64,000 nucleotides of DNA. Source: Heterodontus francisci. Lineage: Eukaryota. The notes beneath the pieces are model-generated. The model was not told the origin of the DNA and searched no databases. It saw only the letters and a program-made list of their open reading frames with translations. The stretch covers positions 7,006,001 to 7,070,000 of the forward strand of contig NC_090404.1 of assembly GCF_036365525.1 (NCBI RefSeq), in the 5' to 3' direction. The stretch's first letter is position 1, and the number at the start of each line of letters is the position of its first letter. The position numbers and the translations under genes were made by a program. Shown piece by piece: positions 1 to 64,000 of this stretch.

Positions 1-20
1 TTGGATCAAGGAAATTCCAG
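1..20 (+). CDS. IGHM: IgM heavy chain CH1 exon, 3' end (cluster A; rest lies upstream of the window)
   Basis: Encodes WIKEIP(G), then GTTAGT donor at 21; same as the end of cluster B CH1. Confidence 0.9.
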
Positions 21-232
21 GTTAGTGTTGTGGAAACTGTGGAAAAACATAAAAGCTATAGTGATCTTGTGTAGAGCTTTGGCTTTACGACATTTAGGGT
101 ATTGTGCACTGTTCTGATGCCAGGAAACTCCAGTTAGTATCTGCGTGACAACAAATAACCTGTTAAAATAAAAGAACAGTTTGGATAAGTTATTAATGTC
201 TTCGATAAATATCTAACATGTTTTTCTTCAAG

Positions 233-550
233 ATTGCAAAGGTGACATCGTCCATCCAACTGTTATCCTCACCCAGAGTTCCAGCGAAGAAATCACAAGC
301 AGCAGATTTGCAACTGTCTTGTGTTCAATCATCGATTTCCAGCCAGAGTCAATAACCGTGAGTTGGTTGAAGGATGGACAACCCACGGATTCGGGCTTCG
401 CCACCTCTCCCGCCTGTGAAGTGAACGGGAACTTCTCGGCGACCAGTCGGCTGACAGTCCCGGCTGTGGGATGGTTCACCAACACGGTCTATACCTGCCA
501 CGTCTCCCATCAAGAGGTCACCCAAAGCCGAAACATCACCGGATCTCAGG
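233..550 (+). CDS. IGHM: IgM CH2 exon (cluster A)
   Basis: AG at 231-232, GTAAGA at 551; 318 nt, open; [11 protein letters not shown]...VLCSIIDF...WLKDG...YTCHVSH Ig C1 domain. Confidence 0.95.
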
Positions 551-879
551 GTAAGAGACACAAACCGAGAAAACTCCAGATCATTCTGTTCTCTGATGAA
601 TAACAAATTGAACAATTTATTGGAGTTAGTACAAAGCACTGAATATTTTTCCAATTCGCCATCGTGCCTCATTCCGCTGTGAGTGCTGAATTAGAATTGC
701 TCACGGTTCAACATGTCATCACATCACCAAAGAATGGCTCCCTCTGCTTTGATGTCAAATAGTGAGTCAGGTGGCCTTGCTTTCAGTTTTATCGTGATTT
801 GACCGATCATATTCAGAGCGGCAATAGGTGTCTGGAACTCTTTACTGTTCACAACCTCGGGATCAAGTGCCAGAAAGAG

Positions 880-1275
880 CATCTTCCCTATTTAGAAAAC
901 TGTGTTCAATTCAGGACTCATGAGCTCAGGAAGGATATATTGTCATTGGGAGTGATGCAACACAAATTGAGTAGAATGATAGCGGGGCTGAACGGGTTAA
1001 ATAAGAGGACAGGTTTCATTGACCAAACTGGTATTCCTTTGTGTACAGAAGATTAAAGGGTGATCTACTTGAGGTGTTTAAGATGTTTACTGGAGTTGAT
1101 GGAGTCGAAGGCATAAACTTCAAATTAGACTAAGGTCATTCAAGGATGATATCAGGAAAGTTATTCACACAGTGGGTAGCGGAAATCTGGAATTCTCTTC
1201 CTCAACTCGCTCTTGAAGTATGTCATCAATTCAAAATTTTCATGTCGAGATTGACAGTTTAAAGTTCGGCAAGGG
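880..1275 (+). mobile_element. Degenerate CR1-type LINE 3' fragment in the CH2-CH3 intron; predates the cluster duplication
   Basis: Decayed LEYCVQF / RGDLIEVFKM-like coding; an inverted counterpart sits at about 40280-40790 in cluster B. Confidence 0.6.
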
Positions 1276-1277
1276 TA

Positions 1278-1565
1278 TTTTTATTTAGAGATACAGCACT
1301 GCAACAGGCCCTTCGGCACACCATGTCTGCGCCAACCAACAATCACCCTATTTATACTAACCCGTCATTCCCTACCACCTACCTACACTAGGCGCAATTT
1401 ACAATGGCCAGTTTACTTATCACCTGCAAGTTTTTGGCTGTGGGAGGAAATCGGAGCACCAACACATTCACAGGGAGAGCTGCCAAACTCCGCAAAGGTA
1501 GTGTCGAACCCAGAATCGAACCCACGTCGTTGGGACTGTGAGGCTGCGGAGCTAACCACGGTGCT
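1278..1565 (-). mobile_element. tRNA-derived V-SINE (HE1-like)
   Basis: Minus strand has GTGGTTAGC...GGTTCGATTCTGGG box B, a V-domain-like core and a CR1-like tail; same family as 39737-40076 and 45843-46148. Confidence 0.75.
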
Positions 1566-2398
1566 ATCGGTGGACGGTTTTAAGGTACAGATCAGCCAGT
1601 GTCCACTTGGATGGCTGAGCAGGCTCAAGGGCCAAATGGCCTGTTCTTTTTCTTCTGTTTCTATTACTGCCCTCTAGTCACATGGTCTTCTGACTCCAGA
1701 CTGACATATGAGGAGTTCTCACTCATGACATACATCAGAAAACTGCCTTTCACCGTTATTGCTAATTATTCCCCACCTCAAAAAGATTCCACAGAATTGC
1801 ACTTTCCCGGCTTTTGCCCCTCCTCTGATTGGTTGCTGCATATTTTCATCCTCCCAAATATCGTGAGAAGGCGCTGGAAAATTAACGTTCTTCCCTGTTG
1901 GGTCTAAAATCCGGAATTCCATTTGACACTCGTTTTGAGCCAGTATGAATTCTATGTCTAGCTCGTGTCCTTGGGTGACAGGTGCATTATATTCAGCGGA
2001 GATGTGATCGGGTGCAAGGATCAATGGACGGGCAGAAATATGAACATGCGAGCTTACGAGTTAGCAGTAGTAAGCCACTCGGCCCTTCTAGCCTGCTCCA
2101 CCAGGGATTTCGGGAAGAACTTTATTCAGTGCGGACGCAATTTCTCACTCAATTATTCGATTTTTAGGCCGGGTAATTGCTTCAAAGCCCATTGCAGGCT
2201 TCTTAGGGTGCAAGTACGCAGTATATGTTATAGAATCTCCCGGAAGCTTTTTCCGGTTGTTGTCCTTCCAATAAAGGGTAATATGTAAGTTACAGCTTGA
2301 GGTTGATATCTCGAAATTGATTTATTTTCCTAGAGGCTGTATACAGGTGTCTGATTCTGAAGATGAATCTTTGATTTATTTCCATTTCTGTTTTACAG

Positions 2399-2707
2399 TT
2401 CCTTGCTCCTGCAATGATCCAGTAATTAAAGTACTGCCGCCATCAATAGAACAGGTCTTACTGGAGGCGACGGTGACGTTGACCTGCGTCGTGTCTCATG
2501 CTCCTTATGGCATCAACGTGTCCTGGACACAAGAAGGGAAGCCTTTGATATCTGAGATTGCCGTCCAACCATGAGAGGATCCCGACAGCGTGATCAGCAG
2601 CGTAAACATCTCGGCACAATCCTGGCTGAGTGGGGCTGTGTTCAACTGCGTGGTGAGCCATCAGGATCTGCCTACACCTCTCAGAGATTCTATCCGCAAG
2701 GAAGAAG
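2399..2707 (+). pseudogene. IGHM: IgM CH3 exon (cluster A) with in-frame stop
   Basis: AG at 2397-2398, GTGAGC at 2708; TGA at 2572-2574 where cluster B has GGA (QPGED); FYC is FNC here. Confidence 0.93.
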
Positions 2708-3185
2708 GTGAGCGGTGAGATTGAAGCAATAAGTGAGAGGTTGCCCCTATTTCTTGTGATTGTGAAAGGGAAAATTCTTCTTAACAAGTGCTCCAATGAA
2801 CAACCCCAATAATTTAATTGTAATTCCACGAACGGAGTCCTCTGGAATCAGAGGTGATGCATCTCAGGGGAAGTTAAATAGCAGATGAGAGAGAAATGAT
2901 AGAAGGAGGAGAAGGAGTATTGTGTGCAGCATAAGAAATTGTACAGGCTAGCTGCGCAGAGGGGTCTTTTCCTGTGCTGTAAATTCTATGCAATTCCCCA
3001 GTGTAATAGCTTCGGTTCTCAGCGAGAAGGATTTGCTCCAGAGTGGAAAACAGGACAGGCCCCAGTGGGGAAAAGGAAAACCGTTAAAATCCAGCACAAA
3101 GCACTATTCCTATCACATCTAACCACCAGTTTTATTCTCTCTGGAATTCTCCAGTTTATTGACATTTATTTTAATTTTTCTGCAG

Positions 3186-3577
3186 ATAAAGATCTGCAGG
3201 ACCCTTCCGTGTCTGTCCTCCTGCCCCCGGCAGACGAAGTCTCCACTCAGAGATTCCTCTCCCTCACCTGCTCAGTGAGAGGTTTCTCCCCCAAGGAGAT
3301 CTTCGTCAAGTGGACCGTCAATGACAAGTCGGTGAATCCCGGCCACTACAAAAACACCGAGGTGATGGCGGAGAACGACAATAGCTCCTTCTTCATCTAC
3401 AGCCTGTTATCCATTGCAGCGGAGGAGTGGGCCAGCGGCGCTTCTTACTCCTGTGTGGTGGGACATGAAGCGATCCCATTGAAGATCATCAACAGAACAG
3501 TTAATAAATCCAGCGGTAAACCGAGTTTTGTGAACATTTCCCTTGCACTGTTGGACACTGTCAATTCATGTCAATGA
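3186..3577 (+). CDS. IGHM: IgM CH4 plus secretory tailpiece (cluster A); internal donor for the membrane form at 3516
   Basis: AG at 3184-3185; DKDLQDPSV...YSCVVGHEA...SS G|GTAAAC; tail [19 protein letters not shown] with NIS sequon and penultimate Cys. Confidence 0.95.
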
Positions 3578-4639
3578 GAATCTCTCGATTGCATTTCAAT
3601 CTTAAATACCTGTTCTTCCAATCGCGATTTAAATACACAACCGCTTAGTTATTTTTGCTTGCCACATTTGCTAAGTGTAGGTCAATTCATCTAAAGTAGG
3701 ATATTTGCAGATCTCGGGCTCAAGTCTTTTAGAACCAGTGCTCCCAGATACACCACAGGTTGGCTGCAGAGCAAAGCTAATTCATTAGAGGATTCCGTTG
3801 AGTTACTTCGGCAACGTTTCCCCTGCTGGGGGAGGTCTGAATTTTTCCCTTCTCTAACAAACAAACGCAGGCATTTAGATCACAGTATCTCTGTTTCCCG
3901 TGTTGTCAGCCCCTTGAGAATTGGTGTCAGTTTTAAATTACAGCATAAGAAGCACTGGGAACTGAAGGGAGGGGCACACACCAACACCAAGTATACCAAA
4001 ATCTCCCATCAGAAAGAGGGAAAAAGGCGATTTATTAACTCACTGTATCCCTACTTTCTCAACATAAAGAAAGGAAAAGAACAATTGCTGTTCCATTGTA
4101 GCTCCACTTCTCCAATCGAGAGAAGGGAAAGGCAGTTGTCGCCCCTCTCCCCAATTTCTACAACAGAGAAAGGAGCAAAGCCATTTGTTAACCCACTATA
4201 CTCCCACTCCCCGGATGGAGACATGAGAAGACAACTGCTCTCTATTAGATGGACTCAGTTGCCATCGGTGCAAAGTCTGCTTCTAGTTCATTGTGCGAAT
4301 GTTCAAACGTTCCACATGAGAATCATATTGTAAAATATATATGCATGCAATATAATATTTTTAAACACTTCCTTGTTCATCTTATGCGACCAGATTGAAT
4401 TCTAATCGTCCAAATCTGATTGTTGATCGAATCCTCCTCTGTTTTTTTCACGCTTGTGTTCCTGATGTTTCTGGGGCCCATCAGTTGTATTGCTGCGTGC
4501 ATTCAGCTGATGTTATGTTGTATCTTGCACAGAATACATTTATGCACAGAACAGTGAAGAATATTCTTTACAATACACACTGTCAAGGTCATGCTCAGAT
4601 ATTGGTTCTCAGTGGAACTTTGAAAAATAATAAAAATGC

Positions 4640-5920
4640 ATTGGCACACGGACACAAACACACACATAAACACACTCGCATGCACAAATACACACATACA
4701 GCGACACACACGAACAGACCCAAACGCTGAAAGAAATGCTCCCACAGTCATACACATAAACATAAACATAAGCACACACGTTAGTACAGTCTCACGCACA
4801 ACGAAATCTAGACATAAAAGCATACACTAGGATACACATTAATACATATACATGGACGCACATGCTCGCAGATTAACAGATTCACACACACACACATAAG
4901 CACTTAGATAAATAGACACATTAACACACTCACTCATACACACATAATCACCAACATCAATATGCTGACACACATGGATACACAAACACACACATGAACA
5001 CATACAATATCACAAATGTGCACATACTCACACATTAACACACACATTAATACATAGTTATTACAAAGCACTGAATATTTTTCCAATTCGCCATTGTGCC
5101 TCATTTTTTTTTTGCGAGGAGCAGCTTTGACAGAACGAGGTGCGGAGCGAACTTGCAGCTGAGCGGTCAATTTCAGTAAGTTACAAATTAATCCCCTTTT
5201 GTTTCGGAGGACCAGGGGACTGCTGGGTAAGGGAAAACTATTTATTTGGGCAGTTTTAAAATCTTTTTCTTTTTGCGAGGAGCAGCTTTGACAGAACGAG
5301 GTGCGGAGCGAACTTACAGCTGAGCGGTCAATTTCAGTAAGTTACAAGTTAATCCCCTTTTGTTTCGGAGGACCAGGGGACTGCTGGGTAAGGCACATAC
5401 TCACACATTAACACACACATTAATACATAAATGTCGTTATCAACACGTAAATTTACACATTATTACAATTCTAGGGGCACACACACACACATAAAGAAAC
5501 ACATCACCTATGCATGCACTTATATTGACACGTATAAACACATTAACTCACAGGGACACATTAACGCAACCATCAACACAAAAACACGGATTACCAAACT
5601 CATCGGGACACAAACACACACATAAACAAATATTAACATGCTCAGGCACGTATGGACAGATCGACAAAACACACACAGACTGTCACTTGAATACACACTT
5701 CAATGCACATTGGCACATTAACATCCATTACCATACATGCACACATGGACACAGCAGCAACATATAAACAAGCTCATTAATATACTCACACTTGTGTACA
5801 CAAACAAACAACTGAACACTTTCATTAATACTCACACAAACGCACACATGGATACGCAAACACAGTGTAATGAAAAGCAAGAGATACTCATGCACAGATA
5901 CACAAACACTCAAGTGCACA
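4640..5920. repeat. CA-rich low-complexity tract in the CH4-TM1 intron (cluster A)
   Basis: Degenerate (CA)n/(CACATA)n; inverted TG-rich counterpart at about 35960-36890. Confidence 0.85.
5057..5392 (+). other. Composite insertion flanked by a 37-bp direct duplication
   Basis: GCACATACTCACACATTAACACACACATTAATACATA at 5020-5056 and 5393-5429; the insert is a copy of 625-673 plus two copies of a ~120-bp GC-richer unit. Confidence 0.85.
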
Positions 5921-6518
5921 AATAAAAAGGCCAGATTACAGGCAAAAGCATTATTCAAATGCACTGTTTCAACAGACACCGTCTCCAACAATTTCCCTCA
6001 TACATTTTGGACCTGCAATCACAATGAAGTAATATTCTCAAAGAAACTGCGATAAATTGATGATTTCCCAACTACTTTCATGAGAAATAAACAAACAAGA
6101 TTGGAATTCACATCCGATCCCTTACTCAACACCACTGACAATCTCCAAGTAAGTAACTGTCTGATCCCTATCTTCAAAATAATTGTTATCGATCTGTAAA
6201 CCTCCCTCGTTATCTTCTCGTATTCCCTAATGATGGAACGAAATTGATGCAAAATAAAATAGAGCCTGACACTAAAGAAAAAAGAAACTGACACGTTTTC
6301 CAACACGGCCTGCATGAGGATGATAAAAGAAGAACGGCTGTGGATTTAATAAGAGAGAGAGATTGCTGAGCATGAATAACAACAATAAATAAGCATTGAC
6401 AATTAAATTAAAGAACAAAATAACAGCTGAAGGAAGAGAACTCCAAATACAAAGTAACAATCTTAGATCCTGGAGTGATAAATCATCTAAATACATTTTC
6501 TCCTCTACATCTGCGTAG

Positions 6519-6646
6519 ATTCCTCAGACCACATCTGGATTGAAGACAATGAGGAAAAGAGCGGCAACATCTGGAGAACCGCTTCCACATTCATCATCCT
6601 GTTCTTCCTGAGCATTTTCTACAGTGCTGCCGTCACTCTGGTGAAG
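6519..6646 (+). pseudogene. IGHM: IgM TM1 exon (cluster A), splice donor mutated
   Basis: DSSDHIWIEDNEEKSGNIWRTASTFIILFFLSIFYSAAVTLVK with CART-type TM motif; followed by TTGAGA where cluster B has GTGAGA. Confidence 0.9.
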
Positions 6647-6790
6647 TTGAGAATATTCAATCCACTCACACTTCAATTTGACTGAAGCTGTTTGACAAAT
6701 CTCGAAAAGTTTCATAGATTTAAAAAATAGTCTGAGATAAATATCCAGACCACGAAACCTCTGCTTCATTCTTTTATCCCTCTTTTACAG

Positions 6791-6799
6791 GTCAAGTGA
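6791..6799 (+). CDS. IGHM: IgM TM2 exon coding part (VK*), cluster A
   Basis: TTTTACAG|GTC AAG TGA; same as cluster B. Confidence 0.88.
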   Translation, partial: VK

Positions 6800-7639
6800 T
6801 CGATTGAATTTCGGTCGCCCTGAATTTTCCTCATTTTCTAACATCTCTGTATTACTCAAACAAACTGTAAAAGTAAAATTCCAACAGTTGATGGTTCTGA
6901 AATTGTAACTGAGAAATTCAGAAACATTATTTCCGTTTTTCTCTTTGTAATGTTTGAGATAATCGTGGCTTTAATGTAAATATGTTTTCGAATTTGACCT
7001 TTGTTTGAACTTGATGTGTAAATAAGTAAATATTCCTGATTCACAATTGTGTCCTTCACTTTACGTTGAGCCATTTTTTGTCTCTCTGGTCTTGTTACAG
7101 TTTTACAGACAGCTGGCAGCTCATGTGTTCTGTTCTCAGTTTATCGCACAGTTGTTACATTCAGTTTCGACCTTTCCCTTAAAAAAACGGAATTCTCTGT
7201 AAAATGCTCCTGTTGAAATTGTTAATAATCTTGAATATGGACGAACATGGACTTGCTGAATTCCTGGTGCCAATGACAACACTGTTCCATGTTCCCTATT
7301 ACACGTTTTCCCATTTCCTAGACAGCTATTTTTCACCAGTTCTGTCTGGGTTGTGTTTGAACACAATGCCCTTCAGTGAAGGAGCCGCTGCGCCATCCAT
7401 AGCCCCATTAGATTAAAGACACATTTCCCCCTGCCTTATTATGTCAATCGCCAGAGACAGAATGACTGCACAGTGACAAAGAACACCTTGCTGACTTCTC
7501 CCATCATATGGTCTATCACAGTCACATGCCAGGTTATATTAAAGAGCAGCACTCTGCTCCCACACAGCCTGATATGTACAATATGGAAGAATACTGTTCC
7601 ATCAATATTTTACAGGGCAGATATGGCACTGCTTTGATA

Positions 7640-7790
7640 GAGAGTAAATCTCCCTCTTCACTGTCCCATCAAACACTCCCAAGGCCGGTACAGCACAGGT
7701 TAGATACAGAGTAAAGCTTCCGATAAACAGTACCATCAAACAGGGCAGGCATTGCCCGGTGTACATACTGTGTAAAACTCCTTCTACAGC
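7640..7790 (+). repeat. ~63-bp degenerate tandem repeat (ACACTGTCCCATCAAACACTCCCAGG...GGTTAGATACAGAGTAAAGCTCCCTCT)
   Basis: The unit recurs at 8044-8082/9443-9470, 18660-18920, 34040-34290 (inverted) and 47770-48170. Confidence 0.75.
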
Positions 7791-8042
7791 GAAACATAGA
7801 CATAGAAACATATAAAATAGGAGCAGGAGTAGGCCATTTGTCCCTTCGAGCCTGCTCCACCATTCATTATGATCAGTAGCCTGTTCTGGCTTTCGCACCA
7901 TACCCTTTGACCTCTTTATTCCCAAGAGCTATATATAACTTCTTTCTGAAAATATACAAAGTTTCGGACTCAACTGCTTTCGATGGTAGCGAATTCCACA
8001 GGCTCACCACTCTCTGGGTGAAGAAATTTCTCCTCATCTCAG
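7791..8042 (-). mobile_element. CR1-type LINE 3' end fragment
   Basis: Minus strand encodes EMRRNFFTQRVVSLWNSLP (CR1 ORF2 C-terminus) and a short-repeat tail. Confidence 0.75.
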
Positions 8043-8082
8043 TACACTGTCCCATCAAGCACTCCAGGACAGTAGCAGCACA

Positions 8083-9442
8083 CTTCTTCACACCCTACCT
8101 CCTGTAAGGACTCCATTCCATTCTCCCAGTTTCTCCATCTCCGACGCATCTGCTCTGATGATGCTACCTTCCATGACGGTGCTTCTGATATGACCTCCAT
8201 TTTCCTCAACCGAGGATTTCCCCCCACTGTGGTTGACAGGGCCCTCAACCGTGTCCGACCCATTCCCCGCACCACTACCCTCACCCCTTCCCCTCCCTCC
8301 CAGAACCGTGACAGGGTTCCCCTTGTCCTCACTTTTCATCCCACCAGCCTCCATATCCAAAGGATCATCCTCCGCCATTTTCGCCACCTCCAGCGTGATG
8401 CCACTACCAGTCGCATCTTCCCCTCCCTTCCCCTGTCAGCATTCCGAAGGGATCATTCCCTCCGCGACACCCTGGTCCACTCCTCCATTACCCACACCAA
8501 CTCGTCCCCGTCCCAGGGCACCTTCCCTTGCAATCGCAGGAGGTGTAATACCTGCCCATTTACCTCCTCTCTCCTCACTATCCCAGGCCCCAAACTCTCC
8601 TTTCAGGTGAAGCAGCGATTTACTTGTACTTCTTTCAATGTAGTATACTGTATTCGCTGCTCACACTGTGGTCTCCCCTACATTGGGGAGACCAAGCGCA
8701 GACTGGGTGACTGTTTTGTGGAACATCTCCGCTCAGTCCACAAGCAGGACACTGAGCTTCCGGTTGCTTGCCATTTCAACACACCCCCCTGCTCTCATGC
8801 TCACATCTCTGTCCTGGGATTTCTGCAGTGTTCCAGTGAGCATCAATGCAAGCTCGAGGAACAGCATCTCATTTACGGATTAGGCACACTACAGCCTGCC
8901 GGACTGAACATTGAGTTCAATAATTTCAGAGCATGACAGCCCCCCACTTTACTTTCATTTTTAGTCATTTTTAGTTATTTTTTCTTCCTTTTTTTTAACA
9001 TTCCTTTTTACATTTTTTACAATCTTTTTTTGCATTTATTTCATTTCATCTTAGTCTCACCCACTGTTTTTTTCAGGTTGTTTTTCTTCAGGTTTGCACT
9101 TGCAGCTGTTCAATATTCAGTATATTCACACCTAATCTGTACTAATGCTTTGTCTTTCAACACACCATTAACATATTGTTTGCCTTTGCTCCGTGACCTT
9201 TTTGTCAGCTATGTGGCCTGGTCCAATCTGCACCTTCTCCTTTGTTATCTCTTGCCCAACCCCCACCTCACTTGTTTATAATCTGTGACTTTTCTAATAT
9301 TTGTCAGTTCCGAAGAAGGGTCACTGACCCGAAACGTTAACTCTGCTTCTCTTTCCACAGATGCTGCCAGACCTGCTGAGTGAATCCAGCATTTCTTGTT
9401 TTTGTTTCAGATTTCCAGCATCCGCAGTATTTTGCTTTTATT
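8083..9442 (+). mobile_element. Penelope-like retroelement, 5'-truncated, GIY-YIG endonuclease region (ORF 8190-8936)
   Basis: CNRRRCNTC and NVVYCIRCSHCGLPYIGETKRRL motifs; 14-bp TSD ACAGTAGCAGCACA at 8069-8082 and 9443-9456. Confidence 0.9.
9306..9342 (+). ncRNA. Minimal type I hammerhead ribozyme motif in the Penelope 3' repeat (core variant CCGAAGA)
   Basis: AGTT-CCGAAGA-A-GGGTC/ACT/GACCC-GAAAC-GT-T-AACT. Confidence 0.6.
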
Positions 9443-9479
9443 ACAGTAGCAGCACAGGTTAGATACAACACAGACACAT

Positions 9480-9800
9480 GAGGGAGCACAAACACTGTGA
9501 ATGATTCCGAGAGACTGGTGAATATCTGACACAATATACCATTGAGCGCAAATGCGGGAATTATTCCAAGAGTCTGGGGTCCATCTGACACAACAGGGAG
9601 CACAAAGCCTAGGAATGATCCCACAGCCTGGGGCCTGTCTAATACACCAGAGAGGGCAACCGCTGGGAATGATTTCCAAAGCCTGACGTCAATGTGAAAA
9701 ACAAGGAAGCAGAATTCCTGGGTTGATTCCCAGAGCCGGAGTCCTGTCTGTCAGAAGAGAGAGCACAAATTGTAGGAATGACTGCCGGAGTCTGAGGCTT
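9480..9800. repeat. Degenerate ~50-bp minisatellite (GGAATGATTCC...CTGACACA) in the IgM 3' flank
   Basis: About six units; inverted counterpart at about 33650-34025. Confidence 0.6.
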
Positions 9801-9836
9801 ATCTTATCCAGTGACTCTGTCTTTGCATTTTCCGTT

Positions 9837-12800
9837 ATGGATACGGTTGTGGGGGACGACCTACCAGAGGAAAGCCACAGTGGCCAGGTCTCTGGCTCTG
9901 AGACTGGCACAGTGGCCCAGCAGGGAAGGGGGGAGAATAGGAGAGAGATAGTTTTAGGGATTCAATGGTCAGAGGAACAGACAGGAGATTCTGTGGTCGC
10001 GAACGAGACTCCCAGATGGTATGTTGCCTCCCGGGTGCCAGGATCAGGGATGACTCGGATCGAGTCCACAGGATTCTTAAGGGTGAAAGGGAGCAGCCAG
10101 AGGCCGTGGTACATCGGGTTGCATCTGAACTGGAGTGGCACCCATATCCTGGGTGGGAGGTTTGCGAGAGCTCTTTGGGAGGGTTTAAACTAGTTTGGCA
10201 GGGGGATGGGAACCGGAGCCACAGATCAGTGGATGGGGTAGCTGTTGAACAGGCAGATACCGAGTGCAGAGAGTCTGTGAGGAAAGTTAGACAGTTGACA
10301 GGGCAAAGATGCAGCCAGTATGATGGGTTGAAATGTATCTATTTTAATGCAAGAAGTGTCAGGAATAAGGGCGATGAACTTAGAGCATGGATCAGTACTT
10401 GCAGCTACGATGTTGTGGCCATTACGGAGACGTGGATATCACAGGGGCAGGAATGGATGTTGGATGTTCCGGGGTTTAGATGTTTCAAAAGGAAAAGGGA
10501 GGGAGGTAAAAGAGGTGGCGGAGTGGCATTGTTAATCAGGGATAGTATCACAGCTGCAGAAAGGGAGGTCGTCGAGGAGGGTTTGTCTACTGAGTCATTA
10601 TTGGTGGAAGTCAGAAACAGGAAAGGAGCAGTCACTTTGTTGGGAGTTTTCTATAGACCCCCCAATAGCAACAGAGATATGGAGGAACAGATTGGGAGGC
10701 AGATTTTGGAAAGGTGCAGAAGTAACAGGGTTGTTGTCATGGGTGACTTCAACTTCCCAAATATTGATTGGAACCTCCTTAGTGCAAATAGTTTGGATGG
10801 AGCAGTTTTTGTCAGGTGTATCCAGGAAGGTTTCCTGACTCAGTATGTAGATAGGCCGACTAGAGGGGAGACTATGTTGGACTTGGTGCTTGACAACGAA
10901 CCAGGCCAGGTGGCAGAACTCTCAGTGGGAGAGCATTTCGGTGAAAGTGATCACAACTCCCTGACCTTTACTATAGTCATGGAGAGGGACAGGAGCAGAC
11001 GGGATGAGAAAATATTTAATTGGGGGAGGGGGAATTACAATGCTATTAGGACGGAACTGGGGAGCATAAATTGGGAACAAATGTTCTCAGGGAAATGCAC
11101 GACAGAAATGTGGAGGTTGTTTAGGGAGCACTTGCTGCGACTGCTGGATAGGTTTGCCCCGATGAGGCAGGGAAGGGATGGTAGGGTGACGGAACCTTGG
11201 ATGACAAGAGATGTGGAACAGCTAGTCAAGAGGAAGAAGGAAGCTTACTTAAGATTGAGGAAGCAAGGATCAGACACGGCTCGAGAGCTTTACAAGGTAG
11301 CCAGGAAGGAACTGAAGAATGGACTTAGGAGAGCTAGAAGGGGACATGAAAAAGTCTTGGTGGGGAGGTTTAAGGACATTCCCAAGGCTTTCTACACTTA
11401 TGTTAAGAACAAGAGGATGGCCAGAGTGAGGCTAGGGCCGATCAGGGATAGTGGAGGGAACTTGTGCCTGGAGTCGGAGAAGGTAGGGGAGTTCCGAAAT
11501 GAATACTTTGCTTCAGTATTCACTAGTGAGAAGGACCTGGTGGTTTGTGAGGACAGCGTGGAACAGGCTGATATTCTCGAACAGATTGAGGTTAAGCGGG
11601 AGGATGTGCTGGAAATTTTGAATGATATGAGGACAGATAAGTCCCCGGGGCCAGACGGGAAATACCCAAGGATATCACGGGAAGCGAGGGAAGAGATTGC
11701 TGCGCCTTTGGCGATGATCTTTGCGACTTCACTGTCCACTGGAGTAGTACCAGATGATTGGAGGTTGGCAAATGTTGTTCCCTTGTTCAAGAAAGGGAAT
11801 AGGGATGACCCTGGGAATTATAGACCAGTCAGTCTTAGGTCGGTAGTGGGCAAATTATTGGAGAGGATTCTGAGAGACAGGATTTATGATTATTTGGAAA
11901 AGCATGGTTTGATTAGAGACAGTCAGCATGGCTTTGTAAGGGGCAGGTCATGCCTCACAAGACTTATTGAATTCTTTGAGGATGTGACAAAACACATTGA
12001 TGAAGGAAGAGCAGTGGATGTGGTGTATATGGATTCTAGCAAGGCGTTTGATAAGGTTCCCCATGGTAGGCTCATTCAGAAAGTAAGGAGGCATGGGATT
12101 CAGGGAACGTTGGCTGTCTGGATACAAAATTGGCTGGCCCATAGAAGTCAGAGGGTGGTAGTAGATGGAAAGTATTCAGCATGGAGCTCGGTGACCAGTG
12201 GTGTTCCACTAGGATCTGTTCTGGGACCTCTGCTCTTTGTGATTTTTATAAATGACTTGGATGAGGAAGTTGAAGGCTGGGTTAGCAAGTTTGCCGATGA
12301 CACGAAGGTTGCTGGATTTGTGGATAGTGTGGAAGGCTGTTGTAGGTTGCAACTGGACATTGACAGGATGCAGAGCTGGGCTGAGAAGTGGCACATGGAG
12401 TTCAACCTGGAAAAGTGTGAAGTGATTCATTTTGGAAGGTCGAATTTGAATGTGGAATAGAGGCTTAAAGACAGGATTCTTGGTTGCGTGGAGGAACAGA
12501 GGGATCTTGGGGTCCATGTCCATAGATCGCTCAAAGTTGCCACCCAAGTTGATAGGCTTGTTAAGAAGGCGTCTGGCGTGTTGGCTTTCATTAACAGGGG
12601 GATTGAGTTTAAGAGCCGCGATGTTATGCTGCAGCTCTATAAGTCCCTGGTTCGACCACACTTGGAATATTGTGTTCAGTTCTGGTCGCCTCATTATAGG
12701 AAGAATGTGGAAGCTTTAGAGAGGGTGCAGAGGATATTTACCAGGATGCGGCCTGGACTGGAGGGCACGTCCTACGAAGGAAGATTGAGGGAGCTAGGGC

Positions 12801-13197
12801 TTTTCTCATTGGAGTGAAGAAGGATGAGAGGTGACTTGATAGAGGGGTCCACGATGATGAGAAACATAGATAGAGTGGATAGTCAGAGACTTTTTCCCAG
12901 GGTGGAAAGAGCTATCACCAGGGGGCATAATTTTAAGGTGATTGGAGGAAGATTTCGGGGCGATGTCAGAGGTAGGTTCTTAACACAGAGAGTGGTGGGT
13001 GCGAGAAATGCGCTGCCAGCGGTGGTAGTAGAAGCCGATACATTAGGGGCATTTAAGCGACTCTTGGATTGGTACATGGATGATAGTAGAATGAAGGGTA
13101 GGTAGTTAGTTTGATCTTAGAGTAGGTTAAAGATTCGGCACAACATCGTGGGCCGAAGGGCCTGTACTGTGCTGTACTGTTCTATGTTCTTTGTTCT
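9837..13197 (+). mobile_element. CR1-type LINE: internally deleted ORF1 esterase (SGNH) remnant plus near-intact ORF2 (APE endonuclease and RT)
   Basis: VCCLPGARI; YFNARS, ITETW, GDFN, SDH; QHGF, KAFDKVPH, GVPLGSVLGP, FADD; ORFs 9965-12460, 12488-12817 and 12824-13105 share one frame; GTTCT-type tail. Confidence 0.95.
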
Positions 13198-13559
13198 GTA
13201 CACAAAACACGCTCTCTGCCTGTTAAGTTAGACGCACACACATGCTCCACTTTTCTGGTATGCACATGCAGAATCTCTGCTTCCTACCTTTCTACTGTGC
13301 CCGTGACCCCTGCTCCTCTGTCACCTGTTTTCCTGATGACCTTTAACTCTGCTCCGCTACATTCCCTCTGATACCATCTCCCTGAACACGCTGAACAGCA
13401 CCCTAGGGATCCGCCATTAAGAAGCTGAATTGTTCTCTACCTCCTTCACAGACTCACCGGATGTTTTTGACGCCTCCCAGCCAAGGGAACATCTTCAGAG
13501 ATTTCTGATCAGGTCCGAGGATCTTCCAAAATTTTCCTTCTAATGCGGAGCCGCATTTC

Positions 13560-14490
13560 CTCCATCTTCAGCTGCTTCATCAATGACCTTCCGACAATCA
13601 TAAGCTGAGAAGTGGGGATGTTTGCTGCTGATGGCACAATGATCAGCACCTTTAGCAACTCCTCAGATACTGAGACAGTCCGTGTAGAAATGCAACAAGA
13701 CTTGAACAATATTCAGGCCTGGGCTGATAAGTGGCAAGTAACACTCATGCCACACAAGTGCCAGTCAATGAAGATCTCCAACAAGAGCGATTCTAACCAT
13801 CTCATCCTGACATCCAAGGGAATTATGGTCGCTGAATCCTCCATTATCAACATTTTGGGCTTACTATTGACAAGAAGCTGAACAGGAGTAGCCATAGAAA
13901 TACCAAGGTTCGGAATTCTGCGGCGAGTAACTCACCTCCTGACTCACCAAAGCCTGTCCACAATCTGCAAGGAAAAAGTCAGGAGTGTGATGGAATATTC
14001 CCCAGTTGCCTGGATGGGTGCAGCTCCAATAACCTTTAAGAAACTCGACGCCTTCCAGGACAAAGCAACCCGCTTAGATTGTCACCCCATCCACTAACAT
14101 TCACTCCCTCCACCACCGACGCATAGTGGCAGCAGTGTGTACCATCTACAAGATGCACTGCAGCAACTCACCAAGGCTTCTTGGACAGCACGTTCCAAAC
14201 CCGCGACCTCTACCAACTCGAAGGACAAGAGCAGCAGATGCATGGAAACACCACCAACTGCAAGTTCCCCTCCAAGCCACATGCCATCCTGTCTTGGAAC
14301 TATATCGCCGTTTCTTCACTGTAACTGGATGAAAATCCTGGAACTCGCTTCCTAACAGCACTTTGGATGTACCGACACCAGAAGGACTGCAGCGGTTCAA
14401 TAAGGCAGCTCATCACCAGCTTCTCGAGGGCAATTAGGGATGGGCAATAAACACACACCTGACCAGCGATGCCCACATCCCATGAAGGAA
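13560..14490 (+). mobile_element. CR1/L2-superfamily LINE (second family), 3' fragment
   Basis: FSCFINDLP...GMFAADG RT motif; 3' tail GGGCAATTAGGGATGGGC...CACATCCCATGAA. Confidence 0.8.
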
Positions 14491-14839
14491 TTACAAAACA
14501 ACTGATATTCAGGTGTCAGGTCTCCTGTGGGTGAATATGATATCAGGTTAAGGGAGGGAAGATTTAACGGCCCTTTGAAGGGCTCGGAATGATATTTGGG
14601 AATGGGTGGTGTTGATGCCTGAACTCTTTCTCTGTCCCAATCTCTCTGCTCCCTCATCCCCCACCACTATCATTTGGGGCCGTCCTGTCCTCTAAGCTAC
14701 ATTTATCTTGAATTGCCCTCATTGTCTCACTCTCTGTCCCTCTGACCTTTCCCCAGACTGGGTCAGTCTCATTGGTGCACGGCCCCTTTAAGATGCTGGA
14801 TAAACCTGCCATGAGTCAGAGATTACAGGGGCTGCGCGG

Positions 14840-15100
14840 AGGCTGGAGATGGCCGTGGCTCACTGACGCTCAATGAATTGGGGAAATAACCAATCATAGT
14901 GCGGTGACGTGATGTAACAATTATTCCGCCATCCACAGCTGGTCCAACTGGCCTCCACCGTGGTTCTGAGACGGAAGCTCCACCATTTTTCCATGACGGA
15001 CGCTCCGACACCTCTGTGTGGCGTACGGTCGGCCATGTTTCAGTGACGTCACAGGGTGTTTGGCGTTTATTAAAAAGAACAATTCGATTGAAAGGAAAAC
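14840..15100 (+). promoter_or_regulatory. CpG-rich CRE/YY1/TATA-like element in the cluster A 3' flank
   Basis: GCCATGTT 15032-15039, TGACGTCA 15044-15051, TTTATTAAAAAG at about 15066; homologous (inverted) to 32640-32850. Confidence 0.4.
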
Positions 15101-15379
15101 TGAATTCAGTTTCTATCAAAATTGTTGTTCCATATGCACCTATAAAAGTGAAGGTTTCGTCCGGTATCTCAATACATAAAGATGTGGATAAACAGTTGTC
15201 GTTGGGCACATGTGCTGTCCGGTCTCCCAGAGTACAGCGCGACCCATCCTTTCGCAACTGCTGTGAATTGTGGGAGCGACAGCCCTCCATGGCCCAGTCA
15301 TTAACTGAGTAAATCCAAACTCAACCACCCTTCCATCCGGGTATTGCCAGGGTTGTTATCCTGGACAGACTTAAAAGTG

Positions 15380-17350
15380 AGGTGGCAACCTGGTGAAGCA
15401 ACAACAGTCATTCATGGTAAACAGTGACAGTAGCATGCTAGAGTCAGAGGTAAGTGATACCACAACCAATGGATCAGATCAAAGCTCTGCGGACCTGCGA
15501 CATGAACATGAAGCAAATAACCAAAGGAGGAGGCTCCAAAAAGATCCTCATCCTCAATGATGGGGAAGACCAGCATGTCACTGCAAAAGACAAGACAATT
15601 TACAACCATCTTCAGCCAGAAATGCTGAGTGGATGATTGCTCTCAGTCTCCTCCTGAGGTCCCCAGCATCGAGGATGCCAGTCTTCAGCTAATTCAAAGA
15701 ACAAAGAACAGTACAGCACTGCCACAGGCCATTCGGCATTCCAAGCCTGCGCCGTATTGATGCCTGTCTAAACTAAAACCTTCGAAATTCAATTCACTCC
15801 ACGTGATATCAACAAAACGGCTGATGGCACTGACATCCCAGCTGCAGTATCGAAGACCTGTGCTCCAGAACTGGCTTTACCGCGAGCCAAGTTGTTCCAG
15901 TACATTTACAGCACCTGCATCTACCCGGCAATGTGGAAAATTGTCCAGGTATGTCTTGTCCGCTAAAAGTAAGACAATTCAGCCCGGCTAATTACCACCC
16001 CATCAGTCCATTTTCAAACATTAGCAAAGTAATGGAAGGTTTCATTGGCAGTGATATCGACTGGCAGTTTCTCAGCAAAAACCAGCTCACCGATTCTCAG
16101 TTTAGGTTCAGCAAGGGCCACTTGACTCCAAACTTCATTACAGCCTGGGTATATACATGGACCAAGGAGCTGACTTCCAGGGCTGAGATGGGAGTGACTG
16201 CCTTTGACATCAAGGCAGCATTTGACTGAGTGTGGTAACAAAGACTCTCGCAAAATTGAAGTCAATGGGAATCAGGGAGAAAATACTGCACTGGCTGTAG
16301 TCAAACCTAGCACAAATGATTGTGGTTGTTCGAGGTCACTCACCACAGCCCCAGGAAATCAATGCAGGAGTTCCTCAGTGTAGTGTCCTCGGCCCAACCA
16401 CCTTCAGCTGTTTCATCAATGATTTTCTCTCCATCATAAGGTCAGAGACTGGGATCATCGTTGATGATTGTAGTGTTCAGTATCATTCATGTCTCCTCCA
16501 GATATGAAGCATTCTGCCCCTGCATGCATCAAGATCTGGACAGCATTCAGTCTTACGTTGTTAAGTGACAAATAACGTTCGCGCCACCCAGGTGCCAGGC
16601 AAGGACAATCCCCAACAAGAGAGAATCTGACCATCTCCCATTCACGTTCAATTAAATGACCATCACTGTATTCCCCACCATCAACGTTCTGTGAATTAAT
16701 ATTAACAGGAAACTTAACTGGACAAGACATATAAATACTGTGGCTACACGAGCAGGTCAGAGGCTAGGAATCCTGGGTCGAGGAACTCACCTCTTGACTT
16801 CCCAAAGCCTGTCCACCATTTAGAAGGTACATGTCAGGAGTGTGATGGAATACTCTCAACATTCCTGAATGACTGGGGCTCTAACAACACTCAAGAAGCT
16901 CGACACAATCCAGGACAAAGCAACCCGCTTCATCAGCACACCATACACAACATTAAACATTCATTCCCTCCACCACTGGCGCAGAGTGGCAGTAGTGTGT
17001 ACCATCTACAAGATGCCCTGCAGCAACTCATCTCGGCTCCTTCGCCGGGACTTTTCAAATCCGTGACCTCACCCTACCTAGAACTGCAAGGGCAGGAAAC
17101 GCATGGGAACACCATCACCTGCAAATTCCCTTTCAAGCCACACATCATCCTGACGTGGATCTACATTGCCGTTCCTTCACTCTTGCTGGGTCAAAAACCT
17201 GGAACTCCGTCCCTAACAACACCGTGGGTGTTACTATACACAATGGACTGCAGCGGTTAAGAAAGCTGCTCACCACCACCTTCTCAAGGACATTTAGGGA
17301 TGGAAGACCAATGCTGACCTAGTCAGAGACTCTCATTTCCCATGAAATAA
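15380..17350 (+). mobile_element. Decayed CR1/L2-superfamily LINE (second family)
   Basis: NYHPIS, DIKAAFD and GVPQCSVLGP fragments; same 3' tail as 14490 and 31630. Confidence 0.8.
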
Positions 17351-18659
17351 TAAAAAAACAGACTGCAGTGTCCTGCGGAGCGGAGAGAACCTCTGAGCAG
17401 ATTGCAGACTGAATCCAGAACATCACAAAGGTGGTGTCTGCTCATCAACCAAACACGGATTGAAGCAAAGAAATGGAAATAGGAAACTCTGCTGATCCCC
17501 GTGGAAGCAGGATGACCATAAATGTAACCCCGAGAGTGATATATCACACAGAAGAAGTAGTTTTACTTTATATAATAGAAAGGGAGAGACTTTAATTTAT
17601 GTCGCACCTTTCACGGCTTCAGGACGTCCAAAAGCGTCTTATAGTTAAGGAAAAACGTTTCAGGTGTAGTTACTGTTCCAATGCAGGTAATATTATTGAC
17701 ATAGAGTGAGGTCAGAATACTTTTACAGAACATTTTGTCAATCTGACCCTGGTGGATGTGAAGGGATTTGGAAATGCCGATACTTTCCCGATAATTCCAA
17801 TTGATCATCAATAATAAAAACAATATCGGATCACAAAAAAAATCGATGCAATTGTCTGCCGGTCTGTCTGTTTATAACACATTGAAATACCGTTCCGAAC
17901 GGAACAATTGTTATCCTTCTTCAGACTATACAGTGACAATGGGTGAATGAAAAACATTGATTGCAGCACTTCACTGTTTCAGTCAACCGTGCCGTGACAC
18001 CTGTGATTTAACCTTGCTGTCAATACACCGCCCTGTGCAGTATTCCCACACAAAAGTAATGCCTGTAATCTCCAGCTGTCACCTGTGAAACCACGAAACT
18101 GACGGCTTGACGTTTGGCCAAAAATGAGGTGCTGGAGCGCCATCGAGTGGCGTCAGGCGGTAAATGAAATACTGACTGAAAAATGTGGATTCTCAATTTA
18201 CTCACCAAACTGCTGCATTATCACGTTGAACTATTATTATGCTGGAGTTCTATAGTTGTCACTGTTTTATTTTTATTATCACTGTAACTGCTGTCATTTT
18301 ATTGGTTTGCAGTTACTACCGTTGCTATTTTATAATAATTCTGAGATTTCTTGTCTCAGTTTACGGGTGTGATCATGTCACGAACACATTACACGCGCAT
18401 TCGCAAACATTAGCAGAACTTAGCGTTAATAATTCCTCGGTTCATATGATTGGATTTCTAATTTGCTTGGACTAGAAGTCTTTCAACCTCTCGAATCATC
18501 AAATACGAAGATCAAGCAACATTCAGAAACTCCATGAAGCGAAGGTGATTAATATTTTGCTGTTGAGGTTTAATCTGTATGTTGAACCCAACACGATATA
18601 AAAATGTAAATCAATTTCATTGCATATCAAACAATTCCAGTTGGCATCATTAGGAGTTA

Positions 18660-18920
18660 AGAGAGCAAAGCTCTCTGTGAACTATCCAATCAGACACTCC
18701 GAGAGTCGGTACAACATGGGTTAGATTCAGAGTAAAGCTCCCTCAACACTGTCCTTTCAAACACTGCCAACGGAGGTATAGCACGGGTTAGGAAGAGAGT
18801 AAAGCTGCCTCTGCGCTGCCCCATCAAACACTCCCAAGATGAGTACAACACGGGTTAGGTACAGAGTAAAGCTCCCTCTGCGCTGCCCCATCAAACACTC
18901 CCAGGGCAGGTACAGCATTG
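18660..18920 (+). repeat. ~63-bp tandem repeat array (about 4 units)
   Basis: GAGTAAAGCTCCCTCTGCGCTGCCCCATCAAACACTCCC units. Confidence 0.8.
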
Positions 18921-20745
18921 GGATTGGCTGGTCAATTTGGAGCACTTCCTGCCAGCAATCAGGGGGAGCAGCTGCACCTGTGTTGCAGCAATTGCAGAGT
19001 GGAGAGTGGAGACTGCAACAACTGGGGAGAGGAGAGTGGAATAACTGCAAAGAGGTGACTATAGAGTGGAGACAGCTGCATTTCCTGAGGAACTGTTGCA
19101 CTTTTTCAAAGATTAAGAAGACCTGCAAATCATTTTGGAGATGTGGTTGTTGGAGCACCAGAGAACTGTTGGTTGTTTGGACTGCTGGGGGAGGGAGGAG
19201 GCACCGGAAGATCCAGAGGTGGGGCTGCCAAATTCTATAGGGAGCCCTTGTATTTGGTCTTGTGTTTATCTGCCATCCTGCACAGAAGGGGCTCCCTCCC
19301 CACCCCCAACTGTGTGGCTCGGGACGGCTGGAGCTGCCCGGCTGAAGACTAGCTTAATACAACAACAGAAAAGGGAGAGAACCGGGCGGCTCTAGCCGAC
19401 CCGGGCGAAGAGCCCTCCCCTAACTGGAAGATTGAACTGTAGACTCTGCAGGAAGTTGCTGCAACCACCAAGTGAACTGTAACATCCTCGCAAGTGTTCT
19501 CTCTCTTCTATCACTCGGCCACCTATCCTCTCCTCTCCTTGTCCTTTTCAACCCTATCCTCCTCTACTCCCATCCTCACCTCCCCCATCATATTGTTTGT
19601 GTTTAAGAAAACTGTCGTGTGCTTTGTTTCTTGGGGGTGGGCGTAGCTCTGCGACCCCATGGTAAGCCCCTCTTCGCCGGTGGCGGGGCCTTCCCGTTCA
19701 TATGCTGCTGCGGCTGCTGCAGCTGCAGCTGTTGCCCCGTCACCGTTTGCTTTATTAACATCGAAGAATGGGGTCAAGTGCTACGTCCACCCGAACATGA
19801 CTATCGAGACATGCGTGAAAGCAATGGCCGAGGTTGTCGGCCCGTCGGCCATTGTTGCAGCCTCTAAAATGTATGGGAAGGCAGTGTTGTGGAGGGCCAG
19901 GTGCACTTCCACTCCCTCCTCACAGTGAGGTGTTTGTGACGGATTTTAAGTACCTTTGACATGAAGATAACCATAGCCAGCCTCAACATCAACGGCAGCA
20001 GAGGGGCTCACCGCAGATTTCACAATCTCTCAGTCCTTAGGGAAGGGAGATACACGGTGAGCTTTCTGCAGGAAACCCACACCGTTCCAGGAGACAAAGC
20101 CACCTGGCTCCTGGAGTGGCAGGGTGGGGTCTACATGAGTCACCTCACCCCTATTTCTGGTGGCGTGGCTATCTTGTTGGCCCCGACTTTTCAGCCGGAG
20201 ATCTTGGGGATCAAGGAGCTAGTGCCGGGCCACTTGCTCCATGTCGCCATTCACCTGGGTCGCGTGCCGCTCCACTTTGTGAACGTGTACGCGCCCAGGC
20301 CCGGCGCGTTGCAAGCGCGCTTCTTTGAAGAAGTGGCCGCTCTCTTGAGCTCCATCGATCGCGGCGAGTGCATCATCCTCGGGGGGGATTTTAACTGCAC
20401 CCTCGAGGTGGGGGATCGCTCCGGTCCCGAGCGCGGCCAAGCGTCGGTGGAGAAGTTGAGGGGACTGATCAGCTCCCTTAACTTGGTGGATGTGTGGCGG
20501 AATGTCCATCCCGACTCCAGCGCCTTCACGTGGAGGTCTGGAGGAGTGGGGTCGCGAATTGATCGCCTCTACATTTCGCAGGCGTACGTCTCCTGCATCT
20601 CGGCGGCCTCCATGCGGCTGGTGCCTTGCTCGGACCACCGCCTGATGTGGGCGGAGTTCAGTCCGCTCCGCACGCGGGTGGGGTCCGCGTACTGGCACTT
20701 TAACAACCGGCTGCTGGAGGACGTGCGATTTCGGGACTCGTTCTG
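18921..20745 (+). mobile_element. Tx1/L1-clade retrotransposon 5' part: UTR, deleted ORF1 (from 19659) and ORF2 endonuclease (from 19961)
   Basis: ORF1 TIETCVKAMAEVVGPSAIVAASKMYGKAV; ORF2 MKITIASLNING...LQETH...NVYAP...GGDFN...RIDRLY...SDH...YWHFNNRLL. Confidence 0.85.
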
Positions 20746-21449
20746 TCGAAAAATACAGAGACATTTATCAACCCGACTGCAGGTCAGAGACTCTGCTTTC
20801 CCCCAATATAGCAGAGGTTTGTTATTCAAACGGCGCTTTGGTCAGTCCAATGCCTCGCACCTACCAAGTAACAGCTTTCTGTGTCACAGACCCCGCCAGT
20901 TATGGAAGAGTCCAAGAATAGTTGTCTGTGTCCAGGGTGAAGGTGTTGGTGGTGGTGATGGGGCGTGCTGTTGCGTCTGTCACGTGGCAGTCTCCTGAAT
21001 GTTCCTTCCCAGGTCTCTGTGAGGCCACTGCCTTTGAGAACTGAGTCTAAGGGCTTCCCTCTGGGGATCATCTTTTGACCATTACTTCCAGGCAGGTACT
21101 GAGCTGATCCAGCAAGGGAACCCGCACTCACCTGCACAGGGACTTTGAGCAGATCTTCCTTTCATCCAATCACTTGTATTATTCTAATTCACAAGAACAA
21201 TTGTTTTATTTCAATTTGTTCTTTCTTTTTTTCTGTTACCTATCTGTTCTTTCAACTTCTCTTTCAAATGATTTTCTCCATCAGCTTTTTATGGCAATGG
21301 GGGTATCTGGGGATTGTGAAGGAAATTGGGGAGATGGGGAGAAAGGGATAAATGGAAAAACGGAATGATGGGGATAAACATTAGTTAAAAACTTCGGACA
21401 AGGAGCAGAAAAAAAAAGATGGTTAAAGTTATGAAAAAATTCAATGAAA

Positions 21450-22060
21450 GGAAGATCTGAGCAATTTACCAGTGGAAGTGAGTGAGGCTTCCACGGGAGA
21501 TCAGTTCTATATTTGTATGTCCTCAATGTTTAAAATCTGAACAACGTACCTGTGCAGGCGAGTAAGGTCATCTCTGTGCATTAATCCAGATCTGTCTGTA
21601 TTCAATGGTTAAAATCTTAACAATGTAACTGTGCAGATGAGTGAGGCTCCCCACAGCAGATCAGCTCAGTGTCTCTCAATTTTCAATGGTTAACACTACA
21701 GGTAATGTACCTGTGGAAGTGGAAGAGGCACCCTCTGTGCATTGTCACAGTGCATGTCTGCTCTCAATTTTTAAATTTTTAATCAATTTCCCTGTGCAGA
21801 TGGATGAAGCTCCCCTCGGTGGATCATCTCAGACCCTCTCTATACACCACAGTTAACTATCTGAGCAATGCACTTTGTAGATGCGTGAAGCGCCTTACGA
21901 TGGATCAGTTCAACGCCTGCCTGGTCTGAATTGTTCGAGATCTACGCCAATGCATCAGCACCATACCAGTCTGGTTCAATGATTGAAGACATGAGCAATT
22001 TCCTGTGCAGATGGATGAGGCGCATCAGTTCAGTGCCTGTCTGCTTTCAGTGGTTAATTA
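21450..22060. repeat. Degenerate ~80-bp tandem repeat, about 8 units
   Basis: ATCTGAGCAAT...CTGTGCAGATG(A/G)GTGAGGC...GATCAG recurs at about 21455, 21535, 21613, 21695, 21777, 21859 and 21940. Confidence 0.7.
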
Positions 22061-22379
22061 TTTGATCAGTAGTGCTGTGAATGCCTCCACCATAGATCTG
22101 CCCTGTGCCTGTCTGCATACCTTGACAGAGCTGCCAAATGAGGAACATCGATAAAGGAGAGACTGATCACAGTGATGATGAGAGACACCAACAGAGGGCG
22201 AAAGATAAAGGTGAGACGGAGTACAGTAATACAACTTGCACTGATGTATCAGCTCATTACCCTCTGCGGGAGTTACCAACGTATTTGAAGTGTAACTAAT
22301 TACAGATGAACGTGGCGATTTGTGCACATAAACATCGACAATAAAGCATAGTTTTCAATTCCCGTTAATGTAATTTTGT

Positions 22380-22620
22380 TGATCTCGATTAAAGGGAGGA
22401 ATGTTGACCAGGACACAACATGGAAACATGGGCGCTTTAATGCCCACCTCAACAGAAAACGGGTGGTCGAAAGATTATTGTTTCACATTGTCCCTGGAAA
22501 GTTTGTGCCCTTTCAGCACTGCACCAACTGGAAACCTAGTTAGTATGCTCAGGTTCTGAATTTGAGGTGGAATCCACAATCTACTGATTCTGAAATCAGA
22601 ATCAAATCACTTTATCCAAG
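22380..22620 (-). mobile_element. Degenerate Deu-domain SINE fragment
   Basis: Reverse complement resembles 58297-58770 (GTGTCCTGGTCAACATT, CCCATG). Confidence 0.45.
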
Positions 22621-24042
22621 CTGCTAGAAAAATGCTTAATGTTTTCAGGTGCCATTTTATATCTATAATTTTACATTAACATTATATGACGTCATTGCTG
22701 TTAAACTTCCAAATACTAATGTCACAAATCGCAACATCAGGAGCACAATTACAAAACTGATGCAATTCCAGTTCATTGTATCATGGAATCTGACAGCACA
22801 GAAGGAGGCTATTGAGCACACGGTGTCGATTCTTTGAAAGAGCTGTCCAATAAGTTCCACTCTCCTGATCTTTCTACGAAGCCCAGAACATTTCCCTTTG
22901 TCAAGTAATTATCCTATCCCCATTTCGTAATTACTATTGAATCTGAATCAGGGAATTCATTCCAGCTCATAACAACTCGCTGCATAAAAAAAGATTGCCT
23001 CATCCCCTCCCCTACTTTATTTACCATTCATATTAAATCTGTGTCCGACGTTGCTGCCAGTGGAAACACCATCTCATTAGCAACACTATCAAAATGTGCA
23101 TAATTTTGAACACTGCTATTGAGTCTCAGTACAACCTTTCCTGCTCTAAGGAGAACAAACGCAGTTTCTCGAATCTTTCTATATAACTGAAGTCTATCAT
23201 CACTGATCCAATTGCACTGAATCTCCTCTGCAACCTCTCCAAGGCTTTAACATCCTCCCTGAAGTATGGATTGAAATAAACTCAACCATTATTTTGACTT
23301 CAGATTATATCTAAGGATTCATGGTCTCTTAAAATTGGTTTGTGCAGTGATCTGAGTATAATTAATATTGATTAAAAGTAATATTCCTGGTTCTGACCGA
23401 ACAGTCAGTGACCGATGTGCTTAACAACATCGGCCTCAGCAGGATCACTGACGCTACCTGCTGGTGGGACGTTTCATTATATTAACAGTGTTATATAAAT
23501 CTCAGTTGTGGTTGTGGACATGAGGAACAACATTTTTATGCCATGCGCTGTTATGATCTGGAATGCACCACCTGATAGACCAGTAGAAGCGGATGTAATA
23601 GCAATATTCAGAAGCAAAAGGGAATTTGGTTCAATAATTGATGTGCAAAAATTATGTATGAAGCGAACAGTTTGTGTGTGCTCTTTAAAGTTGTTCCCAT
23701 CAAGCAGATGAGAGCAAGAGATCTGAGTGGACATTAGGACTTTGCAGTAGCCCATCCGGCAGTGCTGCGAGGCCAATTAAACCATCGTCCTTGTAACTTA
23801 TTGTCTGATATTCACCATCTCTCCCGACCACGCTGATGGATGAGTTGCTGAAAACGTTTTAATTATTTCCTGGGATGTGTGCGTCGCTGGCAAGACCAGC
23901 ATTTTTTGTCCATCCCTAGTGCAATGAAAACCTTAAACCACTGAAGGATTTGGTAGTTTTGCAAAGCCACCGTTTGAACGAAAAATGCCTTAAATATGAA
24001 AATGTGGAATGGAGGGTACACCCATGGAGGTAGGACTGTAAC

Positions 24043-24196
24043 AAAAACAAGAAATGCTGGAATCACTCAGCAGGTCTGGCAGCATCTGTGGAAAGAGAAG
24101 CTGGTTAACAGATGCTGCCAGACCTGCTGAGTGATTCCAGCATTTCTTGTTTTTGTTTCAGATTTCCAGCATCCGCAGTATTTTGCTTTTATTTTA
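24043..24196. mobile_element. Tiny palindromic Penelope terminal-repeat insertion
   Basis: Perfect 50-bp inverted arms 24040-24089 and 24108-24157; 16-bp TSD GAGGTAGGACTGTAAC at 24027-24042 and 24197-24212. Confidence 0.85.
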
Positions 24197-24475
24197 GAGG
24201 TAGGACTGTAACCTGGGTTAGGAATTTAAGGAGGAGATGGTGACGCAGTGGTAATACCACTGCATTAGTAATCCAGATGCTCAGGGTAATGGCCGAGAGA
24301 CTTGAGTTCAAATCCCACCAAGGCAGCGGTTGGAATTTAAATTCAATTAATTAATACAAAATGAATTGAAAATCTGGAATTGAAAGCTAGTCTCAGTAAT
24401 GGCGCCGTAAAAATTATCATTGATTGTCGTAAAAACACATCTGGTTCACTAATGTCCTCCAGGGAAGGAAACCTA

Positions 24476-25564
24476 CCAAGTGTTCCCCTTGTCCCCACTT
24501 TCCACCCCACCAGCCTCCATATCCAAAGGATCATCCTCCGCCATTTCTGTCACGTCCAGCGTGATGCCACGACCAAACACATCTTCCCCTCCCTTTTCCT
24601 GTCAGCATTCCAAAGGGATCATTCACTCTGCGGCACCCTCATCCACTCCTTCATTACCCCCCATCACCTCATCCCCTTCCCACAGCACCGACCCCTGCAA
24701 TCACAGGAAGTGCAATACCTGCGCTTTGACCTCCTCTCTCCTCACTATCCAAGGCCGCAAGCACTTCTTTCAGGTGAAGCAGCTATTTATTTGCACTTCT
24801 TTCAAATTAGTATACTTTATTCGCTGCTAACAAGGCGGTCGCCTCTACACTGGGGAGACCAAATGCAGATTGGTTGACCACTTTGTGGAACGCCTCCGCT
24901 CAGTCCGTAAGCATGACCCCGAGCTTCCGCTTGCTTGCCATTTCAACACCCCACCCTCGCCCATCGCTCTCAAGCTCACATCTCTCTCCTGGGATTACTG
25001 CAGCGTTCCAGTGAACATCAACGCGAGCTCGAGGAACAGCATCTCATTTACCGATTAGGCACACTACAGCCTGCCGGACTGAACACTGAGTTCAATAATT
25101 TCAGAACATGACAGGCCCCTTTTTATTTTTAGTTATTTTTTCTTTTTTATTTGTTTATTTTATTTTAATTTGTTTCGTTTGTTTCTACTGTGTCTACCCT
25201 TTTTGTTTAATGTTTGTGCTTGGGCTGTTCATTTTCCAGTCAATTGACACCTTCTCTGTACCAATGCTTTGGCTTTCAGAACAGCATTAACATACCGTTT
25301 GCCTTTGATCCATGACCTTCTGGTCAGTTATTCTCTTTGACCTTGTCCTATCAACAACTTCTATTTTGTTATCTCTTGCCTCACCCCCGCTTTACTTGCC
25401 TATAACCTTTTACATTTCTAGTATTTGTCAGGTCTGATGAAGGGTCACTGACCTGAAACGTTAACTCTGCTTCTCTCTCCACAGATGCTGCCAGTCTTGC
25501 TGAGTATTTCCAGCATTTTTTGCTTTTATTTCAGATTTCAGCATCCGCAGTATTTTGGTTTTAT
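24476..25564 (+). mobile_element. Penelope-like element 3' fragment (decayed GIY-YIG)
   Basis: VPLVPTFHPTSLHIQRIILRHF...; closely similar to 8320-9442. Confidence 0.88.
25430..25466 (+). ncRNA. Minimal hammerhead ribozyme motif with intact catalytic core
   Basis: CTGATGA-AG-GGTC/ACT/GACC-T-GAAAC-GT-T; palindromic helix III (AACGTT). Confidence 0.65.
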
Positions 25565-26427
25565 GAACTTGCCATTCTTACCTGGTCTGGCCGACATGTG
25601 ACTCCAGACCCACAGCAATGTGGTTGACTCTTAGCTGCCCTCTGAACTCAATTTGTGGGCAATCTGGGATGTTCAGCAAATGCTGGCCTGCCTGCGACAC
25701 AACATCCCATGAAAGAGGAAAAAAAAATCTTTTCTCTATGTCACTTACCACCAGAATCCCAATCCTGATTAATTTCAGCACAGTGGGATGGTGCCTCCTG
25801 TTAGTTACACTCGGATATTATTCTCACAGGTTCAGTCGATATTTGGGAAACAGACTCATATTCCCCATCGGGAAATTAGCAACACTGTCAGATGATGGCG
25901 GTAAGATATTATCTCAAAGTGATAAAGGCAGGGTTTGAATGTAGATGAATGTGACTGAGGTGGTTGACGGGGGCCTGGTTTGATGAACCTTCCGTTGGGG
26001 ACACACAAGGAGAAGATTTCTTCTGGTTTCGCTGTGGAAATCTCCTGTGAAAACTGGTTGAACGAAAACGCAAGCTCATTCTTTTCAAATGTGATCACTG
26101 TTTTGCTAGAGATAGCGACCAGGGGAAATCTATCCGACAGAGGGGGTAGTTCAGTGTAAACAGGGTATGCGGATGATAATGAAGTTGATGCTCTCGATGA
26201 ACATAAACAAACACTCAGTGTGATTGATGTCGGCCTGTAAAGTATACCCAAACCTCAGGAAAGACGATGCTTTCCTCACATCATGGACTGCACGCACTGA
26301 CTCACTGACTCCACCATCAGATACTTCATTCAGTGGCTCAAAGGTGCTTTGACCCTCATTTAAGTCTCGTTTCAATATATGGCGGGTGGATTGGACACTG
26401 CTTCAAGCCAGAGGAACAATGGGACCA

Positions 26428-26494
26428 GGAAGTGACGTTGAACCAATAGGAGCCTCTGACGGAATTGTTCCGGTGCAGGATTGGCCTTTTAAAG
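26428..26494 (+). promoter_or_regulatory. TCR V-type promoter: ETS/CRE decamer, CCAAT and TATA-like boxes
   Basis: GGAAGTGACGTTG 26428-26440, CCAAT 26443-26447, TTTTAAAG 26487-26494, all just upstream of the leader ATG. Confidence 0.55.
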
Positions 26495-26518
26495 AGACCG
26501 ACAGGTTCGGTCTCGGCA

Positions 26519-26570
26519 ATGGCCATGCGGATATTCAGCGCCTGGGTTGTGTGTGCGGTGTTTATACTTG
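26519..26570 (+). pseudogene. Leader exon of TCR alpha/delta V pseudogene 1
   Basis: MAMRIFSAWVVCAVFIL(G), phase-1 GTAAGG donor at 26571, 105-nt intron. Confidence 0.8.
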
Positions 26571-26675
26571 GTAAGGATGACTTCAATCATGTTGTCTCCA
26601 AGTTACTGTGTTAATATTATTTCAGTAACGCCTTTTAATTCTCTATCTTGTCTTCGTCCTGAACGCATGTTACAG

Positions 26676-26955
26676 ATCAAAGTGATGGCGATACTGTTAC
26701 TCAGTCCCAGTCTTCAGAAAGCGGGAGAGAAGGTGAAGCAGTGACTATAAGATGTACCTATAGCACAGGTATTAGTTATATTGGTACCGGCAACAAGCAG
26801 AAAAAGACTCTCAGTTTGTTGTGTGGAGATGGTCTGGGGATACACGACAATTGAAAGGAGAAGATGTTGGAATTCGTTTCTCTGCTGAGCTCCAGACCGC
26901 GACTAAATTCACCAGTTTAACTATCTCGGGTCTGCAGCTGACTGACTCTGCCGTT
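26676..26955 (+). pseudogene. TCR alpha/delta-type V exon, pseudogene 1 (CDR1 frameshift, truncated before YYC, no RSS)
   Basis: DQSDGDTVTQSQSSESGREGEAVTIRCTYSTGISY //frameshift// YWYRQQAEKDSQFVVWRWSG...RFSAELQTATKFTSLTISGLQLTDSAV. Confidence 0.85.
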
Positions 26956-27346
26956 CTCCTTCCTTCACCATCAGTGGATTAAAGTCATATTGCCTTTATT
27001 GCCAGTCTCCAATTACCCTGAGATGAAGACTCCAACCCCAAACGGATGATGTAGACTTTTAATAGCTTTGTGTCATGGACCCGCAAGACGGGCAATTGTA
27101 AAAGTGCAAGTAAAAATGGAAAATAGATGCCATTCTTAACAGCACCAACCAGGTCCGGGGACTGAATACAAAAAATCACATGAGCCAATTCAACACCTGA
27201 CTAACATCATCTCACACTGATCATTGCACCCGTTCTCCTTCCTTCACCATCAGTGGATTAAAGTCAAACAACATTCTCCATGAAATCAGTGTGATACTTC
27301 ACGAATATTGTACCGGGTGCTCTGCGTTTCAGATCTTCACATTCAA

Positions 27347-28480
27347 GAACACAAGAAATAGGAGCAGGAGTAGACCATGTGGCCCATCGAGCCTGCTCCG
27401 ACATTCAATACAATCATGGTTGATCTTAGACTTCAACTCCACTTTCCTGTCCCTTGATTCCCTGAGAGACCAAAAAACTGCCTATCCCAGTCTGAAAATT
27501 ATTCAACGATGGAGCATCCACAACCCTCTGGGGGAGAGAATTCCAAAGAATAACAACCCGTTGAATGAAGTAATTTCTCCTCATCTCAGTCCTAAATGAT
27601 CGTTGCCTTCTCCTTAGACTGTGTCCCCGTGTTTTAGATTCCTCGATCCACGAATACAATCTCACAGTTCCTATCCTATTCAGCCCCGTCAGAATCTTGA
27701 ATGTTTCAATGAGATCGCCTTTCATTCTTCTAAACTGCAGAGAACATAGGCCCAATGTACTCATTGTACTCTCATCATTAGAAAATCCCCTCAACCTAGG
27801 GACCAGTTTAGTGACCCTTCGCTGTACCGCCTCCAGTGCAAGTATATTCTTTCTTCCATGTGGAGACCAAAACTGCAGCCAGTATTCCAGGTGCGGTCTG
27901 ACCAAACCATGTACAATTTTAGTAAGACTTCTTTATTCCTGTACTCCAATCCCCTTTCAATGAAGGCCAACATGCCATTTGCCTTCCTAATTGCTTGCTG
28001 TACCTGCATGTTAACTGTCTGTGTTCTTTGCACAAGTACACCCAAGTCTCTTTGAACATCAACACTTACAAGTTTCACACCTTGAAAAAAATATTCTGCT
28101 TTTCTATTCTCACCGCCAAAGCGAATAACTTCACACTTCCCTACATTATATTGCATCTGCAATCTTGTTGCCCGCTCACTTAACCCGTCTATATCTCTTT
28201 GCAGCCTCCCTGTATCCTCCCGACAGCTTACCTTTCCATCCATCTTTCTAGCAGCAGCAAACGTAGATACATTACCCTCTGTTCCTTCATCTATGTCATT
28301 GATATAGATTGTAAATAGCTGAGGCCCCAGAGCTTATCCTTGTGACACTCCACTATTCACTGCCTGCCAACTTGAAAATGCCTAATTCATGGCCACTCTT
28401 TGCTTCCTGTACATAAACCAATCCTCTATCCAGGCTAATATATTAACCTAAACGCAATAAGCCCTTGTCTTGCCTATTAA
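27347..28480 (-). mobile_element. CR1-type LINE 3' fragment
   Basis: VRPHLEYWLQFWSPH...RGHSLR...RNYFIQRVVILWNSLP. Confidence 0.88.
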
Positions 28481-28817
28481 CCTTTTATTTGAATATTGAA
28501 CTGCGGGGTCCCAGTGTGGGGATACTGCGGCCGTTATGGAGTTTGGGCTTTTCGCTTTCTGGGCTCCTCTGGTATTGTTGTTTGATTATTATATTTGTGT
28601 TTATTACTGCGACTTTCTGCACATTCCACTATTGATAGAACTGACGTACATTCATCTACCTCTAGTTCTATTAGCCTCTCTGTCTATCTATCTGCCTGTA
28701 TTATTATATTTCCAACTATCCCACTCTTCCCCTGTTAGTCAATCAATTCATCTTCGGCTGCTTCCTTTGTCTCCGGACCAAGGTTTCCTTAAAATGAGAA
28801 GCATATTATCTCTTCTA

Positions 28818-28818
28818 C

Positions 28819-28882
<64 letters not shown>
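28818..28882. repeat. (ATCT)n microsatellite
   Basis: About 16 perfect tetranucleotide units. Confidence 0.95.
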
Positions 28883-28883
<1 letters not shown>

Positions 28884-28948
28884 GATCTCTCTGTCTATTA
28901 TCTATTCGACGTTCTGCATCCACGGTTAACCAGGAATATTTTTTGCGG

Positions 28949-29233
28949 GAGTGAGTTATGGTGACTCTGTCAGACAGTGGCCAACAGAAGCCCAATATTT
29001 GGAAGGAGTTTCGATGAGCATTAATTGTATCTATTCAAACTCCAATGTGAGCTATTCTGTGCAGCTTTATCGTCAGAGCCAGAACATGGCTTCCACTTTC
29101 GGAATTCAGGCATATCCCGATGGAATGTACGAAGTTAACGGTCATTCTGGAAACGTTCGCAATTCGAGCTTTTCTCATCGTGACTGGGCTGCAGCTCGTT
29201 GACAGCGCCCTGTACTACTGTGTCTTGAACCTA
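28949..29233 (+). pseudogene. TCR alpha/delta-type V exon, pseudogene 2
   Basis: GVSYGDSVRQWPTEAQYLEGVSMSINCIYSNSNVSYSVQLYRQ...NSSFS //2-nt shift// LIVTGLQLVDSALYYCVLNL; acceptor reads CGG instead of CAG (28946-28948); invariant Trp replaced by Leu. Confidence 0.82.
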
Positions 29234-29270
29234 CACAGAAAAAGACCTCGGGATACTTCGTACAAATACC
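29234..29270 (+). other. Damaged 23-RSS of TCR V pseudogene 2
   Basis: CACAG + 23 nt + ACAAATACC (29262-29270); consistent with CACAGTG having lost TG. Confidence 0.7.
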
Positions 29271-29289
29271 GTGTTCTGTAAGGTCTTTG

Positions 29290-31630
29290 GTAGGCGGTGA
29301 AGGAACCAATAGGAGGGGAAAATATACTTGCCCTTGTCCTAACCAATCTGTCTGCCGCACATGCATCTGTCCATGACAATATTTGTACGAGTGACCACCG
29401 CACAGTCCTTGTGGAGACAAAGTCCCGTCTTCATCATGAGGATACCCTCCATCGTTGTGTGGCACGACCACCGTGTTAAATGAGATAGATTTCGAACAGA
29501 CATAGCAATGCAAAACTGAGCATCCATGAGGCGCTGTGGGCCATCAGCAGCAGCAAAACTTTACAACTGCAATCTGTAACCTCATGGCCCAGCATATTCC
29601 CCACTCTATCATTGTGAATCATCAGCGAACATCCCCACTTCTGATCTTATGATTGAAGGAAAGCCAGGGAACCAACCCTGGCTCAATGAAGAGTGCAGAA
29701 GGGCAAGCCAGAAGCAGCACCAGGCATACCTCAAAATGAGGTGTCAACCTGCTGAAGCTGCAACACATGACTACTTGCTTGCCAAACAGCGTAAGCAGCA
29801 TGCGATAGACAGAGCTAAACGATCCCATAACCAACGGATATGATCTAAGCTCTGCAGTCCTGCCACATCCAGCCATGAATGGTGGTGGACAATTAAACAA
29901 CGAACCGAAAGAGGTGGCCACAAATATCCCCATCCTCAATGATGGGGGAGCACAGCACATCAGTGCAAAAGATAAGGCCGAATCAGTTGCAATAATCTTC
30001 AGCCAGAAATGCAGAGTGGATGATCCATCTCAGCCTCCTCCTGAAGTCCCCAGCATCACAGATGCCAGACCGAAGGCACTGGATACTGCAAAGTGTATGG
30101 GACCTGACAACGTCCCAGCAATTGTACTGACGACCTGTGCTCCAGAACTTGCTGCGCCCCAAGCCAAGCTGTTCCAGTACAACTACAACACTGGCATCTG
30201 CCCGGCAATGTGGAAAATTGCCCAGGCATGTCTGGTACTCTAAAAGCAGGACAAATCCAATCCGGCCAATTACATGCGCCAAACCACCCCCCGCCCCCAC
30301 CCCACCTCCCCACAAGTCCACGTTCAATCATCAGTAAAGTGATGAAAGGTGCCGTCGAAAGTGCTATCGTGCAGCATTTACTTAGCAATAACCTGCTCAG
30401 TGACGCTACGTTTGGGTTCCGCCAGGGCCACTCAGGGGCCGACCTCTTTACAGCCTTGGTTCAAGCATAGAAAAAAGAGCTGAACGCAAGAGGTGAGGCG
30501 AGAGTGACTGCCCTTTACATCAAGACAACATTTGACCGAGAATGACAGCAAGGAACCCGAGCAAAACTGAGGTCAATGGGAAACAGGGGAAAACTCTCCA
30601 CTGGTTGGAGTCGTACCTAGCGCAAAGGAAGATGGTTGTCGTTGTTGGAGGTCAATCATCTCAGCTCCAGGACATCACTGCAGGCGTTCCTCAGGGTAAT
30701 GTCCTAGGCCCCACCATTTTCAGCTGCTTCATCAATGACCTTCCTTCAATCATAAGGTCGGAAGTGGGGATGTTTGCTGATGATTGCACAATGTCCAGCA
30801 CCATTCATGACTCCTCAGATACTGAAGCAGTCCGTGTAGAAATGCAGCAAGATCTGGACAATATCCAGGCTCGGGCTGATAAGCAGCAAATAACATTCGT
30901 GCCACACAAGTACCAGGCAATGACCATCTCCAACAAGAGAGAATCTAACCATCTCCCCTTGACATTCAATGGCGTTACCATCGCTGAATCCCCCACTGTC
31001 AACATCCTGAGGGTCACCATTGACCAGAAACTGAACTGGAGTAGCCATATAAGAGCTACAAGAGCAGGTCAGATGCGAGGAATCCTGCGGCAAGTAACTC
31101 ACCTCTTGACACTCCAAAGCCTGTCCACTATCTACAAGGCACAAATCAGGAGTGTGATAGAATACTCTCCACTAGCCAGGATGGGTGCAGCTCCAACAAT
31201 ACTCAAGAAGCTCGACACCATCCAAGACAAAGCAGCCCGCTTGATTGTCACCACATCCACAAACATTCACTCCCTCCACCGCCGCACACAGTGGCAGCAG
31301 TGTGTACCACCTACAGGATGCACTGCAGCAGCGCACCAAGGCTCCTTCGACAGCACTTTCCAAACCCGCGGCCTCTACCAAATAGAAAGACAAGAGCAGC
31401 AAATGGTTGGGAACAACACCACCTGCAAGTTCCCCTCCAAGCCACACACCATCCCGATTTGGAACTATATCACCATTCCTTTCCTATCGCTGGGGGAAAT
31501 CCTGGAACTGCCTGCCTAACAGCACTGTGGGTGTCCCTACCCCACATGGACTGCAGCGGTTCAAGAAGGCTACTCACCACCACCTTCTCAAGGGCAATTA
31601 GCGACGCCCACATCCCATCAATGAAATAAA
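29290..31630 (+). mobile_element. CR1/L2-superfamily LINE (second family), decayed ORF2
   Basis: SDH, GPDNVP, GVPQGNVLGP, FADDCT and YKAQIRSVIEYS; ends CACATCCCATCAATGAAATAAAA. Confidence 0.88.
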
Positions 31631-31689
31631 AAGCACATTCATCTGCTTTATTTGTATACTTACTTGCGTGTGATACGAAGAATAATCTG

Positions 31690-32110
31690 GAGATTACTAC
31701 TTCTGAGCTCTGGCATGCTAATTTCCTCCCTATCTCCCTAAATTCTGATGAAAGAGACCACATCCCCCTTTCTGCCGATGTCATTGATACCAATATGGAC
31801 CACGACTGCTGGCTGTTTATGATCTCCCCATCAGGGTGCGCTGCAGACATTCGGTCACATGTTTGACCCTGGCACCAGGAAGGCAACACACCATCCTGGA
31901 TTCACATCTGCATCCACAGAACGCTGTTTATTCCCCTAACGATCGAATCTCCTACCCATGTTGCTCTTGCAGTCTTCTTTTCGCCCTCTGCGCAGCTGAG
32001 CCAAGCGTGGTGCCATGGACGTGGATCTGGCTGCACTTCCCAGATGAACCAAAACTTTTATTAGTATTCAGAACTGAATACTGATTGGAGAGTGAGATGC
32101 ACTTGGGTTG
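31690..32110 (-). mobile_element. CR1 ORF1 esterase fragment
   Basis: Minus strand encodes VCCLPGARV and AVVVHIGIND-like motifs. Confidence 0.6.
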
Positions 32111-32639
32111 CAGACACTTCTGCGCCGTCTTTTGCTGGGCTCCCACGTCATTGAGGATGAGGGTGATTTTGGAACCTATTTCTCCTGTCAGCTGTTTAAT
32201 TGTCCAACATCGTTCATGACTATATGTGGCAGGACTGTGGAGCTTTAATCTGATCCATTGGTTGTGGGACTACTTCGCTCTGTGTATCACATGCTGCTTC
32301 CACTGTTTAGCATGTATGTAGTTCTGTGTTGTCGCCTCCTCAGATTGACACCGCATTTTTAAGTCTATGGAGACTAAAAATCCGGGCAGCTCCTGGCTGG
32401 AAGGAAGTTGGGTTTATACTCACTCTTGTAATGACTGGACCATTGAGGGCAGTGGGTCCCATAATTCACAGCGGCTGAGAAAGGCCCCAATCTGTGGCAC
32501 GGGCCACGTTACATTCTGAGACAACCCGCGACAAATGCGCACATCCGCAAACGGTTTAACCAAAGCTTTTTATATCCCCGCGTGGACAAACTTTCACTTT
32601 TATAGATTAAGATCGAGTGGTATTTTAATGGAAAGTGAA

Positions 32640-32850
32640 GTCGGTTTTCTTTTCAATCAGTTGCTCTTTTATATAAACGGCTAACATGGGCAGTATGTGA
32701 CATCTCACAAACATGGCGGACGTCAGTTTGACTGGCAGTGGGTGACGTCACAATGCTTCCCCTCGTCACCGCACTGTGATTTGCTGTTTCCAACATTTAT
32801 TCAGGATCAGGGGTCACGAGCCATCTCCAGCCTCCTCTCAGCACCTGTGA
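32640..32850 (-). promoter_or_regulatory. CRE/YY1/TATA element in the cluster B 3' flank
   Basis: TGACGTCA 32743-32750, AACATGGCGG 32710-32719, minus-strand TTATATAAAAG at about 32666-32676. Confidence 0.45.
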
Positions 32851-34651
32851 CCCCGAACTCAGAACTGTGACCCCGAAGGGTTTCATCTCGACATCTTAAA
32901 GGGGGCGTCACCAGTGAGACTGGTGCCTGGAAAAAGGACAGAAAGACCAAGAGACACTGCGAGGGAAGCGAAAGCTAAATATAGCTGAGAGGGCAGGACG
33001 GCCCAGAAGGATAGTGGTGGGGGAGGAGTGTGGGGAGAGATTGGAGCAGAGAAAGAGTTCAAGCATCAACGTCACCCAGTCCCAAATATAATTCTGAGCC
33101 CTTAAGAAGGGTCGTTAATTCTTCTCTGCCTGAACCTGATTTGATATTCAACCACAGGAGACCTCGCGCCTGAACATCAGGAGTGCAGAGAAAAATGCAT
33201 TCAAAAGACAATGTCGGAAGATACTGGGGTCGGAACAGAAAGCTCTGGTGATGTTCCCGTGACCGGGAGGTACCGAAAGAATCTGATGAGACAGTGACGA
33301 AGGAGGAGAGAAATTTCAGGTTGTGAAAGTGTGAGGTTCACTGACGGATCCCTGGGCTGATTTTTAGGGAGATGGTATAAGAGGGAATGGAGCAGGGAGA
33401 GAGGATCCCTGGTGTGATGTTCAGTGAGTTCAGGGAGATGGTATCAGATGGAATCGAGCAGAGAAGAGAGAAAGGTCATCAGAGAAACATGTGACAGAGG
33501 GGCAGGGGTAACAGGTATTGCAGAAAAGGTGAAGGCAGAAAGTTGGCGTGTGCATAACAGAAAAGTGGTGAGTGTATGTGAGACAGATTAGCTGGAGTGT
33601 GCGGGTTGTGTGAAGAACAGAAAATGTGAAGACAGAGTCTCTGTATCTGATAGACCTCAGTCTCCTGGAATCATTCCTACAATTTGTGCTCTCTTTTGTG
33701 TCAGATGTGTCCCAGGCTCTGGGAATCATCCCAGGGATTGTGCTCCCCTGTTTGTCAGATCGGCTTCAGGCTTTGGAAATTATTCCCAGGAATTGTCCTC
33801 CCCTGTTTGTCACATAGTCTTTGGGCATTGGAAATCATTACCCGGGGTCGTCCTCTCTGGTTCATTAGATAGGCCCAAGGTTCTGGCATCATTCTTAGAA
33901 TTTGTGCTCCTTGTCGTATCAGATAGACCCCGGCTCTTGAAATAATTCCCAGCATTTGTGTTCGATGGTATATTGTGTCAGATACGCACCAGTCTCCAGA
34001 AATCATGCCAGGGTTTGTGCTCTCTCATGTGTTATATTTCTAACCTGTGCAGTACCTGTCCTGAGAATGTTTAAAGGAACAGTGCAGATAGAGCTCCCCT
34101 GTGTAACTAACCTGTGCCGTGCCTGCCCTGGGAGTGTTTGATGGGACAGTGGGGACGGAGATTTACTCTGTTTCTAACCGGTGCTTTGCCTGTCCTGGGA
34201 GTGTTTTATGAGAGAGTGCAAAGCGAGCTTTATTCTCTATCAAACCTGTACCGTGCCTGTCCTGGAAAGGTTTGATGGGACAGTATTCCTCCATGTATCA
34301 GAGTGCGATGGAGCAGAGCGCTGCTCTTCAATATAACCTGGCACATGACTGTGGCAGACCATAAGATGGGAGAATTCAGTGAGTTGCTCCTGGTCACTGT
34401 CCGGTCATTCAGCCACTGGGATTGGCAAGATACGGCAGAACGAAAGGTGTCTTTACTCTGAAGGGACTCTGGTTGGCACTGCAGCTCCTTCACCGAAGAG
34501 CCTTGGGATTAAACGCAACCCGGACAGGACTGTGGCAAAATAGCTGTCAGGAAAGTGAGGAAACGTGTAATCGGGAAAAGGGAGCGGTGGTAGAGGGTCA
34601 TTAGGGCAAGGAATTCAGTCAAGTCCAAGTTAGTCCATGTGTTACTCAATA

Positions 34652-34657
34652 TTTATT
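34652..34657 (-). terminator. Candidate poly(A) signal of membrane IgM mRNA (cluster B)
   Basis: AATAAA on the minus strand about 420 nt after the TM2 stop; the homologous site in cluster A (7224-7229) reads AATAAT. Confidence 0.55.
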
Positions 34658-35076
34658 AACAATTTTAAAAAAGAACATTTTACAGAGAGGATTTAAAGAA
34701 AGGTCCAAAATGAATATAACAACTTTACGTCACATTGAGTACAGAACACATACGATCTGAGCTGCCAGCTCTCTGTAAAACTGTAACAGAGCAGAGAGAG
34801 AAAACGGAGCTCAACATAAAAAGGGACCACTTGTGAATAAGGAATAGTTACTTATTTACACATGAAATTCAAACGAAGGTGAAACTCGAAGACGCATTTA
34901 CATTAGAGCCACGATTATCCCACATATTTTAAAGAGGAAAACGGGAATACTATTTATGATTCTCTCAGCTACAGATTCAGAACTATAAATTGAAGGCATT
35001 TTACTGTTGGTGTTTTTCTGTTATGCAGAGATGTTTAAAAAACGAGGAAAATCCAGGGTGGCATAAATTCACTCGA

Positions 35077-35085
35077 TCACTTGAC
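35077..35085 (-). CDS. IGHM: IgM TM2 exon coding part (VK*), cluster B
   Basis: TTTTACAG|GTC AAG TGA. Confidence 0.9.
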   Translation of the reverse strand, partial: VK

Positions 35086-35224
35086 CTGTAAAAGAGGGAT
35101 AAAGGAGTGAAGCAGAGATTTCGTGGTTCGGGACATTCATCTCAAGGTTAAATTTATGAAACTTTTAGAGATTTGTGAAACAACTTCAGTTAAATTGAAG
35201 TGTGAGTGGATTGAATATTCTCAC

Positions 35225-35352
35225 CTTCACCAGAGTGACGGCAGCACTGTAGAAAATGCTCAGGAAGAACAGGATGATGAATGTGGAAGCGGTTGTCCAG
35301 ATGTTGCCGCTCTCTTCCTCATTGTCTTCAATCCAGATGTGGTCTGAGGAAT
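35225..35352 (-). CDS. IGHM: IgM TM1 exon (cluster B)
   Basis: DSSDHIWIEDNEEESGNIWTTASTFIILFFLSIFYSAAVTLVK; AG and GTGAGA intact. Confidence 0.93.
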
Positions 35353-35959
35353 CTACGCGGATATAGAGGAGGAAATATATTCAAATAGTTTATTAATCCA
35401 GCATATATTTTGCATTCGAATGTCTCTTCCTTCAGCTATTATTGGTTTTCTAATTTAATTTTCAATGTGTGGCTATTAAGTTAATCATGCTCAGTAATCT
35501 ATCTCTGTTACCAACTCCACAATCATTCTTCCTTTATCATCGTCCTCCAGGCCTTATTGGAAAATGTGTCAGTTTTTTCTTCAGTGTCAGGCGCTTTTTT
35601 ATTTTAGATGCAGTTGCGGTTTTTCTTAAGGGATTATTATGGTGAAATATGAGATATCGAGGGAGGTTTACTGATCGATAACAATTATTTTGAAGATGGG
35701 TTCGGATATCTACTTATTTGGAGATTGTCAATTGTGCTGAGTAAGAGCTCGGATGCGAGTTCCAATCTTATTTGTATGTGATGAATGTCGCTTGAAAATC
35801 ATTTACATTCCTCAGTTTCTAAGTGAGAATTTTGCTTCGTTATCTTTTTAGGTCCACCGTGCATTCGGGAAGTTGTTGGAGATGGTGTCCATTCAATCAG
35901 TGCATTTGAATTCTACTTTCGTCAACAGCCTGGCGATTTTGTCTGCGCATTCAGTGTTT

Positions 35960-36890
35960 GTGCAAATGTGTACGAGTATCTTCCTTTGCATCACTCTCTG
36001 TTTCCATGTGTACGTGTGTGTGTGTGAGTGTTAATGTGTGGGAACAATGTAGTTGTTTGGGTGCCCATGTGTGTGTCAATGCGCGTGTTTATATGTTAAT
36101 GCCTGTGTGTATGTGTCCATGTATGTTAGTGTGTTAATGTGCCAATGTGCATTGATTTGTGTAATCAAGTAGCCGTCTGTGTGTGTTTGGTGTGTGTGTA
36201 TGTGTGTGTTTGTGGTGTGTATATGTGTGTGTGTAAGTCTATGTGAGTTGTGTTTCTTTATCCGTCTTTGTTTATGAGCGGTTGATGTTTATTTATGTCG
36301 GTGTCTGTGTCCCTATGCGTGTGTTAATATCTGTGTTTCTGTGTTGATGGATGTGTTTATGTTTCCCTGTGTTTCAATGTGTGTTTATATGTCCATGTGT
36401 GTGTGCTAATGTGTTATTTATGCCTGCTTGTGTCCCCATGAGTGTGCGAATGTATGTTTTTGTTGATGTCTACGTTTATGTATTAATGCATATATTAATG
36501 TGTGTTTATGTGTGCATGTGTGCGAATGTATGTGCTGATGTGCGCGCTTGTGTATCCATGTTAATATTGGTGTCTATTTGTTTGTGAGTGAGTGTGTTCA
36601 TGTGTTAGTGTGTCTGTTTATCTGTGTGCATATGTACCCGAGTCTGTTAATATGCGAGTGTATGTGTCCATGTATGTGTTAATGTGTGTGATAGTGTGTG
36701 CTTTTATGTCTAGGTTTCTGCTTTCGTGAGACTGTACTAACGTGTGCATTTATGTTCGTGTTTGCGTATGTGACTGTGGGAATCTTTCTTTCAGCGTTTG
36801 GGTTTGTTTGTGTATGTAGATGCAAATGTGTGTTTGTACATGTGCGTGTGTTTATGTGTTTGTTTATGTCCGTGTGCCTGTACATTTTTA
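35960..36890. repeat. TG-rich low-complexity tract in the CH4-TM1 intron (cluster B)
   Basis: Degenerate (TG)n; counterpart of 4640-5920. Confidence 0.85.
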
Positions 36891-37924
36891 TTATTAAACG
36901 AAATTTCAGAGAGTACAAATAACCACGTCTAGCCCTGACGGTGTGCACTGCAGAGAATATTCTTTATCGTTCTGTGCGTAAATCTATTCTGTGCAAGATG
37001 CAATATGACATCAGCTGGATGAATGCAACAATGAAAATGATGGGCCTCAGCACAACAGGAATAGTGGATGATTAAATCACCAGTTAGATTTAGACTATTG
37101 GAATTTAATCTGTCAGGGAACGTGGCCAACAGGAAAATGTTTTAAGATATCATGTTGCATAAAGATATATTTTGCAATATGTTTCCCATTTGGAATGTTT
37201 AAACCTTCGTACAGTGAACTGGAAGCCGACTTTGAACTGATGGCAATTGAATCCGATCATGAAGAGCAGTTGGCTTCCAATCTCTCTGCAGGGGGAGTGG
37301 GAGTATAGTGGGTTAACAAATGCCTTTACTCCTTTCTCTGTCGAGGAATTGGTGAGGGGTGGGGGCCTATTACAGTAGGTCCACAATTGCCTTCCTTCTC
37401 TATTGGTGAAGTGGAGTAACAGTGGATTAACAATTACCCTTTCCCCCTCTCTGTTTCGGATGTGGATCTACAGTAGATTAATAAATTGTACTTTCCCCTC
37501 TTTCTGATGGAGAATTGTGAGTGCAGATCGTACTTGTGTGTGGCCTTCGGTTCAGTTCCCAGAGCATGTGATGCTGAAACTGCAAACTGACCTCAATACC
37601 GAAGGGGTGGACAACACGAGAAGCAGGAACACCGATATCTAAATGCACTTCGTTTGTTCGTCAGAAAAGGGAAATTTTCAGATATCCCCAGACAAGGCAG
37701 GAGGAAAGCTAAGTTGCTGGTGTTACCTTCCGGAATCCTGTAATGAATCAGTTTTCCTCTGTCGCTAACCTGTGGGATCTGAGTTGGGAGCACTGATTGC
37801 ACAAGACTTGGGCCCGAGACCTGCAAATATCCCACTTTAGATGAATAGATCTACCCTTAGAAAATGTGGGAAGCAGAATTAATTGAGCGCTTGTGTATTT
37901 GAATCGTGATTGGAGGAAAATGTC

Positions 37925-37940
37925 TTTATTGATTTTTATT
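37925..37940 (-). terminator. Tandem poly(A) signals of secreted IgM mRNA (cluster B)
   Basis: Two minus-strand AATAAA (37935-37940 and 37925-37930), 30-45 nt after the secretory stop. Confidence 0.8.
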
Positions 37941-37968
37941 TAAGTATTAAAATGCAATCGAGAGATTC

Positions 37969-38360
37969 TCATTGACATGAATTGACAGTATCCAACAGTG
38001 CAAGGGAAATGTTCACAAAACTCGGTTTACCGCTGGATTTATTAACTGTTCTGTTGATGATCTTCAAGGGGATCGCTTCATGTCCCACCACACAGGAGTA
38101 AGAAGCGCCGCTGGCCCACTCCTCCGCTGCAATGGATAACAGGCTGTAGATGAAGTAGGAGCTATTTTCGTTCTCCGCCATCACCTCGGTGTTCTTGTAG
38201 TTTCCGGGATTCACCGACTTGTCATTGACGGTCCACTTGACGAATATCTCTCGGGGGGAGAAACCTCTCACTAAGCAGGTGAGGGAGAGGAACCTCTGAG
38301 CGGAGACATCGTCTGCCGGGGGCAGGAGGACAGATACGGACGGTTCCCGCAGATCTTTAT
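37969..38360 (-). CDS. IGHM: IgM CH4 plus secretory tailpiece (cluster B); membrane-form donor at 38030
   Basis: 392 nt, open; NKDLREPSV...[19 protein letters not shown]. Confidence 0.96.
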
Positions 38361-38861
38361 CTGCAGAAAAATTAAAATAGATATCAATGAACTGGATAAT
38401 TCCACAGATAATTAAACCGTTGGTTAGATGTGAGAGAAATGTGATTTGTGCTGAATTTTAAAGGTTTCCCTTTCCCCTTTGCGGCCTGTCCTGTTTCCCA
38501 GCCCGGAGCAGAGGCGGATGCAATCCCCTTCGCAGAGAACTTAAAGGATTAGACTGGAAAATTACATAGAAGTAAAAAGCACAGGAACAGGCCATTCAGC
38601 CCAGCTAGCCTGTGCTGGTGTTTATGCCGCCCACGAACCTCCTCCCACCTCACTTCATCTCTTTCTAAACCTTTCTCCCTCATCTACTTATCTAGCTTCC
38701 CCGTAATTGCATCACCTCTGGTTCCAGAGCGTTTCGTTTGCAGAATTACAATTAAATTATCAGAATAATCCATGAGAACACTTAATAGGACGAATTGTTC
38801 CTTGTACAAACACCGGAAATAAGCACAACCTCTCACTTATTGTTTCAATCTCACCGCTCAC

Positions 38862-39170
38862 TTTTTTCCTTGTGGATGAAATCTCTGAGAGGAGTCGGCA
38901 GATCCTGATGGCTCACCACGCAGTAGAAATCAACCCCACTCAGCCAGGATTGTGCCGAGATGTCTACGGTGCTGATCACACTGTCGGAATCCTCTCCGGG
39001 TTGCACGGCAATCTCAGATTTCAAAGGCTTCTGTTCTTGTGTCCAGGACACGTTGACACCATAAGGAGCATTAGACACGACGCAGGTTAAGGTCACCGTC
39101 GCCTCCAGTAAGACCTGTTCTATTGATGGTGGCAGTAGCTTAATTACTGGATCATTGCAGGAACAAGGAA
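38862..39170 (-). CDS. IGHM: IgM CH3 exon (cluster B)
   Basis: 309 nt, open; [15 protein letters not shown]...[24 protein letters not shown]; canonical splice sites. Confidence 0.96.
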
Positions 39171-39736
39171 CTGTAAAACAGAAATGGCAATAAAACAAAG
39201 ATTCATCTTCAGAATCAGACACCAATATTCAGCCTTCACTGTCTCTAGGAGAATAAATCAACTTCGAGACATCGACCTCAGGCTGTTGCTTTATTAATAT
39301 CGTTTATTGGAAGGACAACAACCTGAAAAAGCTTCCGGGAGATTCTGTAACATATACTGTGTACTTGCACCCTAAAAAGCCGATAATGGGCTTTGAAGTA
39401 AGTACCCAGAGTAAAAATCGAATAATTGCGGGAGAAATTGTGTTACGCACTGAATAATGTTCTTCCCGAAATCCCTTCGGAGCTAGCTCGAAGGGCCGTA
39501 TGGCCTACTCCTGTTCCTAATTCGGATGTTCGTTTGTTAGTATTTCCGCCCGTCTATCAGTCCTTGCACCGGATCACATCTCCTCTAAATATAATGGCTC
39601 TGACACCCACGAGCTCTTTATCGAATTCACACTGGCTCATAACGAGAGTCAAATGAAATCCCGAATTTTAGGCCCAACAGGAAACAAACTTAATTTTCTG
39701 GCACCTTGTCACGGTATTTGGGGAGAGGAAAATATT

Positions 39737-40076
39737 TAGATTTTAGATTTAGAGATACAGCACTGAAACAGGCCCTTCGGCCCACCGAGTCTGTGCCGAC
39801 CATTAACCACCCATTTATACTAATCCTACACTAATCCCATATTCCTGCCATTTCCTCACCTGTCCCTATATTCCCCTCCCACCTACCTATACTAGGGGAA
39901 ATTTATAATAGCCAATTTACCTATCAACCTGCAAGTCTTTTGGCTTGTGGGAGGAAACCGGAGCACCCGGAGAAAACCCACGCAGACACAGTGAGAACTT
40001 GCAAACTCCACACAGGCAGTACCCAGAATTGAACCCGGGTCGCTGGAGTTGTGAGGCTGCGGTGCTAACCACTGCA
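39737..40076 (-). mobile_element. V-SINE (HE1-like)
   Basis: GCAGTGGTTAGCACCGC...GGTTCAATTC; TGTGTGGAGTTTGCA core; TCTAAA tail. Confidence 0.8.
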
Positions 40077-40923
40077 TATGAAGGAACCAATCGGAGGAGG
40101 GGTGAAAAATCGGGAAAATGCACTTCTGAGGAATCGCTTTGAGGTGCAGAACAACTTACAATAACGGTATGAGGCAGTTTTCTTATATCTGTCATGAGTC
40201 AGAACGCCTCATATGTCAGTCTGCAGTCAGAAGGCGATCTGACAAGAGGGCAATAATAGAAACATAGGAAAAAGCGTAGGTCATTCAGCCCCTCCAGCCT
40301 GTTCTGCCATTCAAATAGGCAATGGCTGACCTGCATCTTAATCCCGTCTGCCCATATGCGATCCTTAATAGTCTTGCTTTGCATAAATCTATCAATCTCA
40401 ACATTAAAATTTCCAATTGATGCCAAACTTCAAGAGCGAGTTGAGGGAGAGAATACCAGATCACCGATAGCCACTGCATAAATGTTAGCTTCCTGATATC
40501 ATCCCTGAATAACCTTGGTCTCATTTGAAAGTTATGCCCCCTTGCTCTCGAGTCCCTCACCAGAGGAAATATTTTTCTCCATCGACTCCATCAATTGCAG
40601 TAAACATCTTAAACACCTCAATTAGATCCCCCTTCAATCCTGAAAGCAATGCCAGTTTGGTCTGTGAAATCTGTCCTCTTAATTTAACCCGTTCAGCCGC
40701 GCTACAATTCAAGTCAGTTTCTGTTGCACCACTCCCACGGCCAATAGATTCCTCCTGAACTCCGGAGTTCTGAATTGAACACAGTTTTCTAAATCGATGC
40801 TCTTTCTAGCGCTTGATCCCGAGGCTGTAACCAGGAAACGTCCAGCCACTTATTGCCGCTCTGAATATAATCAGCCAACTCAAGATAAACCTGATATCAA
40901 GGCCACCTCATTCACTATGTGAC

Positions 40924-42901
40924 AACAATGAGATGTAAGACTGAGGATTGGGAGTGTTTTAGAAACCAGCAAAGGACAACCAAAACGTTGATAAAAAGGG
41001 AAAAAATAGAATTTGAGAGTAAACTAGCCATCAATATAAAAATAGTTTGGAAGATCTTTTATAAGTACATAAAAAGGAAAAGAGAAGCCAAAGTAGACGT
41101 TGGTCCCTTAGAGGCAGAGACAGGAGAAATCATCATGGGGAATGAGGAAATGGCAGAGGCATTGAACAAATATTTTGTGTCTGTCTTCACAGTAGAAGAC
41201 ACAAGTTCCATACCAGAAACAGGCAGTAACCTAGGGGCTAAAAAGAGTGAGAAAATTAAGGATATTGATATCAGCCGAGAAAAAGTATTGGAGAAACTTG
41301 ACAGAGTAAAATCTGACAAGTTCCCAGGACCTGATGGCTTACATCCTGGGGTTCTAAAAGAGATAACTGCAGAGATAGTGGATGTGATGGCTATGACTTT
41401 CCAGAATTCCTTAGATTCAGGAATGGTCCCATCAGCCTGGATGTTATGGCAAATGTTATGCCGCTTTTCAAGAAAGGAGGTAGAGAGAAAACAAGGAACT
41501 ACAATCCAGTTAGCCTGACGTCAGTCGTTGGAAAGATGCTGGAAACTATTATTAAAGAAGTCTTGACATTACACTTGGAAAAGCATAGTATGATTAGAAC
41601 AAGTCAGCGTGGTGTTACTAAAGGGAGATACTGTTTAACAAATGTATTAGAGATTTCTGAGGATGTAACTAGTAGGGCAGATAAAGGGGAACGAGTAGAT
41701 GCAGTGTACCTGGACTTTCAAAAGGCATTCAGTAAGGTGCCACATAAAAGAATAATAGGCAAGGTCAGGGCACATGGTGCTGGAGGTAGTATATCAGCGC
41801 GGACAAAGGATTGGTTAACAGACAGGAAGCAGAGAGTGGGCATAAATGAGGCATTTTTAAGTTGGAAGGCAGTGAATAGTGGGGTGCCGCAAGGATCAGT
41901 GCTGGTGTCTCAGCTATTTACACTCTATATTAATGACTTGGAAGAAAAGACAGAGAGTAATGTATCTAAGTTTGCTGATGATACAAAGTTCAGTGGAAAG
42001 GTAAGCTGTGGGGAGGATATATAGAGAGGCTGCAAAGAGATATAGACAGGTTAAGTGACTGGGCAACAAGTTGGCAAATGGAGTATTATACAGGGAGTTC
42101 TGAAATTGTTCACTTTGGTCGTAAAAATAGAAAAGCCAAATATTTTGGTAGGAGTGAAAATGGTAAGTGTTAATGTTCCAAGAGACTTGGGGGTACTCCT
42201 GCAAGGAACACACAAAGTTACCATACAAGTGCATCCGGCTATTAGGAAGGTAAATGGCATGTTGGCCTTTTGTGCAAGGAGATTGGAGTACAGGAATAAA
42301 GAAGTCTTACCAAAATTGTACAGGGCTTTGGTGAGATCGCAAATGGAATACTGCGTGCAGTTTTGGCCTTCACATTGAAGAAAGGATGTCCTTTCACTTG
42401 AGGCAGTGCTGCGAAGATTTACTAAATTGGCCGCATTGGTTGATGGGCTTGTCCGGTGATGAGAGACTGAGTAAATTGGGCCTATATTCTCTGGCGTTTA
42501 GAAGAATGAAAGGCAATCTAATTGAGACACACGAGATTCTGAAAGGGCTTGATAGGGTAGAAGCTGAGAGATTGTTCCCATTGGTCAGGCAATCATAAAC
42601 ACGGGGAAACAGCCTCAGGATAAGGAGCCATTAATTCAGGACTGAGATGAGAAGAAATTACTGCACTCAAAGAATTGCGAATCTTTGGAATTCTCCACCA
42701 CAGAGGGTTGTGGATGCTCCATCATTGAATACATTTAAGGCTGGCATAGATAGATGTTTGGCCTCGCGGGTAATCAAGGGATATGGGGAGCGGGCAGGAA
42801 AGTGGAATTGAAGCCCAAGAACAGCCATGATCGTATTGAATGACGAAGCAGGCTCGATGGGCCATATGGTCTACTTCTGATCCTATTTCTTGTGTTCTTG
42901 T
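40924..42901 (+). mobile_element. CR1-type LINE 3' half inserted antisense in the cluster B CH2-CH3 intron
   Basis: PGPDGLHP, YLDFQKAF, GVPQGSVL and FADD; absent at the matching cluster A site (about 752). Confidence 0.9.
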
Positions 42902-43117
42902 ATCAAAGCAGAGGGAACCATTATTTGGTGATGTAATAACATGTTGAACCGTGAGCAAACCTAATTCAGCACTCACAGCGGAACAAAGCAAAATAAAACC
43001 TACATGATGGTAAATTAGAAATTATTCTGTGATTTGTACTAATTCCAATAATTTCCTGCCTTTGATATTCATCATAGAACAGAATGATCTGGAGCTTTCT
43101 CCATTTGTGTCTCTTAC

Positions 43118-43435
43118 CCTGAGATCCGGTGATGTTTCGGCTTTGGGTGACCGCTTGATGGGAGACCTGGCAGGTATAGACCGTGTTGGTGAACCATTCC
43201 CCAGCGGGGACTGTCAGCCGACTGGTCGCTGAGAAGTTTCCGTTCACTTCACAGGCGGGAGAGGTGACGAAGCCCGAATCCATGGATTGTCCATCCTTCA
43301 ACCAACTCACGGTTATTGACTCTGGATGGAAATCGATGATTGAACACAAGACAGTTGCAAATCTGCTGCTTGTGATTTCTTCACTGGAAGTCTGGGTGAG
43401 GAGAACAGTTGGATGGACGATGTCGCCTTGACAAT
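43118..43435 (-). CDS. IGHM: IgM CH2 exon (cluster B)
   Basis: 318 nt, open; [11 protein letters not shown]...[20 protein letters not shown]. Confidence 0.96.
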
Positions 43436-43638
43436 CTTCAAGAAAAACATGTTAGACATTTCTAGAAGAAATTAATAACTAATGCAAACTGTTCTTACAT
43501 TTTAACAGATGTCAAGCAGACACTAACTGGAATCTCCAGGAATTAGAACAGAGCACAGTGCTCTAAATGTGATATAGCCAAAGCTCTACAAAAGATTATT
43601 ATAGCTTTTGTGTTTTTCACAGTTTCCACAACACTAAC

Positions 43639-43935
43639 CTGGAATTTCCTTGATCCAGACTGACTCTCCGCGTCGAACCTCGCAGTAGATTTTGCTGCTT
43701 CCCACCTCTGATTCGGTGATGGTTAACTGGCTGCTCAGGGTGTAGGTTCCCTTCTTGTTCAGCACTGACGGGTAAGTCTTCAGTCCAGTGGTGATCGTCT
43801 CTTGATCTTTCTTCCAGGAAACGCTGGTGATTTGGGGGATGTAGTCCATCGCCAAACAGCCGTAGGCAACGGAGCCACCGGTGTTGGGTTGTTCACAGGA
43901 GCACAGACCATAAAGTGTTGGGGGAGACGGTGTCG
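43639..43935 (-). CDS. IGHM: IgM CH1 exon (cluster B)
   Basis: 297 nt, open; [16 protein letters not shown]...YGCLAMDY...[18 protein letters not shown]. Confidence 0.96.
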
Positions 43936-44672
43936 CTGGGAAACAATGGCAGATTGAACAAGTTAGACTCTGTGATTCTTGCTTATCAAGTAACCAGACA
44001 CATCGGAATTTAACTCCAGCTAGAAACTGATTCCAATATTTTCCGATTAAAACCTTCATCCGCATTTCAGCTTCATTTAGATCCATCGTTTGGTGATAAT
44101 CGCCTGTCGGTCCCCTGGTTAGGAAAACACCTCTCTTTCAGGACCTGTCACATTACAAAATTAAGAGCCTTTTGAAGTCATCTCAATAAAGTACCCTCCA
44201 TTGGACGGATCTGGAAGAGGAGATTCCCCACTATTTCAGCTAGTACTTATTTCTAAACCAACAGCACCTTGCCAAAAAAAAAGCACTCGGCATTTATTAA
44301 TTGCAGTTTTTGGAAATTTACTCTCTGCAAATTGACTGCTGGGTTTCCCCACCCCTCCACATACCACCACCACCCACCCACCCCACCCCTCCACCCCACG
44401 CCCACCCCCACCTCTCCCCACCCCCAAATAGCGGCTACTCTTAAAAAGAGGCATCGCAATGTGTGCTTATAAAACGAGTTTATAACCCGAAACTTGACTC
44501 CCAGGCAAAGTCCTTTCATTATTTCCCCATAAAAAAACCTACAACAAATCCTAGCATGTACATGACCCAGAATTATAAAATAATAGAAATGATAGCAGAG
44601 AAATAGGCCATTCGGTCCATCAAGCCTGTGAAAGATCACTCCAGCGATCCCGCTGACCTTCCAATTACTAAT

Positions 44673-44840
44673 TTAAAGCAACATACTGCGGATGCTGGAA
44701 ATCAGAAATAAAAACAAGAAATGCTGGAAATGCTCAGCAAGTCTGGCAGTATCTGTGGAGAGAGAAACCGAGTTAACGTTTCAGGTCAGTGACCCTTCAA
44801 CAGTGACCTGTTGAGTATTTCCAACATTTCTTGTTTTTAT
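44673..44840 (-). mobile_element. Penelope terminal-repeat fragment with short inverted end and degenerate hammerhead (44771-44807)
   Basis: Reverse complement of the 9310-9442 tail; flanked by TTCCAATTACTAAT and TTCCAATTCCTAAT. Confidence 0.75.
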
Positions 44841-45842
44841 TCCAATTCCTAATCTTCTTTTCTAAAGTTCCATTTTATCCAGCTATGTTGGATTCTGTTG
44901 ACAGCTCTCTTTCTGATAGGACATCCCAGATCCTAACAACCCCCTGTGTAGAAAAGTAGATTCATACCCTCTTCCTTCATTCTTTTGACGCTGATTTTAA
45001 ATCAGTGCCCTCTACAGTCCAACTCACTGATCTGGGCAAATTGGTTTCGAAATTTCTGGATAAAACATTCATTATTCAAAACACCTCTACATGACTTCAT
45101 TTTAATCTTCTATGTTCCCACAACAATAAAGAACTTTAACAATAAATAGTTGAAGTCTCCTTTGAAACATGGACTGAATCATTTAGTACACAGATTTCAG
45201 AGGGGAATTTTTACACAACCTAGTTTCTGGAATTAAAATTTTAGATGACTCGGCATTGACTCTAGACTATCAGTTTCCTTCTCAGTACTTGAAGATTGTG
45301 ATTTGTGTTCTAGCTTTACTGAATGGATCTCTCCCGAGTTTACTGCTCCCTCCAGCTCAATTAATAATCCGAAATAAATCCGATTCCTAAATATCTGTCA
45401 TCTGGAATGATGTTCTTGAAATGGTCCATTTAATTTTCCAAAGTATCTTCCCACCCCTCACCAGTGAGAACTGGTGTTGCTGACTGTGTTGTTACAGACA
45501 CATCTTCTTGCAGCTTGCACCGACCATAATGTGAACATCAGGAGAGGTTTCTTCTATAAATATCTGATATTCACATTACTTACACATTATACATCGAGTG
45601 AATATCAGTAAGTTCCAGGCAAGGGAGGACAAAAGTTCCTGAAGTGTTATTGCTGACATGGCCAACTCTCACTTCTGTTTTGTGTGGACAATTCAAACAC
45701 TTGAGGCTTATTGGTCAGATATTGAAAGCTCGCTCACCAAAAGGATGGAAAAGAGATTGTCGATGTTGGTGGCACAAAGGTTGGACAGATGGGCTCTCAA
45801 ATGACATTAGATAACATTCCACATCAGACAACATTCAGAAAT

Positions 45843-46148
45843 TTTAGAAATACAGCACTGAAACAGGCCTTTCGGCCCACCGAGTCTGCGCCGACCAACA
45901 ACCACCCATTTATACCAACCCTACAGTAATCCCATATTCCCTACCACCTACCTACACTAGGGGCAATTTACAATGGCCAATTTACCTATCAACCTATAAG
46001 TTTTTTGGCTTGTGGGAGGAAACCGGAGCACCCGGAGAAAACCCACAGGGAGAACTTGCAAACTCCACACAGGCAGAACCCAGAATCGAACCCGGGTCCC
46101 TGGAGTTGTGAGGCTGCGGTGCTAACCACTGCGCCACTGTGCCGCCCA
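45843..46148 (-). mobile_element. V-SINE (HE1-like), full tRNA head
   Basis: GGGCGGCACAGTGGCGCAGTGGTTAGC box A and GGTTCGATTC box B. Confidence 0.85.
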
Positions 46149-46189
46149 TTTGGGGAGCAGAATTTCGAAGTTCGAGAATTATACGAAAC

Positions 46190-47070
46190 AAATTGTGAGC
46201 AGGATAGCAACAGAGTTCAGGAGGACATAGACAGACTGGTGAAATATTCAGAGACAGAGCAGATGCAATTTAATGCGGTTAAATGTGAAGTGCTGGACTT
46301 TGAGGAACAACGGGGAAAGCTAATGCAATGTAAGTGGTACTATTTTGAAGGGGGTAGAACGGTAGAGGGGCCTGAGGTGCATATTCACAATGTTTTGAAG
46401 ATGGTTAAGAAAGCAAATAGAACACTTGGTCTTGTAAAATGGATTATTGAATACAAACAAGGAAGTCATGTTAAAGCTTTGCAAGTCACTGATTAGGCTG
46501 GAGTATTTTTTGCACAATTCTGGCCATCACACTTTCGGAAGAAGGTCACGGCTTTGGGGAGAGTGCAGAGGGAGTTTACCAGGATGATGTCAGGAATGAA
46601 GGAGTTCAGTTATGTGGAGAGATTATACAAGTTGAAATGTTCTCCTTCGCTGGATACTGAATAGGCATGTTCAAAATTATGGGATGTCTTGATGTTGCAG
46701 ATAAGGAGAAACTGTTTCCTCTGGCAAGTGGGTCAGTGGTAAAATAAATAATTGGCAACAAAATGGAGTGTGGGCGGGGTGGTGGCTGCAGAAGGAGGTC
46801 TCTTTCCTGACAGAAGGTGATTTTCACAAAAGCATAGAACGGTTACAGCACAAAGGGAGACCATTCAACCCGTCGTGTCGATGCATGCTCTCTGTAAGCG
46901 CATCTAGAATGCACAAGGCACCAGGACATGTCCTAGAAGGAGACTACATTTCATGGTTACGAGGGGGGAAATGGCTTGTAGGATTAAATTGGAGAGCTCT
47001 TTCAGAGCTAACACAGGCATGGCGGGCTGAATGGCCACATTACGTACGAGAAGATTCTGTGATCCTACCC
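46190..47070 (+). mobile_element. Decayed CR1 LINE 3' fragments
   Basis: QEDIDRL...QFNAVKCEVL...KKANRTLG. Confidence 0.7.
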
Positions 47071-47769
47071 GCCTCAGTAGAGTTAGTTCTTCCAAATTCA
47101 ATGGGAGGAAAGGCTTCATAAATTTGAACATCTCTGACATTTGTTTCTATTGCTTATTATAATGAAAGAGGATTTTTAAAATAAGAGGATCTGAAAGATT
47201 TAATAGAAGTGAGTCAATCAGATACCGTCGGAGACTTAAAGTTTATTGTGATTGACATTGATTGCAGGCTAACTGTATCACTTCAAAAGTTACACAGAAG
47301 CTTACTTCAGTGGCTTTGTGCCCTCTGCTGTGACCCAGTCCAATAACTGCATCTCAGAGTTTATCACTGCCTGTTATCTTTTGAAAATACTTGAACGAAA
47401 TACTGGTTTTAAACATGAGATTATCATGATGGTTATTTGGAGCAGGAGTCTCGACTTTTCTCCATTTAAATCGCCAAAAGGTCTTCCAGCCTCATCAGAT
47501 CAGAACAGGTGCTGTTCTCTGGTATGTTACAGTCACTTCCTGAAACTGTTTGTTCTGAAAGCGCTCTCAAAATCAGACCAATTTCATTCAATAATTATCT
47601 GATGCTTAACATTTTTAAATATTATTAATTCATTAAAATTTGGCCATGAAAGAATATTAATACCAATTAATATGCGTTGTTTAATCTGGGCAATGGAACG
47701 ATTTATTTTCATATATCTGGGTCAAGAACTCACAAGTTCTAAGTTAGATGCAGATTAAGGATGCTTGGA

Positions 47770-48170
47770 ACACTGGGGAAAACACTCTCAGGTCAGGTAC
47801 AGGAAAGATAAGCGATCGAGTAAAGACCCCCTTGTACGGCCCTGTCATGAGCTGTAAGGTCAGACATCGCAAGTGTTATATTCGGAGGAAAGCCGCCTCT
47901 ACACTACACTGTCGCTCCGGGTCAGGTACAGCACTAGTTTAATATTTAAAAAAATAGTTCCCTCTACGCTGTCCCATCAAATACATCCAGGACAGGTTGA
48001 ACCAGGTTTAGGTACAGAGTAATTTCTCCCTCTACCCTTGCCTCATCAAACGGATCCAGGATAGTTACAGTATGCATTAAGTATGCAGTAAAGCTTCCCC
48101 TACATTGCCGAATCAAACACTCCCAAGGGAGGTACATTGCTGATTACAAACTGACCAAATATCCTTCTAC
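47770..48170 (+). repeat. ~63-bp tandem repeat, degenerate, in the J-C intron
   Basis: CCCATCAAA...GGTTAGGTACAGAGTAA units. Confidence 0.65.
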
Positions 48171-48609
48171 AGTCTGTCTGTCGTGTCGCTGAAGTGTTAT
48201 TTCCGATTGTCACAGACTGGAATACTGATCTCATTGCTGAGGCGCCTCATCAAACTTAAAGTCAAAACTTTAGGTTTCTCACAGATACAAGCTTCTTAAA
48301 TAAATGGATCAAGTTGCAGGAGAACGAATCAGACTGTTTACCACCTGTAGGGAGGGCTCCTCGTCCCGACACAGTAAGCAGGCGCACAGAAACTGAACAG
48401 GCACAAACGATGCAACAATCGGGCTCTCAGCAGATAGATCTGTTCAATCTGTCAATTTCAATGAAGCTGTTTGATTCTAATTTATCAATTGTCAAATTGT
48501 GACCATTCCAAGTCTGTAAGCTCTTTGAAATTAAACTGATAGTCATTTCCAAAACTCCCTTCGACCTCCAAATGTTTCTCCCTGTCTGTTTGCAATCTTA
48601 AAAACGTGT

Positions 48610-49518
48610 ATGAAAATTCTGAAGGAGAGAATCTATCTCCACTTGGCGAGGCAAAATTTGATTAGGTTATGGTCAGCATGGCGATGTCAAATGGAATTTA
48701 ACGCTGAAAAGTGTGAGGTGATACACTTTGGAAGGAATAATGTGATACGGAAGTATTCAATGAATGACCTGACACTGGGAAGTTCTGAGGAATAAAGGGA
48801 CCTTGGCGTGTTTGTCCATAGAACTCTGAAGGAAGAAGGGCAGGTTAATAGGGTGGTGAAAAAGGCATATGGGACACTTGCCTTTCTCAATCGAGGCATA
48901 GATTACAAAAGCAGGGAGGACATGTTGGAGTTGTACAGAACTTTGGTCAGGCCACACTGGAGTACTGTGTGCAATTCTGGTCGCCACATTATAGGAAGGA
49001 TGTGATTGCACTGGAGGGGGTGCAGAGGCGATTCACCAGGATGTTGCCTGGGATAGAACATTTAAGCTATGGAGAGAGGTTGGATCGGCTTGGGTTGTTT
49101 TCGCTGGAGCAGAGAAGACTGAGGGGTGACCTGATCGAGGTGTACAAGATTATGAGGGGCATGGACAGGGTGTGAAGGGAGCATCTGTTACCCTTAGTTG
49201 AAGGGTCCATTACGAGGGGACAGTAGTTTAAGGTGAGGGGTGGGAGGTTTAAGGGGGATCTGAGGAAGAACTTACTTTTTTACCCAGAGGATGGTGACGT
49301 TCTGGAAGGCCACTGCCTGGGTGGGTTGTCGAGGCCGGTTGCCTCACATCCTTTAAAAAGTACCTGGATGAGCATTTGGCACGTCACAACATTCAAGGCG
49401 ATGGGCCACGTGCTGGCAAATGGGATTAGGTAGACAAATCAAGTGCCATTAATGCATCAGTGCAGACTCAATGGGCCGAATGGCCTCTTCTGCACTGTAT
49501 TATTCTGTGATTCTGTGA
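48610..49518 (+). mobile_element. CR1 LINE 3' fragment
   Basis: QMEFNAEKCEV...[11 protein letters not shown]...[11 protein letters not shown]; ATTCTGTG tail. Confidence 0.85.
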
Positions 49519-52491
49519 GAAAGTTTCCCTTAAAATGAGTACACCAAAACAATCCACATTCAGGAAACTTTGATGTCGGTGACAGGAACTCAGTGACAGA
49601 TAAAGAATTTAGCAAATCAGGAGACATTTAATTGCAAACAGATTACCCACTGGTTTGATACAATTTCAGAACTAAATGTTATCAAAAAAGCATTGAAGCA
49701 ATACACAAAGTTAATTAAAATCAGCGGTGAAACCTTATCGAGCTGAGAACAGCTGAGTAAGAAATGTGTTGTTCTCTAAATTATTTTTGGACATCATTCA
49801 AAATTCTCTCCGGCCCTTGCTATTTTGCACTCATTGGACTCCTGGGAGGTCACTTATGTTTACTGAATTAGCGCTATTATATTCTAGGTTAATATTTAGG
49901 TTACCTGATTTTACACTGTAATTTTGAGCATTAGTTAATATTAATTCAAGACCAATTTCTGTGAAATTATCGGATTTTAATTAAATTAATATGACATTTA
50001 ATCAATATTAAATAATAGACGTCATATTGATCGATGAAAACATTCAGACAAATATATTACTTAATCGAATCACAGTTCAATAATTTAAAATGAACAATAA
50101 TTTCTACTTCGGCCCTGCTTTCAATCTACAAACTTGGAAACTGCGCATGTATCTGAATGTGTTGATATATCATAAACTCTGTCTAATCTCAGCGAGTATT
50201 TCACACGATGGATTTAAGAGTGGAATATTTTAAATAGTTTCAAGCCAGGCCAGGGTCACATCTCACTAACTGTTCATGGGCTGTAACATCCCCTGTTTGT
50301 GAAAGCAGGACTCTGGTGTTTAAATATTGTCATAAATCTTAACCATCTAAGAAAAAAATCAAAAACATCCGGACAGTTTGCGATCAGGAACTGTGCTGCC
50401 TCTATTTAATCAGACAATGTTTTTATACTTTATTCTCGTAATGCACACAATCCCCGTAAATTAATTGGTAAATATATTCTGTTTTTTTTTATTGAAAGAA
50501 GCTCCAAAATGATCACTGTAAAATTGGACAGAGAATAATTCTTTCAGATCATCTGCGACATTTCAAACTTAATGAACAAATGTAACCCAGATTTTGCTGA
50601 TCAATTTAATATTTCATAAGAATTAAGCATAACTCTCAGGTATAATCTGTTCTTTGTCTATAATTCTATCCTGTGTGCAGCATACCGATGGGAGACAGGA
50701 TTTTGTTACTGAATTAAAAACTAACATTAACCTTTTGTAATTAATTGAATCTGCTTGAATTTCAAGGGGTTATTTGTTTGCCTCCAGCCTTACGCAGTTT
50801 GCAAGTTTCTTCAATTTAAACAAAATCATATCTGCAATACTTTGACTGCCAGCAACTTCCTGTCTCAGGAAAATTGTTAATATTAGATTAGTAATAATTA
50901 TCTCACTATCCAACAACAAATGACATTTAAGGAAGAACATGGTTTGGGCTGCACGCAAAGAATGTAATAACCGGACAGATATATTACACTGACAAACTGC
51001 AATTTACAACTCCTATTGAAGTTAGAAGTCAAGACAAGCTGTAATTCACTTGTTTTAATCAGAAATATAACAATTAATTCAAAATCGTTCATCAAACTGA
51101 ACACAGCACTAGAATAAGTACACTCTTATTGAAATAATTTCAAGCATAAATTAAAATTGTCTCCAGCCCATAACATTTCTGGTCACGATAATTGTGCACA
51201 TGGCACCCCAGAACTGTGAAAGTCGATTAATGAATAATGAATCGATGTTAATATTAAAGCATATTTGGTTTATCTGATGAGATATTGCCGCATTAAAACT
51301 GTTTGAATTACATTAACTTTACTCTCCAATCTGCAAACCTTCTAATTATGCAGTTTGTAATTGCAGTAACATTTCACGGACTTTCACGTCACAGACCATG
51401 GCTTAATAGTTTAACCTGTAATTATCAGTTAAATTTTTAAAATGCCATGAAATATCTTAAAATATTATTTCTCATTTCTTTCAAACAGTTTTAAACACGT
51501 AGAACGTTTCAATTCGATCAGAAAACCTGCAGCCGCTCGCTCGAGATTAAACAATGTAGAAACACCAAACTGTTTCACAAATTTTACTTATTCAAAGTAA
51601 CACACTCTCTTCAACAGATGAACACCAAATCACATCACTGAGGAACTGAATCCCGCCACAGTACATTTCATGGAGAAGCAGCTTAATTCTACAAATAATA
51701 CCAGCAGAATGAAATGCAATATTGCAAAAAAAAAATCTCAATGCAGAATCCACCGAGCTCGCCTACACCTGAACTAACTAATTATTAAAATGATCAGATA
51801 TTTGAAACAATGGTCGCAGAATTGTTAGTAGACAGAACATGTTTAATAAATTATTATGAGCCAATGGCATAATCCATTGATATTGGCTGATATCACTGCA
51901 TTATAATAACGAAGATTATATTAATTTAAATCTGACCAAAGCTGCAAGTTTGTGATTTATGAAGCTTTTAATTACATCAACATTTATTGTACTACATGTG
52001 AGCATTCCTGAGCAGTAGATTGACAGATGGCAATTTAATTACCACAAATATGAATCAAAATATTGTAAGACTATTCTTAACCATTGAAGCTTTCTGCCTA
52101 TACTTTTATTTCAAACATATTTAAACACTTATTGTTTGCGCTAGACTAGAAAACCTGCAGCGACTAAATGTCAGCAAGTTGATCAGCAGAAATGTCGAAC
52201 AGTTTAACAACAGTTCGGTATTTAAAGTAGCACAGACACACCGTCTCATCAACAAATATACACCAAATCACATCAAACAGTAACTGAATCCTTCAACAGC
52301 ACAGAGAAGCTGTGGAGAAGCCGTTAAATTCTCTAATCCCTTTGCAGCAAAATCACATGAAACATTGCACCAAATCTCAATACAGAATCCACCGACTCCA
52401 CATTTCAGTGAACTAAGGTATCGTTAAAATAAACAGAAATATAAATAAAAACACGAATAAAACAGTTACTGAATAAATGCATGTTTCTTAC

Positions 52492-52539
52492 CTGCAGTCA
52501 CCGTCACCATGGTCCCTTGTCCCCAGTAGCCCATGGCGT
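52492..52539 (-). CDS. IGHJ: JH segment (AMGYWGQGTMVTVTA)
   Basis: WGQG motif; GTAAGA donor at 52491. Confidence 0.95.
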
Positions 52540-52578
52540 CACAGTGTTACATTCCCTGGGCTGGGTCACACAATAACC
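52540..52578 (+). other. JH 23-RSS
   Basis: CACAGTG - 23 nt - ACAATAACC. Confidence 0.92.
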
Positions 52579-52904
52579 GGCTCTGCACAGAATAGAGAGA
52601 AATCCATCATTATTTTAAATATCCATACCCCAGAGGCAAAATAAAATCTTGATGGTTCTTTGTAAAATTATAACTGCGTTAATGATTCTTTTCACTCTTT
52701 ATAATTTTCCCTGATGTTTTATATTTCACACAGTAACATATCAGCAATTATTGAAATCACCAACTGATGAATGAATAATTAATCCGTTTATCCATAATAA
52801 ACCGTGCTCGGAGGATAGTGCTGGACACAAATAGAACTTCACTGTATATATCGTTGGATTGTTAAAGCGAGCACTGACCCAGACTCATCAATTAGTGCTG
52901 AGGG

Positions 52905-52973
52905 AGTTTTTGTATTGACAGTAACTGCTGTGCCACCCAGTATATCACAGTGAACCACATTGTGTAAAATACT
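52905..52973 (-). other. DH2 segment (coding 52933-52945, ATATACTGGGTGG) with 12/12 RSS
   Basis: J-side CACAGCA-12-ACAAAAACT; V-side CACAGTG-12-TAAAATACT. Confidence 0.88.
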
Positions 52974-53287
52974 GCGGTGGACTGTTAACTGTAAAATACA
53001 GAGATTAAATTCCACAGCGTCCTCAAAAACCTGATTCCGACTCCCCTCCGAGTATATCAGTAAGATAATTCAGTTTATACCCGTCATTATATTTATAAAG
53101 GGGATTTGAATACTTTTGAAGCTTCTGTACTGATTTAGCGTGACAGTCAGCACTAATTACGCAGGAGACTTTTATACATTTTTACAAATCTATATTATAT
53201 TTCCCCAGTATTTTTATTTAACCCTCATTCTTTATGGACCATCTACCGTGTTAAGTGATCACTGGTTTGTGCAAACTCCCTGTATGG

Positions 53288-53367
53288 GGTTTTTGTATGA
53301 GGAATTCGCTCTGTACAGCACCGTGACCCACTGCTGTACCCACAGTGAATGAACCTGCACAAATACT
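53288..53367 (-). other. DH1 segment (coding 53326-53340, GGTACAGCAGTGGGT) with 12-type/22 RSS
   Basis: J-side CACGGTG-22-ACAAAAACC; V-side CACAGTG-11-ACAAATACT. Confidence 0.9.
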
Positions 53368-53751
53368 GCACTCACTCTCTGTTCAGTACTGCCTCTCACC
53401 ATTCACTTCATATAGAAATCCATTTCTGATCTAGTTCGGAATATATCCAAAAGTTTACACCACGCAGTAGGAAGTGACTCCAAGTAACTCGCTCCAGGTC
53501 TCAGTCACCTTAAAACTAACATCTTATCCAGATCTGCAATTGCCGATACTGTTAACATTAAAAATCAGCACAGCCAAAATTACTCATCAGTACTTCGATC
53601 AGTGTCTTAGATTTGAACCATTGAATTTTCACTGTGCTAGTTGTGTAAGAGACGGTCTCTGGTCTGTTTCTGAACACTGCCGTTAATATTGTATTTAATA
53701 CAATTACTGACCGTTAGATTATGATGGAAGTTCTTGAATTCCCTCTCCATG

Positions 53752-53790
53752 TGTTATTGTACGGGTCCAGCCCTGGTTCTTCTCATTGTG
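53752..53790 (-). other. VH 23-RSS
   Basis: CACAATG - 23 nt - ACAATAACA. Confidence 0.88.
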
Positions 53791-54095
53791 CTCTCTGGCA
53801 CAGTAATAAATGGCGGTGTCTTCGGTCTTCAGTTTCTTCATGTCCAAAGCGAAGATGTTTTTTGAAGTGTCTTTGGACGCAGTAAATCGATCTTTAATCT
53901 CTGGGGCGTAAGCATTGTTAGATGAACTATAGTAGCTAACCAGCCACTCCAGCCCCTGTCCGGGAACCTGTCGGATCCAGTACATCCTGTAGCTGCTAAG
54001 AGTGAACCCGCTGGTTTTACAGGTCAGTCTCAGGGAGCCTCCTGGTTTCCCGGTCTCTGCCTCTGACTGAGTCAACACGACATCCGAATGGACAC
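53791..54095 (-). CDS. IGHV: VH exon (cluster B), unrearranged and open
   Basis: [52 protein letters not shown]...[10 protein letters not shown]. Confidence 0.97.
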
Positions 54096-54201
54096 CTGTA
54101 AAAAATATTTAAAAACCCGAGGATTAATCCTGGTGAAATAATTCCTGACTCTGTAACATTCCAGAGAGAGACTAACACTGAGACGGTAACAGTCTACTCA
54201 C

Positions 54202-54247
54202 GGGATAAGAAAACCAGCAACAGACTGAGAGAAATCGCCGACCTCAT
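54202..54247 (-). CDS. IGHV: VH leader exon (MRSAISLSLLLVFLS)
   Basis: ATG at 54247; phase-1 GTGAGT donor at 54201; 106-nt intron. Confidence 0.93.
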
Positions 54248-54338
54248 CCTTCTGGCAATTCAGGGAAAATGGTTCTGGTAAGAACTCACTGAACAAATCC
54301 ACTCCCGGACTGTTGTATTGTGGTCCCAGTGACCGGCA

Positions 54339-54460
54339 TTTAAATACCCGACAGAAGGGGGCGAGGTTATAGGCGCCGCCTATTGATTCCCTGATAGAGG
54401 CGGTTACTGGATCCACGTCCCACCTTCCACATCACTAACAGAATGGACTCATATCATGAC
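54339..54460 (-). promoter_or_regulatory. VH promoter: TATA-like box and TCR-like decamer, no octamer
   Basis: TATTTAAA 54339-54346; AGTGATGTGG 54427-54436; no ATGCAAAT seen nearby. Confidence 0.55.
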
Positions 54461-56042
54461 ACTGGGATATTATTAAATGTGAACTTTTTATCTGCATCCA
54501 GGGATAGCGATTTGACTTTATGGTTTTAATGCTGTATTACGTGGTAGTAAATGGAGATATTGCAGTTGAGTATGTGTTCAGTAATAAATAATTGCATTGT
54601 GGGCTGTAAATTAGATCTCTTTATTTCCTCAACTCTTCACAGGGGATGTGAATCTCTCAGGTTAAATTACATTACCAGGGTCTAAAGTGACTGTTAATGT
54701 GTGTCAATCCATCTCTCTATATCTATCCCTTCAGTCTATACCAATAATTTGTTAGCAATTTATGCAACTGAATGCGGGATATTAGTAAAGTGATTCTATT
54801 TGCAATGTGAATAACTGTAGTTACACGATTTAAGACCAGAGTGATTAGAAACGCCTAACATTATAAAAGTATCTCTCTCTCTCTGTATTTCTCGAATTGC
54901 TCCTGACTCTGTGACTCTCAGACAGCCCTTTGAAAATTGGCTGGAAAGGAAGTCCGCTTGCTTGATAATTAAGGAGTCAGAAGTAAAATTCAGATTATTT
55001 TTCGAAAAAGGGAATCCAGTGAATCAGAACCGAAACGGCGATCAACAAATCTACTCTCCGGCACCCAAATCATTGCAGCTAACTTTAATAGCAACAGTGC
55101 AATATACACTGGTTTCAGGAGCACAGTGAATCAGGAATTCACGCCATACTACAGAATATCACAAGAATAAACGTTTTATCAACTGTGGAAACGAATCGCA
55201 AACTGAGCATTTCTCTCCCCATTGTCTGTCTCATGTCTGGCTATGAGAGGGCTTGTTAAACAATCCAAATCATCATAAATTAAACTGTACATTACGCAAC
55301 TGTTATCAGTAATGGAGGAGTCTTTATTTGTTTGTGATTGACAGCTCTGTGAGAAAATTCAAGGAAATGCAGCGGATTCAAGGCAATTCCACCTATTTAT
55401 TTATTTACTTTGCGGTTCCCAATCTCTCAATACGGAATGTCGGGTCATTAAAATCTCTCTCTAGAACTTTATGCAATACGGAATAAATGGTCTTAATTAT
55501 CTAGAATTATATTTAATTGTCGCGTGGGTCAATTTATTATTTTGAACTCCCATTTTATCATGATCTGAGCACTAAATTTACAGAAAATCATTCTTTTGAT
55601 GTGATGCCACGTAAAATGCTTTCTTTTTTTGCAAGGGCGCCGCTGTATAAGTTAATGTTTAAATGGTTAAATCACATATTTTCCCATTCATATTCACGCT
55701 AATCTGCCCTCACAGTATTTGGCAGCAATCCAGTCAGGGAGGCTCGAACACCCAATGTTATTTACAGGAAGCATCTGTGGGTTCTGTGCAGTAAATCAAA
55801 GAACTGTTTCCTCATTACTAACGGCTTGGCTGCAAGCCAACTTCAAATCCTTAACATCGTCAATGAAGCCTATTCATAAACAAATCTACCCAGCAACAAC
55901 ACTGGAGTCAATTATATTTTTTCAGTTGTGGAACTATGTGAACTGTTCCCATCTCAGAAAAGGAAATGAATCCAGTGTCACAGCCACCCTGTTCGTGAAA
56001 ACAGTCCACTGGGGAACCTGTCCAGCACATCAACACATTGTA

Positions 56043-56060
56043 ATAGATAGATAGATAAAC

Positions 56061-56099
<39 letters not shown>

Positions 56100-56100
56100 G
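56043..56100. repeat. (AGAT)n(AGAC)n compound microsatellite
   Basis: Direct reading. Confidence 0.9.
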
Positions 56101-58296
56101 ATAGTCTCAGAGAGAAAGAGAGGATGCATTCTGAAATAGATAAATATGCTTGTTTCTGTGGATGGAGGGACAGCTGCAGTGATGTAGGAATGGATGGATA
56201 GTTGGATGTCTGATTGTTATGTTTAAAGGGCCGATGAACAGATTGGACATATGGATAGATGGGCAGGAAATATACTGTTCTACATTCACATCTTTGTGAT
56301 CGACTGCTCCTGACATGAAGCAGCCCGTTTCCTACATTTGCGTCAGTCTGAAGCCTCAGTCCTTCCCGATTTTCTGGTTCATTTCTACCTCGAGGGTACC
56401 CAGAACTAATAAGATCAATTCACCAAGAAAATTCTAGAGATGTCACTGCGGGACTGATGATCCTTCTCTGCTGCTGGTAAATTTTCGTCTCAAACATATA
56501 AAGGGAGAATATGGCTGTGTTCAGAGGAGACGATTGTAATATTTCTGAACATGTGGTCCTTTCATGTACAACTAAGCTCTCAATATATCCTCACCCGAAT
56601 TACTTCAGTCAAAGCAGAAATATAGCAAACCATTGGACACAATGTTTTCCACTTCCCAACGTAAACACTTATTTCTCTGAGAATGTTCCAGTCATACCAT
56701 TCCAAACAGCACGGATCCAAAGGTATATGAATTGTAACGTTCTTTACCGCCATATATTCATTGTAAGTCATTGCCACAGTAAAATATATCCTGTGGGTAT
56801 TACACACTGTGGTCACAATTTCAAATGTCCTTAAATCCTTTAACAACACTCCCCAGAGCCTCTCTATTCAGTCTATGAATACACTAAATGAACTGTTCAC
56901 GAGTTCAGTATTTCAGTGTGATTTAATCAGGTTGATGATAGAGGGTCACTGTGATAAGAAACTAAGAAATAGGAACAGGAGTCGGCCATTCAGCCCTTCG
57001 AGCCTGGTCCGCCATTCAACAAGATCATAAGATCATATGGTTGTGGCCTTAACTCCACTTTCCTGCCTGTCCCCCATAACTCTTGTCTCCCTCCAACAGT
57101 ATGAGAACAGAAGAATTAGGCGCAGGATGGAGACATGTGGTTGGAATGGACATGATATATCAACCGGACAGAGCTGAGTCGGTGATGTTGGTGATTTCAA
57201 TCACAGTTTTGAGGATGATTCTCAGGCCAGTGCTCGACAGCATGAGGTTAATGCAGAATCCTGCTTCTCAACCGGTTGCACATCTGTTTTAGGCTTGTTT
57301 AGTGTCAGGAGAACTGCAGTATGGATATAAAGCGTCCAATAAGATACCAGTGTGGAAATATTCAGTAATTAGCTTTCCCCACAAATTTCTGCTCCGAATT
57401 TATACCTTGACACCCTTTCCGAATGCTCTAACTCCCTGCAAAATGTATTGTTCATGATGAGGTATAATTGGTGATATGTATTTAGGGGAATGGCGCCGAC
57501 TTTATCATTCTTGATTGACTCCTCCGCCTTGTGGAAGAGGCTGTCTCCCACAATATAAAATTATTAATCTGGTTTGAGAACAGTTCCCATTCCCGCTACC
57601 AGGAGTAACAAACTGTCTCTGCGCCAACTGACAGAAACAGATCGACGGAGAGACATTTCTAGATCAATCGATATTTCCCTCTTGTACAAGGAGGAGGGGT
57701 CAATCGGGTTTAAGATTCAAAACAAATGATATTTCTCAATATTTCTGTTCTTCATCGAGTTTCCCAAACATGAGATGTTTCTCAATCCATTGATGGTTCC
57801 AATCTATTGATAGATCCACAACCATGAATTTTCTCAAACAATTGATAGTTTGCAACCAACTGATGTCTCTCCATCAATGAATCCCAATTCTTTCACCACT
57901 CTCAATCGATTGATGTATCTCAATCTATTAATGATCACCAAATATTTAACGATTCTCAGTCCACTGAAGTTTCCTTTGTAGAAAATGGCCGACTTTGTCC
58001 ACATAGCCTTTGAATTATTGTGAAGTTCTGGATTACCTACTAAATGATTGATTGATACAGTACAATTCCAGAATGGCAGAGCTTTTCTGGTGTTGGATTC
58101 AAGGTCACACCCACAGTCAGTGTCTGTACTACCGGTCATACAGTACATAACGGGGGGATACCTGAGAGGTCTGGACTCAGTCTGATTTAACACTGTATCG
58201 AGATCAAAAGTTCAACTGTTGAATGCCTGGAGTTCTATTTCCCTATTCCACCCTGATCTATATTTTAATTAGCATTGACACTTGATCATCAGCCAC

Positions 58297-58770
58297 AGAT
58301 CAGTTGGTAGCACCTTGCCCTCTCAGGTTTCAGTTTCAAGCCCTACTCCAGGACGTGAACACAAAAATGACACTGACTCTCCAGTCGAGTGCTGCACTGT
58401 CAGAGATACCATTTTAAGGATGGGACATGAAACCGAGGCGCTGTCTGCCCTCTCAGGTGTAAAAGATCCCATGGCACTATTTCGAACTAGTGCAATGGAG
58501 TTATCCCCGGTGTCCTGATCAATATTTATCCCACAACCAACATCACAAAAACAGATTATCTGGTCATTATCGCATTGCTATTTGTGGAGGGGCCGAATGG
58601 CCTACTCCTGCTCCTAATTCGTGTGCTCGTATGTTTGTTGTGTGAAATTGGCCACTGTACTTCCTACATTACAGAAGTGACGACACTTCACAAGTAGTTC
58701 ATTGACTGTAAAGCTTTTGAGACGTCCTGTGGTCGTGAAAGGCGCTATATAAATGCAACGTCTTTCTTTT
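58297..58770 (+). mobile_element. Deu-domain SINE (SacSINE1/AmnSINE-like)
   Basis: GATCCCATGGCACTATTTCGAA...CCCCGGTGTCCTGATCAATATTTATCCC core; L2-like tail GAAAGGCGCTATATAAATGCA; a matching tail lies on the minus strand at about 17585-17690. Confidence 0.7.
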
Positions 58771-58839
58771 GTTCTTTTTATTAACAATAGATGTTAAAAA
58801 AGGAGTGTTGGAATGAGCCAGGAACTCATACACTCCTAG

Positions 58840-60295
58840 AATGATAAAGCTAAGAAGGAGGCCATTCAGCCTTTTAGGCCTGTGCCAACTCTTTGATAAA
58901 TCGATCCAATTATTCCAATACCCACTGCTACTTCCACAGAGTGGTGCAACTCTTTTTCAATTTGAAATATTTATTAAATTTCCTTTTAAAAGTTATTATT
59001 CAATCTGCTTCCACCATGCTTTCAGGCAGTGCATTCCAAATCATAACAATTCCCTCTTTCATTTATATTCCCCCTCATATCGCCTACAGTCAGAGAGTTA
59101 CTTACGGCACAGAACGAGGCCATCGGCCCATTGAGTCCACAGAGCTATTCAATTAGCCCCATTCCCCCACGCACCCTCATAGCCCTGCAAGTCTATTTAC
59201 TTCAAGTGGTCATCCAATTCCATTTTGAAGTCATTTCTAGTCTTCGCTTCCACTCCCCATGTGGGCAGCGAGATCCAGATCATTCCCACCCACCGCACAA
59301 AAAGTGCTTCCTCATATTCCCCCTGCATCACTTACCCAAACCTTCAATCTGTGTCCCCTAGTCCTTGTACCATTAGTTAATGTGAACGGTTTTTCCTTCT
59401 CTAATTTACCTAAGTCTTTCATAATCTAGTACATTTCTGTCAAATTTCCCCCCAATCTCCTTTCTTCTAAGGAGAATAACCCCAGTTTCTCCAACCGAAC
59501 CTTGTAACTAAAATCCTCCATCCCTGGAACCATTCTGATAAATTTCTCTCAAGGACCTTCACATCCTTCCAAAGGTGTGGTGATCAGAACTGGATGCAAT
59601 ACCCCAGTTGTGGCCTAACCAGAGCTTTATGGAAGTTTAGCATAACTTCCCTGCTTATGTTCTCAATGCCTCTGCTTATGAAGCCCAAGATCAAATATGC
59701 TTTACTAAGAACACACTCAATATGTCCTGCCACCTTCAAAGATCGATGCACATGCACTCCAAAGTCCCTCTGTTCCTGCACAATCTTTAGAATTGTGCCA
59801 TTAAGTACATATTGCCTCTCCCTATTCCTTCTGCCAAAATACATCACCACGCGCTTGTATTAAATTCCATCTGCCACTTATCTGCTCTCTCTGCTCGCCT
59901 ATCTAAGTCCTGTTTATATCATCCTCACTGTTTTCCAGGCCTTAAGATTTGGTGTCATCAGCAAGTTTTGAGATTCTACTCCATTTCCACTTGAATCTGT
60001 GTCCTCTGGTTATCAACCCTTCTACCACTGGATATATTTTCAGTTTATTTATTCTATCCAGCCTCTTCATGATTTTGAATGTCTCTATGACATCCCCTTT
60101 TAACATTCTCTGCTTTCAGCAGAACAATCTCAGCTTCTCCAGCCTCTTCATGTAACTGAAATCTTTCACCCAAAGTATCATTTTCGAAAATCTTTCTGGA
60201 CCCTCTTCAATGCCTCGATGTCCTTCTGAAAATTTGACGCCCCGAAATGGGCACAATACTCCAGCTGGGGCCGACTGGTGTTTTGTAAAAGTTTA
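58840..60295 (-). mobile_element. Nested decayed CR1 LINE 3' fragments
   Basis: QRDFGVHVHRSLK...LVRPQLGYCIQF. Confidence 0.75.
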
Positions 60296-60319
60296 TCCTA
60301 ATCCTTATTTTTCTATTGG

Positions 60320-61900
60320 AGTAGTCTATGGTCTAGTGCAATGAGAACTGAGACAAAAGCTAAGTTAATATCAACAGATACATGGCACGGTGTACTAATA
60401 GCTGAGACAGGATCTAGTGTAATATAAATTGACACATTATGCAATGAAATACTAAAAGATACATTATCTAGGGTAATGTAGACGGAGATGTGACGTCGTA
60501 TCCTATAAACAGCGAAATCATCTTGTGCAATAAATTTAGAGCCTTGGTCAAATTTATTAAATGATCTGAAATTACGTTTTGAATAGAAGGAAATAAAATG
60601 CTAAAACATAATTTGTGAAGATAATCATCTATCTTTGTCGAATCCACACACACGCACATACACGCATGTGCAGTTATATGTGTGTTTGTGTGTGCTCGAT
60701 TCGGTTTAGGTTATTCCGATGTCGCGGCTGAGAGCTATAGAATTCAGTGGATTTTAGGACCCTGCGGCAGTCCAAACGGCTGTGCGGTGTCACAGTTCCA
60801 GACTCTGTCTGATGCAGTCAGTTAGTTCGAGGAAGGCTAAATAGAAAAGCCTACATCCTTGAACAAGAAAAAGAAACCATGAGCAATTATCACAGTACAA
60901 CACGAATACGAATTAGTAAAATTTATCACAACAGTTTGTCACTGCGTAGTAAAAAAAAAGACATGCTCTGTTGCTCACTGTTAGTTCTGTCCTTCAATTC
61001 CAGTTTATCTCTGAAAGATTGTTACATTACTCCAGCTGAGGCTTACCAGTGTTTTGCAAAAGGTTAGCATAATGATTATTTTTCTACTGGAATGGACTAT
61101 GGCCGAGTGCAATGAGAACTGAGGCACAGATTACTGCAATATAGACAGATACATGGTCCTGTCGAGCACATTACATTGCACTAAACCCTGTTTACATTAC
61201 ATCACACTCGGCCCTATTTCTTGTCTCCGTTTTCAATGCAGAAAAGTGTGCCTCATAGTATAATATACAAGATTCTGCCTCAGTTATTACTGTACTAGAC
61301 CATCTCTCTCTCTTATATTTCCCTACCTCCTCCCTCAGTTATTAACCATGTTTCTATTTCCATTGCACTGGACCCTAACTCAGTTATCATTTGACTAAAT
61401 AAATTCTCTGCTGGTATTTCACTAGACCCTTCCTCTGTTTGTGTTGCACTAGACCCTGTGTCATTTATTACTCCATTGGACCATGTCCCTGTTTACATTA
61501 CACTAGAAATTATCTCAGTTGGCACTGCTTTAGAAATCTCTTTGTTTATATTGCACATGACTCATTCTAGATTATTACGACACGAGACCATGCATCTGCT
61601 CAGATTACGCTAAACTGTGTCTCAGTTATTTCTGCTCTGGACCATATCTCTGTTTAGATTATACTAGGCCTGCTCCATCTTACTACATTAGACCATGTGC
61701 AATTATTAGTGCAGGAGACTATTTATCTGTTTATAATACATTATGCTATTCTCAGTTATTATAGCACTAACTCATGTCCCACCTATATTGCACTAGATCA
61801 TGTTGTATTTTTATATTATGCTAGGCCATGCGTTAGTTACTACTGCACGATTATACCACACTAAACCATGTCACTTCGTCTCGGAGGTTAGCTTGCGTCT
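60320..61900. repeat. Degenerate ~25-30-bp minisatellite (CTCAGTTATTACTG.ACTAGACC) in both orientations; resumes at 63915-64000
   Basis: Reverse units at 60320-60450 and 61085-61165, forward units at 61170-61900. Confidence 0.65.
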
Positions 61901-62647
61901 CAGTTATTAATGAATTGAACCGTAAATATATTGGAGGACGGCGAGGAGTAGATAGTGAAGGTAACAGGCTAAAAGGGAAGTTTGTGGAAACAGAAATGGT
62001 GTTGAATTCACTGAAAAGCAGCAACCGTTTTATTCCTTTGCAAAAGAGGGAAATAATAAATCAGTCATTTACAGATTTTCACATCAGGTACAGGCAGTTT
62101 CATTTTTACCATCACTTGCATAAATCATCACACACTCGAGGTATATACCAGCAGCTACTGTGTGATGGTGAGGTGATCACTTAACAGAGACAGGTGGGTC
62201 GCTGCTTATTTCCCTCGATCTGCAATTACATTTTGAATTTAATAAATGCAAAAAGAAAGATCAGTGAAGCTAATTATTTCTATTTGTGGAATTGAAAGCA
62301 ATATGATGTGTTTTGTTCACATACACAAACACATAAATAAGTAAACACTTGCAGGTTATTTTGCTGGAAGTGTGAAGCCAGGGGCTCAATGGGCACTGTG
62401 CTAATGAAACACCCTGTTTGAATGTCTGCATTTAGCACACAATTTTGATCCTAATTGATAATTACCACAATTGTATTTGCCTGAAGGTGCTAAACCAGAG
62501 ACCTGCAGATTTAGCTCTCAAGTGCTGATTAACCACAATTTTCTTGAAACAGTCTATGTGGGTTCCATGAACCCACTTCTCGTACAAGTGTTGGGTGGCC
62601 TGGCTGACACACAGTGACATGTTTACGGATGGCTCAGGAGCCAACTG

Positions 62648-62880
62648 AGAGTGTGCACAGATTCTCAGATACAGCATTGTAGGTCCTGGTGAAGGAGATC
62701 CTGGGGAGGCAGGATATCCTGTACCGCAATGGGGCAGGACACCACCTCATTCAACTGTCTCACTATCCTGCAGCAACTGGGGCTGCTCTGCCTGGCCTCA
62801 TGTCCTCCCCTCCATTCAGCCAACCAGCAAGGTGCCAATGATCAAGTACTTCTTTTCTCCCGTTGACTTCGATAAGGTTA
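62648..62880 (+). mobile_element. Possible Harbinger-type Myb/SANT ORF remnant
   Basis: HRFSDTAL*VLVKEILGRQDILY resembles the Myb/SANT-like N-terminus; highly decayed. Confidence 0.35.
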
Positions 62881-64000
62881 AGTCGCACAGCTCTTACACT
62901 TCTTGAGTGAGGCCTTCAGAGAATTTCCAAGAATAAATTTTGATAGGGTGTTGGAAAAGTCGGAAAAGTGTCCCAGAATTTCTCCGGATGGGTTTCAAAA
63001 GTCCGCTTCAAACTTCCAGCAACCAATGGACAATAAAAGGTGATGTACCTTTAAGTAGCACAGAATACCTCTGCAGCAACGTTTTACTCCCAATCAGCTG
63101 GTTGTTGTTTAGAGAGAGGGTTGGCCAAGTGCTAGTTACCAAAATGGTGTGCAGCCGATTTAATAAGCGTTAACAGAAGATTTTCAGTAACAATCAGCTG
63201 CAGACTGATCCTCCGTATCCTAGTCCAAGTGTCAACTCTTTTACCAAGACATTATCTTCCATTAAACTCAGGCTAAATCAATGTTTCAGCTAGAGATCCC
63301 ACCTTGGCTCCATTGGAGCCTACATCGCACTTAAAGTATCAGGGACGTCCCCCCTCTACCATCCTCCCCCGACAATGTCTTTCAGGTGACATCATGAAAC
63401 AATAGTCTCGCCTCTCCCTCTTCTCTGTTGATGTGGCTATTAAAGTTCCCATAGTTCCCACACTGTGTCCTGATCAACATTCCTCCCTTCAACCATGGTT
63501 TGACATCCTTCCATCTACATGCAGCAAACCATTTATTAAGGTGGTGTGTCTTCTCTTGGTGTGCCTTTGCTGAGGGCTGTGAAGGCCAATCATTGAGGGG
63601 CAGCTGCTGCCACAAGTGCCACAACTTAATCAACCAAAATCAATGAAAATACATTGACAGATGTTCAGTCACTTTGCTCTATTATTGATGTTTCTGGGCA
63701 CAAATCGGCCACGTTCATCTGGAAATAGTTGCACCACACATTTTGGGACCTCTGAGAGAAGGTGATGATCTTGTACATCAATGCTAGTTGTTTCTTGGTG
63801 TATTACGACCAGAAACAGTAACTGACATCGACATTTTCACAATAGGAGTAATGGCCAAATACAACCACCAGGTGTCAGTGAAAGCCCGATTGTTGACATT
63901 ACATGAAACAGGTGCTGCCTCAGTTATTACTGTACTGAACCCTGTATCTGTTTCTATTAGACTAGACTCGGTCTCAGTTTATATGAAGCTAGAGCCGGCT

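Follow-up and report, generated by a model that had tools for sequence, protein, structure and literature searches.

V pseudogenes of probable TCR delta/alpha type in a LINE-rich spacer between two IgM miniclusters of Heterodontus francisci

IgM miniclusters and the spacer between them

The window, a stretch of 64,000 nucleotides from Heterodontus francisci, holds two IgM miniclusters arranged tail to tail, A on the + strand and B on the - strand, and the 26-kb spacer between them contains two further V segments, V1 and V2. Minicluster A is represented by its 3′ part (positions 319-7722, +), consisting of CH2 (319-639), CH3 (2347-2715), CH4 with a secretory tail (3275-3574), and a 3′ homology block reaching to about 7722; its V-D-D-J-CH1 portion lies to the left of the window. 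Minicluster B (34156-54096, -) is unrearranged. It comprises a VH exon (54096-53791) with a 23-RSS (53790-53752), D and J RSSs recovered by an RSS scan (53367-52540), CH1 (44086-43637), CH2 (43349-42969), CH3 (39225-38854), CH4 with a tailpiece (38271-37972), and a 3′ block extending to about 34156 as judged by blastn homology to A. A has a C1-set match, its exons are 84-96% identical to those of B (tblastn), and block homology links 1840-7722 of A to 39735-34156 of B (blastn). CH4 of B matches human and other IgM Fc regions, tailpiece included, at 1e-37.

Only three V regions were found in the 64 kb by tblastn with 82 V domains, namely V1, V2, and the VH of minicluster B, and no TCR D, J, or C elements were found in the 64-kb window. 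Between V1 and V2 lies a high-copy LINE fragment (27345-28500, -) with reverse-transcriptase (RT) C-terminal ORFs, which stops roughly 40 nt short of the candidate V2 leader. Its read depth is 1e4-1e6, compared with about 37 in the flanks, with loose ends at 27344/27345. Pfam gave no match for the short ORFs of this fragment, which is called a LINE because its ORF text resembles the other RT ORFs of the window and because of its copy number. A 5′-truncated LINE (29297-31900, +) begins 27 nt past the V2 RSS and runs from the end of an endonuclease domain into RT, with an RVT_1 match at 30542-31516. A 13-nt match of the region upstream of V1 to 29303-29315 was considered as a third V promoter and rejected, as it falls inside the endonuclease ORF of this LINE and is at about chance level.

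Structure and lesions of V1 and V2

The sequence-only reading had described two + strand V exons with frameshifts, and both are present at the stated coordinates, well outside what chance would give; their pieces match V-set domains. V1 is read from its sequence as a V-set segment (26519-26955, +) with an intact split leader. Putative promoter-like motifs lie 5′ of it at 26433-26494 (TGACGT at 26433-26438, CCAAT at 26443-26447, and TTTTAAAG at 26487-26494). The leader exon (26519-26570, +) encodes MAMRIFSAWVVCAVFIL plus 1 nt in phase 1 and is identical at 12 of 15 residues (80%) to the leader of P0002, a sawshark relative; translation would start at the ATG at 26519, while the start of that relative corresponds to a second ATG, at 26525. 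As had been claimed, the leader is followed by an intron of exactly 105 nt (26571-26675, +) bounded by GT..AG, and V1 therefore has the split leader with a phase-1 intron that is a hallmark of TRAV/TRDV.

The V-exon remnant (26676-26955, +) extends from FR1 to "DSAV" in FR3, reading DTVTQSQSSESGREGEAVTIRCTYS, then YWYRQ in a different frame, then ...LTISGLQLTDSAV. Since 26 nt separate the Cys23 codon (26753-26755) from the Trp41 codon (26782-26784), the frame is broken in CDR1. V1 thus retains Cys23 and Trp41 among the V-set hallmarks and is cut off before Cys104: homology ends at DSAV, and neither a Tyr-Tyr-Cys nor an RSS is present, which corrects the sequence-only reading. Lacking any RSS, V1 would be unable to rearrange. 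The missing 3′ end was sought downstream of the LINE by tblastn in the 64-kb window and was not found. A perfect direct repeat of 37 nt (26951-26987 and 27230-27266) occurs in single-copy DNA with a depth of about 40x; its first copy begins where V1 homology ends, the nucleotides CCGTT being common to both.

The V exon of V2 (28951-29233, +) reads GDSVRQ...EGVSMSINCIYS...LYRQ...GLQLVDSALYYCVL. Cys23 and Cys104 are present, and position 41 is occupied by Leu, not by Trp. The distance from Asp1 to Cys104 is 259 nt, which implies a net frameshift, and the break can be placed somewhere in approximately 29125-29175. An RSS does follow the exon (29234-29270, +) and is one of only 10 candidates returned by an RSS scan of both strands of the 64-kb window, lying exactly at the V2 end. 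It is decayed: the CAC of the heptamer (CACAGAA) and a good nonamer (ACAAATACC) are kept, and the spacer is 21 nt long and not 23 nt. A candidate leader exon (28536-28596, +; MEFGLFAFWAPLVLLFDYYI plus 1 nt), absent from the sequence-only reading, aligns weakly to the V1 leader at the DNA level. Its splicing, in phase 1, would join a weak donor (T|GTGTTT) to an acceptor at 28950/28951. The putative leader intron contains a TCTA microsatellite (28814-28890).

Both frameshifts are reproduced by short-read contigs from the same organism at single-copy depth with no differences. The contig over V1 (26645-26919) and that over V2 (28900-29300) match the assembly exactly, and depth is uniform at about 35-45x across V1, V2, and their unique flanks. 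The short-read DNA run probably derives from the very animal that was assembled, and an intact-frame allele may therefore still exist. Owing to the frameshifts, neither V1 nor V2 has the open reading frame of a functional TRAV/TRDV. Judged by their sequences, V1 and V2 are both pseudogenes with several independent lesions, predicted to be unable to contribute to a receptor.

Family assignment of V1 and V2

For classification, the leader, V exon, and frameshifted pieces were searched separately and their scores summed within one alignment of 83 rows, whose comparators were all retrieved as V1 matches and lack shark kappa and sigma light chains, TCR gamma V, NAR V, and curated TAILV. A MAFFT alignment of the four V pieces alone misaligned them and was left out as a profile query. 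Among 1.84 billion proteins searched by phmmer, the best match to the FR2-FR3 piece of V1 is P0002 (4e-18, 72% identity), a gene model of the sawshark Pristiophorus japonicus with the source name TCR alpha chain-like. V1 is 75% identical (67/89) to the V domain of P0002 and likewise to that of P0059, an old UniParc entry, with whose FR3 it agrees at 27 of 27 residues. P0059 in turn aligns with the human TRDV1-TRDC delta chain over 284 residues, including a C-domain strand and the transmembrane helix. Its identity to these shark TCR chains, together with the end-to-end alignment of P0059 with TRDV1-TRDC, places V1 in a V-delta/alpha family.

Several other comparisons bear on this assignment. 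PDB matches to the FR2-FR3 piece include many TRDV1 chains, and a tree groups V1a and V1b with P0002 and P0059 in a starred clade. The V1 matches whose constant region was examined are delta-type (P0002, P0059, P0022, and P0063) or alpha-type (P0050), and none is a light chain. By summed alignment scores among the 83 rows, VH rows, including the window's own VH, rank 58th to 79th for V1 and V2, and V-lambda rows rank 53rd or lower for V1; the clustering with Ig light-chain V that the sequence-only reading had named as its own refutation is not seen for V1. A word-based search for homologous proteins returned a single match to the V1 piece. These sequence comparisons support V1 as a TCR delta/alpha-type V, neither VH-like nor light-chain-like. 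One of the top V1 matches, P0007, bears the automatic name "immunoglobulin iota chain-like."

V2 is far more diverged, its best match being 35% identical. Its ten best rows by summed alignment scores, among 83, are nevertheless all alpha/delta-type V domains, whereas the 11 rows of VH, V-lambda, and TCR-beta-like domains score less than half as much and none comes higher than 55th; V-lambda rows rank 56th or lower among comparators that lack shark kappa and sigma. A word-based search for homologous proteins gave no candidates for the N-terminal piece, and the ESM Atlas yielded only low-score clusters without meaning. A quick tree of both V2 pieces placed them inside the V1 clade, a placement that the AU test marks as unreliable and that was set aside. 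V2 is unlike germline-fused VJ-C1 receptors of the non-rearranging, UrIg-like kind, because it terminates in an RSS instead of a J and no C1-set exon occurs between 7.7 and 34 kb.

V2 could alternatively be a V domain outside the alpha/delta type, either "intermediate between TCR and Ig" or VH-related (TAILV-like). Of the two frames possible for V2, one gives an FR3 whose best PDB match is an antibody VH, and a tree joining the N-terminal half to Ig/TCR-beta rows is compatible with the AU test (p 0.78); intermediate V domains have also been described from the corresponding region of other species, in the accessible text of that article (PMC12227049). This alternative is unlikely given that TCR alpha accounts for 56 of the 60 best PDB chains for the N-terminal half, that shark VH sequences, the one lying 25 kb away among them, come close to the bottom of the 83 rows in summed similarity, and that the exon ends in YYCVL, as in the alpha/delta V domains of the match set. 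V2 is thus likely of alpha/delta type by sequence. The description of both frameworks as TCR alpha/delta-like and not VH-like stands for V1 through P0002 and P0059; V2 is nearer to alpha/delta than to any Ig/TCR-beta-like comparator obtained, though at 35% at best its class is likely only.

Origin of the relics and relation to known systems

Very probably, the locus holds two dead TCR delta/alpha-type V segments within the 26 kb of LINE-rich DNA that separate two convergent IgM miniclusters, as relics of an interleaving that is already published. V1, whose V family is spliced to the TCR delta constant region in living sharks and has TRDV1 as its nearest human counterpart, would have been inactivated recently; it appears to have kept its leader, intron, and frameworks while losing the CDR1 frame and everything past FR3, including the recombination signal. 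V2 would be an older, heavily decayed V, probably of the same broad class, its damage comprising the absent Trp41, the frameshift, the damaged heptamer, a spacer that is short by two bases, and a LINE almost on its leader. Together, the relics indicate that in this species too one chromosome carries IgM clusters interspersed with V segments of TCR alpha/delta type. They may be the remains of a V array that was once continuous, and the region may be part of the antigen-receptor complex beside TRA/TRD; that IgM clusters were "dropped into" the V array is a conjecture as to the direction of events. A bolder version can be offered tentatively, in which a continuous TCR alpha/delta V array, of which the relics are the fossils, was entered by IgM miniclusters through segmental duplication, with an interleaved zone of >6 Mb, far beyond that described. 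If so, V-delta1-like genes would routinely lie within a few kb of IgM clusters, a proximity that would physically underlie both Ig-TCR trans-rearrangement and a shared targeting of somatic hypermutation.

It is also conceivable, though doubtful, that the V relics were moved out of the true TRA/TRD V array as passengers of the segmental duplication that spread the IgM clusters, the window then being an IgH cluster field outside the TCR locus. The lack of TCR D, J, and C elements in the window is in keeping with this, as are the low number of the V relics, their inactivation, and their embedding in LINEs, but at 90% likeness the depth over V2 and most of V1 is that of single-copy DNA, so any duplicate of them must be old. 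Highly improbable is the idea that V1 and V2 form a usable V pool common to B and T cells inside TRA/TRD, joining TCR delta/alpha or IgM D/J. The V2 RSS remains recognizable, expression of the V1 family is seen in a 1250-nt contig, from a probable RNA run, with 95% identity to V1 FR3, and Ig-TCR trans-rearrangements have been documented in sharks (cited in the accessible text of PMC12227049). Nevertheless, V1 has neither RSS nor Cys104, V2 lacks Trp41 and has the 21-nt spacer, the frameshifts of both recur in the short-read contigs, and, in two small runs whose RNA nature is a guess, V2 is not covered by any RNA contig and neither is the 5′ part of V1. The shared B/T-cell V reservoir proposed by the sequence-only reading therefore fails for V1 and V2, both being pseudogenes with several independent lesions. 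Least probable is an artefact, in which mis-assembly of a repeat-rich region filled with very high-copy LINEs produced the Ig/TCR juxtaposition or the frameshifts; Ig loci are reportedly error-prone in long-read assemblies, but the short-read contigs agree with V1, V2, and the unique flanks base for base. The arrangement is, moreover, published for four other species, as far as the accessible text goes (PMC12227049).

The preferred reading, that of dead relics of a published interleaving, provides a base-level example from one more shark of IgM clusters interleaved with TCR alpha/delta-type V segments. At least some interspersed V exons would then be dead relics and not a working shared repertoire, which tempers the idea of a common B/T-cell V pool. 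The lesions, if compared across copies and species, could serve as markers for dating the spread of IgM clusters; V1 and V2 alone open no new question.

In the accessible text of its description, the elasmobranch antigen-receptor complex (AgRC) places linked miniclusters of IgM, IgW, and IgNAR close to TCR alpha/delta, and V exons of TCR alpha/delta type lie between its IgH clusters, as mapped in four elasmobranchs in 2025 (Flajnik et al., Sci Adv 2025; PMC12227049). A further mark of the AgRC is its linkage to TRAC/TRDC, NAR-TCR, and PSMB5 along a single chromosome. The mixed Ig/TCR locus recognized in the sequence-only reading is borne out insofar as TCR-type V segments lie between two true IgM clusters; the idea itself was already in print, and Ig/TCR interleaving is not new, having been published in 2025 for other sharks and rays (PMC12227049). 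The window resembles the AgRC in having IgM miniclusters and intervening TCR alpha/delta-type V exons on one chromosome. The accessible text is silent on the intactness of the interspersed V exons, whereas here both are dead and the clusters stand tail to tail. TAILV/IgHV segments inside the TCR delta locus (Deiss et al., 2019; Criscitiello et al., 2010; cited in the accessible text of PMC12227049) likewise place Ig and TCR elements in one shark genomic neighborhood. However, TAILV is a VH-like V used by TCR delta, as outlined there, while the reverse is seen here, with TCR-type V among IgM clusters and neither V1 nor V2 VH-like. In comparison with the shark TCR delta chains P0059 and P0002, which are open and pass from a final YYCAL into J and C-delta, V1 has a broken frame, is truncated, and carries no RSS. 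The V pseudogenes and orphons of mammalian IG/TR loci are likewise frameshifted or truncated V segments with decayed RSSs amid repeats; relative to these, only the IgM-cluster neighborhood is special, with no functionally important difference.

Setting of the V pair

Searching the 64 kb by tblastn with 82 V domains returned three V regions only: V1 and V2, two + strand TCR V-like segments (26519-26955 and 28951-29233), and the VH of an IgM minicluster, cluster B. Cluster A, at the left end, lies on the + strand with CH2 at 319-639, CH3 at 2347-2715 and CH4 at 3275-3574. On the - strand, cluster B comprises a VH at 54096-53791 with its recombination signal (RSS), D and J RSSs, and CH1 to CH4 from 44086 to 37972, with a CH4 that matches IgM Fc at 1e-37, tailpiece included. 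Given these strands and the ends of the 3′ homology blocks (~7722 in A, ~34156 in B), the two clusters are therefore arranged tail to tail with the V pair in the 26-kb spacer between them, where the sequence-only reading had correctly placed TCR-like V segments. The remaining spacer sequence is LINE and Penelope-like debris. A pair of related + strand ORFs (8190-8936 and 24380-24877) shares a YIGET..R motif and a stretch rich in Cys, and both look like the GIY-YIG endonuclease end of a Penelope-like retroelement; the ORF at 8190-8936 had no match in Pfam.

In cluster B, recombination signals for V, D1, D2 and J are all present (52540-53790), and the cluster is thus germline-unrearranged. Both clusters also have an RSS-like site downstream of C-mu4, at 5549-5586 (+) in A and 36371-36334 (-) in B, consisting of CACAGGG, a 22-nt spacer and ACAAAAACA or ACAGAAACA. 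The two positions correspond between clusters, in the gap between two homology blocks, and the sites may be chance matches kept through homology or a conserved element.

Anatomy and lesions of V1 and V2

The region 26200-29500 was inspected with translation in all frames. V1 opens with an ATG at 26519, and a second ATG at 26525 is the counterpart of the start codon in its closest relative. The leader exon (26519-26570, +) ends in phase 1 and is followed by a GT..AG intron of exactly 105 nt (26571-26675, +). The V exon then translates as DTVTQSQSSESGREGEAVTIRCTYS up to a break, after which it continues in a new frame as YWYRQQAEK...RFSAELQTATKFTSLTISGLQLTDSAV. The codons for Cys23 (26753-55) and Trp41 (26782-84) are separated by 26 nt, and the frame is therefore broken in complementarity-determining region 1 (CDR1). 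Homology ends at ~26955, beyond which V1 has neither the Tyr-Tyr-Cys motif nor an RSS. At this truncation point begins the first copy of a perfect 37-nt direct repeat (26951-26987 and 27230-27266, 279 nt apart) in single-copy DNA, and its initial CCGTT, common to V1, looks like a microhomology junction. This suggests that a microhomology-mediated rearrangement at the repeat may have removed the 3′ end of V1 together with its RSS. A 13-nt identity, GAACCAATAGGAG, is found at 26440-26452 upstream of V1 and at 29303-29315, at the start of a LINE following V2; it lies inside the LINE endonuclease ORF and is probably due to chance (~0.08 such matches expected over the region).

The V2 exon (28951-29233, +), directly preceded by a good splice acceptor, reads GDSVRQWPTEAQYLEGVSMSINCIYS...LYRQ...GLQLVDSALYYCVL, with Leu instead of Trp at residue 41. 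Asp1 and Cys104 lie 259 nt apart, which implies a net frameshift, situated either near 29125-29135 or near 29172, where it would be the loss of CT within a TCTC run; V2 has no close intact relative by which to place it. An ORF at 28536, MEFGLFAFWAPLVLLFDYYI (+), could be the V2 leader, in which case splicing would use a weak donor in phase 1. The RSS previously attributed to V2 stands as an RSS-like tail at 29234-29270 (+), made up of CACAGAA, a 21-nt spacer and ACAAATACC, though this spacer length and heptamer depart from a proper signal. At equal thresholds the whole window holds only ten RSS candidates on both strands together, about half of them the expected signals of cluster B, so that an RSS exactly at the V2 end is not a chance match.

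DNA-run contigs from the same organism showed zero differences from 26645-26919 and 28900-29300 at 35-47x. Both frameshifts are therefore present in the reads, confirming the breaks that had been proposed and are read directly in the window. Since this depth equals that of the unique flanks, V2 and the greater part of V1 each occur once at 90% likeness; a repeat extending from 27345 to ~28500, at depths of 1e4-1e6x, stops ~40 nt before the candidate V2 leader begins. In the framework 3 (FR3) bin of V1 (26874-26954), DNA depth is ~8-fold, and a 1250-nt contig from the same animal's probable RNA run, its RNA nature being a guess, is 95% identical to V1 FR3. The genome thus contains intact, expressed relatives of the V1 family (V-delta1-like) at other loci. 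The 5′ part of V1 and all of V2 matched zero RNA contigs in these small runs, likewise only guessed to be RNA.

Family of V1 and class of V2

Searches were run on the pieces of V1 and V2 separately, exons and frameshifted pieces never being joined, and Pfam recognised a V-set in the pieces. Among 1.84 billion proteins, the top match to V1 FR2-FR3 is P0002 (4e-18, 72% identity), a sawshark (Pristiophorus japonicus) chain whose source name is TCR alpha chain-like, and the nearest matches come from several sharks. A follow-up search led to P0059, an old UniParc entry for a rearranged V-(D)-J-C shark chain. Of 89 aligned residues, 67 in V1 are identical to P0002, and the count is the same for P0059, whose FR3 matches that of V1 throughout (27/27). 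With the human 9C2 delta chain (TRDV1-TRDC), P0059 gives a 284-residue alignment that includes the transmembrane helix and pairs CLASEFTPKEIEL with CLVKEFYPKDIRI; P0002 likewise aligns with 9C2. By sequence likeness, these alignments make V1 a member of a V-delta family (alpha/delta pool) with TRDV1 as its nearest human V, in agreement with the many TRDV1 chains among V1's own PDB matches. In an 87-row tree, P0002, P0059 and both V1 pieces share a starred clade, apart from a group made up of the VH, V-lambda and TCR-beta-like rows.

V2 has diverged much further. Its summed alignment scores place alpha/delta V domains in all of the top ten positions under both frame hypotheses (best row P0002, 35% identity) and all eleven Ig/TCR-beta rows at 55th of 83 or lower, in a comparator set biased to V1-like sequences. 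Of the 60 PDB chains that best match its N-terminal half, 56 are TCR alpha, with weak E-values. Evidence on the other side is that FR3, in one frame, has antibody VH as its best match, and that a grouping of the N-terminal half with Ig/TCR-beta rows was kept in the AU test (p 0.78). V2 is judged quite likely to be of alpha/delta type.

In the bamboo shark, a Chiloscyllium punctatum gene model (P0005) joins an alpha/delta-type V, whose RSS is read through, to a VH-like V that is 56% identical to the window's VH; TCR-type and VH-type V segments are therefore direct neighbours there too.

Relics and the elasmobranch pattern

In live relatives, V segments of this family bear a 23-RSS, recombine with D segments of TCR delta or J segments of TCR alpha, and are expressed with C-delta. 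Lacking an RSS, V1 is unable to rearrange, and it is also incapable of encoding a domain; V2 carries four independent defects. Both are nonfunctional relics, whose worth is as markers of locus history. The sequence-only reading thus identified the kind of locus correctly, but its idea of a V reservoir shared by B and T cells fails for this pair. The mixed Ig/TCR locus it headlined is a pattern already published: IgM clusters are interleaved with TCR alpha/delta-type V exons in four other elasmobranchs (Flajnik et al., PMC12227049), and compared with the arrangement described there, the window adds one fresh instance of the same pattern.

Follow-up and report, generated by a model that had tools for sequence, protein, structure and literature searches.

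In the nurse shark, IgHV segments that trans-rearrange with TCR-delta, as well as the TAILV, were reportedly described by Criscitiello 2010 and Deiss 2019, and IgH segments with defective C regions are said to lie within the TCR-delta locus of that species. The accessible part of Flajnik et al. 2025 (PMC12227049) describes an elasmobranch complex, the AgRC, in which IgM, IgW and IgNAR clusters are in linkage with the TCR alpha/delta genes, and a general Ig-TCR linkage is treated in the available portion of PMC3964593. In Table S1 of PMC12227049, whose rows are NCBI gene models from four other species and do not prove intactness at base level, IgM clusters are interleaved with TCR alpha/delta V genes on both strands. 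Great white shark chromosome 27 carries nine IgM rows among 29 TCR/NARTCR rows (17 plus, 12 minus), and four of the nine have neither a 'pseudo?' nor a 'missing V' flag, which speaks against the view, taken in an earlier note on this DNA, that an intact IgM gene among TCR V genes would be unusual. The IgM rows flagged 'pseudo?' are two on the plus and one on the minus strand; a catshark IgM row stands on the strand opposite to TCR-delta, 81 kb from TAILV, and in both stingray and catshark rows for Ig-like Vs that stand alone (Ig-TCRd V, TAILV) lie directly upstream of the TCR-delta C gene (PMC12227049).

Rearrangement in sharks is intra-cluster and deletional in the accessible sections of PMC2435157 and PMC5192425. 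The former (Malecek et al. 2008) places the functional nurse shark IgM miniloci G1-G5 at least 120 kb apart, reports rearranged IgH bands in 44 of 48 single thymocytes without Ig transcripts, and regards long-range joining between IgH loci as rare if present. Ig-TCR-delta chimeras are known in sharks, according to the parts at hand of PMC12227049 and mentions in PMC5931798 and PMC6795676. Our literature search found PMC12227049 as the sole description of the arrangement reported here, and the supplements of Deiss 2019 and Ott 2021 may hold others.

The layout itself has thus already been published for other sharks and rays. What is new here is the base-level detail, and the finding of an intact and a defective IgM gene 28 kb apart among dead TCR V genes. 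Compared with the AgRC as described, the anatomy here has been verified at the level of single bases, and a distance of 5.8 kb separates the cluster from its closest V, a dead one; compared with G1-G5, the two Cmu genes are close, tail-to-tail, and one of them is defective. The locus has in common with the trans-rearranging IgHV/TAILV of the nurse shark an IgM-type VH, a 23-nt RSS and a piece of chromosome that carries TCR Vs, but here the VH owns a complete D-D-J-Cmu, and a TAILV identity was rejected because the cluster has its own J and Cmu.

Layout of the IgM cluster and its neighbours

The window, by which we mean the whole 64-kb stretch of DNA analysed, contains on its minus strand an intact IgM cluster that is probably functional. 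It has the same V-D1-D2-J-Cmu4 layout as the IgM of the horn shark (Heterodontus francisci), represented by HV01_HETFR (P0001) and the membrane C region (P0124). The leader exon (54202..54247), one residue different from the horn shark leader, is followed by an open VH exon (53791..54095; Pfam V-set 1e-17; 83% identical to HV01), whose set of CDR1 (SYRMY) and CDR2 (YYSSSNNAY) differs from that of the reference. Downstream are D1 (53326..53340), D2 (52933..52945) and JH (AMGYWGQGTMVTVTA; 52492..52539), so that a single VH, two D segments and a single JH share an orientation, are unjoined in the germline and span 1.25 kb from the end of VH to the start of JH. The constant region consists of Cmu1 (43639..43935; Pfam C1-set), Cmu2 (43118..43435) and Cmu3 (38862..39170), both found by domain search, and Cmu4 with the secretory tail (37969..38360), which has the penultimate Cys and an internal GT donor after 38031; these four are 95%, 88%, 89% and 95% identical to P0124, respectively. 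TM1 (35225..35352) has an identity of 83% to the membrane IgM of the horn shark, and TM2 (35077..35085) encodes VK and the stop. Identities as IgW, IgNAR or a germline-joined IgM were rejected, since the gene has unjoined segments and its four Cmu domains are of the type seen in horn shark IgM.

All seven donors are GT (leader, J, CH1, CH2, CH3, internal CH4, TM1) and all seven acceptors AG (V, CH1-CH4, TM1, TM2). Cmu1 to Cmu4, the secretory tail and both TM exons are open and can be spliced correctly, the Cmu coding sequence is free of lesions, and the spliced secretory and membrane frames each end in a single terminal stop. Two AATAAA signals (37925..37940, minus strand) lie 28 and 38 nt past the secretory stop, and a third (34652..34657, minus) lies 419 nt past the TM2 stop. 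The earlier note, which had described a complete, apparently functional cluster with open exons, canonical splice sites and both poly(A) regions, is borne out in these respects; its promoter corresponds to a TATA-like motif, TATTTAAAT, 5' of the leader (54338..54346, minus), a candidate at motif level, and the single octamer found in a window-wide search is at 36820, far from VH. The six RSSs that it listed are all present, although two depart from the canonical form. A strict, narrow CTCF-like pattern has no match in the window.

The VH RSS (53752..53790, minus; CACAATG...ACAATAACA) has a 23-nt spacer, D1 is flanked by a 5' RSS with an 11-nt spacer (53341..53367, plus) and a 3' RSS with a 22-nt spacer (53288..53325, minus), D2 by two RSSs with 12-nt spacers (5', 52946..52973, plus; 3', 52905..52932, minus), and JH by one with a 23-nt spacer (52540..52578, plus). 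This series, 23 / 11+22 / 12+12 / 23, would permit V-D1-D2-J joining under the 12/23 rule. A scan that allowed up to three mismatches recovered five of the six between 52450 and 53850, and none of 1000 shuffles of 2-nt blocks reached five (mean 0.052); the scan missed the D2 5' RSS with its weak nonamer TAAAATACT.

The two nearest V segments, both on the plus strand, are pseudogenes. V1 (26525..26953) retains an intact leader, but it has a frameshift ahead of WYRQ, ends at 'DSAV', and has neither YYC nor an RSS; it is 52-57% identical to shark V proteins, and V-delta-1 chains are among its top, weak matches in a PDB sequence search. V2 (28949..29270, exon to 29233) has GG instead of AG at the acceptor position, L in place of the conserved W, a frameshift and a broken RSS (CACAGAA-21-ACAAATACC), and its best PDB matches are TCR alpha chains, again weak (E 0.018). 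On these weak matches, V1 is putatively a TCR V of alpha/delta type and V2 one of alpha type. Neither of the two qualifies as a functional TCR V with an open exon, acceptor, W and C, and a 23-nt RSS. The placement, the opposite orientation and the distance of about 6 kb given in the earlier note hold, with 5,844 nt between TM2 and the 3' end of V2, while the TCR V segments it named are remnants. Searches by tblastn (8 V proteins, E up to 1) and blastn (three V exons), together with a window-wide RSS scan, recovered only VH, V1, V2, JH and two Cmu genes; Pfam found no Ig domain in four unexplained ORFs, and no D, J or C-delta and no live TCR V was found within the 64-kb window.

The second Cmu gene (1..6799, plus strand) comprises the end of CH1, CH2 (233-550), CH3 (2399-2707), CH4 (3186-3577), TM1 (6519-6646) and TM2 (6791-6799). 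It is defective: CH3 is interrupted by a TGA stop (2572-2574), and the donor of TM1 reads TT (6647-6648). Its exons are still 90-98% identical to those of the intact gene, and therefore gene loss at this locus can be recent.

Joints and junctions in assembled contigs

Contigs were drawn from four runs (X1-X4 of 18 candidates) that belong to one sample of one study, presumed to be RNA from an unspecified tissue, and their alignment covered the leader-V-D-J stretch; contig depth cannot gauge usage. A leader-VH splice joint that skips 106 nt with GT..AG ends is present in all four runs, and 14 of the 15 joints listed (162 further) run from V to J and skip 1252-1268 nt, both at the level of the gene family. 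Stretches of 8-9 nt from D1 or D2 were read by eye in four of the 12 junction strings listed (431 further). At the JH donor, the loose end listed continues into Cmu1-type sequence in each of the four runs, with an agreement of 0.98-1.0. The consensus of these Cmu1 loose ends is one base off the window sequence and the CDR2 loose ends listed differ from the NNAY of this VH, and therefore most of the aligned contigs would derive from sister clusters. Rearranged and spliced transcripts are documented for the gene family, and we infer rearranged mRNA from this copy as well.

Some pieces match this cluster exactly. Record 30 of X4 spans 53946-54027 (82 nt, including CDR1) without a difference, and it could stem from another cluster with an identical CDR1; four intersegment pieces of 161-212 nt are likewise free of differences and may stem from carried-over DNA or from sterile transcription. 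Run X1 contains 0.68 of the words sampled from 43100-43950, where the two exons by themselves would give 0.676, and the plus-strand Cmu shares 40 of 288 CH2 31-mers with the minus-strand gene. No single contig in X1-X4 links the CDR1/CDR2 of this cluster to a junction and Cmu. Of the 246 loose ends, the 24 that were listed, from unspecified tissue and aligned without a C-delta reference, include no VH-to-TCR joint.

The contigs also bear on the two unusual RSSs. An extra C, giving a D1 5' spacer of 12 nt, is present in the one contig listed for each of X1 and X2, and the sister contigs have a C at 52966, inside the D2 5' RSS. Both 12-type signals are non-canonical and different from the sister contigs, deviations that could lower their use; because the contigs listed there have 12 nt, the 11-nt D1 spacer, a further difference from horn shark IgM, may reflect allelic variation or an indel in the assembly.

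Probable use of the cluster in B cells and possible use in T cells

We consider it probable that this is a conventional shark IgM minicluster (V-D1-D2-J-Cmu), likely an ordinary B-cell gene and one of many such clusters scattered among TCR V remains in the known elasmobranch Ig/TCR-alpha-delta complex. RAG would likely assemble VH, D1, D2 and JH through deletions confined to 1.3 kb, because the segments are co-oriented and carry the spacers given above, and the resulting VDJ would then likely be spliced onto Cmu1-4, with either the secretory tail or TM1-TM2 at its end. The cluster has likely been kept intact by selection on antibody function, and not by its strand, while its neighbours, the two TCR V pseudogenes and the sister Cmu, have decayed. 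Restriction of this copy to B cells would be expected under this reading; it is not guaranteed, because joining of IgM or IgW VH to D-delta is called common in sharks in the accessible part of PMC12227049. Since the two D-side RSSs look weakened, some donation of VH to TCR-delta is possible.

The D-delta RSS is of the 12-nt spacer type, and the 23-nt VH RSS and 22-nt D1 3' RSS would suit it. Such a match would allow the cluster both to make IgM and to lend VH or VH-D1, through long-range joining by deletion or inversion, according to the position and strand of D-delta, to D-delta in thymocytes for expression on C-delta; we think this dual use unlikely. The chimeras known from sharks favour it, as do the weakened look of the two local 12-type acceptor RSSs and the RAG accessibility of IgH clusters in nurse shark thymocytes (accessible text of PMC2435157); the same thymocytes, with IgH rearranged in most cells, also fail to support the need for lineage-specific accessibility that the earlier note had assumed. 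However, VH has D and J partners of its own no more than 1.3 kb away, inter-locus IgH joining is rare at most in the available text of PMC2435157, the window offers neither TCR-delta partners nor a live TCR V, and stand-alone Ig-like Vs such as those of stingray and catshark would be nearer donors. The CDR1, the CDR2 and the two odd RSSs serve as cluster-specific tags, which make it testable whether working IgM clusters supply the VHs of the chimeras or whether orphan and defective clusters are their sole source. Detection of this VH on C-delta would directly exemplify a single germline V that is used in both lineages.

Going further, the weakened 12-type signals beside intact 23-type signals at VH and D1 could mark a cluster that is turning from an antibody gene into a V donor for T cells, in which a VH left unjoined for long enough in thymocytes is captured by a D-delta megabases away and the defective Cmu represents the end state toward stand-alone TCR-delta-associated VHs. 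We regard this as improbable; if true, one germline gene would feed both IgM and the gamma-delta TCR.

Returning to the conventional minicluster, the same RSS deviations might instead signal early decay, with the gene intact but little used, the 11-nt D1 spacer and weak D2 nonamer reducing rearrangement, and the copy following its sister Cmu, which gathered two lesions at high exon identity. The CDR2 loose ends listed, unlike this VH, fit such a course; but the coding sequence has no lesion, an exact CDR1 piece exists, and neither a spacer that may be an indel nor contig depth can speak for low usage, and we give this reading little credence.

The earlier note had proposed that VH and D could reach TCR D/J only by inversion, that this would preserve C-mu, and that the cluster stayed intact for this reason. 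Somatic events are not inherited, and a somatic inversion in T cells therefore cannot preserve a germline gene; moreover, the VH and its promoter would still be split from Cmu. The cluster does run opposite to the two closest TCR V remnants, and the defective Cmu shares their orientation, but this is a single pair, the strand of two dead Vs is the sole basis for the orientation argument, and, because interleaving occurs on both strands, the strand of a neighbouring V carries no information on that of D/J-delta. The TCR rows of great white shark (17 plus, 12 minus) and the 'pseudo?' IgM rows (2 plus, 1 minus) in Table S1 of PMC12227049 likewise follow no single strand, and we find the proposal very hard to credit.

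That the adjacency is a misassembly of repeat-rich paralogous segments is also highly improbable: LINE fragments and tandem repeats do fill 29.3-34.3 kb of the window, but similar interleaving is tabulated in great white shark, catshark and stingray (PMC12227049). The two Cmu genes, 77-87% identical across long genomic blocks, are moreover separate genes and not a collapsed or mirrored copy, and their arrangement probably reflects an old inverted duplication.

The intact minicluster and signs of transcription in its gene family

As the earlier note had held, a complete IgM minicluster occupies 35077-54247 on the minus strand; its coordinates were set from the sequence and checked by scripted splicing. 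Leader and VH form an open frame, and both the secretory form (JH-CH1-CH2-CH3-CH4-secretory tail) and the membrane form, which runs via an internal CH4 donor to TM1 and TM2, have a single terminal stop, with GT at every donor and AG at every acceptor. VH is of V-set and CH1-CH4 are of C1-set type, and the nearest named proteins are horn shark IgM (identity: VH 83%, CH1 95%, CH2 88%, CH3 89%, CH4 95%, TM1 83%). Poly(A) signals follow both the secretory and the membrane ends, again as claimed, while the promoter described there comes down to a TATA-like motif, with no octamer found near VH.

The region 52350-54420 was compared with contigs from four sequencing runs (X1-X4), the best 4 of 18 run rows, none of the 18 being recorded as RNA; the four come from one sample of one study and consist of contigs only. 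Contigs matched at 90% likeness, and the signal is therefore assigned to the IgM gene family and not to a single copy. In all four runs the 106-nt leader intron is spliced out and Cmu1-type sequence continues beyond the JH donor; among the matches listed, 14 of 15 joints are V-to-J with varied ends and 4 of 12 junctions contain D1 or D2 letters. For the gene family, this pattern points to IgM mRNA that has been rearranged and spliced. The consensus of the Cmu1 loose ends is one base off the window sequence, and the CDR2 loose ends among the matches listed differ from NNAY, which argues that most contigs derive from sister clusters of the same family. Exact matches to the intact copy comprise one 82-nt piece over CDR1 and four intersegment pieces, and X1 contains 0.68 of the CH1-CH2 words, where exons alone would give 0.676; these matches make expression of the intact copy likely, not proven. 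Nothing among the matches listed for the four runs points to C-delta, an absence that carries no evidential weight.

Rearrangement signals and use of the cluster

All six RSSs claimed around VH, D1, D2 and JH are present, with spacers of 23 / 11+22 / 12+12 / 23; a scan allowing three mismatches passes five of them, a number that none of 1000 shuffles reaches (mean 0.052). Since the segments share one orientation and all lie inside 1.3 kb, joining by RAG would be deletional, the mode reported for shark clusters in section 6 of PMC2435157 and section 17 of PMC5192425. We consider it probable that the cluster is an ordinary B-cell IgM gene.

Dual use for IgM and TCR-delta, as the earlier note proposed, is possible in principle, if rather unlikely. 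The 3' RSSs of VH and D1 are 23-type, Ig-TCR-delta chimeric chains are termed common in sharks in PMC12227049, and PMC2435157 reports IgH clusters rearranged, without Ig transcripts, in 44 of 48 nurse shark single thymocytes. Given this last result, dual use would not require the lineage-specific RAG accessibility that the earlier note proposed; the same study places the difference between the lineages in whether rearrangement is completed and in transcription.

The 5' RSSs of D1 (53341-53367, 11-nt spacer) and D2 (52946-52973, nonamer TAAAATACT) differ from those of sister contigs. In X1 and in X2, the one contig listed has a 12-nt D1 spacer, and sister contigs carry C at 52966, so the two 12-type acceptor RSSs of the window deviate from those of their relatives; the 11-nt spacer may be allelic or reflect an indel in the assembly. 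On the boldest reading, which is very improbable, weakened local RSSs would be turning the cluster from an antibody gene into a V donor for TCR-delta.

TCR V neighbours and the inversion argument

The intact IgM gene does lie beside TCR V segments, V2 (28949-29233, plus strand) being 5.8 kb from its TM2, but both segments are defective. V2 is dead: its acceptor has GG in place of AG, the conserved Trp is replaced by Leu, the frame is shifted, and its RSS reads CACAGAA-21-ACAAATACC. V1 (26525-26953, plus strand) has a good leader, is frameshifted ahead of WYRQ and stops at DSAV, and neither YYC nor an RSS was found in it. A 37-nt stretch occurs twice, at 26949-26986 and about 27230-27266 (280 nt apart), the first copy replacing the V1 3' end and RSS. 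Weak PDB hits suggest that both are of TCR alpha/delta type: V-delta-1 chains are among the top matches of V1, ranked under three antibody matches, and TCR alpha chains rank top for V2. No further V, D, J or TCR C segments were found across the 64 kb.

The claim that TCR D/J could be reached by inversion only does not follow from this layout. Nothing about D-delta can be read from the strand of two dead Vs, since published TCR V rows stand on both strands, with 17 plus and 12 minus among 29 in great white shark (PMC12227049, Table S1) and both strands likewise in epaulette shark and stingray (same source). Nor can inversion explain why the cluster stayed intact. T-cell rearrangement is somatic and is not passed on, and thus offers no explanation of germline intactness; inversion would also separate VH and its promoter from Cmu.

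Table S1 of Flajnik et al. (PMC12227049) places nine IgM rows amid TCR Vs on great white shark chr27, four of them without a defect flag and two of these about 19 kb long, as is the horn shark cluster; in catshark, an IgM row 81 kb from TAILV lies antisense to TCR-delta. These entries are gene models, so base-level intactness is not established for them. The horn shark cluster is real, intact and probably expressed, and it is a further example of a published kind of layout. Literature searches, which covered only a minority of subscription papers, turned up no publication dealing with this cluster itself.

The second Cmu gene and other elements

A second Cmu gene (1-6799, plus strand) lies tail-to-tail with the intact gene, only 28 kb off, whereas PMC2435157 reports nurse shark clusters to be separated by 120 kb or more. 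Its V-D-J falls ahead of the window start. Its secretory and membrane forms are both broken, by a stop in CH3 and by TT at the donor that follows TM1. Exons of the two genes are 90-98% identical and long genomic blocks 77-87%, from which we infer an old inverted duplication followed by more recent loss of function. Between 5664-7700 and 36191-34177 the homology extends about 0.9 kb beyond TM2 (77%) and enters shared 67-nt tandem repeats, which also occur at 18689-18917; its end is probably the edge of the duplication. A 161-nt unit in the CH4-TM1 intron of the second gene (5104-5393) is duplicated at 97% identity, and the alignment of the two genes lacks this block.

An 839-codon open frame at 9941-12460 (plus strand), with endonuclease and reverse-transcriptase motifs recognised by eye, belongs to a LINE-type element, presumably CR1-like, that is apparently a young insertion between the IgM clusters. 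Open frames at 8076-8936 and 19940-20998 (plus strand) resemble retroelement endonucleases by eye, and we take them to be GIY-YIG-like and AP-endonuclease-like. In the 53682-53760 region, a tblastn comparison shows catshark and whale shark V proteins matching the D2 flank and JH as well, which identifies these database proteins as gene models overrunning the V exon; the pattern is not a feature of the locus.
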